The translations under genes were made by a program, and so were the position numbers. DNA of 32,000 bases. Origin: Candidatus Brocadia sp. GTDB lineage: Bacteria > Planctomycetota > Brocadiia > Brocadiales > Brocadiaceae. Location of the stretch: the NCBI GenBank assembly GCA_021650915.1, contig CP091279.1:2220001-2252000 (forward strand), in the 5' to 3' direction. The notes under the pieces were generated by a model, which saw only the letters and a list, made by a program, of their open reading frames with translations, was not told the origin of the DNA and made no database searches. This document shows, piece after piece, positions 1 through 32,000 of this stretch; the first letter of the stretch is position 1, and each line of letters begins with the position of its first letter.

Positions 1-2
1 CA

Positions 3-170
3 GCAGAAGTAACCGGCTTAAGATACATCATGGACGCTGACAGTGAATTGGCAGAACAGATACTGGCGGGAAAAGAAAAAGCTAACGCTAAAGTGGCAGT
101 AAAGACAAAGCCCAGGGCAACCCCAAAACCTGCGGCAAAGGCAAAAGGCAAGATAAAGAAGAAGAAATAG
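3..170 (+). CDS. 3' end of an upstream gene (partial); basic Lys/Ala/Pro-rich C-terminal tail, product unknown
   Basis: Frame 3 is open from the window edge to TAG at 168-170 (...AEQILAGKEKANAKVAVKTKPRATPKPAAKAKGKIKKKK*). A strong intrinsic terminator follows 60 nt later. Confidence 0.4.
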   Translation, partial: AEVTGLRYIMDADSELAEQILAGKEKANAKVAVKTKPRATPKPAAKAKGKIKKKK

Positions 171-229
171 CGACACGTATTCTGATTTCTTTCGTCAAAC
201 GACGGCTAGTAAAAAGGGAATACCATGAC

Positions 230-274
230 AGGGTTTTCTCCTATCCGGAAGATAGAAGAAAACCCTTTTTGTTT
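230..274 (+). terminator. Rho-independent terminator for the upstream partial gene
   Basis: AGGGTTTTCTcCTATC (230-245) pairs with GATAGaAGAAAACCCT (251-266) with one mismatch and a 5-nt loop CGGAA. The stem runs into TTTTTGTTT (266-274). Confidence 0.65.
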
Positions 275-298
275 ATTCGCACAGGGAGCGCTATTATT

Positions 299-1567
299 AT
301 GAAGAATGGATGTCTGTCAGGTCTCTTTTCGTTTGTATTCCTGATAACCCAATCTTTTTGTCTTGGGCAGGACAGAGAATCCCATGGCAGATTTCTGGTA
401 AGGGAATATCTGAAAAGCGATACCGAGGCTGAAAGAGAGACCATACTGAAGAAACTGAATGCATTACCAGCTACTTTTGATGAAGTTAAAGAATGGCTGA
501 AACTTTCTGACGAATATCCGCCCCAACAGCCAGGTTTACACCGGGAATTTGCCCCAGTTGGCGAAAGAAAGGGTGAATATTTTATCTCTGTCCCGTCTTC
601 TTATACACCGGATCGGTCATGGCCTATGATAATAGCATTGCATGGAGTTGGTGGCAATGGTTATGAAATGGCAATGAAATGGTTAAAGTCAACGACACAT
701 TATAATGAATTTATTATTGCAGCGCCTACCTACGGATCAGGATTATGGTGGAAAGAAGAGCCGGAAAAACTGGTACTTTCCGTACTGGACAAGGTAAAAC
801 GGAGTTACCGTATCGATACCAACAGGATTTACCTCACGGGGTTTTCAAGCGGTGGGCACGGGGTGTGGTATTTCGGAATCCGTTATCCCTGGCTTTTTGC
901 TGCGATAAACCCCATTGCCGGTGAGTGTCCGCTCCCCTCTTTCCTGGTAAACCTGAAAAATGTACCTGTCTTTATCGTTCATGGTCTAAAAGATACCGTT
1001 ATTCCGGTTGAGGCGGGAAGGGATGCGGGTTCCAGGCTGGAAAGACTTCATTATAATGTTCTCTGTCAGGAATTGCCGGAGCTCAAACATCAGTTTCCTG
1101 CAGAGGCGGCCGGAAAGGTGCTTGAATGGTTTCGCATGAATAAGAGGATGCCTTATCCGAAAGAAATACGATTTTCCACCGAATCATTGAAATATTCGTT
1201 TGCGTACTGGATTGAAATAACGGAATTCTCCGAGCTCATAGGACAAGTTCTGGGAGTTTACAAAGATATTTCTGGCAAACTGATAAGACCTGAAGGGGCA
1301 TCGGAGACGGCAAAAATTGAAGGGGTTGTGCAAAAAAAGGATAACGAGATTTTCTTAACTACCCACGGAATAAAGGCGCTGCGTCTTTACCTGGAAGACG
1401 GTTTCGTGGATATGGAAAGCCCCCTTCGCGTATATATCAATGGCAAATTAGTATCGTTTGAAAAGGTGGAAAAGGATATACGAGGCATGCTTGATGCTGC
1501 AAGAAAGAGGAACGACCGCGAGGCCTTGTGTTCCGCTTATGTGGATATAAAAATTCCCCTGGATTAG
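299..1567 (+). CDS. Secreted alpha/beta hydrolase (carboxylesterase / S9-like peptidase fold) with an extra C-terminal domain of about 150 aa
   Basis: The ORF 269-1567 is trimmed to ATG 299 because 269 lies inside the terminator. It has an N-terminal hydrophobic signal (MKNGCLSGLFSFVFLITQSFC), the nucleophile elbow GFSSGG, and HGVGGNG and VHGLKDTVIP motifs typical of esterase/dienelactone-hydrolase-like enzymes. Confidence 0.75.
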   Translation: MKNGCLSGLFSFVFLITQSFCLGQDRESHGRFLVREYLKSDTEAERETILKKLNALPATFDEVKEWLKLSDEYPPQQPGLHREFAPVGERKGEYFISVPSSYTPDRSWPMIIALHGVGGNGYEMAMKWLKSTTHYNEFIIAAPTYGSGLWWKEEPEKLVLSVLDKVKRSYRIDTNRIYLTGFSSGGHGVWYFGIRYPWLFAAINPIAGECPLPSFLVNLKNVPVFIVHGLKDTVIPVEAGRDAGSRLERLHYNVLCQELPELKHQFPAEAAGKVLEWFRMNKRMPYPKEIRFSTESLKYSFAYWIEITEFSELIGQVLGVYKDISGKLIRPEGASETAKIEGVVQKKDNEIFLTTHGIKALRLYLEDGFVDMESPLRVYINGKLVSFEKVEKDIRGMLDAARKRNDREALCSAYVDIKIPLD

Positions 1568-1705
1568 CACCATTTAAACCGGGGATATCAGTCACTACCT
1601 GGCGTATTTCCGCTATAAGCGGGTAAAAACAGGCATTCCGTCACGGAATAACCTTGGTAATACCGGTTCAAATGCATTCCGTTCTGATCCGCGGCCTTTA
1701 ATTCA

Positions 1706-1734
1706 TTGACACATTTTTCAAAAATCGTTATAGT
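1706..1734 (+). promoter_or_regulatory. Sigma70-like promoter candidate upstream of the csaA-recN-rluB cluster
   Basis: TTGACA (1706-1711), an exact 17-bp spacer, then TATAGT (1729-1734). It lies about 120 nt upstream of ATG 1855. Confidence 0.4.
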
Positions 1735-1854
1735 TATAAAAAAATAAATAAGCCTTGTCTTCGTCTCTTATTAACTGCCACATTCGTTTTTGCCGACTAC
1801 CAAGTTTATCGCACGTTTTAAAGAGGCTTATTCATTTTTTACGAAAGGTTTACC

Positions 1855-2181
1855 ATGATCTCGATAGAGGATTTTTTAAAGATAGACCTGCGGGTAGCTG
1901 AAGTAAGGCACGCAGAGCCTCACCCAAACGCGGACAAACTCCTGATACTGAAGATTGATGCGGGTGACGGAATGGAAGGCAGGCAGATCGTTGCCGGAAT
2001 AAGAGGCGCTTACCAGCCGGAAGACCTGATTGGAAAGAAAATCGTTATTGTAAACAATCTGACGCCTGCAACCCTGCGGGGCGTGGAAAGTCAGGGGATG
2101 TTGCTGGCGGCAAAGGACGGGAACCAGGTGGTAATCCTTACCACGGAAAAGGATATAAAGCCAGGCTCAAAAATACAATAA
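1855..2181 (+). CDS. csaA: tRNA-binding domain protein (CsaA / EMAP-II-like OB fold)
   Basis: The 108-aa product (DFLKIDLRVAEV...HPNADKLLILKIDAG...RQIVAGI...VIVNNLTPATLRGVESQGMLLAA) matches the CsaA / MetRS C-terminal tRNA-binding domain pattern. Confidence 0.8.
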   Translation: MISIEDFLKIDLRVAEVRHAEPHPNADKLLILKIDAGDGMEGRQIVAGIRGAYQPEDLIGKKIVIVNNLTPATLRGVESQGMLLAAKDGNQVVILTTEKDIKPGSKIQ

Positions 2182-2231
2182 AAAACTGAGTTATTATATT
2201 GTTCGGTTGCAGAAAATGGCAAAAAATCCCC

Positions 2232-3947
2232 ATGCTGCAAGAGTTATACATAGCGAATTTTGTACTAATTGATAAAGTTACCATCACCCTTTGCGAACAA
2301 CTGAATGTATTCAGCGGGGCAACGGGTGTCGGAAAATCAATGGTGATCGGGGCGCTCAACTTTATTCTTGGCGGGCGAGCAACCGCAGATCTTGTGCGAA
2401 GTGGCAAAGAGGAGGCAACCGTCATAGGGAAATTTTTCATTACCGATAAAAGTCTCCTGCAGCGGATTAAAAAGGCATCAGATAACAACTCCCTGGAAGA
2501 AGAACTCTTACTCCAAAGGAGTATCGATACAAACGGACGGAGCAGATGCCGCCTCAACGACGTTCCTATCACGGTAACCATGTTGAAAGAGATTGGAGAG
2601 ATATTGGTCAACATCCATGGCCAGCACGAACATGAAACCTTGCTGCATGGCATGAACCAACTATATATCCTGGATGATTTTGGAGGGATTTCTCCGCTGC
2701 GCGAACACTTTGCAGACGTCTATCAGCAGTTCACGGAAAAGACCACCCTGCGGGATACCTTAACAAGCAACCAACAGGACCGAAGGCAAAAGATCGACCT
2801 GTATGCCTTCCAGATCGATGAGATTGACAAGGCACAACTCAAGGCCGGTGAGGCAGAGGAACTTGAAAGGGAAAGGACGCTCTTAGGTAACGCCGAAAAA
2901 ATTTACAGTACGGTCTCCTCATGCTATTCCCAGCTTTATGAGTCTTCCGATGCTATTCTGGAAAGGTTGAAATCTCTGAGGCGTGAATTGCAATCGGTTG
3001 CAAAACTTGACGACGCCCTGCAAAAGATATTCGATGACTCCGCTCAATCGGAGTATCAGATGGAAGACACCGCTTTTTCTTTAGGGAAATACCGGGACGG
3101 CTTTAACTATGACCCGCAACGGCTGGAATATATTGAAGGACGTTTAGGCACCATCAAAAAGTTAAAATCCAAGTACGGGAATACGGTTGAAGAAATCCTG
3201 TCGTACCGTGATGAGGTATCGGGAAAACTGAAAAGTCTTTCTGAGGAAGGAACTACTGCCGGGCATCTGGATGATGAGATACAAAAACTAACGACCGCTT
3301 TGAGACAGAAAGGCAGTGAATTAACCAAAAAACGCCTCTCCACGGCAGAACAATTGACGCCTCTTATTAATAAAGAGCTTCACGACCTTGGTATCCCTCA
3401 CGGCCGGTTTTCTGTTCAGATCACCTCGCCTTTTTTACATAATCATGGCGATCCGCAGATTTCCGATGCAAAGAGACATGGTTTCGACCAGGTGGATTTT
3501 CTTATCTCACCCAATCCCGGCGAAGATTTAAAGCTGCTAAAAAAGATTGCCTCGGGCGGTGAAATCTCACGAGTCATGCTGGCACTAAAGCACCAACTGG
3601 CCAAGGCAGACAAGACGCCAGTCCTGGTTTTTGACGAGATTGACGCAAATATTGGAGGCAGAATGGGAGAGGTAATTGGGGAAAAGCTGAGCAGTATTGC
3701 AAGATCGCACCAGGTGATCTGCATTACCCATCTTCCTCAGATTGCCAGCTATGCAGACGGACAATGGAAGGTTCATAAAGTGGTAAAAAATGGCAAGACC
3801 TATTCAACCATAGAGAACCTATCGGGCGAATCCCGGCTTGAAGAAATTGCCGACATGATCCGCGGAAGTGAAAAAACGGACATTACCCGAAAACAGGCGC
3901 AGGAAATGTTGCGTGATGCAAAGAGAAAGGTGAAAAGCAAGGGATAA
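2232..3947 (+). CDS. recN: DNA repair protein RecN
   Basis: The start is taken at ATG 2232 (MLQELYIANFVLIDK...). It has a Walker A motif GATGVGKS, long coiled-coil middle segments and a C-terminal SGGE signature followed by a VLVFDEIDANIGG Walker B motif. Confidence 0.9.
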   Translation: MLQELYIANFVLIDKVTITLCEQLNVFSGATGVGKSMVIGALNFILGGRATADLVRSGKEEATVIGKFFITDKSLLQRIKKASDNNSLEEELLLQRSIDTNGRSRCRLNDVPITVTMLKEIGEILVNIHGQHEHETLLHGMNQLYILDDFGGISPLREHFADVYQQFTEKTTLRDTLTSNQQDRRQKIDLYAFQIDEIDKAQLKAGEAEELERERTLLGNAEKIYSTVSSCYSQLYESSDAILERLKSLRRELQSVAKLDDALQKIFDDSAQSEYQMEDTAFSLGKYRDGFNYDPQRLEYIEGRLGTIKKLKSKYGNTVEEILSYRDEVSGKLKSLSEEGTTAGHLDDEIQKLTTALRQKGSELTKKRLSTAEQLTPLINKELHDLGIPHGRFSVQITSPFLHNHGDPQISDAKRHGFDQVDFLISPNPGEDLKLLKKIASGGEISRVMLALKHQLAKADKTPVLVFDEIDANIGGRMGEVIGEKLSSIARSHQVICITHLPQIASYADGQWKVHKVVKNGKTYSTIENLSGESRLEEIADMIRGSEKTDITRKQAQEMLRDAKRKVKSKG

Positions 3948-4717
3948 TGGCAGAACGTCTGCAAAAAATACTGGCAGAGGCGGGATTAGGCTCTCGCCGT
4001 GAATGTGAAAGGATTATCGTGGCGGGGAAAGTGACCGTTGATGGAGAACGCGTCACAACCTTAGGCACAACGGTCGATGCAGACAAAAGCGAGATACGCT
4101 GCAATGGTACCTTGATCCGAAAGCAGCGAAAGATCTATTTTTTGCTGAATAAACCGAAGGGTTACGTGTGTACAAACCGTGACGAACTGGAACGATTAAA
4201 GGCAATTGATATCATAAAAAACGTGACCCAGAGGATATATACCATTGGCAGACTGGACAAAGAGAGCGAAGGACTGATTGTTGTGACCAATGACGGTGAT
4301 CTTGCAAACAAATTGTCTCACCCAAAGTATGAAGTGAGTAAAACCTATTTTGTCGAGGTGGATGGTTACCTGTCGGATGCGGCAATTGAGGCCCTGGAGT
4401 CCGGTATTTGGCTTTCCTTTGGCAAGACACAACCCGTACGGGTTCGTAATGTACGCAGGGGCAGGCAAAGAAGCAGGTTTGAGATGGTATTGAAGGAAGG
4501 TAAAAACCGGGAGATACGCCGTATGCTCGTTGATTGTAATTACAAGGTGCGCATCCTGCGTCGGATAAAAATTGGCAATTTATATGATCCGAGCTTAAAA
4601 ATCGGTAAATATCGCAAGGTAACGGACAACGAACTGGCGCGGCTGCATGCGCTGGCCGAAAGAGGATCCGCGCGCCGGGCAACCATTCAAGAATCTTTGT
4701 CGCACCCAAAAGGATAA
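3947..4717 (+). CDS. rluB: RluB/RsuA-family 23S/16S rRNA pseudouridine synthase
   Basis: The ATG overlaps the recN TAA by 1 nt (TAATG). It has an N-terminal S4 domain (RLQKILAEAGLGSRRECERII..GKV.VDG) and the catalytic motif GRLDKESEGLIVVTNDG. Confidence 0.85.
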   Translation: MAERLQKILAEAGLGSRRECERIIVAGKVTVDGERVTTLGTTVDADKSEIRCNGTLIRKQRKIYFLLNKPKGYVCTNRDELERLKAIDIIKNVTQRIYTIGRLDKESEGLIVVTNDGDLANKLSHPKYEVSKTYFVEVDGYLSDAAIEALESGIWLSFGKTQPVRVRNVRRGRQRSRFEMVLKEGKNREIRRMLVDCNYKVRILRRIKIGNLYDPSLKIGKYRKVTDNELARLHALAERGSARRATIQESLSHPKG

Positions 4718-4801
4718 AACCATTCTTTTCATCCCCCACCTCCGGGAGAAGAGAAACAATATAAACAACCTTTCTTCCTTTTTTAACAGGAACGGTGAGA
4801 G

Positions 4802-6103
4802 ATGATAAGGGAAATGTCGATGAAAAAGATGACGCAGCTACAACTGGCCAGGCAAAATATCATTACCCGGGAAATGAAGCAGGTTGCAACGGACGAATGC
4901 CTTGAACCCGAATATATCAGGGAACGCATTGCCGAGGGTAAGATTGTCATTCCCGCAAACCATAAGCGCACGGCCACAAGGGTCTGCGGTATTGGCACAG
5001 GGCTTAAAACCAAGGTCAATGCCAATATCGGAACTTCAGCCGATTATGCCGATATTGCAAACGAACTGGAAAAGTTGCAGGCGCTGGAAGAGGCAGGCGC
5101 TGATGCCGTAATGGATCTGAGCACCGGCGGTGATCTTCGTGCAATACGGAAAAAGATTGTCGGTTCAACGTCAATTGCCGTAGGAAGCGTCCCCATCTAT
5201 GAAGCCGCCGTCAAGGCCGTCCAACAGAAACATTCCATTGTTGATATGACGGCAACGGACATGCTTGAAGCAGTACGGTTGCACTGTGAGGACGGCGTTG
5301 ATTTTATTACCGTGCATTGTGGCGCCACAAGGGGGGTGCTCAAACATCTCAAAGAAAACAAACGTATTTGTGGCGTGGTAAGCCGGGGAGGGACGTTCCT
5401 CGTGGAATGGATGATCCACAACGGACGGGAGAATCCCCTGTATGAACACTATGACGAGATACTGGCTATAGCGCAGGAATATGACGTGACCCTGAGCCTG
5501 GGGGACGCCATGCGACCGGGGGCGCTTGCGGATGCATTTGATCGCGCACAGGTGTATGAGTTAAACGTACTCGCTGAACTTGCCCAACGGGCGCTGGATG
5601 CCGGTGTGCAGGTGATGGTGGAGGGACCTGGTCACGTACCTTTAAGTCAGGTAACCGCTCAGGTCCAATTGCAAAAAGAACTCTGCAAAGGGGTGCCCTT
5701 TTATGTGCTCGGTCCCATTGTCACAGACGTTGCACCCGGGTACGACCACATTACCTCCGCCATTGGCGGAGCGATAGCCGCAGCCGCAGGGGCGGACTTC
5801 TTATGCTATGTAACGCCAACGGAGCATCTGAGCCTGCCAGGTCCTGCCGATGTGAGAAGTGGCGTCATGGCAGCACGGATTGCCGCCCATGCCGCCGATA
5901 TTGCCAAAGGTATTAAATCGGCATGGGAGTGGGACAAAAAGATGTCACAATTCAGACGAAAGAGGAACTGGGAAGGGCAGTTTAGCACTTGTATCGACCC
6001 TGCAGTAGCCCGAAGCATCCGCGCAAAGGGAAAACCCCAAAACGAAGAGGTCTGTTCCATGTGCGCCGAATACTGCGTATTCAAGCTCAGCGACAAGGTG
6101 TAA
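4802..6103 (+). CDS. thiC: Phosphomethylpyrimidine synthase ThiC (short, anaerobe-type)
   Basis: Supporting segments are TQLQLARQNIITREM, GIGTGLKTKVNANIGTS, DLSTGG, MVEGPGHVP and the C-terminal CSMCAEYC Fe-S motif. The true start is uncertain among ATGs at 4802, 4814, 4820 and 4829. Confidence 0.9.
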   Translation: MIREMSMKKMTQLQLARQNIITREMKQVATDECLEPEYIRERIAEGKIVIPANHKRTATRVCGIGTGLKTKVNANIGTSADYADIANELEKLQALEEAGADAVMDLSTGGDLRAIRKKIVGSTSIAVGSVPIYEAAVKAVQQKHSIVDMTATDMLEAVRLHCEDGVDFITVHCGATRGVLKHLKENKRICGVVSRGGTFLVEWMIHNGRENPLYEHYDEILAIAQEYDVTLSLGDAMRPGALADAFDRAQVYELNVLAELAQRALDAGVQVMVEGPGHVPLSQVTAQVQLQKELCKGVPFYVLGPIVTDVAPGYDHITSAIGGAIAAAAGADFLCYVTPTEHLSLPGPADVRSGVMAARIAAHAADIAKGIKSAWEWDKKMSQFRRKRNWEGQFSTCIDPAVARSIRAKGKPQNEEVCSMCAEYCVFKLSDKV

Positions 6104-6188
6104 TAAAAAGACAGATTTTACAAGGCAAGGCGAGGCCAACCCTTAATTCCCTTTTGTGTCATGGGAAAAATATCCCTTTTTCGTCTTT

Positions 6189-7883
6189 CTATTTATATTT
6201 ATTCTTGTAATATTGCCCGAAAGAAGCCCTGTTCATTAAAAACTGATCCACATCTTTTGCTACCTCTATGCCACTGATATACGCCCCGTGAACTGACAAA
6301 GGTTGGTACTGGCTGTCGTATGCCGGCGCCGTAGCTTCGCCCGCCCAAAATACAGGAAGCGTTGCAAGCGGGTTCTTTAAAGTCTCCCTCGCCATGATAA
6401 TTTCTGCAATGCTCCTCCCATAACTTATATAAGAATTGCCACAACGTGTCCACGGATCTTTTCCCCAATCCGTACGGTGTACATTGGGTTCGTTTTCACT
6501 TTTCCACACCAACATTTGTTTCCAGTCCCAGGGATTTCTTTCCGGATGCGGGTTGTATATTTTTTCTATACACCGAAACATTATTTCTGCCGCTTTTTTA
6601 TCATCAACGTCCTTCATGATCAGGTAATCAACGCCCATGAGCAGGGCAGTGATCACATAAGGGCCATTTTCAAGATTGGGAAAGGCGGTAAAAAACGTTC
6701 GTGGCAACCCTTTATCCGCCAGCCCCAAAATTTTTTGCTCCGGCCCTGTTGGATTAACCAGGAGGGCCATGCCATTATCCAGATTGTTTATCCTCTGGTT
6801 GTAGTCCCAAACACAATCCTTGAATTGTATGCTTATTTTTGCAATCGGCCCTGGTTTTATGATTTGAAAGACATCCTGTTTCTCTTTCGGGAAGAATTGC
6901 CCAAAAATTTTAGAACCTTTATGCATAAGTATCCCAACGGAGAAGGTACAAAGTAAAGAATCTGCGGTAAAATCCTCACCGTTTCCTGCTGTTATCCGTA
7001 CACCCGTGTCCCATTTCTCCACCTTGATAACTTCATGTTCGTAAAGTATCTGCCCCTGAATTTTGCCAGGTTCCTTCTTCACAAATTCTTGCAAAATAGC
7101 GTTCGGTAATTCGTCAAAACGACAAATTACCTTATCATTTCCCGTATTCCTGCATATTCGGTATTCTGCCTGTTCGTCAAATATTTGTTCCGGGATTTTA
7201 TCTACTTTTAACCCCGCCACACTGATGTTATCATTTACCGCATCACACCATTGATCGCCGGCATGCTTAGGTGGGCACAGTTTGAACTTTTCTGTGCCGG
7301 TCGCTAGAATTCCTGGTGTATGCGCTGAAATGGCGTAACAGGACATGGGCGCCGCTTTTCCACGATACGCTAACGTTTTAACCAGTTCTCCTGCCGTTTG
7401 ATCCTGTTTGCTGAGATCAAACTTCTTTATTGCGTCGAACAGGCTGTTTTTCTCTTTAAAGCTGAAATTGAACAGTCCTCCTAAGTTACCCAGGTCAGAA
7501 TCATAAACATGCGCAAAACGCGCTGCCGGGGGAAATCCCCAGTTTTCCCGGTCTGGATCCCCCGGATAGGCAACCCGAACCTTGGTTCCTTTATTAAGCT
7601 CAATGCGATCGAACCCTTGTTGCCTTATCTCATCCCCATATTTTTTATAAGGGTTGCCATCCTTAACGTGGATAAAATGTGCCCCTTCCTCAATCGGCAA
7701 TCCCTCTCGTACCTCCCTGCCATCATTGGTAAGCACAAAGTCTTCCATCGAACGCATTCGCCCGCCAGCATGTTTCGTCGCCTCAAGTATTAAAACCTTT
7801 TTTCCCGCATTTTTCAGCTCTCTTGCGGCTACAACACCGGCAATACCCGCCCCCAAAACGATACAATCAAAATGCTCTGACAT
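6189..7883 (-). CDS. FAD-dependent amine-oxidase-family flavoprotein (substrate unknown)
   Basis: The start is taken at ATG 7883, preceded by AAGGAGG. It has the dinucleotide-binding motif DCIVLGAGIAGVVAARELKNAGKKVLILEATKHAGGR and the C-terminal WAGEATA flavin amine-oxidase signature. At 564 aa it is longer than typical family members. Confidence 0.75.
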   Translation of the reverse strand: MSEHFDCIVLGAGIAGVVAARELKNAGKKVLILEATKHAGGRMRSMEDFVLTNDGREVREGLPIEEGAHFIHVKDGNPYKKYGDEIRQQGFDRIELNKGTKVRVAYPGDPDRENWGFPPAARFAHVYDSDLGNLGGLFNFSFKEKNSLFDAIKKFDLSKQDQTAGELVKTLAYRGKAAPMSCYAISAHTPGILATGTEKFKLCPPKHAGDQWCDAVNDNISVAGLKVDKIPEQIFDEQAEYRICRNTGNDKVICRFDELPNAILQEFVKKEPGKIQGQILYEHEVIKVEKWDTGVRITAGNGEDFTADSLLCTFSVGILMHKGSKIFGQFFPKEKQDVFQIIKPGPIAKISIQFKDCVWDYNQRINNLDNGMALLVNPTGPEQKILGLADKGLPRTFFTAFPNLENGPYVITALLMGVDYLIMKDVDDKKAAEIMFRCIEKIYNPHPERNPWDWKQMLVWKSENEPNVHRTDWGKDPWTRCGNSYISYGRSIAEIIMARETLKNPLATLPVFWAGEATAPAYDSQYQPLSVHGAYISGIEVAKDVDQFLMNRASFGQYYKNKYK

Positions 7884-8108
7884 TGGTCTGTGCCTCCTTA
7901 TACAAAAAATCCGAATCACCAAATTGGTGTATCAACCCAGACAGGGTTGACGTATCCACATTTTTCCCAAAAACTAAATCCTTTTGTGATAGACTTCCCG
8001 CGTCTCAATTTGAATGGATATGGGTTTGAGTCTGGTCTTGCTCTTCATTCATGTTATCCCTTGCCGTAGTAATTTTTTACAAGCCTTTTCCCTTGCCAAA
8101 CACTAGCC

Positions 8109-8144
8109 GTACTAATAGCCATCTTATTTTACGGCTATTAGTAC
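8109..8144. repeat. Perfect 12-bp inverted repeat hairpin
   Basis: GTACTAATAGCC (8109-8120) and GGCTATTAGTAC (8133-8144) are separated by a 12-nt spacer. Confidence 0.8.
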
Positions 8145-8171
8145 ATAGCGCGGCACAGCCGCAACCAAATT

Positions 8172-8295
8172 TCCTTTATGAAAGCGGGGAGATTGCTTCG
8201 GAAAAGGCCCTCGCAATGACAGCGACCATGCACTTTGATGGCACACGGCACGTTGTCATTGCGAGTGAAGCGAAGCAATCTTTCCCTCATAAAAA
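8172..8295. repeat. Large imperfect palindromic intergenic element containing the widespread GTCATTGCGAGTGAAGCGAAGCAATC-type motif
   Basis: The left arm AGATTGCTTCG...CTCGCAATGACA (8190-8221) is mirrored by TGTCATTGCGAG...CGAAGCAATCT (8254-8281). The outer TTTATGA / TCATAAA also pair. Confidence 0.7.
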
Positions 8296-8676
8296 ACGGC
8301 ACCTCCTGAAAGGGGTTTGTGAAAAAACTTACAGAAAAAAGAAGTTTTTATGGAGTAATACTATAATATGTTTACAGGTAACTTATTATACGGCTATTTG
8401 GGCATAGGAATGATTTGCCGGTAATATACCTTGATTACCAAAATATTGCAATACGTTTTACTTTTTCATCAGGACAACGTCAAATATAAGTAGTGTTTGA
8501 ACGGAAACCCCCCAGAGCCCTGTAAAGTAAGGAGAAGCTGGTGAAAAATGTTCATGAAAGTCATTGAATTTTTTCGGGTAAAAGGGTAAAATATGGCGAA
8601 AATGAAGGGATTCTGGGTATAAAGAGTCCAAATATTCGGTTCATTAACCCACTAGCCAAAGGACATTCGATAGAAG

Positions 8677-10141
8677 ATGAGAAAGAGATTTGAGCAGCAA
8701 TTGAAGCTTGGCATCATACCCATTTCAGGGGTAAAACTGCCAATAAAGAGTCGAGATGAGCTACCACCGATACTGAGGGCGTTGCAACATATCTATGTTA
8801 CACCGGAGTTGAACGAGGAGGTATTCCGGATATTAGAGGCGAAGGTAACGAAGGGGAAGAAAAAGACGGGAAGATATGGGATGGATTTATGGCATATTTT
8901 GGTGTTGTCGGTGGTAAGATTAGGGTTAGATGCCGATTATGACAGGTTGGAGGATTTTGCCAACCATCACAAACTTATCAGGCAGATAATGGGGGTTGAG
9001 ACGGCATTTGGAGAGGCGAAGGTTTTTTCGATGCAGAGCATCAAGGACAATATAAGATTGTTGGATGAGGAGACCCTCAGGCAGATAAATGAAGTGGTGA
9101 TATCATCGGGGCATCAGTTGGTTAAAAAAAAGGACGAAGGACTGTGTATTAAGGTGGATACGTATGTGTTAGAGACGAATGTACACTTTCCGGCCGATAT
9201 GAATTTATTGTGGGATGCGGGACGCAAGAGTCTGGACATGATAGAGGATGCAATAGAGGAAGGCATCCTGGCGGGGAAAGGATGGCGCAAGAGCAAATAT
9301 TGGAGGAGAGAGTTAAAAAAGCTGATGAGGATAAGCGCAAAGGCGTCAAGCAGCGGGGGGGAAAAACAAGGAAGAGCATGTGAGGAGTTACTTGGAATTA
9401 TCGAGGGGTTTGAGTGAAAAGATAGGAGCGAGTCTGTTAGCCATCTACGAAAAGGTGCTAACGACGAACCAGGTAGACAAGCATGCAGGGAAAATAGGGA
9501 CACTGGAGTATTTTCACGGGATGTTGAATAAACAGATAGACCTGGTGGAGAGAAGGGTGATCCGGGATGAGGTAATACCGGCGGCAGAAAAGGTTCATTC
9601 GTTGTTTGAGCCGCATACGGAGTGGCTGTACAAAGGCAAGTCAAACAAAAGGGTAGAGTTGGGACATAATATTCTGGTAGCAAGCGATCAGTGGGGTTTC
9701 ATCGTGGACCATGTGGTAGGAGAAAAACAGGCGGATGTATCGTTGGTAATTCCATTGGCAGATAGGTTGTTGAGCCGTTACGGAGAAGGCACAATAAAGA
9801 GTATAAGTTTTGATAAAGGTTTTTACAAGAAAGAGAATAAAGAGTTGCTGAGTTTGTATATACCAGAGGTAATCCTTCCCAAGAAGGGCAAGAAGAATAA
9901 GGCGGAACAGGAAGAGGAATCGGGTAAGACATTTAAGAAGCTAAGGCACAAGCACTCGGCGGTAGAATCGGATATCAATCGTTTGGAGCATCACGGCTTG
10001 GATAGGTGTCCGGACAAAGGGCTGCATGCCTTTAAAAGATATTGTGCAATGGGCGTGTTAGCTGCGAATTTGCACAAGCTGGGAAACGTGCTGCAGGAGA
10101 AGGCACGGAAGCAGTGCGAAAAGTTGCGAAAAGCCGCCTAA
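8677..10141 (+). pseudogene. DDE transposase (about 487 aa if repaired), split into 8677-9417 and 9380-10141 by a +1 frame change in a G7 run
   Basis: The N-terminal DUF772-like segment is LWHILVLSVVRLGLDADYDRLEDF. The DDE candidates are IKVDTYVLETNVHFPAD, SFDKGFY and RHKHSAVESDINRLE. Frame 1 switches to frame 2 at GGGGGGG (9355-9361). Deleting one G fuses ...AKASSSGG to KNKEEHVRSYLELS... Confidence 0.75.
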
Positions 10142-10306
10142 GCAAGCAAAAAACACGAAGAAAAACAGTCTGCCGGGAGGCAGGTACGCCCAGACAAGGC
10201 TAAAATAAAGGGGAAAACAAGGGAAATATGTAAAAGAACAGTATTTTTGCCAAAAACCCTAATCTCAAATCTTAAAATTATCTATTGGTAAATAGAAAAT
10301 CGACCT

Positions 10307-10331
10307 CGCACTTTTACAAAAAGTGCGTTTT
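10307..10331 (+). terminator. Subterminal hairpin / intrinsic terminator at the right end of the IS
   Basis: CGCACTTTT (10307-10315), loop ACA, AAAAGTGCG (10319-10327), followed by TTTT. It overlaps the right inverted repeat. Confidence 0.5.
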
Positions 10332-10346
10332 CGTTCAGACACTAAG

Positions 10347-11240
10347 TAGTGTCTGAACGAGAACACGCTTTTTTAAAAAAGCGGCAGGGTAGTTTTCCGC
10401 TTACGAAAATCTTTTCTTAAAATTTGCTGCTAGCCTTTTGACAAAGGCAAGCTTCTTTTTCTCATTTTTTTCGTTTTCCCATTATTTTTGACCAGTCTGG
10501 ACATACTATCTCCCCGCCATACGGTTTTTTCACGTTTTTAGGCTGCCTTTCGCAGCTTCTCGTGCCTCTTCGCGCCTTCCCCTGAAGCACGTTCCCCAGC
10601 TTGTGTAAATTTGCTGCCAGCACTCCCAGGGCACAATACCTCTTAAATGCATGCAACCCCTTGTCCAGGCACCTATCCAAGCCGTGATGTTCCAAGCGAT
10701 TTGATGTCCGATTCCACCGCAGAGCGCCTATGTCTGAGCTTCTGAAATGTCTTGCTCGACTCCTCCGCCTGTCTCTCGGCAACCTGATGCTCTACGAGAA
10801 AACCCCATTGATCGCTTGCCACCAGAATGGTATGCCCCAATTCCACCCGCTTGTTTTGCCTTTCCCTTGTACAGCCACTCCATATGCGGCTCAAATAACG
10901 AGTGCACCTTCTCTTCCACCGGTATCTGCTCACCCTTTATCACCCTTCTCTCCACAAGCTCAATGTGCTTTTTCAACATCCGGTGAAAATACTCAAGTCT
11001 ATCGAGTTTACCCCACATACTGTCGCCTGATTTATTGCGAGCGTCCTCCCGTAGATCGCCAGCGTACTCTCCTCATCCAACAAACTTACATTGTACCTGA
11101 TGCTCTGCCTTGAAAGTCTCTTGCCCTCTCCGCATGTCATCTCTACCCCAAGTATCTGCCTGATAGGCTTATGATGGTCGGCGAAATCATCCAACCGATC
11201 ATAGTCTGCATCCAACCCCAATCTCACTGCCGATAAGACC
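10347..11240 (-). mobile_element. Decayed, 5'-truncated second copy of a related IS, in inverted orientation (transposase pseudogene fragments)
   Basis: The right inverted repeat TAGTGTCTGAACGAGAAC lies at 10347-10364. Minus-strand ORF fragments at 10462-10782, 10673-10933, 10728-11018 and 10973-11338 align piecewise to the 8677-10141 transposase (VRLGLDADYDRLDDFADHHK, LEYFHRML..ELVERRVI, NKRVELGH.ILVASDQWGF, SAVESDI, LEHHGLDRC.DKGLHAFKRYCA.GVLAANLHKLGNVLQ). There are frame changes and at least two internal deletions, and similarity ends near 11240. Confidence 0.75.
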
Positions 11241-11285
11241 AGACGGGCTGGAAAAAATTTGGCGGAGTTTTGCAGGTAATATTGG

Positions 11286-11313
11286 TTGCGCCTGCACGGC
11301 GCTATGGTATAAT
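11286..11313 (+). promoter_or_regulatory. Candidate promoter with an extended -10 for the HAO-family gene
   Basis: TTGCGC (11286-11291), a 16-bp spacer containing the TG of the extended -10, then TGgTATAAT (11305-11313). It sits just outside the IS remnant, about 65 nt upstream of ATG 11379. Confidence 0.4.
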
Positions 11314-11378
11314 AATCCGGAAAATACGTACTGGACAATTATCTTACTGAACATGGACTTATGGGGAGGAAGAGGCAC

Positions 11379-12872
11379 ATGAAGGTGTTTTTGTCATTTG
11401 TGGGAGTGGCAATACTCTTTGGTGTTTTTTGCGGGGGAATACCGGCTCAAAAACTCGATAAAGGGGTAGGGCCGTACGGCGAATTCTGGAAACCAATCCC
11501 TACCCAGCGATACTGGGCACCGGACTACTTTTATTCACCGCCGGAAGAACCCAAAGGGGTATATACCGCGGATGAGTGTACGCTCTGCCACAAGGCTTTA
11601 AATCCAGGACTCGTTAAGGCATGGGCAGAAAGCAGCCATGCGAATCTCGATAAGCTGCTTGACTACCAGAAAGAGAAATTAGCCGAAATAGAAAAGACCC
11701 TGGGGCGGAAACTCACCAAGGTGGGATGTATCGATTGCCACGGCAAGGTGGGAGCGGAAAAGCTGGATCATGAAAAAGAGCTCGTTATGCCAAATTCCGC
11801 ACTGTGCGGTGGATGCCATAAACAGGAATACGAAGAGTTTGAGTCAGAAAAGCAATACGGTATTCCTGACTGGAAGCCAGGCAGGGAAAGCCATGCAAAG
11901 GCCTATGATGCCAATCTGGACGTGGATGTGTGGGCTGCGGTAGATAAGAATATTGTTCAGGGCTGCGATATGTGCCACAATATTCAGCACAAGTGCGACA
12001 GCTGTCACACCCGCCACGCCTTTAAGGCCTCTGAGTCCAGGCGTCCGGAGGCTTGCCAGACCTGTCATAACGGACCCGACCATCCTGATATTGAATATTA
12101 CCGGGACTCCAAACACGGTTCGATCTATTTTACCGAGGGGAAAGACTGGGACTGGAAAAAACCGCTCAAGGACGCCAATTATATTGCGCCCACCTGTCAG
12201 TCCTGCCATATGTATTACAAAGGGCAGTATTCTCACAATATGGTCAGAAAGGCCATTATGGGCGAGGGCGACGTATTGTTTTATGACAATGTGTTCAAAG
12301 GGATTAAGCCCACCGACTACCTCAGGAACAGCAAAGAATTAATGGCACGGCGCGAGGCATGGATAGAAGTCTGCGTAAAGTGTCATTCTCCACGGTTTTC
12401 CCGTGATTATCTTGATTCTATGGATAATGCCTCGGATGCTGTTTTCCAATACGTGAGCGATGCCTACGCCACGATTAAATCGCTTTACGAAGAGGGCATA
12501 CTCTACCCTATGCCTGAAAACAGGCCAAAAGCCCCTGCCCCCGTTGCGGAAAAGTATCCCGATCTCCTGGGCGGTTTCTACGGTGAATTTTGGGCGAAGA
12601 GCGGAAATCCGAGCAGGATTGAAAAGGACTTTTTGTATATGTGGGAAAACGATGCCTTTCTGGTCAGAAAAGGTCTGGCGCACATGAACCCCAACGGCTT
12701 TACCTATCTCTCGTGGTCAAATTTGCTCAAGAAATACGTGGATATACAAAGTGAGGCAAATACCTTGCGGCGGTTAGCTGCGTTGGAAAAGAAAGCCAAA
12801 CTGCGCCCCCGGACAAAAACGAAAAGTAAACAGACGCCCGGCGCAGCAGGGCCACAACAAAATCCTCCGTAG
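11379..12872 (+). CDS. hao: Octaheme hydroxylamine/hydrazine-oxidoreductase (HAO) family cytochrome c, secreted
   Basis: The start is ATG 11379, with GGAGGA 8 nt upstream. There is a signal peptide and eight CxxCH motifs (CTLCH, CIDCH, CGGCH, CDMCH, CDSCH, CQTCH, CQSCH, CVKCH). Colinear similarity to N. europaea HAO, recalled from memory, includes HANLDK, GCIDCH, CHTRH, KPEAC.TCH and GLAH.NP.G.TY. Confidence 0.9.
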   Translation: MKVFLSFVGVAILFGVFCGGIPAQKLDKGVGPYGEFWKPIPTQRYWAPDYFYSPPEEPKGVYTADECTLCHKALNPGLVKAWAESSHANLDKLLDYQKEKLAEIEKTLGRKLTKVGCIDCHGKVGAEKLDHEKELVMPNSALCGGCHKQEYEEFESEKQYGIPDWKPGRESHAKAYDANLDVDVWAAVDKNIVQGCDMCHNIQHKCDSCHTRHAFKASESRRPEACQTCHNGPDHPDIEYYRDSKHGSIYFTEGKDWDWKKPLKDANYIAPTCQSCHMYYKGQYSHNMVRKAIMGEGDVLFYDNVFKGIKPTDYLRNSKELMARREAWIEVCVKCHSPRFSRDYLDSMDNASDAVFQYVSDAYATIKSLYEEGILYPMPENRPKAPAPVAEKYPDLLGGFYGEFWAKSGNPSRIEKDFLYMWENDAFLVRKGLAHMNPNGFTYLSWSNLLKKYVDIQSEANTLRRLAALEKKAKLRPRTKTKSKQTPGAAGPQQNPP

Positions 12873-12886
12873 GAGAGGATAGCAAC

Positions 12887-12921
12887 CCCCTGAGTCCCCA
12901 CAGATAAGAGGGATTCAGGGG
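12887..12921 (+). terminator. Strong stem-loop directly after the HAO-family stop codon (no U-tract)
   Basis: CCCCTGAGTCCC (12887-12898) pairs with GGGATTCAGGGG (12910-12921), giving a 12-bp stem with one G-U pair and an 11-nt loop. Confidence 0.4.
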
Positions 12922-13065
12922 AATAAAAAGGGGCAAAAACACCTTTTCTGGAAAATGGGGAAAGAAAAATATTGCGCCGCATGCCATATCGGCAGGTATG
13001 AAATGGTGTCCTTCATACAAAATGCAGCGTCATACGCATGAATATCCGATCGTTACAACCCCTTC

Positions 13066-14562
13066 TTACTTGCCGGTGATGTCTGTAGAGATACCACACA
13101 CGCCGTAAAGACCTTCCACGGTATCATACATGGGAAATTTTAATGAAATATACGTATGCATCCCGTCGTCATGCGGGGCGAGTTCTTTAACCACCATGGA
13201 TCGCCGTGTTTCAAGCACCTTTTGATCATTCAGCCGGAAGGCATCGGCATTTTCTTTCGGAAAGAGATCGTAGTCTGTTTTCCCCACAACCTCTTCTTTC
13301 GTTACATGGAAGAGTTTTTCGTATTGACGATTGATAAGGAGATAACGGCACGAGGTATCTTTAAGATAAATAACCGCAGACGTGTTATCAAGAATCGCCT
13401 GCGACTGTTCTTTGCTCTTGCGCAGCGCCTCCGCAAAGCGCTTGTGTTCTGTGATTTCCTTTGAGAGCGCATCAGCCATAGCATTAAAACTGCTGGCAAG
13501 GTCGCCAATCTCATCCCTGCGATTAACCTCTATCCGATAATCCAATTTTCCGCGTCCGAATGTCTCTGCTTTCCTGGCAAAATCCTTAATAGGGCGTGAC
13601 AGTGAAGTAGCAAATGCTATTCCCACACCCGCCGCCACGGCAGCGCCAGCTATCCCTATAATCAAGGCAATCACACCTATGGTCTTTAATGATGCAAAGA
13701 CCTCGGCTTCATCTATCTCTGTCAAAAGTGTCCACCCATATTCCGGGATATCCATTGACGTGCCGACAACCGGTACCCCCCGGTAATCCGGATAGATTCC
13801 AACCATTTCCTGATTCTTTTCAAGAATCCTGCGAATGGGTTCTGTATCCACAACCAGTTGAAATGGCGCCTGCCCGATAAATCTTGACTCGGTAAGGATT
13901 ACCTTGTCTCTGTTAACTAAATATGCTTCGCCGGTTTCTCCCAATCCGACGCGATTGGTTGTTATATCATTCAGGCCCGTGAAATAATAAGCATTGATAA
14001 GAATACCAAGCGCTTCGGCGTTTTGTTGCGAGCGAATGGGTGCGCTGCTTAAGATACAATTTGCTGCAAGATATGAAGCATGTCGTGGTTTCATATAGGT
14101 TTGACCGTAGTCCAAATTCTTCGCTTGCAAAAATATTTCCTGGGCGGACATATCCCTGCCTATTAACGTTTTATTGGTAGAGGCAACAACCTTGCCGTCT
14201 CTGTCCGCAATAGCAATTGCGATAAGATGCCCGTCTAACGGCAACTTCTTTTTTGCAAGGTATCTGTTCAGATTGCCAGCGCGGCTTCCTCTGCCAGCAT
14301 TTTTCCGGATGATTGTCTCAAGGCTGTTTTGTATGAACCCATCGGAGCTGAAATCCGCGGTTCGCATCTTTTTAATCTCCATAAAAGCTTGGATGTGAAG
14401 CCTTTTTGAAGCTGCAACTGCCTTTAATTGCTCCAAAACCTGGCGCCGGAGAGTGTGTTTGGCGGTGAGGTAATATATCGTTGAAATGGTCGCTATTGGC
14501 AAGGACGAGATGCAGAGGGTTAATACCAGCAATTTGCCCCTAATGGATGCAAGCGGATTCAT
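13066..14562 (-). CDS. Membrane sensor protein with Cache-like periplasmic domain, HAMP and PAS domains, and no recognisable output domain
   Basis: AGGAG lies upstream of ATG 14562. The order is TM1 (LLVLTLCISSLPIATISTIYY), an extracytoplasmic region of about 260 aa, TM2 (IGVIALIIGIAGAAVAAGVGIAF), HAMP (DEIGDLASSFNAMADAL) and PAS (ILDNTSAVIYLKD...GISTDITGK*). No H-box or ATPase motifs are present. Confidence 0.75.
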   Translation of the reverse strand: MNPLASIRGKLLVLTLCISSLPIATISTIYYLTAKHTLRRQVLEQLKAVAASKRLHIQAFMEIKKMRTADFSSDGFIQNSLETIIRKNAGRGSRAGNLNRYLAKKKLPLDGHLIAIAIADRDGKVVASTNKTLIGRDMSAQEIFLQAKNLDYGQTYMKPRHASYLAANCILSSAPIRSQQNAEALGILINAYYFTGLNDITTNRVGLGETGEAYLVNRDKVILTESRFIGQAPFQLVVDTEPIRRILEKNQEMVGIYPDYRGVPVVGTSMDIPEYGWTLLTEIDEAEVFASLKTIGVIALIIGIAGAAVAAGVGIAFATSLSRPIKDFARKAETFGRGKLDYRIEVNRRDEIGDLASSFNAMADALSKEITEHKRFAEALRKSKEQSQAILDNTSAVIYLKDTSCRYLLINRQYEKLFHVTKEEVVGKTDYDLFPKENADAFRLNDQKVLETRRSMVVKELAPHDDGMHTYISLKFPMYDTVEGLYGVCGISTDITGK

Positions 14563-14777
14563 CGTAGCAATCTCCTGAAATCCTCTCGTTCTTCCTTGAA
14601 AATTACCTTCTCGTCAGGCGCGGAATCATTTTCTTACGGAAAAGACCCCTTGCCTGCCAGGAAAGATGTGAGTGCATTATACCACGATATCTGTGTTTGT
14701 GCCAGCAATTACTTCGATCCGCCACAAACTGGCAATGGCTTATTTCCTGAGATTTTCAAAGATATACCCGCTTACCC

Positions 14778-15608
14778 TTATGAAACAGGTTCTTCACAGA
14801 AAATCCCTTCCTTCCGGAGTAATTGTTTGCACTGCGCCAGCCTCTCTTCCCTTTCAATTCCTGAGATATAAAATGTCACCTGCGCCATTACCGGAATAGG
14901 AGATTTTTCTGCATTCACCGTGTTCAGGAGACGGGCATTCTGGAGCACGGTTCGTAAGCGCCGGGCAGTTCCGGAATTCCCATCGATAATGGTAATCTTA
15001 TCCCCAACAACATGCGCGATCTCCTTTTTTATCAGGACATAATGCGTGCAACCCAGGACGATGGCGGAAATATCCTCAGCGCTTACTGATGAAAAGAGAT
15101 GGGAAAGATACGCTTCAACTTCCTGGCTGCAGGACGGATTTCTTTCAATGATCTCCACCAGCCCAACACAGGGAACCGGCACGATCTCAGCGCGATGCTG
15201 GTAATGATGCACGAGTTCATTGAACTTCCTGCTTTTCAACGTCAGCGGGGTGGCCATAACAAGAATTTTACCGGCAGATCCAAGTTCCACCGCCGGTTTT
15301 ATGGCAGGTTCCATGCCAATCACCGGAAACGGACACATCCTCCGGATCTCGTTAATGGCGGCGCTTGTGGCCGTGTTGCACGCGACAACCAGGGATTTAA
15401 TGCCCATACCGGCAAGAAATTCGGTAACTTTTAGAGAGAGCGACCGGACCGCCTCCTCTGGTTTCGTCCCATAGGGGGAATGCAGGGTATCGGCAAAATA
15501 GACAAACTTCTCCCAGGGCAGCGCCTTAATTAACTCAGCGAGGACCGAGATGCCGCCAATACCAGAATCAAAGACCCCTATCGGTGATGGAGTTCCTGGA
15601 TTTTTCAT
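14778..15608 (-). CDS. murI: Glutamate racemase
   Basis: Supporting motifs are IGVFDSGIGGISVL, VVACNTATS and LGCTHY. Confidence 0.9.
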   Translation of the reverse strand: MKNPGTPSPIGVFDSGIGGISVLAELIKALPWEKFVYFADTLHSPYGTKPEEAVRSLSLKVTEFLAGMGIKSLVVACNTATSAAINEIRRMCPFPVIGMEPAIKPAVELGSAGKILVMATPLTLKSRKFNELVHHYQHRAEIVPVPCVGLVEIIERNPSCSQEVEAYLSHLFSSVSAEDISAIVLGCTHYVLIKKEIAHVVGDKITIIDGNSGTARRLRTVLQNARLLNTVNAEKSPIPVMAQVTFYISGIEREERLAQCKQLLRKEGIFCEEPVS

Positions 15609-15638
15609 GAAGCGCTGATACCCAATGAGAAACGATTT

Positions 15639-17279
15639 TTAACACAGAAAATTATGGGCAATGGGCATGCGCCTGCCTGATCCAAATGCCTTGGAAGTAA
15701 CCTTGATACCCGGCGCAGCCTGCCGCCTCTTGTATTCATTCCTGTTTACCTTTCTGATAATCTCACGCACAATCTTTTCATCAAACCCCATGCGAATAAT
15801 TTCCCCGACGCCCCTGGCTTCTTCCACATACGCCTTCAGGATGCCATCCAGCACATCGTAAGGGGGCAGGCTGTCCTGATCGAATTGATTGGGTCTCAAT
15901 TCCGCGGAAGGGGGCTTGGTAATAGAATTCTGCGGGATAATCTCCTTTTCCCGATTTATATATCGCGCGAGTTCATACACCATCGTTTTCGGGACATCAG
16001 AGATCAGGGCCAGTCCGCCGCTCATGTCACCGTACAAGGTGCAGTAGCCCACGGCCAGTTCCGACTTATTTCCCGTGGCCAAAACAAGGTATCCATACTT
16101 ATTGGAAAGGGCCATGAGGATATTGCCACGAATGCGCGCCTGGAGATTTTCTTCCGTAATATCAAAGGAGCTCCCTTGAAATTCGGTCTCCAGGGTTTTC
16201 TGGTACGTTTCAAAGGTGTCTTGAATTGGTATGATCTTATAGGAAATACCAAGATTCCGGGAAAGTCTTACCGCGTCATCAACACTACCCGGTGAAGAAA
16301 ATTGGGACGGCATGAGTACTCCGATGACATTCTGATTGCTCAGCGACCCTACAGCGAGCGCCGCAGTTACGGCAGAATCGATGCCCCCGCTCAGGCCAAT
16401 GACCACCTTCTGAAAACCGCACTTTGTCACATAATCCCGAAGCCCTGCAGTCAGGGCCATATGCACCGTTTCGATATCGGAGTAGGCATTGGGCGGTATT
16501 TGCACCAATGGATTTTCTATGTCGGCTACCACCAGGTCCTCCTGAAACATGGATGCCTGGGCGATCAGCTTCCCCCGGGCATTTATTATCATACTGTTTC
16601 CATCGAAAACAAGGTCGTCATTGCCGCCCACTTGGTTGATAAAGACAAAGGGGACGTTATATTTCATGGCATCGTGTATCAGCATCCGCAGTCTGATCGT
16701 GTCGTGTTTCCCCACGGCAAAGGGTGATGAAGAGACATTAATCATAACGTCTGCACCCTGAGAGATCAGGTTTTTGATCGGATCGATTTCATACCGTGGC
16801 CGGGCCCAGAATTCTTCATCGTTCCATATATCTTCGCAGATTGATATCCCCAGCGTGCAATCCATGAACTTTACGGGCACAATCTGATGCGCGGGCTCAA
16901 AGTAGCGGCACTCGTCAAAGACATCGTATGTCGGCAGGAGTGACTTGTGATGGACAGAAACAATCTTGTGATCCTGAATGAATGCAGCCGCATTGTGGAC
17001 CAGCTTGCCATGATGCCGCTTGTTTCTATCGACAAAGCCCACAACGGCTGAAATACCGGATACGTAGCTGGCTATTTTATCAAGAGCCCTGAGGTTGTCG
17101 TCTATGAAGGCAGGAATATCAAGAAAATCCTTGGGAGGGTAGCCCGTAACGGCCAACTCCGGAAAGATAACGAGATCCGCGTCCAGATTCCTGGCGCGTT
17201 CAATAAAGGAGCAGATTTTTTCGGTGTTCCTTTGAAAATCACCGATTGTTTGATTAATCTGTGCCAGGGCAATTTTCAT
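15639..17279 (-). CDS. nadE: Glutamine-dependent NAD+ synthetase (N-terminal nitrilase-type glutaminase plus NAD synthetase domain)
   Basis: The start is taken at MKIALAQINQTIGDF (ATG 17279), but the ORF is open up to 17441. It has the CN-hydrolase pattern (FPELAVTGY, ICEDIW) and the PP-loop motif GLSGGIDS. Confidence 0.85.
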   Translation of the reverse strand: MKIALAQINQTIGDFQRNTEKICSFIERARNLDADLVIFPELAVTGYPPKDFLDIPAFIDDNLRALDKIASYVSGISAVVGFVDRNKRHHGKLVHNAAAFIQDHKIVSVHHKSLLPTYDVFDECRYFEPAHQIVPVKFMDCTLGISICEDIWNDEEFWARPRYEIDPIKNLISQGADVMINVSSSPFAVGKHDTIRLRMLIHDAMKYNVPFVFINQVGGNDDLVFDGNSMIINARGKLIAQASMFQEDLVVADIENPLVQIPPNAYSDIETVHMALTAGLRDYVTKCGFQKVVIGLSGGIDSAVTAALAVGSLSNQNVIGVLMPSQFSSPGSVDDAVRLSRNLGISYKIIPIQDTFETYQKTLETEFQGSSFDITEENLQARIRGNILMALSNKYGYLVLATGNKSELAVGYCTLYGDMSGGLALISDVPKTMVYELARYINREKEIIPQNSITKPPSAELRPNQFDQDSLPPYDVLDGILKAYVEEARGVGEIIRMGFDEKIVREIIRKVNRNEYKRRQAAPGIKVTSKAFGSGRRMPIAHNFLC

Positions 17280-17492
17280 GCTTTTAATGTAATCGGTAAG
17301 GGTATCTTTCGCAAATAAATTTTTCTTTTGATGTTTCATTGCGCTAAAGAAATTAAAAACCTTGTAATCTTTAATACGTATTGCTAAAATAGCCCCGCTG
17401 CTAATGGAAAGAAATTTTCTATCATTTCCCATCATTGTCACGTATCAACGTAACCAATTCCAACTTGTTGAACGGCTTTGCCAGGAGGGCGT

Positions 17493-18335
17493 ATGAGAGA
17501 CCGAAGAATTGCCTTACTCATAATCATCATAATCTCTGTGTGCACCATTGCATGCGGATGTAAGAAAAAAGCAAGACTCTACGGCGTAACAACGTGGAAC
17601 GCAGGCTGCGCGGCCACGAACCTTCCCTGGTGGGATGACATGGGGCTTGCCTGGTATAATGAGATCGCCAATACCGCGCACTCCGGGGCATACGCTCAGG
17701 ACGGCCAGACCATCGACGGCAATGTCGTAGACAGCCTGTTCACCGATACCGGTCTGGTAAACTGGGGAAACGATCACAACAACATTGATGTTGCAGACGC
17801 TGCCCTCATCTTCATGCACGGCAGTGAAAGCAATGACCGCTGGCAGGGCAGTGTCAGGGTCGATGAGGCAGGCGCAGGAGATTGTCAAACCTGGCAGGGG
17901 GATATGCGCTTTGGCAACACCAATCTCAAGTTTCTCCATCTCTCCTCCTGCAACAGTATGGACGATAACCAGTGGGCCGACCGGTGGTGGGAATCCTTCA
18001 GCGGCCTGCATCAGGTGGATGGTTTTCATGGTTTCATGTGGATCGGGTCGGATCTGGTCAGCGATTACGAAGACTTTGCATCCGATGCCTTCACCGCCAC
18101 AATCGCAGACGCCTGGCTTGATAATATGTACCATGCGGATATCAGCGGCACGGATGACCAGTGCCCGGTGGCATACGCGGTGGGGGTCAACAGCGATGAC
18201 ACCTGGAACAGAATCGGCGCCGAACGGTATAACAACGTGCTTTCCAATCCCACCAGCGTAGGATACTGGGGAACCATTTATTTCGAGAACTGCGATCCCG
18301 CAAACGAAGACACCATCGGCACGGGTATCGATTGA
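17493..18335 (+). CDS. Exported lipoprotein of unknown function with a clan-CD-peptidase-like His-Gly / Ser-Cys pattern
   Basis: AGGAGG (17483-17488) precedes ATG 17493. The signal is MRDRRIALLIIIIISVCTIAC with a lipobox-like TIAC. ALIFMHGSESNDRW lies 44 residues before NLKFLHLSSCNS. The protein is Trp- and Asp-rich, and the segment is GC-richer than its flanks. Confidence 0.6.
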   Translation: MRDRRIALLIIIIISVCTIACGCKKKARLYGVTTWNAGCAATNLPWWDDMGLAWYNEIANTAHSGAYAQDGQTIDGNVVDSLFTDTGLVNWGNDHNNIDVADAALIFMHGSESNDRWQGSVRVDEAGAGDCQTWQGDMRFGNTNLKFLHLSSCNSMDDNQWADRWWESFSGLHQVDGFHGFMWIGSDLVSDYEDFASDAFTATIADAWLDNMYHADISGTDDQCPVAYAVGVNSDDTWNRIGAERYNNVLSNPTSVGYWGTIYFENCDPANEDTIGTGID

Positions 18336-18348
18336 GGAGGAACCAGAA

Positions 18349-19203
18349 ATGAAAATGAAAAGATGCTGCCTTATTATCGTTTCCGTCTGTTTTTTGGCGC
18401 TTGCCATGGTGAGGACTACCGTCGCACAGGAAAAAGAACAGACGCCGGTTTCTGATTATTCTGACGTAATCAAAGAATCTCTGCCTGCATGGAACGAAGA
18501 CGTTCTTAAGGCGCCAAAACAGAAGACATGGACGGAGCGCGCCTCAATGCAATCGTTGATTGAGGCGGTTCGGGACGATGTTCGGGGAAAACAGGAAAAT
18601 TTTCAGGATAACGAACGGAAGGTGTCCATCGAAAAGGACCGGGGGTATGTCCGGTATATCAATGCACATCGTGGTTACAAACACGGAGTCTCGCCTGCAA
18701 AGCCGGTAGCCGGGGATCAGGCTGAAAGGATGATCGTCGAAGCGGTGAAAATCATTGGTGTGCCGGAGGACGAGCTGAAAGGACCTCACGTGGCAACGGT
18801 CCTGGGTCAGGGTGGTTCGATTCAGGAAAAGGCAAGGGATGCGGCGTTTGCCAGGGAACAGCTTGTGTATATCGAGCGCACGGTCAACAATCTTCCGGTA
18901 TTTGCCTCTGAGATTAAGGGGTCGGTTTCGAATTCGGGCGAGATTGCCCGTCTGCTTGTTAAGTGGCCGGATTTTCTGATGGCGGACGTTCAGAAGATAA
19001 AGCCGCGGGATCAGGTAATCAGCACTATCCTCAGCCAGATCCGCGAGGCCTTGCAGGGGCAGCCCATTTTTTCGGTCAACATGAAACTCGCTTACACACC
19101 CTTACAGACTGAAGGAAAGATCAGGTATGTGCCGGGCATTGTGGTCTCAGTTATTCCCGCGGCAGGAAACGGCATCATGTTTACCGTGCCGGTTGCGGAT
19201 TAG
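18349..19203 (+). CDS. Secreted protein of unknown function, cotranscribed partner of 17493-18335
   Basis: GAGGAGG (18334-18340) overlaps the upstream stop codon, 8 nt before ATG 18349. The signal peptide is MKMKRCCLIIVSVCFLALAMVRTTVAQ. I could name no recognisable catalytic motif. Confidence 0.65.
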   Translation: MKMKRCCLIIVSVCFLALAMVRTTVAQEKEQTPVSDYSDVIKESLPAWNEDVLKAPKQKTWTERASMQSLIEAVRDDVRGKQENFQDNERKVSIEKDRGYVRYINAHRGYKHGVSPAKPVAGDQAERMIVEAVKIIGVPEDELKGPHVATVLGQGGSIQEKARDAAFAREQLVYIERTVNNLPVFASEIKGSVSNSGEIARLLVKWPDFLMADVQKIKPRDQVISTILSQIREALQGQPIFSVNMKLAYTPLQTEGKIRYVPGIVVSVIPAAGNGIMFTVPVAD

Positions 19204-19308
19204 CCCGCCGGATAGTTTGATACTACTGAATAGCTTCTGTCGGCAACCGGATTTCCTTCTTCTTTGGGTGTTTGAAAAAAATGGAGGAGAAAATTGATGA
19301 AAGACGGT

Positions 19309-20049
19309 TCATTTGATTTCAGGCGTCGCATTCGGATCAAAGGGATTCATTCTTACGGCAAAGGAGAAGAGATAGGGGTAATCGTCCTTTAAATGTCTCA
19401 TATATTCGAGCCATTCGAAAATGAGCGCCAGGTATGCCCGTTTTATATCGCCAGAAAGATGAGCATAGTCAGCATTTGACAACGTGCTCACGTCAGCCCT
19501 TGCGATTAGTTCTTCCGTCAGGTGAGATACCGCCCACAGAAGTTCTGTAAAGGACTCATGTTCCAGCAAATTGGGATTTTCCAGGAGGCGCAATAAAAAA
19601 TCCCTTTTCTCCACGAGAAAATTCCGCAATTCCGCTAAATTACCATTTTGACTATCCATGCGGCAGTCAAAACTTTTCACGCCTTTGCCGGTGTCAAAAA
19701 ATTCTTTTTCTGACCAGGTGTTCGTTACCACAAGATTTTCTCTTATTTTGTCAAAGGTGCGGTCAAAATGAGAAAAATACTGTAAGAGTTTTATTCCCAT
19801 CTCGCTAAAGAAGGCGCCAATTACCATGTTCAGTTTTTTCATAACAGCGCGCTTCTCCCGTTCACTGAGCAAGCGATGGATAATGAGGGTAACAAACAAG
19901 ACCTCTATTGGGACAAATGCGATGTCTCCGATCAGAAAAATAAAAATATGATGAGCATCCTGAAAGATTTCATAATGGATAAAATAGAGGAATGCGGATA
20001 TGGTAACAAGAGACAAACCCAAATAGAGTTGCCAATGCAGACGTTTCAT
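19309..20049 (-). CDS. Membrane protein of unknown function (two N-terminal TM helices plus a cytoplasmic helical domain of about 170 aa)
   Basis: ATG at 20049. The TM helices are LYLGLSLVTISAFLYFI and IFIFLIGDIAFVPIEVLFVTLII. It lies downstream of, and on the same strand as, the ferritin-like gene. Confidence 0.6.
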   Translation of the reverse strand: MKRLHWQLYLGLSLVTISAFLYFIHYEIFQDAHHIFIFLIGDIAFVPIEVLFVTLIIHRLLSEREKRAVMKKLNMVIGAFFSEMGIKLLQYFSHFDRTFDKIRENLVVTNTWSEKEFFDTGKGVKSFDCRMDSQNGNLAELRNFLVEKRDFLLRLLENPNLLEHESFTELLWAVSHLTEELIARADVSTLSNADYAHLSGDIKRAYLALIFEWLEYMRHLKDDYPYLFSFAVRMNPFDPNATPEIK

Positions 20050-20163
20050 GTGATGCCTTTAGGAAAAATTTTTTTATGCGGATTTTTGTTCGTGACAACC
20101 CCGACAAATCAATGCTTCTCCGGTTAACGGTCTCTTCCGCTTTGTAGCCTCATCGGGGTATCG

Positions 20164-20649
20164 TTACGACACTTCCATCATCCAGGGGATGTCTTCGCTG
20201 GCAAAACGAATCGTGGCTTCGGTGGCATAATGGTATTCTGTCCTGAAATATTCATAATGAGACTGTTCAACCCTGGCAAGCATGGCAAACATTTCCTGTT
20301 CCTTTCCGTCGGTTGCGGATGCAGCGGCCTTTTGATAAAACGCATATGCCTTGAATTCCGTATCCATAATAATCTTAATAGCGTCTGCAAAGGAAGCCGT
20401 CTTGGGTGGGGTTTCAGGCCGTACAATCTTTAATTTTCCCGTTTCCTGCACAACGGGGCGCTGGTGGTATTTTTTCTCATAATACGAGAAGAGCAATTCA
20501 TAGTGGCTCATTTCAACAGCGGCCATGTCCTCAAACTTGAGACGCACCCCCTTCTCTTCCATCTGGAGCGCCAGGCTTGAGTAAAACCGGCTTGCCTTGA
20601 TCTCCTCAGAAATGGCTGTTTCCAAAATACTTTTTGTTTCATATGGCAT
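20164..20649 (-). CDS. Ferritin-like diiron protein (rubrerythrin/erythrin family, no rubredoxin domain)
   Basis: There are two repeats of the E...ExxH diiron ligand pattern: EEIKASRFY / VEMSHYE and TEFKAYAFY / VEQSHYE. Confidence 0.75.
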   Translation of the reverse strand: MPYETKSILETAISEEIKASRFYSSLALQMEEKGVRLKFEDMAAVEMSHYELLFSYYEKKYHQRPVVQETGKLKIVRPETPPKTASFADAIKIIMDTEFKAYAFYQKAAASATDGKEQEMFAMLARVEQSHYEYFRTEYHYATEATIRFASEDIPWMMEVS

Positions 20650-20868
20650 AGCGTGCTATCCGGGAATTTAAACCAGAATTCTTCGCTTGTTTCTCTTCTT
20701 CGGAAGACAAGGACAGTCATTCCGTGCGAAGCGTTTGCTGTCCTTGACATACCTGCACTCATATCCACTTGAGTACATGCCTTGTCCCTCCGTTTTCAAA
20801 AAACTCCCGTGTTACGAAATTTCAAAGACAGGAGGGGGAATGCGTACTGATTTCCCGTTTAATGGAGG

Positions 20869-22026
20869 TTATTTTTTTATCCCCTTTAATTTTTCATACT
20901 GGGCAAACGATTTCCTGGCCTCCTCATTCAGCCCCTTCTTCTCATAAAGCGTCCCAAGGGTATTGTAAAGATCAATGCTTTCCGGATTAAGTTCCAACAC
21001 CCTGGAATATTCATAAATAGCGTCGTCTAAGGCCTCTTTGTGCTCATACACGCGGGCAAGCACCAGATGGAGCGTCGAATATTTCGGATTAATTTCAATC
21101 GCGCGTTGCAAGATTTTGACGGCATTATCTGCCATCTTTTGTTCGGTATAGACGACACCAAGGCAAATGTATGTTTTGAAATTGTTTTTATTGAGAGAGA
21201 TGGCATTCTCCCAGAGCTCGATGGCCTCCCCCGGTTGTTTGTTGTAGTAAGAGACGATACCCATCTCAAAATAGGTGTCGGGCTTTAACGCAATATTCAT
21301 TTCTTCAATGCGCCGCAATTTATTTTTTATCGCCACCAGTTTCTTTAACGTATTGGCATCCACTATCCGGTTTTTGGTTTCAGCAATGATCAGAGAAGGA
21401 ATGAATGCCTTTTTTCTTTCCAATACGAGCGTTTCCTCCAGCATTTCTTTCTCTTCCCTGATGAAATCGGTCGCTTCCTTCAGCGTCGTTTTCAGGCCGA
21501 GATTTTTGTCTTCCAGGAGAGATGTTTTTTGTTCCAGCGTTGTGATTTTTTGTTCGTAATCGCTCTTTACCTGCTGTTCTTTGGCCAGAGATTCTTCCTT
21601 CAGGCGATTTTCCAAATCAGCAGCTTGTTTTGTGAGTTCATCTTTATGAACATAATCATTCCTGAAAGACGTTAGTTTTTGTTCATAATCGTTTATCTTG
21701 TCATCGTAAATGGATTTTGACACATATTCCGTGGCTAATTTTTTTTCATACGCATCCACGGCATTCTCGTGAATTTTCTTTTGTTTGTCGCGGGTAAATT
21801 TGAGGGAGTTTATCAATTCATCTTTCTCTGCAAGCAGGGTATCGTAGTAAGGTTTTTCCTTAAAAAACCAGTAGCAAAAAAGCGCAACCACGGAAACGCC
21901 AAAGGTCGCAATCAGAATAACAGAAAGCTGTTTGTCCGTTTTGATGAAGGTGTTTTTTGAAGAGGCGGAAACTATTTTTTTGACATCTTTAAGACGGTTC
22001 AATACGTTTTCAAAGGACAATTTCAT
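20869..22026 (-). CDS. Membrane-anchored coiled-coil / TPR repeat protein
   Basis: It has one TM helix (LSVILIATFGVSVVALFCYWFF), a long Lys/Glu-rich heptad region and C-terminal TPR-like repeats (AIELWENAISLNKNN, AVKILQRAIEINPKY, AIYEYSRVLELNPES). Confidence 0.75.
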   Translation of the reverse strand: MKLSFENVLNRLKDVKKIVSASSKNTFIKTDKQLSVILIATFGVSVVALFCYWFFKEKPYYDTLLAEKDELINSLKFTRDKQKKIHENAVDAYEKKLATEYVSKSIYDDKINDYEQKLTSFRNDYVHKDELTKQAADLENRLKEESLAKEQQVKSDYEQKITTLEQKTSLLEDKNLGLKTTLKEATDFIREEKEMLEETLVLERKKAFIPSLIIAETKNRIVDANTLKKLVAIKNKLRRIEEMNIALKPDTYFEMGIVSYYNKQPGEAIELWENAISLNKNNFKTYICLGVVYTEQKMADNAVKILQRAIEINPKYSTLHLVLARVYEHKEALDDAIYEYSRVLELNPESIDLYNTLGTLYEKKGLNEEARKSFAQYEKLKGIKK

Positions 22027-22185
22027 ATGGTCATACTCCTATGCCGGTTGTTTTGAGAAATGACGAAATTTCATTTGTGAGGGTCATGGTGAGCCAGATA
22101 CCTTCTGTCTTTGCTGATGATTCCCGACATTTTGGTTTTTTTCCTCCGCCGCAGGTAGCCGGTTTTTTCCAATCCGCGAAAGAGA

Positions 22186-23250
22186 TCATCCAACATTGAA
22201 TTCGGTTGCCGGTGACGGCTCGTGTGATATTTTATCGGAGAAAATTTTCCTGAGTATGAGATTATCCGCCTCTTCCTGGCCCATCGGGACAACCTCAATA
22301 ACCCTGTGAGGAACGTCATTTTTCACCTGCCGCAGGGAAACTTTTGAAGTGGGTAAGACGTGTGATTTTCCGTACCGCGCGGTGACGCGTGCGGCAAGAT
22401 ATATCTTTTCTTCCGTGATCTCACCGCGCAAAAGGGTGAGAGGCCCAGGCATATCGACCAGCGTCAACAGAATATCTCCTTCCTGCGAAAGGGATTCGAT
22501 CCTTGCGTTGTCCTCTTCATTTCTCCCGACGATGGCTTTCGTTTGCTGGTCAAGCCTGAAATGTCTTCCCACTTTTAAAAGGTTGACGTCATTTACCCCG
22601 GCGTCGCAGGAGTTGACCAGATCTCTCATGCGGTGCGCAAATTCAGGGTCGGTGAGCAGGCAGCCGCCCGCGGAACAGGGATAATCTTTGATTTGAAACA
22701 CATCCGCAAGCTGTATCTGATCTTTCCGGGAACGTCCGCGAATCTGAAGCAATTTCTCCCGGTCGACCAGGCCTGTTTTCTCAGGGATCGTGGGCTCCAT
22801 ATGTTTGGCGCATAAAGGCCTCAGGACAAGCCCGGTAAGGTTTGCCTCTTTGTCAATAATCTTCATGGCTTCCTTCCGCTGAGACATCGGTCTCTGTCCC
22901 AGCACCTCACCCGTGATGATAAAGTCTGCGCCGATTTCCCGCATATATTCGCCCGCAATCCGAAAGATATTAATCCGGCAATCGATGCAGGGGTTCATGT
23001 TTTTCCCGTATCCAAACTTCGGTTTTTTGACAAGTTCAAGGAATCGTTCGGTCGTGTTAATGACCTTGATCGGAATTCCAAATTTTTCCGAGACCTTTAC
23101 TGCCTCAAGTTTACAGCTGCCATGCGACGTGCAGCGACAAAATACCGTTACAAAATTGAGCGCGATGACCTCAATCCCTTGCTGCTGGATAACACGGATA
23201 GCCAGGGTGCTGTCCAGACCGCCCGATAATAGTGCTAATGCCTTTGCCAA
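22186..23250 (-). CDS. PP-loop ATP pyrophosphatase, ThiI/MnmA-like tRNA thiolation family
   Basis: It has a TTG start at 23250 with AAGGAG 7 nt upstream, the PP-loop LLSGGLDS, and Cys clusters (NPCIDCR, YPCSAGGCLL). Confidence 0.7.
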   Translation of the reverse strand: MAKALALLSGGLDSTLAIRVIQQQGIEVIALNFVTVFCRCTSHGSCKLEAVKVSEKFGIPIKVINTTERFLELVKKPKFGYGKNMNPCIDCRINIFRIAGEYMREIGADFIITGEVLGQRPMSQRKEAMKIIDKEANLTGLVLRPLCAKHMEPTIPEKTGLVDREKLLQIRGRSRKDQIQLADVFQIKDYPCSAGGCLLTDPEFAHRMRDLVNSCDAGVNDVNLLKVGRHFRLDQQTKAIVGRNEEDNARIESLSQEGDILLTLVDMPGPLTLLRGEITEEKIYLAARVTARYGKSHVLPTSKVSLRQVKNDVPHRVIEVVPMGQEEADNLILRKIFSDKISHEPSPATEFNVG

Positions 23251-23353
23251 TAGTAAACTCCTTTGATAACCATGAATTTCCGTTCTTAAAGCTGGTAATG
23301 TGTTTTGAAATTCTAAACCATTCTATGGGTATCTTTCAAATAAAAAATGGAAT

Positions 23354-23382
23354 TTGACTGTTTCAGAACATCATGTTACACT
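23354..23382 (+). promoter_or_regulatory. Candidate promoter for the Memo-like / FDH genes
   Basis: TTGACT (23354-23359), a 17-bp spacer, then TACACT (23377-23382). Confidence 0.3.
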
Positions 23383-23454
23383 GTTTTTTTATGTAATATA
23401 CTCTACTGGTACATGACAACTTGCTCAGTTTTTCCAGCTTGCTTCAAAAGGGTA

Positions 23455-24261
23455 ATGATAATACGACAACCAGCGGTAGCAGGGAGTTTTTACAGTGACA
23501 ACCCAACCCAGCTGCAGAGCGATATAGAAGGTTTTGTGGTCAGGGATTGTGATAAACAGCCCGTTTTAGGCGTAATCTCCCCGCATGCCGGGTATATTTA
23601 TTCAGGGCGCGTCGCAGGAAACCTTTACTCAAGGATTACTATCCCTGATACCGTAGTTATCCTGGCGCCCAATCATACCGGTTACGGGGCGCCTTATTCC
23701 ATCTGGCCCGGCGGGCAGTGGCGCACCCCGCTTGGAGACGTAACGATTGATGAAGTGGTTGTGGAGGAATTGACCGATGCCTGCAGCCTGCTTGAAAAAG
23801 ACCGTGCGGCACATTTGTACGAGCATGCCGCTGAGGTGCAGATACCCTTTATCCAGTACTTTAATCCCCGCAGTGAAATTGTGGTGATCGTTCTCTCTGC
23901 CCGGAGCGTTGAAGACCTTAAAAACATAGGAAAGAAGCTATCTCAGGTATTACAGAAATTACGCCCTCATGCCCTTGTGGTGGCCTCGTCCGACATGACG
24001 CATCATGAATCACAGGCATCGGCTAACCGAAAGGATAAGATTGCCATTGGCGAGGTTTTAGCCATGAATGAGGACGCGTTATACAGCAAGGTGCGTGAAA
24101 TGAACATTACGATGTGCGGTATTTATCCGGCAGTTACCATGCTGGTTTGCTCAAAGGAACGGGGGGCGAAGAGGGCAGAACTCGTCCGGTACGAAACCAG
24201 CGGCGATATTACCGGCGATTATGACCACGTCGTAGGCTATGCAGGAATAATAGTGCGGTAA
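23455..24261 (+). CDS. Memo-like protein (AmmeMemoRadiSam system protein B family)
   Basis: The start is taken at ATG 23455 (MIIRQPAVAGSFYSDNP...). Supporting motifs are ISPHAGYIYSG, APNHTG and SSDMTHH. Confidence 0.8.
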   Translation: MIIRQPAVAGSFYSDNPTQLQSDIEGFVVRDCDKQPVLGVISPHAGYIYSGRVAGNLYSRITIPDTVVILAPNHTGYGAPYSIWPGGQWRTPLGDVTIDEVVVEELTDACSLLEKDRAAHLYEHAAEVQIPFIQYFNPRSEIVVIVLSARSVEDLKNIGKKLSQVLQKLRPHALVVASSDMTHHESQASANRKDKIAIGEVLAMNEDALYSKVREMNITMCGIYPAVTMLVCSKERGAKRAELVRYETSGDITGDYDHVVGYAGIIVR

Positions 24262-24337
24262 AAGGGGGAGGCGCTTGATTTTTTTACATATAGATTTTGT
24301 TTCTTTCCGGTTTGTCCAAGAGAGGAGAAAATAAGGT

Positions 24338-27034
24338 ATGGTAATGATTCCAAAAATTAAATTAACTATTGACGGCAAAACCGTAGAGGTGAATAAAGGG
24401 AAAACGGTTCTGCAGGCGGCCAACGCCGTCGGCATTCAAATTCCAACCCTGTGCCATGATCCGCGTCTTGAGCCTTTTGCGGCATGCCGTGTCTGTATGG
24501 TGGAGGTGGAGCGGGGGAAGTCGAGCGCACTCATCACTTCATGCAGCACCGAGGCTACCGATGGGATGGTAATCTGCACGAATTCCGATAAGGTGCTAAA
24601 GACACGAAAGATGGTTCTGGAGCTGATCCTTTCTGACCATCCCAAGGATTGTATGACCTGTGATAAATGCGGCGCCTGTACGCTACAGGACCTTGCATAT
24701 GAATATCAGGTGCGGGATAGCAGGTTCTTTGAAAAACCCGACGGTGGGGTTACCGAAGATGAAAACCCTGCTATTCAGCAGGATACCAGCAAGTGCATCC
24801 TCTGTGGCCGCTGTGTCCGTATCTGCGCCGAAGTGCAGCAGGATTATGCGATTGACTTTAAACATCGCGGATTTACGACGGAAACCGGTCTGCCCCTTGG
24901 AAAACCGCGGCGCGAGACGAGCTGTGTCCTCTGCGGCCAGTGTGTGTCCACCTGCCCCGTCGGTTCGTTGGTGGAAAAACAGGCCGTTGGAAAGGCGAGG
25001 GACTGGGAACTGAAACAGGTAAAAACCACCTGTGCATATTGCGGCGTAGGTTGCACGATGTATTTAAACGTAAAAGGGAACGAGGTTGTGAAGGTGACCT
25101 CAAAGACGGGTTCTATCCCGAATGACGGAAATCTCTGTGTGAAAGGGCGATTTGGCTATGACTTTGTCCATCACCCCGACCGGCTGAAGCAACCGCTCAT
25201 AAAGAAGAACGGAAGATTTGAAGAGGCAACATGGGACGAGGCGTTCGATTTTATTGCCGGTAAATTGAATGACATAAAGGCCAGATACGGACCTGATACG
25301 ATAGGGGTATTCAGTTCTTCGCGATGCACCAATGAAGAGAACTATCTGGCGATGAAATTTGCGCGGGCTGCGATTGGCACGAACAACGTAGACCAGTGTG
25401 CCCGGACTTGACACGCACCATCCGTCGCCGGTCTGGCGATGTCATTTGGCAGCGGTTCAATGACCAATTCCATCAGTGAAATCAAGGATTGCAAACTCAT
25501 CTTCCTCATCGGTGGCAATCCCACCGAGGCGCATCCGATTGTAGGACTGGAGATGAAAAAGGCGCTCAGCAAGGGGTGTGTCTTTATCGTTGCTGACCCG
25601 CGCCAGATATGGTTTTCACAGCACGCAAAGTTATATCTCCCTTTGAAACCTGGCACAGACAACTGGCTGTTAAACGCAATGGCGCACGTCATCCTTGAGG
25701 AGGGCCTCGAAAACAAGGAATTCATCAGGACGCGGACCGAAGGTTTTGAAGAACTAAAGGAATTTCTGAAGGATATTACACCTGAAAAAGCCTCGGAATT
25801 TACCGGTGTTCCTGCTGAAGACATCAGAAAGGCGGCAAGAATGTATGCCCAGTCGGAGAAGTCCGCAATATATTACACCCTGGGTATTACGGAACATACA
25901 TGCGGAACCGACAATGTACGAAGCATCGCAAATCTCGCCTTGTTAACCGGACACATTGGGAAACCGAGCACCGGGGTGAACCCCATCCGCGGGCAAAACA
26001 ACGTCCAGGGCGCCACAGACATGTGTTTGCCCGATAAATTGCCTGGATATCAGCCGTTTTCGGATCAAAAAGTTGTGGAAAAATTCGAAAAGGCCTGGGG
26101 CGTTACTTTGAACAAGACTCCGGGGAATACATCGCCAACCATGTTTGAACGTATGAATAAAGGGGAATTTAAGGCGTTGTATGTCATCGGGGAAGATCCT
26201 ATTATGAGCGAACCCAATCAGAAATATACCATCAATGGATTAAAAAACTTAGAGCTTCTGGTCATACAGGATATTTTCATGTCAGAGACAGCCAGGTATG
26301 CTGACGTAATCTTGCCGGCCACAAGTTTTGCGGAGAAGGACGGTACCTTTACCAACACCGAACGCCGTGTACAGCGGGTGCGCAGGGGGATCAATCCTGT
26401 TGGAAATGCAAAGCCTGACTGGAAGATCACCTGTGAGCTGTCCACCCGTATGGGGTATAAAATGGATTATCCTTCTCCCAAAGAGGTATGGGACGAAATA
26501 GCCAGTCTTGTGCCCATGCTTGCAGGCATTAATTACGGACGGATCGAACAGAACGGCATTCAATGGCCATGTCCCGACGTAAAACATCCCGGAACAAAAT
26601 TCCTGCACGAGGGCAAATTCCCGCGTGGTCTGGGCAAGTTTTTCGTGCTGCCCTACCGCGCCCCTGCTGAGAGCCCTGACAAGGAATATCCTTTATTACT
26701 TACTACGGGGCGAACCCTGTATCATTATGGAGCAGGAACGATGACCCGCCGGTCGGCTGGCATTATTCATAAGACAAATGACTGTTTCGTTGAAGTACAC
26801 CAGGCGGATGCCGGGGAACTGGGCATCTTTGACGGTGAAATGGTAAAGGTTGTTTCTCGCAGAGGGGAGATAACGGCCCGCGCCGAGGTCTCTGACAAGG
26901 TAAAACAGGGTGTCATCTGGATACCCATGCATTTTGCGGAGGCCGCCGTGAATAAGCTGACCATGGACGCCTACGACAACATCACCCAGACGGCCGAATA
27001 TAAGGTCTGCGGGGCAAAGATTGAAAAGCTATAA
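24338..27034 (+). CDS. fdhA: Selenocysteine-containing formate dehydrogenase alpha subunit (NuoG-like N-terminal Fe-S domains plus a molybdopterin/tungstopterin domain); one gene spanning track ORFs 24338-25411 and 25439-27034
   Basis: Both ORFs are in frame 2 and are joined through TGA 25409-25411 in the conserved context [30 protein letters not shown]. Cofactor motifs are 2Fe-2S (CHDPRLEPFAACRVC), 4Fe-4S (CILCGRCVRIC, CVLCGQCVSTCP, CAYCGVGC) and the MGD-binding C-terminus (LLLTTGRTLYHYG). Confidence 0.85.
25424..25440 (+). promoter_or_regulatory. SECIS hairpin for the FDH UGA
   Basis: GUCGCC (25424-25429), loop GGUCU, GGCGAU (25435-25440), starting 13 nt after the UGA. The loop GGUC and the flanking codons resemble the E. 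coli fdhF SECIS (GGUUGCAGGUCUGCACC), recalled from memory. Confidence 0.65.
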
Positions 27035-27063
27035 AAACTGCGTTTTGCAAAAGACCAGGATGC

Positions 27064-27092
27064 GCCTGGCGCAGCCAGCGGCAGCGCCAGGC
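27064..27092 (+). terminator. GC-rich hairpin between FDH and the carbonic anhydrase gene (no U-tract)
   Basis: GCCTGGCGC (27064-27072) and GCGCCAGGC (27084-27092) are separated by an 11-nt loop. Confidence 0.3.
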
Positions 27093-27135
27093 AATCAGTT
27101 TATGAATCAATAACCCTTAATATTCCGGAGGCAAT

Positions 27136-27924
27136 ATGAAGACTTTTAAACAGGTTCTTTTAACCTCTGCAATTGTATTTCTTTCCTTTATCGCCGCAAC
27201 GTCTTTGTTCGCCGGCGTTGGTGAGCACCTTCCTCCAGACCATTGGGATTACGAAGGTGAAAAGGGGCCCGACCATTGGGGTGAGCTAAAACGCAAATAT
27301 TGTAAGTGCAGGATCGGAAATATGCAGTCGCCAATTAATATTTCCATAACAAAAAAGGCCAAACTGAACGACATCATCTTTCATTACAACCCAACCCCCT
27401 TAAGGATCATAAATAACGGCCACACCATTCAGGTCAACTATAAAAGAGGAAGCTCAATTTCTATCGGTCACAGGACGTTTGAACTTATACAGTTTCATTT
27501 TCATACACCAAGTGAACATTTAATAAACGGAAAATCTTACGCCATGGAGGCGCATTTAGTACATAGGGGAAAGCATGGAAGATTAGCGGTTGTTGCCATA
27601 CTCATTGAGGAAGGACATGGAAATGCATTCATTGAAACACTGTGGAGTAACTTTCCGAAAGAAATGGGTGAAGAGCATATTGTCTCTGATGTAAGGATAT
27701 GCGCAAGCCAACTCCTTCCGAAGAATACCACAGCATACTATAAATATACTGGTTCTCTTACCACCCCACCGTGCAGCGAAATTGTGAGTTGGTTTATCTT
27801 GAAGTCGCCAATTGAGGTATCAAAAACGGAGTTGAGCAAGTTTACCTCACTGTTCAAACATAACGCAAGACCAATTCAGCCCGTTCATGGACGGGTCGTT
27901 AAGGAAAATTTGGTTCATTCGTAA
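27136..27924 (+). CDS. Alpha-class carbonic anhydrase with signal peptide
   Basis: GGAGG precedes the ATG. The signal is MKTFKQVLLTSAIVFLSFIAATSLFA. Supporting motifs are HWDYEG..GPDHWG, QSPINI, NNGHTIQV, zinc histidines in FHFHTPSEH and EAHLVH, and YTGSLTTPPCSE. Confidence 0.9.
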   Translation: MKTFKQVLLTSAIVFLSFIAATSLFAGVGEHLPPDHWDYEGEKGPDHWGELKRKYCKCRIGNMQSPINISITKKAKLNDIIFHYNPTPLRIINNGHTIQVNYKRGSSISIGHRTFELIQFHFHTPSEHLINGKSYAMEAHLVHRGKHGRLAVVAILIEEGHGNAFIETLWSNFPKEMGEEHIVSDVRICASQLLPKNTTAYYKYTGSLTTPPCSEIVSWFILKSPIEVSKTELSKFTSLFKHNARPIQPVHGRVVKENLVHS

Positions 27925-27977
27925 AAAAATTGAGAGATGATGCTCTCAACCATAGGAGCAGAATAATAAACGAGAGA

Positions 27978-28073
27978 GTTAATTATGCTTACCACATTGA
28001 GATTATTCCCCGTGATTTAGAGAAGACTGTGGGCTTCTACAGACTCCTTGGTTCCAGCGTTAAACAAAGATAG
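27978..28073 (+). pseudogene. Short remnant of a glyoxalase/VOC-family gene (N-terminal beta-alpha unit only)
   Basis: The frame reads VNYAYHIEIIPRDLEKTVGFYRLLGSSVKQR*, which matches the H-x-x-x-x-V-x-D-L-E-x-x-x-x-F-Y-x-x-x-L-G start of VOC proteins. There is no ATG, and a stop follows after about 31 codons. Confidence 0.3.
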
Positions 28074-28140
28074 AAAGTGGTAAGCGATAAAGAAAATCGT
28101 ATCTATCCGTGACACATTTTATAACAGAAGGAGGACGACC

Positions 28141-28788
28141 ATGTTACGGTACGCTGCAAGCTGTCTTATTCTCATAGCGGTATTCCTGCCAGTAGCCCTT
28201 GCCGCAGACACCAAGAATGTACCAAAGGCCATTGCATGGGAAAAAAGCCTTGATGATGCCGTTGCAAAGGCAAAGGCTGAGCATAAGGGTATTTTGCTGG
28301 ACTTCTTTGTTCCCACCTGAACCGGTTGCAAAACCCTGGGTGCCGTGACGTACCCTGATGCAGCAGTAAGAGAATTCATCAATAAAAATTTCATTCCTTT
28401 ACAAATCAACGTGCAAAGCGGTTCTGATCTTCCCGGCAAATACCGGGCATTCTGGACCCCAACAATTCTTGTGTTAGATTCCCTGGGCATCGAATATTAC
28501 CGGTTTAATGGTTTTTTGCCACCTGAAGAATTCCTGCCGCAATTACACTTTGGATTGGCTTTCATGGCGCTGGAAAGACAGGATTACAAGACTGCCAGTG
28601 CACAGTTGAAAGCAACGGTTGACCGGTATCCCAGGAGTGACATTGCCCCGGAGGCACAGTATTGGTATGGTGTTTCAGAATACAAGGGTTCTCACAACGT
28701 GGATGCGTTATTACAGGCATGGAGGAAAATCAGGAAAGATTATCCTCAAAGTATTTGGGCAAAGAAGGTGTCCTTTGTAAAGGATTGA
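28141..28788 (+). CDS. Exported thioredoxin-fold protein with a U-x-x-C (selenocysteine) redox motif and a TPR-like C-terminal domain
   Basis: AGGAGG (28129-28134) lies 6 nt before ATG 28141. The signal peptide is MLRYAASCLILIAVFLPVALA. The sequence KGILLDFFVPT-TGA-TGCK places TGA 28318-28320 at the first Cys of the W-C-x-x-C-K motif of DsbD-gamma/Thioredoxin_7-type proteins. It is in the same frame as track ORF 28345-28788. Confidence 0.7.
28338..28355 (+). promoter_or_regulatory. Candidate SECIS hairpin for the thioredoxin-like UGA
   Basis: GGGUGC (28338-28343), loop CGUGAC, GUACCC (28350-28355), giving 6 bp including one G-U pair. It starts 18 nt after the UGA and has GU in the loop. Confidence 0.35.
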
Positions 28789-28792
28789 TTCT

Positions 28793-29395
28793 TTAGGTTT
28801 CTTTCCAGTCAATCAGTCGGGGAATCTTTGCGGGAGGGGTACAACGGATAATCTCAGCCAGGAGTTTCTCAGGGTCGTGAGATGTCATAATCAAACGGCG
28901 ATGTTTGGTCTGTATGAAGCGTTCCTTCAATACGTGCTGGATAAAGGCCAGCAGCAGATCAAAATAGCCGTCTGTGTTGAGCAGTCCAATGGGTTTCGTA
29001 TGGAGACCCAGTTGTGCCCAGGTGAGTATCTCAAAAAGCTCATCGAATGTGCCAAAACCGCCGGGCATGGCAATGAAGGCATCGGAGAGTTCTGCCATCA
29101 TAGCCTTTCGCTCGTGCATACTTGATACCACGCGGAGTTCCGTCAGGCCGGCGTGCGCAAACTCTTTCGAGACGAGGGCATGGGGAATTACGCCAATAAC
29201 CTCGCCCTTCTCCCGCAAAACGGCGTCTGCTATCTCTCTCATCAGGCCAATACTCCCCCCCCCGTAGACAAGCCCGATTCCCTGCGAGACCATGACCTTG
29301 CCAAGTTGCCGGGCAGTGGCGGTATATTCTGGCCGTGCGCCGCGCCTGGAGCCACAAAAGACACAGATACGTTTTATCGAAGGAGTATCACCCAT
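28793..29395 (-). CDS. LOG-family protein (cytokinin riboside 5'-monophosphate phosphoribohydrolase-like, TIGR00730 type)
   Basis: Supporting motifs are ICVFCGS, LVYGGGSIGLM and the PGGFGTFDELFE signature. Confidence 0.85.
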   Translation of the reverse strand: MGDTPSIKRICVFCGSRRGARPEYTATARQLGKVMVSQGIGLVYGGGSIGLMREIADAVLREKGEVIGVIPHALVSKEFAHAGLTELRVVSSMHERKAMMAELSDAFIAMPGGFGTFDELFEILTWAQLGLHTKPIGLLNTDGYFDLLLAFIQHVLKERFIQTKHRRLIMTSHDPEKLLAEIIRCTPPAKIPRLIDWKET

Positions 29396-29406
29396 AGATC
29401 TTTTGT

Positions 29407-29533
29407 AACAATCTAGCTTTTTGAAAAATTCTCTCCATAAATAATATTGTCTTGTAGGGGCAGGTTTAAAACCTGCCCCTACACGGCATGGTAAACATCG
29501 CCTTTATTGGGATTTTTCAAAAAGCTAAATTGT
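29407..29533. repeat. Nested palindromic intergenic element
   Basis: The outer arms ACAATCTAGCTTTTTGAAAAAT (29407-29429) and ATTTTTCAAAAAGCTAAATTGT (29511-29533) are about 21/22 complementary. The central hairpin pairs GTAGGGGCAGG (29454-29464) with CCTGCCCCTAC (29472-29482). Confidence 0.7.
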
Positions 29534-29541
29534 ATGATCTT

Positions 29542-29721
29542 TTATATTTTGGCGCCGGTCTTATACAAGGTGTTCAGGATGTTCATGGCCAATTCCATTG
29601 CCTGATCCTTTGTCAGGAGCAACTCATAGTCATCGGTATCTTTTTCACCTTCCACAACAATTTCAATCCCCTCTGTTCTCGCGACAACGACAATCTTTTT
29701 CTTCTCGTCCATACCGGCCAT
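29542..29721 (-). CDS. Small 59-aa protein of unknown function (below the ORF-track cutoff)
   Basis: It runs from ATG 29721 to TAA 29542-29544 and reads MAGMDEKKKIVVVARTEGIEIVVEGEKDTDDYELLLTKDQAMELAMNILNTLYKTGAKI. The start is 7 nt downstream of the sdhB-like stop, and the central hairpin of the palindromic element follows about 60 nt after its stop. Confidence 0.4.
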   Translation of the reverse strand: MAGMDEKKKIVVVARTEGIEIVVEGEKDTDDYELLLTKDQAMELAMNILNTLYKTGAKI

Positions 29722-29728
29722 CCTTTCT

Positions 29729-30463
29729 TTAAAAACATTTCTGCTGGATTTTGTGCTTCAGAATTTCCATTTTCAAATGAGCGATGGAACCGCTCGGATC
29801 AAGATCCTTTGGGCAAACCTCCTGGCAGTTGAAGACGGTATGGCAGCGCCACACGCCGTGTTCGTCGTCTACCATCGCCAGACGCTCTTCATGCGCTCCA
29901 TCCCTGGTGTCTGACACAAACCGGTCTGCCGTAAGAAACGCCATAGGGCCAAGATATTTTTCGTGCAATGCAGTGACCGGACACGAGGAATGACAGCAGG
30001 CGCAGAGGATGCAATCGATCAGCGCGTCCACCTTTGCTCTTTCTTCCGGACGCTGCAATCGTTCCCCACTTGCGGGAAACGGCTTACCGGGCATCAGGTA
30101 CGGCTTCATCTGTTCATACTTTTCCCAGAACGATTTCATGTCCACCACCAGGTCTTTCACCAGCGGCATATGGGCAAGGGGACGAATGGTAATCTTGCCC
30201 GATTTGAGTTTCAGTACCGGGGTATTGCAGGCAAGGCGATACTTTCCGTTGATATGCATGGCGCACGAACCACAGATGGCCGCCCGGCAGGAAGACCGGA
30301 ACGCAAGTGAATCATCCAGCCGCTGCTGAATGTAGTAAAGCCCCTCTAATACCGTCAGGTCCTTCCGGAGAAAAGGGATTTCATATTCCTGAAAGTATGG
30401 CTTCGCATCCTGTTCCGGATGAAACCGGAAAATCTGGAAAACAACCGTTTCGTGTGTTTGCAT
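29729..30463 (-). CDS. sdhB: Succinate dehydrogenase / fumarate reductase iron-sulfur subunit-like protein
   Basis: Cofactor motifs are 2Fe-2S (SCRAAICGSC...AC), 4Fe-4S (CILCACCHSSCP) and 3Fe-4S (CHTVFNCQEVCP). The start is ATG 30463, 4 nt after the ftsY stop, or alternatively TTG 30475, which would overlap ftsY by 8 nt. Confidence 0.85.
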   Translation of the reverse strand: MQTHETVVFQIFRFHPEQDAKPYFQEYEIPFLRKDLTVLEGLYYIQQRLDDSLAFRSSCRAAICGSCAMHINGKYRLACNTPVLKLKSGKITIRPLAHMPLVKDLVVDMKSFWEKYEQMKPYLMPGKPFPASGERLQRPEERAKVDALIDCILCACCHSSCPVTALHEKYLGPMAFLTADRFVSDTRDGAHEERLAMVDDEHGVWRCHTVFNCQEVCPKDLDPSGSIAHLKMEILKHKIQQKCF

Positions 30464-30467
30464 GAGA

Positions 30468-31808
30468 TCACTCAAACAAGGCGTTTACAAAGGCGTCGGG
30501 GTCGAATTTTTCTATATCATCCGCTTTTTCACCAATCCCGACGTATTTCACCGGGATGTTGATTTCATTCCGCATCCCCAGCACAAAACCACCCTTTGCC
30601 GTGCCGTCCAGCTTTGCCAAAAATATCCCGGTAACGTCTACTGCCTGCTTAAACAGCTTTGCCTGGGAAAGCGCATTTTGTCCCGTGGTGGCATCGAGCA
30701 CCATAAGCACCTCGTGAGGTGCGCCGGGAATCCTTTTGGAAATAACCCGCTTCATTTTGCTCAGCTCGTTCATAAGATTTTCATGAGTATGAAGACGCCC
30801 TGCGGTGTCTACAATTACCACATCAATGCCCCGTGCAATGCTTGCCTCCAGAGCATCATACGCCACGGCAGCGGGATCAGAGCCGGTTTGGTGTTTCACA
30901 ATCTCCGCCCCGATGCGCTTGCTCCAGATGTCCAGTTGCTCCACGGCAGCAGCCCGAAAGGTGTCGCTTGCGGCGACCATGACCTTCTTGCCGTCCTGAA
31001 TAAAGGTATTGGCGAGTTTAGCAATCGCCGTCGTCTTACCCACGCCATTAACCCCAACAACCAGAATAACGGTTGGGGGAGCGGGGGCATAATTGATGGT
31101 GGTTTGAAGGAACCGCAGACTTTCTTTCAATTTGTCTTTGATAAAATCATGTATCTGAGAGGTCTCCGTTATGGTCTTCGATTTCCACGCCTCGCGTAAC
31201 TCATGCATCAGGCTTTGAACCGCCTTTGCGCCAATGTCTGCACCGATCAGGATATCCTCTAATTCCTCAAGGACGGATTCATCGATCCCTCTCCTGAAGG
31301 CGAAGAGGCCTTTTAACCGTGACCAAAAACGGGTGCGGGTTTTCTCCAGGCTCTTTTTGAGTCTTTCTTCTACAACGGGAATTTCTTCCTGTATGGCAAC
31401 CGGCTCTTCTCCCAGGATGATTTCTGGCAACGGAAAAGCCAATTCTTCGGGAGTTATCAGGGTCTGGCTTCGCGCTTCACCTTTGTCATCTGGCGCTTCT
31501 GTGACGTCTACGGCCAATTCTTCCGTGGTTGCAGAGACGCCCTTTTCGGCTATCAGTATCTCTGTTTCCGAAGAAACAGAGACAAGTCGTATCGTGTCGC
31601 CTTCCACAATAACCTTTTTGGGAGGCTCAAAGGTAAACGTCTTAATTCTTGTCCAAAAACTCCGCCGGGGTTTTCCGGCGGCATTTCCCTGTTGTTGTGC
31701 TGCATCAGGCGATTGTTTTCTCCCGCTTTCCTGTGAAACAAGCGTCTTCGGTGTCTCTCGCTTTTTTTCTCCTGCGGTGTGTTTCTCTTTTTTTGACGGG
31801 TGTTCCAT
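30468..31808 (-). CDS. ftsY: Signal recognition particle receptor FtsY
   Basis: GGAGGT lies upstream of ATG 31808. It has a charged, low-complexity N-terminal domain followed by the NG domain with [20 protein letters not shown] and [10 protein letters not shown]-like ([10 protein letters not shown]) motifs. Confidence 0.9.
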
Positions 31809-31832
31809 CAGGGTGTTACCTCCATGATATTT

Positions 31833-32000
31833 TTAGCGGGCCGGGCATCTTTGTCTCAATTTATCAACTAGGTCGCCCGGGATGGTGATTTTGGCAATGG
31901 GACAGTCGAGCCTTCTCTCACCATGAAAATCCGAACCACCGGTTACTGCAAGGTCATATTTCTTTGCAACCTTAAGGTACTTCCTGACGGTCTGGGGGGA
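31833..32000 (-). CDS. 3' end of a PHP-domain phosphoesterase-like gene (partial, continues beyond the window)
   Basis: The minus-strand frame reads ...KYDLAVTGGSDFHGERRLDCPIAKITIPGDLVDKLRQRCPAR* with the stop at 31833-31835. GGSDFHG is typical of the PHP C-terminal metal site. Confidence 0.5.
   Translation of the reverse strand, partial: SPQTVRKYLKVAKKYDLAVTGGSDFHGERRLDCPIAKITIPGDLVDKLRQRCPAR

Follow-up and report, generated by a model that had tools for sequence, protein, structure and literature searches.

A hao8-group octaheme cytochrome of the hydroxylamine oxidoreductase family in a Candidatus Brocadia genome

Based on our analysis of a 32,000-nucleotide stretch of a Candidatus Brocadia sp. 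genome (contig CP091279.1, positions 2,220,001 to 2,252,000; hereafter the window), we identify the octaheme cytochrome gene at 11379-12872 as a member of hao8, an already named paralogue group of anammox bacteria. It is a known, ordinary and catalogued gene that differs in nothing essential from the rest of its group and has kept the Tyr state. The assignment rests on the topology of the tree and on the distribution of orthologues, both of which match the published group. Judging by sequence and homology, the product is probably a soluble trimer with a P460 cofactor, which would oxidise hydroxylamine in an accessory role in its anammox host.

Gene integrity and family membership

The features at the 5' end of the gene are the following.

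11379-12872, forward strand: hao8-type octaheme gene of the hydroxylamine oxidoreductase family (reading frame, Pfam and PDB matches)
11365-11369, forward strand: Shine-Dalgarno-like GGAGG, 9 nt 5' of the ATG (read from the sequence)
11379-11450, forward strand: predicted Sec signal peptide, residues 1-24, MKVFLSFVGVAILFGVFCGGIPA (sequence inspection)

Translated from the ATG at 11379, the reading frame is intact and encodes 497 amino acids followed by a stop. Orthologues begin at the same Met with the shared start MK(V/A)(I/F)LSF; taken mechanically, the longest frame would start at another in-frame ATG, at 11361. NCBI holds the identical protein from Candidatus Brocadia sp. (UJS19240.1/MCC6325709.1), and the same 497-aa product is encoded on 20 contigs from independent assemblies and samples. 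The gene is under purifying selection, with dN/dS values of 0.02-0.05 against orthologues with estimable dS and of 0.04-0.05 against other Brocadia. An exported protein with eight CxxCH motifs had been predicted originally. All eight motifs were found, and by eye the N-terminus, MKVFLSFVGVAILFGVFCGGIPA/QK, resembles a Sec signal that lacks a lipobox and would be cleaved after IPA; the AF2 model places an N-terminal helix at residues 2-18.

The protein matches Pfam PF13447 (Multi-haem_cyto) at 9.3e-85 over profile positions 2-269 of 269. In phmmer searches of the PDB, residues 26-478 are spanned by matches to N. europaea HAO (NeHAO), HAOr, HOX and HDH, with E-values from 1.4e-104, for the best match NeHAO, to 1.6e-48; the corresponding scores fall from 354 bits for NeHAO through 270 for HAOr and 215 for HOX to 169 for HDH. 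An AF2 monomer, built from a 46-sequence alignment and without heme, reached a mean pLDDT of 64 and a pTM of 0.57, and the loop at 437-442 that precedes Tyr443 fell below 50. Such a mediocre model is expected for a multiheme cytochrome folded free of heme, and it served for a coarse Foldseek ranking only, not for the geometry of Tyr443. In that ranking of a low-confidence model, NeHAO again came first (TM 0.64), followed by HAOr, HOX and HDH (range 0.64-0.50). The second-best relative by both sequence and structure is thus the reductive HAOr, an observation that counts against an oxidative reading.

Phylogenetic placement and distribution

A NJ tree of 74 sequences and 461 columns, with 100 bootstraps, resolves the window protein into an anammox-only clade (bootstrap 100) that joins the aerobic HAO clade (also 100) at a bootstrap of 97. 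The split that sets HAOr, HOX and HDH apart is found in 97/100 replicates, a grouping of the window clade with HAOr in 2/100, and HOX and HDH group with each other (bootstrap 100) away from the window clade. This topology agrees with published work, in which hao8 falls together with the hao cluster of AOB and Kuenenia is without hao8 (Okubo et al. 2021, DNA Res, PMC7814187), and in which HAO8 is sister to AOB HAO (GBE 2025, PMC12758564). The latter study infers that the major anammox clade started out with the oxidative Tyr state and that the HAOr/HAO3/HAO7 subclade alone reverted (PMC12758564).

The distribution agrees as well. Orthologues with 63-94% identity occur in about 50 species genomes, all of the class Brocadiia except for one chimeric Nitrospira-binned scaffold, and they spread over Brocadiaceae, Scalinduaceae, Bathyanammoxibius and Hypogeohydatales. 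The 51 loci collected comprise B. pituitae, B. sapporoensis, B. carolinensis, Jettenia ecosi, Scalindua, other Brocadiia and the chimeric scaffold; the complete genome of Ca. B. pituitae holds an orthologue that is 93% identical. We therefore see what was described for hao8, namely an anammox-only clade that sits with AOB hao and is found in Brocadia, Jettenia and Scalindua. Kuenenia gave no match among the 51 loci, an absence that, coming from a pattern-based scan, is supportive rather than proof. Neither kusta0043 nor kuste2435 was accepted as a Kuenenia orthologue, since kusta0043 is described as a HOX paralogue and Kuenenia is reported to be without hao8 (PMC7814187). The ‘Nitrospira’ match, at 78-81%, was likewise rejected as a case of cross-phylum transfer, being a chimeric ORF in a scaffolded MAG. 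The original prediction had missed that the gene is an anammox (Brocadia) gene and that its group was already named.

How does the window protein compare with the characterised enzymes? NeHAO (HaoA; PDB 1FGJ, 4FAS, 4N4N) is its best solved relative, with about 43% identity on conserved columns, and shares the order of the eight CxxCH motifs, the Asp267-His268 pair, the Tyr467 column and seven distal His. Unlike NeHAO, the window protein belongs to a separate monophyletic clade in an anaerobic host, lacks several loop insertions and the C-terminal hydrophobic anchor, does not conserve Tyr334 and has no cluster of the hao-orf2-cycA-cycB type; both the adjoining cytochromes and the HaoA anchor of the nitrifier hao cluster (haoA-haoB/orf2-cycA-cycB) are absent. 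HAOr (kustc0458/kustc0457; PDB 6H5L) is the second-best solved relative, with about 40% identity and the GPDHPD motif in common; it has a Trp at the cross-link position and a diheme partner, whereas the window protein has a Tyr and no partner gene. The HOX enzymes of Kuenenia (kustc1061; PDB 4N4J) and of Brocadia fulgida (6T5E) are soluble anammox octahemes that have the Asp-His pair and whose Tyr is cross-linked. We favour HOX, which makes NO by oxidising NH2OH, as the functional model, but at about 37% identity, and with HOX placed beside HDH in a different subclade, the window protein is not its orthologue. HDH (kustc0694; PDB 6HIF) likewise has eight hemes, the Tyr and the Asp-His pair; its identity is about 35% and the window protein lacks the HDH-specific insertion.

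Heme motifs and the cross-link position

11964-11978, forward strand: fourth CxxCH motif, CDMCH, C196-H200, by homology the site of the catalytic P460-type heme 4 (invariant in 46 sequences; opposite NeHAO CTMCH)
12078-12083, forward strand: Asp234-His235, counterpart of the NeHAO active-site pair Asp267-His268 (alignment)
12705-12707, forward strand: Tyr443 codon, TAT, at the position of the NeHAO cross-linking Tyr467 (HMMER and MAFFT)

The eight CxxCH motifs begin at C67, C117, C143, C196, C206, C226, C273 and C332. All are invariant in the 46-sequence alignment and keep the conserved order and spacing expected of an octaheme HAO-family protein. That heme 4 is the catalytic heme is taken from earlier work (bioRxiv 10.64898/2026.07.28.741245). 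Eight His outside the motifs are also invariant (H87, H131, H172, H213, H235, H246, H286 and H435) and, by count and homology, would equal the seven distal ligands plus the catalytic His. In the MAFFT alignment the Asp-His pair is present in 27/27 clade members and 43/43 aerobic HAOs, and also in HOX, HDH and HAOr; as the reductive HAOr shares it, the pair does not discriminate between catalytic directions.

The original prediction centred on the Tyr encoded at 12705-12707, which it placed at the cross-linking Tyr467 of NeHAO. The NeHAO sequence that it used was essentially right. The phmmer alignment against the PDB sets GLAHMNPNGFTYL opposite the NeHAO segment so that Tyr443 falls on chain residue 467, and an independent MAFFT alignment puts it in the same column, with no offset by either method. 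The column holds Y in 27/27 orthologues, 43/43 aerobic HAOs, KsHOX, B. fulgida HOX and KsHDH, and W in the Kuenenia reductive HAOr; Trp has also been reported at the cross-link position of the reductive BpMHAO (bioRxiv 10.64898/2026.07.28.741245). Two findings had been named beforehand as fatal to the interpretation, an offset Tyr and clustering with Tyr-less reductive paralogues. The Tyr is in register and the protein groups with aerobic HAO (97/100) and not with HAOr (2/100), so that the interpretation is supported. The further step, from the Tyr to an oxidative rather than a reductive type, is borne out for the residue and for the placement of the clade. For catalysis itself, an oxidative direction is probable; the rule by which Tyr means oxidative is here an extrapolation from NeHAO, HOX and HDH. 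Tyr334 of NeHAO is not conserved in the MAFFT alignment, so that product specificity cannot be read from the sequence.

The C-terminal tail

12798-12830, forward strand: basic tail KLRPRTKTKSK, the usual end of the Brocadiaceae protein (orthologue C-termini stop right after it)
12831-12869, forward strand: 13-residue read-through extension, QTPGAAGPQQNPP (stop loss, DNA alignment)

A Lys/Pro-rich tail in place of a membrane anchor had been noted as unusual. The tail, KLRPRTKTKSKQTPGAAGPQQNPP, is present and the anchor is absent, but the tail is of two origins and only partly out of the ordinary, the Lys-rich stretch being normal for Brocadiaceae. The Pro-rich end, judging by the DNA alignment, is a recent TAG-to-CAG stop loss: the codon at 12831-12833 is CAG in the window and TAG in five other Brocadia. 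The change adds 13 residues and is specific to the window species among hao8 genes. Because the same 497-aa product is found on the 20 contigs of independent assemblies, it is not a sequencing error. A C-terminal hydrophobic, membrane-anchor-like segment is absent from the window protein, and its clade ends shortly after the last helix; among the aerobic HAOs inspected, 14/15 have such a segment (maximum KD19 1.4-2.6).

Genomic neighbourhood

10312-11241, reverse strand: degenerate ISNCY-family IS remnant, directly upstream of the gene (ORF fragments match the NF033593 ISNCY transposase)
8507-10342, forward strand: newer ISNCY-family insertion (NF033593 model positions 4-219 and 218-443)
12886-12921, no strand assigned: GC-rich hairpin between convergent genes, CCCCCUGAGUCCCC...GGGAUUCAGGGG (fold of a 93-nt region)

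The gene had been described as monocistronic and bounded by IS debris, and its geometry bears this out: the IS remnants upstream lie on the opposite strand, and downstream a convergent gene occupies 13066-14562 on the reverse strand. The debris consists of two layers. The degenerate remnant at 10312-11241 is 75-80% identical, in inverted orientation, to the intact ISNCY copy and recurs in two further assemblies from this species. The newer copy, whose transposase is split into two ORFs (8677-9417 and 9380-10141), abuts the old copy head-to-head and is strain-specific, being absent from those two assemblies, in which window position 8506 joins 10343 directly. Other Brocadia share a downstream block of housekeeping genes (GATase1-like, cytidylate kinase, cmk; ribosomal protein S1, rpsA; sigma-70), whereas the window gene has been relocated beside the ISNCY remnant and a convergent sensor gene.

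The hairpin downstream, which had been called terminator-like, is real: the predicted fold of the surrounding 93 nt, 12868-12960, has an energy of -31.9 kcal/mol (z = -2.96). It is not a canonical terminator: on the forward strand it is followed by AAUAAAAAGG and not by a U-tract, for which reason we do not call it one, and the terminator scan listed no forward-strand terminator there.

The claim that the gene stands alone, with no c554/cM552-type partner, proved correct and extends beyond the window. No other multi-heme ORF was found in the 32 kb, where only two ORFs have a single CxxCH, both about 16 kb off, one an Fe-S protein and the other a spurious overlap ORF. Synteny across 57 loci revealed no conserved partner, the neighbours being lineage-specific housekeeping genes and never cytochromes. 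No cytochrome c554/cM552 or haoB gene adjoins the gene in the window or beside any orthologue examined, nor was a kustc0457-like diheme partner gene seen beside those orthologues. The lack of a linked partner thus holds for the whole hao8 clade.

Proposed function and alternative explanations

We propose that the product of the window gene is exported by the Sec route and is a soluble c-type cytochrome with eight hemes, a member of the hydroxylamine oxidoreductase family that would assemble, by homology, into a homotrimer. A covalent bond may join Tyr443 of one subunit to the five-coordinate heme 4 (C196-H200) of its neighbour and give a P460-type cofactor, with Asp234-His235 as the presumed distal acid/base pair; electrons would reach the protein surface through the seven bis-His hemes. 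Most likely the enzyme oxidises hydroxylamine, with NO as the probable product by analogy with NeHAO and KsHOX, and a soluble c-type cytochrome whose gene lies elsewhere in the genome could take up the electrons. Both the catalytic direction and the place of the enzyme in the cell are inferred. HAO8 is probably an accessory enzyme and not part of the anammox core. The gene is conserved throughout Brocadiia, Kuenenia is reported not to have it, and it does not figure among the hao genes reported as highly expressed. The genes listed as well expressed are hao1, hao2, hao5B and hao3 (Okubo et al., PMC7814187), which implies that the physiological importance of hao8 may be small. The EET transcriptomics of Shaw et al. 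was not taken as hao8 evidence, as the HAO-like genes regulated there are orthologues of kustc0458 and kustd2021.

Could the same P460 chemistry act on hydrazine instead, making HAO8 an HDH-like back-up that converts N2H4 to N2? The host is an anammox bacterium with hydrazine as its central intermediate, HDH has both the Tyr and the Asp-His pair, and those HAO-family oxidases that have been characterised, the KSU-1 enzyme among them, show some oxidation of either substrate (PMC3655542). However, HDH is the most distant characterised relative (169 bits, 35% identity), the score against the HDH equivalog model (NCBIfam NF052343, hydrazine_HDH) is 183.5 bits for a cut-off of 900, and the closest characterised relative, NeHAO, is a hydroxylamine enzyme; we consider a second hydrazine-oxidising enzyme unlikely. 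Reduction in vivo despite the Tyr, with nitrite, NO or hydroxylamine as substrate, is quite improbable to our minds. Such an enzyme might stand in for the missing nitrite reductase, as Brocadia lacks nirS/nirK and HAO-like proteins have been proposed as substitutes (PMC7814187), and HAOr is the second-best PDB match. In the literature searched we found no purified or assayed member of the clade that would speak to the direction, a gap that we trace to Kuenenia, the model anammox organism, being without hao8. Against reduction speak the Tyr, invariant throughout the clade where HAOr and BpMHAO have Trp, the missing kustc0457-like diheme partner gene, and the published candidates for nitrite reduction, which are hao2 and hao3 and not hao8 (PMC7814187).

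Two further explanations turn on the surroundings of the gene rather than on its chemistry. A decaying or silent gene, stranded amid IS elements off its ancestral neighbourhood, would account for the remnant directly upstream, the fresh insertion adjoining it, the departure from the gene order of other Brocadia species and the stop loss at 12831-12833; moreover, no forward-strand sigma-70-like promoter was listed upstream by a scan that does not cover Planctomycetota promoters. We regard decay as very improbable, given that the eight heme motifs, the Asp-His pair, the Tyr and the distal His are all intact, that dN/dS against other Brocadia is low, that the identical protein recurs on the 20 contigs from independent samples, and that about 137 bp, with a good Shine-Dalgarno sequence, still separate the start codon from the IS remnant. 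Recent acquisition from an aerobic nitrifier or methanotroph, with the IS elements as vehicle, is scarcely credible. The closest non-anammox relatives are indeed the HAOs of methanotrophs and AOB, and IS elements flank the gene, yet identity to aerobic HAOs is 38-47% as against 63-94% to the Brocadiia-wide orthologues, both clades are monophyletic at a bootstrap of 100, the C-terminal anchor typical of aerobic HAOs is lacking and the IS elements are strain- or species-specific. The orthologue distribution and the NJ tree effectively refute a transfer of this kind.

Implications

What does a hydroxylamine-oxidising HAO8 imply? The hao8 clade is the closest anaerobic relative of the HAO that drives aerobic nitrification. 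That HAO8 is a living anaerobic sister of the nitrifier enzyme and at the same time a physiologically relevant hydroxylamine oxidase is a bolder claim, to which we give little credence at present. If it were true, the balance of NH2OH and NO in Brocadia-type anammox, for which a NirS/NirK-less, hydroxylamine-dependent pathway has been reported, could be set by a soluble P460 enzyme of NeHAO-like chemistry that has no partner, and this enzyme could allow the use of external hydroxylamine. A comparison of HAO8, with neither anchor nor c554/cM552, with NeHAO would then show the additions by which an anaerobic enzyme became central to aerobic nitrification. The current view of anammox metabolism is unchanged by our findings on the window gene. 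For annotation, the gene is best described as a Tyr-bearing, oxidative-type HAO paralogue and not as HOX, HDH or the nitrite-reducing HAOr, and the odd tail of the window species as an evolutionary artefact of stop loss and not as a functional module.

A predicted exported octaheme protein of the HAO family

The hao gene of the window encodes an intact, selected, anchor-less octaheme protein of the HAO family, exported according to its signal-peptide-like N-terminus.

11361/11379-12872, + strand: hao8-type open reading frame, 497 aa from 11379

The start at 11379 is favoured over 11361 because GGAGG lies 9 nt upstream and the equivalent codon is the start in seven orthologues, mostly with MK(V/A)(I/F)LSF. 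The eight CxxCH motifs of the original prediction are present (C67, C117, C143, C196, C206, C226, C273 and C332), and its putative Sec signal agrees with a hydrophobic, signal-peptide-like N-terminus (MKVFLSFVGVAILFGVFCGGIPA/QK) in which there is no lipobox. Pfam PF13447 (Multi-haem_cyto) matches at 9.3e-85. A dN/dS of 0.04-0.05 against other Brocadia indicates strong purifying selection on the gene. The identical protein is public (NCBI UJS19240.1 / MCC6325709.1, 'Candidatus Brocadia sp.') and is encoded on 20 contigs (one of 3.25 Mb) in assemblies taken from NCBI, JGI and Logan; the longest contig recorded for it in the cluster look-up is 4.05 Mb.

HMMER alignment placed GLAHMNPNGFTYL on the cross-link segment of Nitrosomonas europaea HAO (NeHAO). 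Counted along the chain, Tyr443 (TAT, 12705-12707) falls on residue 467, the cross-linking tyrosine, a numbering with which bioRxiv 10.64898/2026.07.28.741245 agrees. The alignment given in the original prediction was right, and the tyrosine is not offset. Five PDB sequences (NeHAO, Kuenenia HAOr, HOX and HDH, and B. fulgida HOX; aligned parts only, rebuilt from printed PDB alignments) were aligned by MAFFT with 27 orthologues and 42 aerobic HAOs. The Tyr443 column holds tyrosine in 27/27 orthologues, 43/43 aerobic HAOs (the 42 plus NeHAO), both HOX and HDH, and tryptophan in HAOr. Asp234-His235 (NeHAO D267-H268) is unchanged throughout; NeHAO Tyr334 is not kept in the anammox clade and is kept in just six of the 43 aerobic HAOs. 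A separate alignment of 46 sequences keeps eight histidines outside the motifs unchanged; by count and homology these would be the seven distal ligands and the catalytic histidine. The tyrosine at the cross-link position, the Asp-His pair and a complete set of ligands are all present in the window protein.

Kinship with nitrifier HAO

Among all PDB sequences the nearest solved relative is NeHAO (354 bits, 1.4e-104), followed by the reductive HAOr kustc0458 (270 bits), HOX of kustc1061 and B. fulgida (215 bits) and HDH (169 bits). An AF2 model of the monomer, poor in quality (pLDDT 64), supports no more than the coarse ranking NeHAO > HAOr > HOX > HDH. Homologues fall into two tiers. The first (63-92% identity) is confined to Brocadiia and takes in Jettenia, Wunengus, Scalinduaceae, Bathyanammoxibius and Tripitaka (order Hypogeohydatales); the second (38-47%) consists of HAOs of methanotrophs and ammonia-oxidisers. 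When each GTDB species was represented by a single genome, about 50 species proved to carry an orthologue. The complete genome of Ca. B. pituitae has one at 93%, no hit came from Kuenenia, and every hit lies in Brocadiia except for one chimeric scaffold binned as Nitrospira. In a neighbour-joining tree (74 sequences, 461 columns, 100 bootstraps) the anammox and aerobic HAO clades each have a bootstrap of 100, and their union against HAOr, HOX and HDH has 97. The window clade is sister to nitrifier HAO, and it does not cluster with the Tyr-less reductive paralogs (bootstrap 2 with HAOr). HAO8 is likewise sister to AOB HAO in a 2025 study (PMC12758564), which infers that the major anammox clade started out with tyrosine, the oxidative state, and reverted only in the HAOr/HAO3/HAO7 subclade. 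Okubo et al. (PMC7814187) likewise place the hao8 cluster with that of AOB hao and report that hao8 is missing from Kuenenia. Because our topology reproduces the published picture (Okubo et al., PMC7814187; PMC12758564), we file the gene as a putative hao8 member. The gene was already deposited and annotated, the paralogue group named, and the nitrifier-HAO kinship and tyrosine state described in the literature. What the analysis adds is minor: the tail traced to a stop loss, the history of IS insertions at the locus, and the finding that linked partner genes and an anchor are missing throughout the clade.

The Nitrospira match (P0017 / L050, 78-81% identical to the window protein) lies at L050 5770-6909, on scaffold JABMDK010000013.1 of 'Nitrospira sp. 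YR-XLJ-1'. This ORF is nitrifier-like as far as VGCIDCH, close to Brocadia hao8 from there to window residue ~301 (77.7% identity across residues 54-301), and unrelated beyond. CycH, AmoB and CopD adjoin it, and the scaffold contains an N-gap. The match is no evidence of gene transfer; the chimera more probably arose at a conserved heme motif during metagenome assembly or scaffolding. The deposited protein (HP496_08930) carries it over.

A stand-alone gene without an anchor

ORF clustering over 57 loci with Pfam annotation shows that the stand-alone arrangement is common to the whole clade, with lineage-specific housekeeping genes as neighbours.

Genes next to hao, by lineage
Most Brocadia: GATase1-like, cytidylate kinase, ribosomal protein S1, sigma-70
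Basal Brocadiales: HAD hydrolase, RuvX, Macro domain
Another group: M23 peptidase, EamA transporter
Window species: convergent sensor gene

A linked gene for a cytochrome, haoB, c554 or cM552 is missing from all 57 loci, and the 32-kb window holds no other multiheme gene, as expected of a gene described as lacking a c554/cM552-type partner.

The remark that the tail stands 'instead of a membrane anchor' was apt. In 14 of the 15 aerobic nitrifier and methanotroph HAOs inspected (P0093, P0095, P0098, P0103, P0112 and P0120 among them) the C-terminus has a Gly-rich hydrophobic segment and then an Arg/Lys cluster (a predicted anchor); this segment is missing in the whole anammox hao8 clade, and the window protein is predicted to be soluble. 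Methylophaga P0024 is an aerobic HAO that also has no such segment. The Lys/Pro-rich tail is unusual only in part. Brocadiaceae proteins normally end in EKKAKLRPRxKxKxK, but the next codon is CAG in the window whereas it is TAG in five other Brocadia species, so the 13 residues QTPGAAGPQQNPP represent read-through into the old 3' UTR. The extension is restricted to the window species and is unlikely to be a functional module. Scalindua orthologues have a different 3' end (L027 7300-7640, L035 7300-7635, L036, L034, L043), a C-terminal extension of ~55 residues with four CxxC pairs (e.g. CEACKKG...WCNSCK...CKDCF...CETC) and no Pfam match, which resembles a zinc-ribbon or metal-binding module added by fusion to the octaheme enzyme.

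Flanks of the locus

8507-10342, + strand: second ISNCY copy, transposase split in two ORFs
10312-11241, − strand: degenerate, inverted ISNCY-family element, 75-80% identical to the intact copy
12886-12921: hairpin between the convergent genes
13066-14562, − strand: dCache-HAMP-PAS protein, 498 aa, next gene downstream

The 'IS debris' upstream proved to be the degenerate element, whose ORF fragments match NF033593 and which also occurs in the same-species assemblies L001 and L002. The second copy is missing from both, where window position 8506 is joined straight to 10343, and is therefore a strain-level insertion. It lies head-to-head with the old element, with a 33-nt near-palindrome at 10312-10379; its transposase ORFs overlap at ~9380-9417, reflecting either a frameshift or programmed recoding. 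Upstream of the IS region, L001 (GCA_021463075.1, a 3.25-Mb assembly; 1-8764) carries caspase-like peptidase, CsgG-like, TPR, Toluene_X and CarboxypepD_reg genes, whereas the window (1-8292) carries RecN-like, RluB-like, ThiC and amine oxidase genes. Gene content differs entirely, which marks a synteny breakpoint between strains. Both flanks of the hao gene differ from those of other Brocadia, which fits an IS-associated rearrangement.

Since the downstream gene is convergent, the hao gene is monocistronic by geometry, as proposed. The 'terminator-like hairpin' is stable (-31.9 kcal/mol, z = -3.0 for the 93-nt region around it), but it has no U-tract 3' on the + strand and the + strand terminator scan made no call there. 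The sensor ends directly after its PAS domain and lacks any output domain such as a kinase or cyclase; because six other assemblies have it at equal length, local truncation is ruled out.

Possible function

What reaction might the window protein catalyse? By analogy with NeHAO, HOX and HDH, it would form a homotrimer in which Tyr443 bonds to heme 4 of the neighbouring subunit (P460), catalyse an oxidation and hand its electrons to a soluble cytochrome c whose gene lies elsewhere. The favoured reaction is oxidation of hydroxylamine, with NO as the probable product, because NeHAO is the nearest characterised enzyme. Hydrazine oxidation appears unlikely; HDH shares the tyrosine but is the most distant of the solved relatives. 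A reductive function is somewhat more doubtful still: HAOr, although second among those relatives, has tryptophan at the cross-link position and stands apart in the tree. For the favoured hydroxylamine oxidation, the physiological weight may be modest. In B. pituitae every hao gene is reported as expressed, with hao1, hao2, hao5B and hao3 named as strong (Okubo et al., PMC7814187); the absence of hao8 from this list and its loss in Kuenenia point to an accessory role. The hao8 clade is still uncharacterised and is thus a sensible target for biochemical work.

Elsewhere in the window, a formate-dehydrogenase-like molybdopterin oxidoreductase (24338-27034, + strand; Fer2_4, NADH-G 4Fe-4S, Molybdopterin and Molydop_binding domains) is read as two ORFs. 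A single in-frame TGA (25409-25411) divides it within the motif CART*HAPSVAGL and very likely encodes selenocysteine.

Follow-up and report, generated by a model that had tools for sequence, protein, structure and literature searches.

A two-gene locus encoding exported proteins

The window analysed here is a 32,000-nucleotide stretch of the Candidatus Brocadia genome, and the 1,711-nt segment under study carries two adjacent genes on its forward strand. We consider the segment best explained as a self-contained two-gene operon of Candidatus Brocadia whose products are both exported. Its features, in window coordinates, are as follows.

17483..17488, + strand: Shine-Dalgarno sequence of gene 1 (AGGAGG), 4 nt before the ATG, read from the sequence
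17493..18335, + strand: gene 1, encoding a 280-aa DUF6345 protein predicted to be an exported cysteine peptidase with a caspase fold (clan CD-like)
17493..17561, + strand: gene 1 signal peptide, MRDRRIALLIIIIISVCTIACGC, with a charged N-region, then a hydrophobic core and a possible lipobox (IACG-C)
17514..18407, - strand: antisense 'shadow' open reading frame of 297 aa, from the ORF listing
17817..17822, + strand: codons CAC GGC for the predicted catalytic His-Gly (H114-G115; H109-G110 from the ATG)
17943..17957, + strand: codons for S-S-C-N-S with the predicted nucleophile Cys (C158/C153), TGC at 17949-17951
18334..18340, + strand: Shine-Dalgarno sequence of gene 2 (GAGGAGG), overlapping the gene 1 TGA (18333-18335)
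18349..19203, + strand: gene 2, exported partner of 284 aa whose fold is FTP+PepSY propeptide-like, without a Pfam family
18349..18429, + strand: gene 2 Sec-type signal peptide (MKMKRCCLIIVSVCFLALAMVRTTVAQ), read from the sequence; low-pLDDT N-terminal helix of the model
18712..18963, + strand: first helix-plus-antiparallel-sheet module of gene 2, FTP-like, residues ~122-205
19006..19191, + strand: second module of gene 2, a helix plus sheet at residues ~220-281, PepSY-like by its structural match to propeptides

The mechanical open reading frame of gene 1 runs from a TTG at 17478 to 18335 (285 aa), but translation probably begins with the ATG at 17493, also chosen in the preliminary description, giving 280 aa. 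H114 and C158 in the 285-aa frame are thus H109 and C153 counted from the ATG. The two genes are separated by 13 nt; in homologous loci they either lie 10-16 nt apart or overlap by 4 nt. The reading frames, motifs, 44-residue His-Cys spacing, 13-nt spacer, ribosome-binding site over the gene 1 stop codon and 297-aa antisense frame reported in the preliminary description were all recovered exactly. The antisense frame had no Pfam match, and we reject it as a gene because a strongly conserved coding gene, with a GC3 of 0.66, occupies the opposite strand along its whole length.

Gene 1 had been described as a lipoprotein, which is plausible for the anammox clade only. Both candidate lipobox sites (TIAC and ACGC) are non-canonical at position -3; the second Cys fits the looser PROSITE-type rule when checked by hand, and the lipobox Cys aligns with a Cys in a 76%-identical homolog (P0003, LNGC). 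Homologs from other phyla lack the lipobox Cys and instead have ordinary signal peptides with Ala-X-Ala type sites.

Gene 1 is a DUF6345 protein with a predicted caspase-type fold

Gene 1 belongs to Pfam DUF6345 (PF19872), scoring 62.9 bits where the cutoff is 26.9 (E = 3.8e-17) over residues 44-253. We found 201 gene 1 homologs; all 47 that were aligned match the DUF6345 model, and conservation was counted across 205 non-fragment homologs. The earlier statement that the pair could not be placed in any described system needs amending as regards family membership, although DUF6345 is functionally uncharacterised.

The AlphaFold (AF2) model of gene 1 (pLDDT 93.7, pTM 0.88) has the alpha/beta/alpha caspase-hemoglobinase fold of clan CD, and its top Foldseek matches in the PDB are all clan CD proteins. 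The best is SAVED-CHAT (8tl0), and the others include caspase-1, -3, -4 and -11, MALT1, Dronc and the DdvA CHAT domain (TM 0.40-0.46). These scores are modest, with a best E of 5e-4 and TM below 0.5, and flavodoxin-like folds follow at E ~0.03-0.06. At the sequence level, DUF6345 was the only Pfam family matched at E <=10 by the 47 family members, with neither Peptidase_C14 nor CHAT found at that threshold. Searches of PDB sequences with gene 1 (phmmer) and with its family profile returned chance matches only and no clan CD chain, and an hhalign comparison of the family with human caspase-3 (sequence verified against 7xn4_A) gave an uninformative probability of 0.4%.

Both gene 1 motifs, ALIFMHGSESNDRW and NLKFLHLSSCNS, are present, with 44 residues from His to Cys. 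H114, G115, S157 and S160 are conserved in 205 of 205 homologs, while C158 is Cys in 201 (98%) and Ser in the remaining four, with no other replacement. Replacement by Ser alone is the behaviour expected of a nucleophile. In the model, H114 falls just after beta-strand 108-112 and C158 just after 152-156, and a hairpin follows the His-Gly; thus the His precedes the Cys, is followed by Gly, and a hydrophobic strand precedes each residue (LIFM-HG and FLHLS-SC), in the order found in clan CD. We take this strand-end placement to be the clan CD arrangement known from caspase structures, and the two strands presumably occupy the positions of caspase beta3 and beta4. Together, the fold, the conservation pattern and the strand placement support the original reading of gene 1 as a clan-CD-peptidase-like protein, with predicted peptidase activity. 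A placement of the His and Cys side chains together at a substrate cleft is suggested by topology, and none of the refuting tests named in the preliminary description, applied in full or in approximated form, spoke against that reading.

An alternative catalytic pair with nearly the same spacing, H184/C229, was rejected because position 184 is not kept as His (A, Y, N and D also occur) and C229 disappears with C272. The joint loss of C229 and C272 in one homolog (L074) suggests that these two residues form a disulfide; gene 1 has five highly conserved Cys residues in all. Three acidic residues, D90, D99 and D107, are invariant, and we speculate that they may be compatible with a basic P1 residue in the predicted specificity.

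Gene 2 resembles the propeptides of secreted metalloproteases

Gene 2 has no Pfam family above threshold, and its own family comprises at least 173 representative homologs (clusters). The best PDB matches to its AF2 model (pLDDT 91.7) are propeptide chains of vibriolysin MCP-02 (3nqz_A, E = 1.3e-4, probability 1.0; 3nqy_A, E = 2.4e-4), followed by the fungalysin propeptide (4k90_B, E = 1.7e-3) and then YycI. Across the three propeptide chains, match probabilities are 0.97-1.0 and target-normalised TM scores 0.28-0.46 over 159-175 columns. The model has the fold of solved M4/M36 propeptides, and this FTP+PepSY propeptide fold narrows the earlier proposal that gene 2 encodes an inhibitor, chaperone or substrate.

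By DSSP, the first module consists of a helix (122-136) and strands at 143-154, 166-179, 182-194 and 199-205, and the second of a helix (220-235) and strands at 240-254, 257-270 and 276-281. An extra conserved N-terminal region (residues ~37-105) carries LPxW and G-x-x-R-Y-x-N-x-x-R motifs. Pfam FTP (PF07504) matches residues 172-199 below threshold (12.6 bits against a cutoff of 21), and similar sub-threshold FTP matches occur in 11 of 52 gene 2 family members (best E = 0.006), with DUF4901 in 4 of 52. PepSY (PF03413) gave no Pfam match in gene 2 or the 52 family members, and searches of PDB sequences with gene 2 and its family profile found nothing.

The two families are strictly paired

The pair occurs widely among environmental bacteria, with anammox bacteria, Acidobacteriota, Planctomycetota and Proteobacteria among its hosts. 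Of 80 reference-genome loci, drawn from many phyla, 74 have the partner directly downstream of DUF6345 on the same strand by HMM search. Five further loci, which might have been taken as partner-less, each encode a divergent partner detected by profile-profile comparison (hhalign 97.7%, E = 2.4e-12), and the 80th lacks enough downstream sequence. Co-occurrence of the two genes is therefore confirmed in 79 of the 79 loci with enough sequence. Flanking genes vary between genomes, and thus conservation is limited to the pair. No description of this pairing was found in the open-access literature.

Pairwise divergences of gene 1 and gene 2 are correlated (r = 0.66, compared with 0.00 +/- 0.03 when shuffled). 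Gene 2 is the faster-evolving of the two, with a mean identity of 26% against 43% for gene 1, which is the pattern expected if it is a prodomain or inhibitor and gene 1 its enzyme.

The two proteins are fused in 16 loci and in several database proteins, in the order DUF6345, partner and then TSP3/dockerin, with a Pro/Gly/Ala-rich linker in place of the gene 2 signal peptide. Longer partner homologs carry C-terminal TSP3 Ca-binding repeats, dockerin, Big_5 or FlgD_ig/Por_Secre_tail (T9SS) modules, whereas the Brocadia partner and most partners of 280-330 aa have no anchoring module. In one subfamily the pair is joined by a third conserved gene, whose secreted product has a PEP-CTERM-like tail. 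The Pfam-less genes upstream at two alphaproteobacterial loci proved unrelated to each other.

Composition and origin of the segment

The preliminary description reported a jump in GC content at this segment. Its counts of 38, 34, 31, 19 and 23 G+C per 60 nt are all exact and the rise is real, but it is small, and the contrast was drawn with the two most AT-rich neighbours (0.417 and 0.404). The GC content of the segment is 0.530 against a window mean of 0.473, a level reached by 0.5% of stretches of the same size, every one of which overlaps the segment. No gene in the window exceeds gene 1 in GC3 (0.658, against 0.43-0.60 in the others). The rise nevertheless amounts to a modest ~0.8 SD for each 60-nt line, and GC contents of 0.51-0.53 are also seen in three further genes.

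We consider it unlikely that the main significance of the segment lies in a recent acquisition as a foreign island, with the GC rise as its mark. The position of the segment as the GC maximum of the window, with the top GC3 in gene 1, fits that reading, as do the pair in Jettenia, which has 0.48 GC against 0.38 in its flanks and neighbours that are not syntenic with the Brocadia window, and the scattering of the family over many phyla at a still substantial identity of 45-60%. However, the deviation is just +0.06, within the reach of other window genes, and the pair falls a little below its flanks in hosts of high GC, which gives it an intermediate GC content in every host, as expected for a highly conserved protein rich in Gly, Ala, Asp and Trp. 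No mobile-element genes flank the pair, and there were no plasmid or phage matches (tblastn in the case of plasmid carriage). Additionally, the pair is common to anammox relatives at 72-90% identity; thus, any transfer was not recent. An origin in a defence system or phage, prompted by the CRISPR-associated CHAT protein as top structural match, was also rejected, as neither PADLOC nor PHROGs gave a match and both proteins carry export signals.

A candidate peptidase with a prodomain-like partner

From the two folds, the pattern of conservation, and the obligatory linkage and natural fusions of the genes, we see about an even chance that the locus encodes an exported clan-CD-type cysteine peptidase together with a prodomain-like partner that provides chaperoning or latency in trans. 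Gene 1 would most likely act as a cysteine endopeptidase of the clan CD type, with the His of the invariant His-Gly (H109) as the general base and the Cys of Ser-Ser-Cys-x-Ser (C153) as the nucleophile. Gene 2 would be translated from the same mRNA through the ribosome-binding site over the gene 1 stop codon, and the fold predicted by its model resembles the FTP+PepSY prodomain found in metalloproteases of the thermolysin and fungalysin types. Its product may then form a one-to-one complex with the peptidase, either periplasmic or on the cell surface, in which it would serve as a prodomain in trans, assisting folding or stability and holding the enzyme latent until release. The partner may also tether the enzyme to the cell surface, as suggested by fused partners carrying Ca-binding TSP3, dockerin or T9SS sorting modules. 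An inhibitor or chaperone function for gene 2 is carried over by analogy with metalloprotease prodomains, because the gene 2 module stands alone or at the C-terminus and its companion has a cysteine-peptidase fold.

That gene 1 is an active peptidase and its partner a targeting or anchoring subunit, placing the enzyme at the cell surface or at its substrate, seems rather unlikely, even though the TSP3, dockerin, Big_5 and FlgD_ig/Por_Secre_tail modules on longer partners, the position of the partner between the peptidase and the TSP3/dockerin-type modules in fusions, and the presence of YycI, a periplasmic signalling regulator and not an inhibitor, among the top gene 2 structural matches all point that way. 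The Brocadia partner and most of similar size lack any such module, and the best structural matches of gene 2 are inhibitory prodomains. Anchoring and inhibition are not mutually exclusive, and the modules on long partners fit both roles. Clan CD also includes transpeptidases, and PorU, GPI8 and legumain-type ligases process or ligate their substrates; strict pairing and fusions would suit an enzyme with a dedicated substrate, the flexible Pro/Gly/Ala-rich fusion linkers could be cleaved, and the PEP-CTERM-like tail of the third secreted gene in one subfamily would be in keeping with sortase-like processing or ligation of the gene 2 product by gene 1. Nevertheless, we regard a dedicated substrate or such a transpeptidase as very unlikely, given that no conserved cleavage motif was found in fusion linkers or termini and that the partner is compact, confidently folded, two-module and prodomain-like, which is not typical of cargo.

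It is similarly improbable, to a high degree, that gene 1 has a caspase fold without peptidase activity, as a binding module or another kind of enzyme in which the His and Cys are kept, for example, for metal binding. The absence of sequence-level similarity to any characterised peptidase and the modest fold scores would be compatible with this, and with five highly conserved Cys residues some of the conservation is structural. However, the His-Gly is invariant, the candidate nucleophile is replaced by Ser alone, both residues sit at the ends of strands 108-112 and 152-156, and other conserved Cys residues behave otherwise, as the co-loss of C229 and C272 illustrates.

Beyond this locus, we suggest tentatively, with somewhat less than even confidence, that DUF6345 and its partner may represent an unrecognised, phylum-spanning class of exported caspase-fold proteases in which an FTP/PepSY-type prodomain, in trans or as a C-terminal fusion, controls latency or folding. 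Our literature search found no earlier case of such a prodomain outside zinc metalloproteases, and no paper combining PepSY and clan CD.

Caspases, gingipains, legumains and separase all belong to clan CD, and further branches from bacteria can inform how this fold is regulated and has diversified. A domain of unknown function, DUF6345, gains a concrete predicted catalytic dyad, and the Pfam-less gene 2 family, with its many representative clusters, gains a structural identity. Strict pairing and natural fusions predict a widespread protease-regulator complex. If the partner inhibits or chaperones the enzyme, the role of FTP/PepSY would extend past metalloproteases and offer a handle on unstudied secreted proteases. 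The proposed class would either found a new family within clan CD or extend C84 by a large branch that has gone unnoticed, and would add a new family of proteinaceous regulators of cysteine peptidases. Should PrtH belong to the DUF6345 family, a periodontal virulence factor would also gain a model of its structure and regulation.

Comparison with known systems

Within MEROPS clan CD, the nearest systems are the CHAT-domain proteases and family C14 (caspases and the paracaspase MALT1), which share the predicted alpha/beta/alpha caspase-type fold with gene 1. In clan CD the catalytic His comes before the Cys and has a Gly after it, and both residues lie at the ends of hydrophobic beta-strands (PMC4357240, PMC12445089). 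Gene 1 shows the same order, the Gly after its His, and strand-end residues ~44 apart. It differs from C14 and CHAT proteins in having no detectable sequence similarity to any Pfam clan CD family, in being exported, and in its conserved probable disulfides and obligatory prodomain-like partner; its SSCxS motif also contrasts with the QACRG or Ala-Cys of known clan CD members.

Forsythia detaching factor (FDF) has a mass of ~60 kDa. MEROPS family C84 (PrtH/forsythia detaching factor of Tannerella forsythia) is a bacteria-only family whose place in clan CD comes from fold prediction and for which no structure had been solved by 2015 (PMC4357240), and a T. forsythia 'DUF6345 domain-containing protein' of 536 aa and 60.4 kDa has been reported in vesicle proteomes (PMC10682907). 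On this circumstantial evidence, PrtH (UniProt O24742) may belong to DUF6345. As the Brocadia-type clade scores only 27-63 bits on the Pfam DUF6345 model, it would be at best a distant branch.

The FTP+PepSY prodomains of M4 (thermolysin, vibriolysin MCP-02) and M36 (fungalysin) proteases act as intramolecular chaperones and temporary inhibitors. Gene 2 resembles them in its two tandem helix-plus-antiparallel-sheet modules and in a weak FTP sequence signal that recurs over its family. Known FTP+PepSY prodomains are N-terminal to metalloproteases, whereas gene 2 is a separate downstream gene or C-terminal to DUF6345, and no metalloprotease domain was present in the gene 2 family loci and fusions examined. 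Gene 2 also differs in its partner, which has a cysteine-peptidase fold and is not a zinc metalloprotease, in scoring below Pfam thresholds and in its extra N-terminal region.

The genetic arrangement has parallels in SpeB/Spi, staphopain/staphostatin, KLIKK/potempins and SleB/YpeB, in which Spi is propeptide-like and YpeB carries PepSY domains. Potempins inhibit the co-produced KLIKK proteases of T. forsythia (bioRxiv 10.1101/2025.09.05.674453). Although these are unrelated families and none joins a clan CD fold with an FTP/PepSY-like protein, in each operon a secreted hydrolase gene is followed by the gene for a small, dedicated inhibiting or stabilising partner, as is proposed for the Brocadia locus.

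Gene organization and base composition

The sequence and the ORF listing bear out the layout in the preliminary description: both ORFs of the pair, the two quoted gene 1 motifs with 44 residues between His and Cys, the 13-nt spacer with GAGGAGG over the gene 1 stop, and the 297-aa shadow ORF.

17478 (+): TTG start of the mechanical gene 1 ORF (285-aa numbering, used for H114 and C158; residue numbers fall by 5 when counted from the ATG)
17493 (+): ATG, likely start of gene 1, with AGGAGG (17483-17488) four bases earlier
17514-18407 (-): antisense ORF of 297 aa, from the mechanical ORF listing
18334-18340 (+): GAGGAGG, ribosome-binding site of gene 2, overlapping the TGA of gene 1
18349-19203 (+): gene 2, after a 13-nt spacer
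19309-20049 (-): convergent downstream neighbour, 246 aa, Pfam-less, hydrophobic segments at the N terminus

From the ATG, gene 1 encodes 280 aa, equal in length to its nearest database homolog. The window derives from an anammox planctomycete: a protein in Candidatus Brocadia MAGs matches the gene 2 product at 100% identity. The antisense ORF has no Pfam match, and has few stop codons because it opposes a strongly conserved gene with a GC3 of 0.66.

All five G+C counts reported earlier were exact, and the described jump is real: the pair segment (GC 0.530 versus a window mean of 0.473) is the window maximum at that scale, and gene 1 leads the window's genes in GC3 (0.658). However, the shift is small, about 0.8 SD per 60-nt line, and the contrast had been drawn against the two neighbours richest in AT. 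Three other window genes have GC of 0.51-0.53, and the convergent neighbour (0.417) is among the most AT-rich. The pair in Jettenia is also GC-elevated (0.48 versus 0.38), in a different neighbourhood, and in high-GC hosts the pair is slightly lower in GC than its flanks, so that composition is pulled toward an intermediate value in every host. This pattern is consistent with constraint imposed by a Gly/Ala/Asp/Trp-rich and very conserved protein, with a laterally mobile module, or with a combination of the two; no mobile-element genes were found in the flanks, and no plasmid or phage matches for the pair. The GC signal is real, yet the least informative element of the finding.

Other features of the window are as follows.

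8677-10141 (+): Pfam-less 246-aa ORF overlapping a 253-aa DDE_Tnp_1 transposase ORF
11361-12872 (+): multihaem cytochrome with seven CxxCH-type motifs (Pfam Multi-haem_cyto, E 1e-84)
24338-27034 (+): two molybdopterin-oxidoreductase ORFs in one frame, joined by an in-frame TGA (25409-25411)

The first points to an IS-like element that may be frameshifted, and coincides with the window's strongest GC skew (0.31-0.44, 8501-10000). The cytochrome fits the anammox origin. The TGA lies within NVDQCART*HAPSVAGL, which we take to be the motif that holds the active-site selenocysteine in formate dehydrogenase alpha subunits, and the two ORFs are probably a single Sec-containing FdhA-like gene.

Conservation of the pair

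The conserved unit is the pair, which is obligatory and sometimes fused. Three distant genomes carry a gene 2 homolog of 299-331 aa, Pfam-less and placed 10-16 nt downstream of DUF6345 (28% identity; pairwise comparison with gene 2, made for two of them, gave E 1e-29 and 5e-22). Scanning one genome per species gave 80 DUF6345 loci in Planctomycetota, Acidobacteriota, several proteobacterial classes, Gemmatimonadota, Fibrobacterota, Verrucomicrobiota, Eisenbacteria and others. The co-occurrence that the preliminary description had proposed to check is evident: the partner lies immediately 3' on the same strand in 74/80. One locus is truncated, and the five that at first seemed to lack a partner all carry a downstream gene of 354-380 aa, which profile-profile comparison (97.7%, E 2.4e-12, 246 columns) identifies as a divergent partner.

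At 16 loci both genes share one reading frame. Database fusion proteins keep the order DUF6345, partner, then TSP3 or dockerin, with a Pro/Gly/Ala-rich linker of 30-60 residues in place of the partner's signal peptide. Long unfused partners carry extra TSP3, dockerin, Big_5 or FlgD_ig/T9SS sorting domains, and one lineage of this kind shows a 4-nt overlap between the two genes. Pairwise divergences of the genes correlate (r = 0.66; shuffled 0.00 +/- 0.03), gene 2 evolving faster (mean identity 26% versus 43%). The flanks are unrelated housekeeping genes that differ from genome to genome, here NAD synthetase, glutamate racemase, rubrerythrin and a TPR protein.

Some genomes hold two copies at separate loci: L025 and L030 on one Eiseniibacteriota chromosome (OZ245046.1), L017 and L022 in one Gemmatimonadota MAG, and L055 and L064 in one Phycisphaeraceae MAG. 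Thus, the module has been duplicated or repeatedly acquired within lineages. Every locus is bacterial except L060, whose pair (1026-2935) lies on a contig of 3.5 kb assigned to an archaeal bin (Nitrosopumilus sp. MAG); the contig was either misbinned or records a rare transfer between domains. In the most divergent subfamily, a third conserved gene, absent from the window, follows the pair (L082:6029-6811, L083:2048-2842, L084:6168-6956). Its product, secreted and ~260 aa long, has a PEP-CTERM-like tail (L082 versus L084, 50% identity, E 7e-72; L083, weak PEP-CTERM match) and might serve as a substrate or as a third component.

Fold and predicted dyad of gene 1

Gene 1 scores 62.9 bits on Pfam DUF6345 (PF19872), above the gathering threshold of 26.9, has no match in NCBIfam, PADLOC or PHROGs, and has 201 homologs in protein searches, every one labelled DUF6345 or hypothetical. 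An AlphaFold2 model from 47 aligned sequences is confident (pLDDT 93.7, pTM 0.88), and its best 27 Foldseek matches in the PDB are all clan CD proteins, including the SAVED-CHAT filament 8tl0 (E 5e-4), caspase-1, the MALT1 paracaspase, caspase-4, caspase-11, Dronc and the DdvA CHAT domain, with caspase-3 lower down the list (Foldseek TM-scores against clan CD structures 0.40-0.46). Flavodoxin-like proteins appear only at E ~0.03-0.06. We looked for a sequence-level link to any characterised clan CD family and found none.

In the model, strand 108-112 runs directly into H114-G115 and then a beta-hairpin, and S157-C158 directly follows strand 152-156, which we take to be the beta3-His/beta4-Cys arrangement of clan CD seen in caspase structures. 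These His and Cys sequence features agree with clan CD reviews (PMC4357240, PMC12445089). A second pair, H184-G185...C229, has nearly equal spacing, so both were tested for conservation in 205 non-fragment homologs from the 80 reference genomes and protein searches. H114, G115, S157 and S160 are invariant, and position 158 is Cys in 201 and Ser in four, a pattern that, at the sequence level, is the behaviour of a nucleophile. At H184, five sequences instead carry A, Y, N or D, and the only sequence lacking C229 also lacks C272, as expected for a putative disulfide pair; we reject H184/C229 as catalytic. Because H114/C158 is conserved and H184/C229 is not, the dyad predicted in the preliminary description is well supported. 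The acidic residues D90, D99 and D107 are also invariant and, speculatively, would suit a basic P1 residue.

A prodomain-like partner and a proposed mechanism

Gene 2 has no Pfam family, its sole suggestive match being FTP, the fungalysin/thermolysin propeptide motif (E 0.13). A word-indexed protein search returned anammox relatives only; exhaustive HMMER search of 1.84 billion representatives returned 173 proteins. The model built from 52 diverse homologs is confident (pLDDT 91.7), with a conserved N-terminal region preceding tandem helix-plus-antiparallel-sheet modules (residues ~122-205 and ~220-281). In the PDB it aligns best with cleaved propeptides, two chains from vibriolysin MCP-02 (3nqz_A, E 1.3e-4; 3nqy_A, 2.4e-4) and one from Aspergillus fungalysin (4k90_B), alongside the PepSY-like regulator YycI, with nothing significant in the PDB beyond these. 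FTP gives sub-threshold matches in 11/52 family members and the YcdB/YcdC repeat (DUF4901) matches 4/52. Thus, the modelled gene 2 product is FTP+PepSY-prodomain-like by fold, and lies outside those Pfam families by score.

In M4 and M36 enzymes, FTP+PepSY prodomains are folding chaperones and temporary inhibitors, and secreted hydrolases have operon-encoded trans partners such as Spi (SpeB), staphostatins, potempins and the PepSY protein YpeB (SleB). The most economical reading of the pair is that gene 1 would encode an exported cysteine endopeptidase of clan CD type and gene 2 would provide a prodomain in trans. We infer catalysis by gene 1, and binding and inhibition by gene 2, whose product would bind that of gene 1 one-to-one, aid its folding or stability and keep the peptidase latent. 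Some partners bear anchoring modules, which point to tethering as a further or alternative role. Modelled fold and dyad conservation support the earlier clan-CD-peptidase-like reading, now sharpened by a named family (DUF6345), a prodomain-like partner and the obligatory, sometimes fused, pairing.

Comparison with known peptidases

Our literature search found no papers with both 'PepSY' and 'clan CD', and no description of DUF6345 pairing with an FTP/PepSY-like partner. The finding overturns no expectation. In predicted fold and motif gene 1 resembles a clan CD peptidase, but it falls outside C14 and CHAT in sequence membership tests, and its clade scores only 27-63 bits on the Pfam DUF6345 model. 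The Tannerella forsythia peptidase PrtH has a full-length form, FDF, of ~60 kDa. MEROPS clan CD comprises eight families (PMC12445089); C84, the family of PrtH, was placed there by fold prediction and was without a structure as of 2015 (PMC4357240). The sole paper we found mentioning DUF6345 (PMC10682907) reports, from vesicle proteomes, a T. forsythia DUF6345 protein of 60.4 kDa. DUF6345 may therefore be the C84 family or its relative. Taken as a whole, the finding gives a widespread uncharacterised module a concrete, easily testable hypothesis.

What the first reader, a model, noticed from the sequence alone, without database searches (positions are those of the whole stretch)
28141..28788. 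Hidden exported selenoprotein: thioredoxin-fold protein with a U-T-G-C active site
The track shows only a 147-aa ORF from 28345 and an antisense ORF at 28119-28490. Reading frame 1 from ATG 28141, with AGGAGG 6 nt upstream, gives a clean signal peptide (MLRYAASCLILIAVFLPVALA/AD). It continues AIAWEKSLDDAVAKAKAEHKGILLDFFVPT, then TGA (28318-28320), then TGCKTLGAVTYPDAAVREFINKNFIPLQINV... This is the layout of DsbD-gamma/Thioredoxin_7-type proteins, in which this position reads D-F-x-A-x-W-C-x-x-C-K. The TGA therefore sits exactly at the nucleophilic Cys of the CxxC motif and stays in frame with the downstream ORF. A hairpin with GU in its loop lies 18 nt downstream (28338-28355). A second Sec gene (FDH) lies only about 1.1 kb away (about 2.9 kb between the two UGA codons). 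A Sec-dependent, signal-peptide-bearing thiol/selenol oxidoreductase fused to a TPR-like domain would be an unusual extracytoplasmic redox catalyst.
Basis: partly seen in the sequence, partly recalled or inferred. Interest (0 to 1): 0.75.

Follow-up and report, generated by a model that had tools for sequence, protein, structure and literature searches.

The report
Unannotated selenoprotein of a known family
This anammox bacterium (Candidatus Brocadia) has a real but mis-annotated gene for a selenocysteine-containing thioredoxin-like protein; its family was predicted to be a selenoprotein family about twenty years ago, so this is a correct annotation fix, not a new kind of enzyme.

Summary
ATG 28141 opens a 215-codon frame with one in-frame TGA (28318-28320), which sits where homologs have the first Cys of CxxC.

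In 86 gene copies from Brocadiales, Acidobacteriota, Gemmatimonadota, Myxococcota and others, this codon is TGA 85 times, TGC once, and never TAA or TAG. Protein conservation runs across it.

The hairpin at 28338-28355 is conserved, has a compensatory G-C to A-U pair, and coincides with the gene's minimum of synonymous variation. A Sec-type formate dehydrogenase (TGA 25409) lies in the same window.

The family is not new. The protein is 39-40% identical over its whole mature length, U aligned to U, to the "Thiol:disulfide interchange protein" selenoproteins of Geobacter metallireducens and G. uraniireducens (Zhang et al. 2006, supplement; listed in the 2022 and 2026 reviews).

Three things are added here:
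- Membership of anammox bacteria, where public records show only a truncated 147-aa "thioredoxin family protein".
- An N-terminal signal peptide found only in Brocadiales copies; the other copies look cytoplasmic.
- A much wider distribution than the three species reported in 2006.

The function (a selenol/thiol-disulfide oxidoreductase with a YbgF-like helical tail) is inferred, not shown.

The parts
28129..28134 (+). Shine-Dalgarno AGGAGG, 6 nt before the start codon
   Evidence: Read directly from the sequence.
28141..28788 (+). Full coding sequence of the selenoprotein: 215 codons, Sec at codon 60, stop TGA at 28786-28788
   Evidence: Translation. tblastn matches to residues 1-215 in other Brocadiales. 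Full-length calls P0001-P0003 have W at the TGA because genetic code 4 was used.
28141..28203 (+). Predicted Sec-type signal peptide MLRYAASCLILIAVFLPVALA, with cleavage after A-L-A
   Evidence: A hydrophobic N-terminus is conserved in character but not in sequence in all Brocadiales type-1 copies, and is absent in the non-anammox copies. Residues 1-25 of the model have pLDDT below 50. No signal-peptide predictor was available, so this is an inference.
28228..28545 (+). Thioredoxin-like domain (residues about 30-135), DsbD-gamma / Thioredoxin_7 type
   Evidence: Pfam PF13899 2.8e-11 and PF13098 5.1e-11, both above their cut-offs. PDB profile hits 2kuc and DsbD-gamma. Foldseek matches DsbD-gamma with TM 0.73-0.76 and rmsd 2.1-2.8.
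28318..28320 (+). UGA decoded as selenocysteine (U60), the attacking residue of the U-T-G-C motif
   Evidence: TGA in 85 of 86 homologous copies and TGC in 1. U aligns with the U of the published Geobacter selenoproteins. It sits at the N-cap of helix 61-70 in the model.
28327..28329 (+). TGC, the resolving Cys63 of U-x-x-C
   Evidence: This Cys is in the search pattern that defined the 86 gene copies, so its presence in them is by construction. It is invariant in the six full-length proteins aligned.
28338..28355 (+). SECIS-like hairpin GGGUGC-CGUGAC-GUACCC: 6-bp stem and a 6-nt loop containing GU, 17 nt after the UGA
   Evidence: 98.5% of cells are paired in 33 Brocadiales sequences, and one pair is compensatory (G-C 24, A-U 7). 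The same 18-mer occurs in the distant members L088 and L089. Normalised synonymous-codon entropy is 0.21 here against 0.43-0.89 in the other six-codon bins. It gives no Rfam SECIS match.
28453..28464 (+). W-T-P-T, the cis-proline loop of the thioredoxin fold
   Evidence: W105 and P107 are invariant and T108 nearly so. The loop precedes strand 108-112 in the model.
28555..28767 (+). C-terminal helical, TPR-like domain (residues about 139-209), YbgF/CpoB type
   Evidence: Pfam YfiO 25.1 bits (cut-off 25), TPR_6 24 bits (below its cut-off of 26.3). NCBIfam TIGR02795 YbgF 43.8 bits (below its cut-off of 90.1). PDB profile hits YbgF 2xev 6e-12 and CpoB 6g5s 5.8e-10. Helices 128-209 have pLDDT above 95.
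24338..27034 (+). Formate dehydrogenase alpha subunit, the second selenoprotein gene of the window (Sec TGA 25409-25411). It is evidence that this organism decodes UGA as Sec.
   Evidence: The translation reads ...QCARTU HAPSVAG.... Pfam finds Fer2_4, NADH-G_4Fe-4S_3, Molybdop_Fe4S4, Molybdopterin and Molydop_binding. Rfam SECIS_3 matches 25406-25464 at 35.3 bits, E 1.6e-5, below its gathering score of 63.

Best explanation
Window 28141-28788 is one gene for a 215-residue selenoprotein of the already described 'Thiol:disulfide interchange protein' selenoprotein family (Thioredoxin_2/Thioredoxin_7 domain, UxxC motif).

Proposed decoding and processing:
- SelB with Sec-tRNA(Sec) binds the hairpin at 28338-28355 and inserts selenocysteine at UGA 28318.
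- The second TGA, at 28786, terminates translation.
- The N-terminal 21 residues act as a Sec-pathway signal peptide. The mature protein of about 194 residues therefore works outside the cytoplasm, in the periplasm or the anammoxosome.

Proposed catalysis:
- U60, at the N-cap of helix alpha-1, attacks a disulfide or another oxidised sulfur centre of a client protein.
- C63 resolves the mixed selenenylsulfide.
- The cis-Pro loop W105-T-P-T completes the active site.
- The YbgF-like helical tail, predicted to pack against the thioredoxin domain, supplies client recognition.

Shown here: the single reading frame, the conserved UGA at the CxxC position, the conserved hairpin, the fold, and family membership.

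Inferred: Sec insertion itself, cleavage and export, the redox chemistry, the client and the electron donor.
For: - One frame, with a ribosome-binding site and an in-frame TGA.
- TGA in 85 of 86 copies across phyla and TGC in one.
- Protein conservation on both sides of the TGA.
- Orthologs in Geobacteraceae with shared flanking genes (RsmB upstream, a phospholipase-D-family gene downstream) alternate between TGA (L087) and TGC (L002).
- Among full-length relatives, 36 CxxC and 8 SxxC representatives put their first Cys/Ser at the U position.
- Hairpin: 98.5% of cells paired, with a compensatory pair, in Brocadiales. In the other clade a 14-bp hairpin has 7 doubly changed pairs and 0 of 500 shuffles reach the observed value. 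The synonymous-entropy minimum lies exactly on the hairpin.
- TGA is also an ordinary stop in the window: 5 of 24 long ORFs, including this gene's own stop.
- An FDH gene with CARTUH and an Rfam SECIS_3 match lies 2.9 kb away.
- The window protein is 40% identical to the published G. uraniireducens selenoprotein (E 3e-51) and 39% to the G. metallireducens one (E 6e-47), over residues 31-209 with U aligned to U.
- Fold: pLDDT 89.9, pTM 0.83, U at the N-cap of the helix, DsbD-gamma as closest domain.
- The signal peptide is present only in Brocadiales copies.
Against: - There is no experimental evidence of Sec insertion for any member. The 2026 review lists the family as 'predicted with high confidence', not verified.
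- The hairpin matches no Rfam SECIS model.
- Its GU lies 6 nt further from the UGA than in the FDH SECIS of the same window.
- selA, selB, selC and selD are not in the window. The machinery is inferred from the FDH gene.
- The signal peptide was judged by eye, and an uncleaved membrane anchor is not excluded.
- No conserved neighbour gene points to a client or a reductant.
- The structure was predicted for P0001 (72% identical, with W at the Sec position), not for the window protein itself.
Confidence: 0.88

Rival explanations
1. The TGA is a real stop. The locus holds a 59-residue leader ORF and a separate 147-residue protein started at GTG 28345, as public annotation has it, or else a decaying pseudogene.
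For: Gene callers and NCBI records give the 147-150 aa form, named 'thioredoxin family protein'. The hairpin has no Rfam SECIS match.
Against: A 147-residue product would lack strand beta-1, the active site and part of helix alpha-1 of the thioredoxin fold. The region upstream of the TGA is conserved as protein in more than 80 genomes. The stop is always TGA and always at the CxxC position. Cys-form orthologs are continuous. The published family members are read as Sec.
Confidence: 0.03
2. UGA is read through as Trp, Gly or Cys, by an alternative genetic code or near-cognate suppression, and not as Sec.
For: Several metagenome gene calls translate the codon as W.
Against: Those W residues come from genetic code 4 being applied to short contigs. 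TGA terminates 5 of 24 long ORFs in the window, including this gene. The position is the redox-active Cys, the typical site of Sec. Sec/Cys alternation is seen, not Trp. A Sec-type FDH in the same window shows the Sec trait.
Confidence: 0.03
3. The gene is a selenoprotein, but the N-terminal hydrophobic segment is an uncleaved membrane anchor, or is not used at all. The protein would then be membrane-tethered or cytoplasmic, like its non-anammox relatives.
For: Most family members have no signal peptide: they start M-x-I-x-W, 32 residues before the U. No predictor was run. The second copy in L020 and L021 has no room for one.
Against: ATG 28141 with AGGAGG is the only start in the open frame upstream of the domain. 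The segment has a basic n-region, a hydrophobic core of about 15 residues and an A-x-A site. That pattern is kept across Brocadiales although the sequence drifts. The upstream neighbour gene, a carbonic anhydrase, carries a similar N-terminus.
Confidence: 0.15

Closest known systems
'Thiol:disulfide interchange protein' selenoprotein family (reference 12 of the 2022 and 2026 reviews, which from my own knowledge is Kryukov & Gladyshev 2004; Zhang et al. 2006, PMC1794560 additional file 4; listed as PF13098, UxxC, WP_011366075.1 in PMC9312934 and PMC13188914)
   Same: The length of the mature part, the domain order and the motifs are the same: LLDFF-x-P-x-U-x-G-C-K, V-T-Y-P, W-T-P-T, G-F-L-P-P, A-P-E-A-x-Y. 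The window protein is 39-40% identical over residues 31-209, with U aligned to U. The Geobacteraceae MAG ortholog L087, 'FFNPGUIGCKQMDAVTYP', has a hairpin in the same register.
   Different: The Brocadia protein carries a 21-residue signal peptide that the Geobacter proteins lack, and reads U-T-G-C instead of U-I-G-C. In 2006 the family was reported in three deltaproteobacteria only. Here it is found in Brocadiales, Acidobacteriota, Gemmatimonadota, Eisenbacteria, Myxococcota and others.
DsbD C-terminal (gamma) domain, e.g. PDB 2fwg, 1vrs, 1uc7
   Same: It is the closest solved fold for the thioredoxin half: TM 0.73-0.76 normalised to the target, rmsd 2.1-2.8, 20-25% identity. The redox motif occupies the same place.
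   Different: The window protein has no membrane domain and no alpha domain. It has Sec instead of Cys and an added helical tail. The NCBIfam DsbD model scores 40.8 bits against a cut-off of 330.
CnoX / YbbN chaperedoxin (PDB 3qou, 3qdn)
   Same: A thioredoxin domain followed by a TPR-type helical domain. It is the top Foldseek hit by E-value, 2.5e-6.
   Different: The domains are arranged differently (TM 0.38, rmsd 11.9). CnoX is longer at 282 aa. There is no sequence-family relationship. The chaperone hand-over function is not implied.
YbgF / CpoB C-terminal TPR domain (PDB 2xev, 6g5s; TIGR02795)
   Same: The C-terminal 70 residues match at E 6e-12 and 5.8e-10. TIGR02795 scores 43.8 bits.
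   Different: The score is below the family cut-off of 90.1. There is no coiled-coil N-domain and no Tol-Pal context.
VPGUxxT thioredoxin-like selenoproteins (NF041382, NF041383) and Trx7/PDZ selenoprotein (NF041199)
   Same: These are Thioredoxin_7-like selenoproteins. The local motif V-P-T-U resembles V-P-G-U.
   Different: The scores are 34.4, 21.1 and 16.3 bits against cut-offs of 275, 350 and 300. The resolving residue here is Cys, not Thr. The domain architecture also differs.

Membership tests
Bacterial selenoprotein gene (SelB/SECIS-dependent UGA recoding) | An in-frame UGA conserved among orthologs, with coding conservation on both sides | tested here: met
   TGA in 85 of 86 copies and never TAA or TAG. 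tblastn and motif conservation run across it.
Bacterial selenoprotein gene (SelB/SECIS-dependent UGA recoding) | Cys-containing homologs with Cys aligned to the UGA | tested here: met
   L002 has TGC against L087 TGA with shared flanking genes. There are 36 CxxC representatives and Cys forms in cultured Geomonas.
Bacterial selenoprotein gene (SelB/SECIS-dependent UGA recoding) | A stem-loop shortly downstream of the UGA with G/U in the apical loop, conserved as structure | tested here: met
   The hairpin at 28338-28355 has 98.5% of cells paired and a compensatory G-C to A-U pair. The second clade has 7 doubly changed pairs and 0 of 500 shuffles reach the observed value. Synonymous entropy is at its minimum on the hairpin. 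Caveat: no Rfam SECIS match.
Bacterial selenoprotein gene (SelB/SECIS-dependent UGA recoding) | selA, selB, selC and selD present in the genome | not testable with these tools
   They are not in the 32-kb window. The machinery is inferred from the Sec-type FDH with an Rfam SECIS_3 match in the window.
Bacterial selenoprotein gene (SelB/SECIS-dependent UGA recoding) | Selenium physically present in the protein | not testable with these tools
   This needs 75Se labelling or mass spectrometry. The family is listed as predicted, not verified.
'Thiol:disulfide interchange protein' selenoprotein family (PF13098, UxxC) | Full-length homology to the published Sec-containing members, with U aligned to U | tested here: met
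   BLASTP gives 40% identity (E 3e-51) to the G. uraniireducens protein and 39% (E 6e-47) to the G. metallireducens protein, over residues 31-209.
'Thiol:disulfide interchange protein' selenoprotein family (PF13098, UxxC) | PF13098 domain and UxxC motif | tested here: met
   PF13098 scores 43.3 bits against a cut-off of 27. The motif U-T-G-C is read directly.
Thioredoxin-fold thiol-disulfide oxidoreductase | A thioredoxin fold with the redox motif at the N-terminus of helix alpha-1 and a cis-Pro loop | tested here: met
   In the model, strand 51-56 is followed by U60 and then helix 61-70, and P107 precedes strand 108-112. W105 and P107 are invariant. Foldseek matches DsbD-gamma and thioredoxins.
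Thioredoxin-fold thiol-disulfide oxidoreductase | Measured redox activity | not testable with these tools
   This needs a biochemical assay.
DsbD (NF001419) | The whole-protein model score, with membrane and alpha domains | tested here: not met
   40.8 bits against a cut-off of 330. Only the gamma-like domain is present.
VPGUxxT thioredoxin-like selenoprotein (NF041383 / NF041382) | Model score above the cut-off, and a VPGUxxT motif | tested here: not met
   34.4 and 21.1 bits against cut-offs of 275 and 350. The motif here is VPTUTGC.
CnoX/YbbN chaperedoxin | The same two-domain structure | tested here: not met
   Foldseek E 2.5e-6, but TM 0.38 and rmsd 11.9. There is no sequence-family hit.
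Exported (Sec-pathway) protein | A cleavable N-terminal signal peptide | tested here: inconclusive
   The n-region, h-region and A-x-A pattern is conserved in Brocadiales and absent elsewhere, and the segment is disordered in the model. No dedicated predictor or experiment was available.

The most novel reading that the evidence does not exclude
Brocadiales took a normally cytoplasmic Sec-dependent thioredoxin-like protein and added a signal peptide. They would thus have a selenol-based disulfide reductase or isomerase in the anammoxosome or periplasm, for instance to keep the CxxCH motifs of their very abundant multihaem cytochromes reduced, or to repair proteins damaged by reactive nitrogen intermediates. 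It would be fed by a CcdA/DsbD-type membrane electron shuttle. That would be a lineage-specific relocation of a selenoenzyme tied to anammox cell biology.
Probability: 0.15. Interest if true: 0.55.

Novelty: new member of a known kind. Interest (0 to 1): 0.3.

Why it matters
The practical value is annotation. Every public record seen for this gene in anammox bacteria, and in the Geobacteraceae, Planctomycetota and unassigned-metagenome records whose names were returned, gives a truncated protein of about 150 residues. These are named 'thioredoxin family protein', 'TolA-binding protein', 'tetratricopeptide repeat protein' or even 'BamD', or carry a spurious Trp at the active site. Reading the gene correctly adds a second selenoprotein to the Brocadia selenoproteome.

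It also shows that this 20-year-old predicted family is far more widespread than first reported: 245 hits among GTDB species representatives.

The family is strongly Sec-biased in the clades sampled here, and Sec and Cys forms are interspersed across the family tree. That makes it a good case for studying Sec/Cys exchange.

The signal peptide specific to anammox bacteria gives a concrete, testable lead on extracytoplasmic redox maintenance in these organisms. It does not reveal a new kind of system.

Tried and rejected
- Rfam at gathering threshold over the whole window found nothing. At E up to 10 over 25300-28500 it found SECIS_3 only at the FDH UGA, not at the thioredoxin hairpin.
- The lower helix predicted by RNAfold (alignment columns 11-16 with 45-50) is weak, with 68.7% of cells paired. 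I do not claim it.
- Neighbour clustering over 80 loci found synteny only within Brocadiales (carbonic anhydrase, LOG, SdhB-like, FtsY) and within Thermoanaerobaculia (LolD-like, ClpC-like). No partner is conserved across phyla. Two large 'clusters' were antisense shadow ORFs of the gene itself.
- I suspected Sec/Cys alternation inside one 90% cluster (P0122, 188 aa, against P0284, 150 aa). P0284 is simply cut by a contig end and is a Cys form.
P0001 was modelled instead.
- Two extra homology searches, seeded with Geomonas and Geobacteraceae sequences, did not return the G. metallireducens record or any protein named as a selenoprotein. The link to the known family came only from the supplement of PMC1794560.
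- The EMBO Reports 2004 paper is not held. No supplementary files are held for the BSepDB paper, so I could not check whether the Brocadia entries are already in that database.
- No sel genes or tRNA-Sec lie in the window.

Full report
**1. Observation**

- AGGAGG lies at 28129-28134 and ATG at 28141.
- The N-terminus is hydrophobic: MLRYAASCLILIAVFLPVALA/AD.
- The frame continues ...GILLDFFVPT, then TGA at 28318-28320, then TGCKTLGAVTYPD..., and stays open to TGA at 28786-28788. That makes 215 codons.
- The mechanical ORF list shows only the two halves (59 aa, and 147 aa from GTG 28345) and an antisense ORF at 28119-28490.
- The window comes from a Candidatus Brocadia genome. The 147-aa fragment is 99% identical to records named 'MAG: thioredoxin family protein [Candidatus Brocadia sp.]'.

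**2. Is the TGA a coding codon?**

With U replaced by C, the protein reaches Pfam Thioredoxin_7 (43.8 bits) and Thioredoxin_2 (43.3 bits), both above their cut-offs. Its tail reaches YfiO/TPR_6-type models.

Of about 120 homologs, nearly all are 147-150 aa calls that begin just after the TGA. The few 'full-length' calls have W at that position. Their DNA shows TGA, so those callers used genetic code 4.

A scan of one genome per GTDB species found 245 relatives. The best 80 loci come from Brocadiales, Acidobacteriota/Thermoanaerobaculia, Gemmatimonadota, Eisenbacteria, Myxococcota and others.

In 86 gene copies the codon at this position is TGA 85 times, TGC once, and never TAA or TAG. The local motifs are:
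- FF-x-PT-U-TGCKTLG in Brocadiales type 1.
- F-[LM]-I-[GA]-U-[AT]-SCES in a second Brocadiales paralog.
- DF-[ST]-AAPM-U-[GSA]-GCARL-[ED]-AEVYPD in the other phyla.

TGA is also a normal stop in this window, ending 5 of 24 long ORFs including this gene itself. An alternative genetic code is therefore excluded.

**3. Cys homologs**

An exhaustive profile search gave 203 cluster representatives at E of 1e-30 or better.
- Of 60 representatives of 170-260 aa (mostly about 190 aa), 36 carry CxxC and 8 SxxC at the aligned position. They include proteins of cultured Geomonas species annotated 'DUF255/thioredoxin fold domain-containing protein'.
- About 50 further representatives are truncated forms of about 150 aa. 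Two were spot-checked and both have TGA.
- In Geobacteraceae, two loci that share flanking genes (RsmB upstream, a phospholipase-D-family gene downstream) carry TGC (L002, FFSPECIGCQQ) and TGA (L087, FFNPGUIGCKQ).
- On a rough neighbour-joining tree, Sec or truncated forms and Cys forms are interspersed, with at least 27 state changes. This is a crude estimate.

**4. SECIS**

In 33 Brocadiales sequences the stem at 28338-28343 / 28350-28355 has 98.5% of cells paired. One pair is compensatory (G-C in 24 sequences, A-U in 7). This couples a Gly-to-Asp replacement to a synonymous TAC-to-TAT change.

Two distant members that were spot-checked (L088, L089) carry the 18-mer GGGTACCGTGACGTACCC, one base different from the window's, in the same register.

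Normalised synonymous-codon entropy along the gene is lowest on the hairpin: 0.21 for codons +6 to +11, against 0.43-0.89 in the other six-codon bins.

The non-anammox clade uses a different hairpin. It is longer, starting 5 nt after the UGA, and its upper stem CUCGGC-UGGAN-GCCGAG starts 12 nt after the UGA. In 49 sequences 87.6% of cells are paired, 7 pairs have changes on both sides, and 0 of 500 shuffles reach the observed value.

Caveats:
- No Rfam SECIS model matches the thioredoxin hairpin.
- The FDH UGA in the same window gets SECIS_3 at 35.3 bits, E 1.6e-5.
- The loop GU lies 6 nt further from the UGA than in the FDH element.

**5. Sec trait of the organism**

ORFs 24338-25411 and 25439-27034 are one FDH alpha gene. 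It reads ...QCARTU-HAPSVAG..., with TGA at 25409-25411. No sel genes or tRNA-Sec lie in the window, so the machinery is inferred from this FDH gene.

**6. Structure and anatomy**

An AlphaFold2 model of P0001 (72% identical to the window protein) has pLDDT 89.9 and pTM 0.83.
- Residues 1-25 are disordered.
- Strand 51-56 is followed by the Sec position at the N-cap of helix 61-70.
- The invariant W-T-P-T loop precedes strand 108-112.
- Helices 128-209 form a compact tail.

The nearest solved folds are DsbD-gamma for the thioredoxin half (TM 0.73-0.76, rmsd 2.1-2.8) and, by domain order only, CnoX/YbbN (TM 0.38). The tail matches YbgF and CpoB TPR domains by sequence profile.

U60 and C63 are the only conserved redox residues.

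**7. Signal peptide**

All Brocadiales type-1 copies have a hydrophobic N-terminus of 20-25 residues with a basic start and a small-x-small site. The pattern is conserved but the sequence is not.

The non-anammox copies whose start can be assigned start M-x-I-x-W, 32-33 residues before the U, and in many there is no room for a leader. One tandem Brocadiales paralog (L020, L021) also lacks a leader.

Export is therefore a lineage-specific addition. It is inferred, not demonstrated.

**8. Comparison with what is known**

No NCBIfam selenoprotein model reaches its cut-off: TsoB 42 against 805, VPGUxxT 34 against 275, Trx7/PDZ 16 against 300. No public record seen names the protein a selenoprotein.

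The family is nevertheless published. Additional file 4 of Zhang et al. 2006 (PMC1794560) lists, under 'Thiol:disulfide interchange protein', the Sec-containing proteins of G. metallireducens (...LLDFFNPGUIGCKQMDAVAYPD...) and G. uraniireducens.

The window protein is 39% and 40% identical to them over residues 31-209, with U aligned to U (E 6e-47 and 3e-51).

The family appears in the 2022 and 2026 reviews as PF13098, UxxC, WP_011366075.1, 'predicted with high confidence'. In 2006 it was known from three deltaproteobacteria.

**9. Verdict**

It is a genuine selenoprotein gene that annotation pipelines split or truncate.

It is not a new kind of protein. It is a new, signal-peptide-bearing member of a known predicted selenoprotein family.

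The function is inferred from fold and motif: a selenol/thiol-disulfide oxidoreductase whose YbgF-like tail probably selects clients. The client, the reductant and the compartment remain unknown, and no conserved neighbour helps.

Noticed in passing
window 24338-27034 (+): The formate dehydrogenase alpha subunit is split by the ORF finder at its Sec codon (TGA 25409-25411, motif CARTUHAPS). Rfam SECIS_3 matches 25406-25464 below the gathering score (35.3 against 63 bits).
   Followed up: partly
window 27136-27924 (+): An alpha-type ('eukaryotic-type') carbonic anhydrase lies between the FDH and the selenoprotein gene. Its N-terminus (MKTFKQVLLTSAIVFLSFIAATSLFA/GV) also looks like a signal peptide. 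The carbonic anhydrase lies upstream of the gene in 10 Brocadiales loci.
   Followed up: partly
L020 5181 and 5801; L021 5115 and 5735: Two groundwater Planctomycetota MAGs carry two tandem copies of the gene about 620 nt apart, both with TGA. The first copy has a signal peptide. The second (FYLIA-U-TSCES) has no room for one. Jettenia ecosi J2 and Brocadiaceae Bin_5 carry the two paralog types on separate contigs (L025 and L031; L024 and L030).
   Followed up: partly
P0001-P0003, P0044, P0076 (loci L001, L003, L004): Public metagenome gene calls (Logan, ENA, JGI) give these selenoproteins as full-length with Trp at the Sec position, evidently because genetic code 4 was applied to short contigs. 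Other records name the truncated forms 'TolA-binding protein' or 'outer membrane protein assembly factor BamD'.
   Followed up: yes
L036-L085 (non-anammox clade), about 5-42 nt after the UGA: This clade uses a second, longer SECIS-like hairpin, with the upper stem CUCGGC-UGGAN-GCCGAG starting 12 nt after the UGA. The Brocadiales and Geobacteraceae type starts 17 nt after the UGA. One protein family thus has two SECIS solutions, and each constrains a different stretch of peptide (ARLEAE against GTVTYP).
   Followed up: partly
window 11361-12872 (+): A multihaem cytochrome with the Pfam Multi-haem_cyto domain (E 9.6e-85), of hydroxylamine/hydrazine-oxidoreductase type. This is consistent with an anammox genome.
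   Followed up: no
window 9380-10141 (+) and 8677-9417 (+): There is a weak DDE transposase hit (PF01609). It is preceded by an overlapping ORF with no family match. This may be an insertion sequence.
   Followed up: no
window 28119-28490 (-): The 123-aa antisense ORF across the start of the gene is a shadow of the coding frame. Comparable antisense ORFs recur opposite the gene in high-GC relatives and clustered as spurious 'conserved neighbours'.
   Followed up: partly
window 20164-20649 (-) and 20869-22026 (-): A rubrerythrin gene and a TPR-repeat protein gene lie upstream on the minus strand. No link to the selenoprotein was seen.
   Followed up: no
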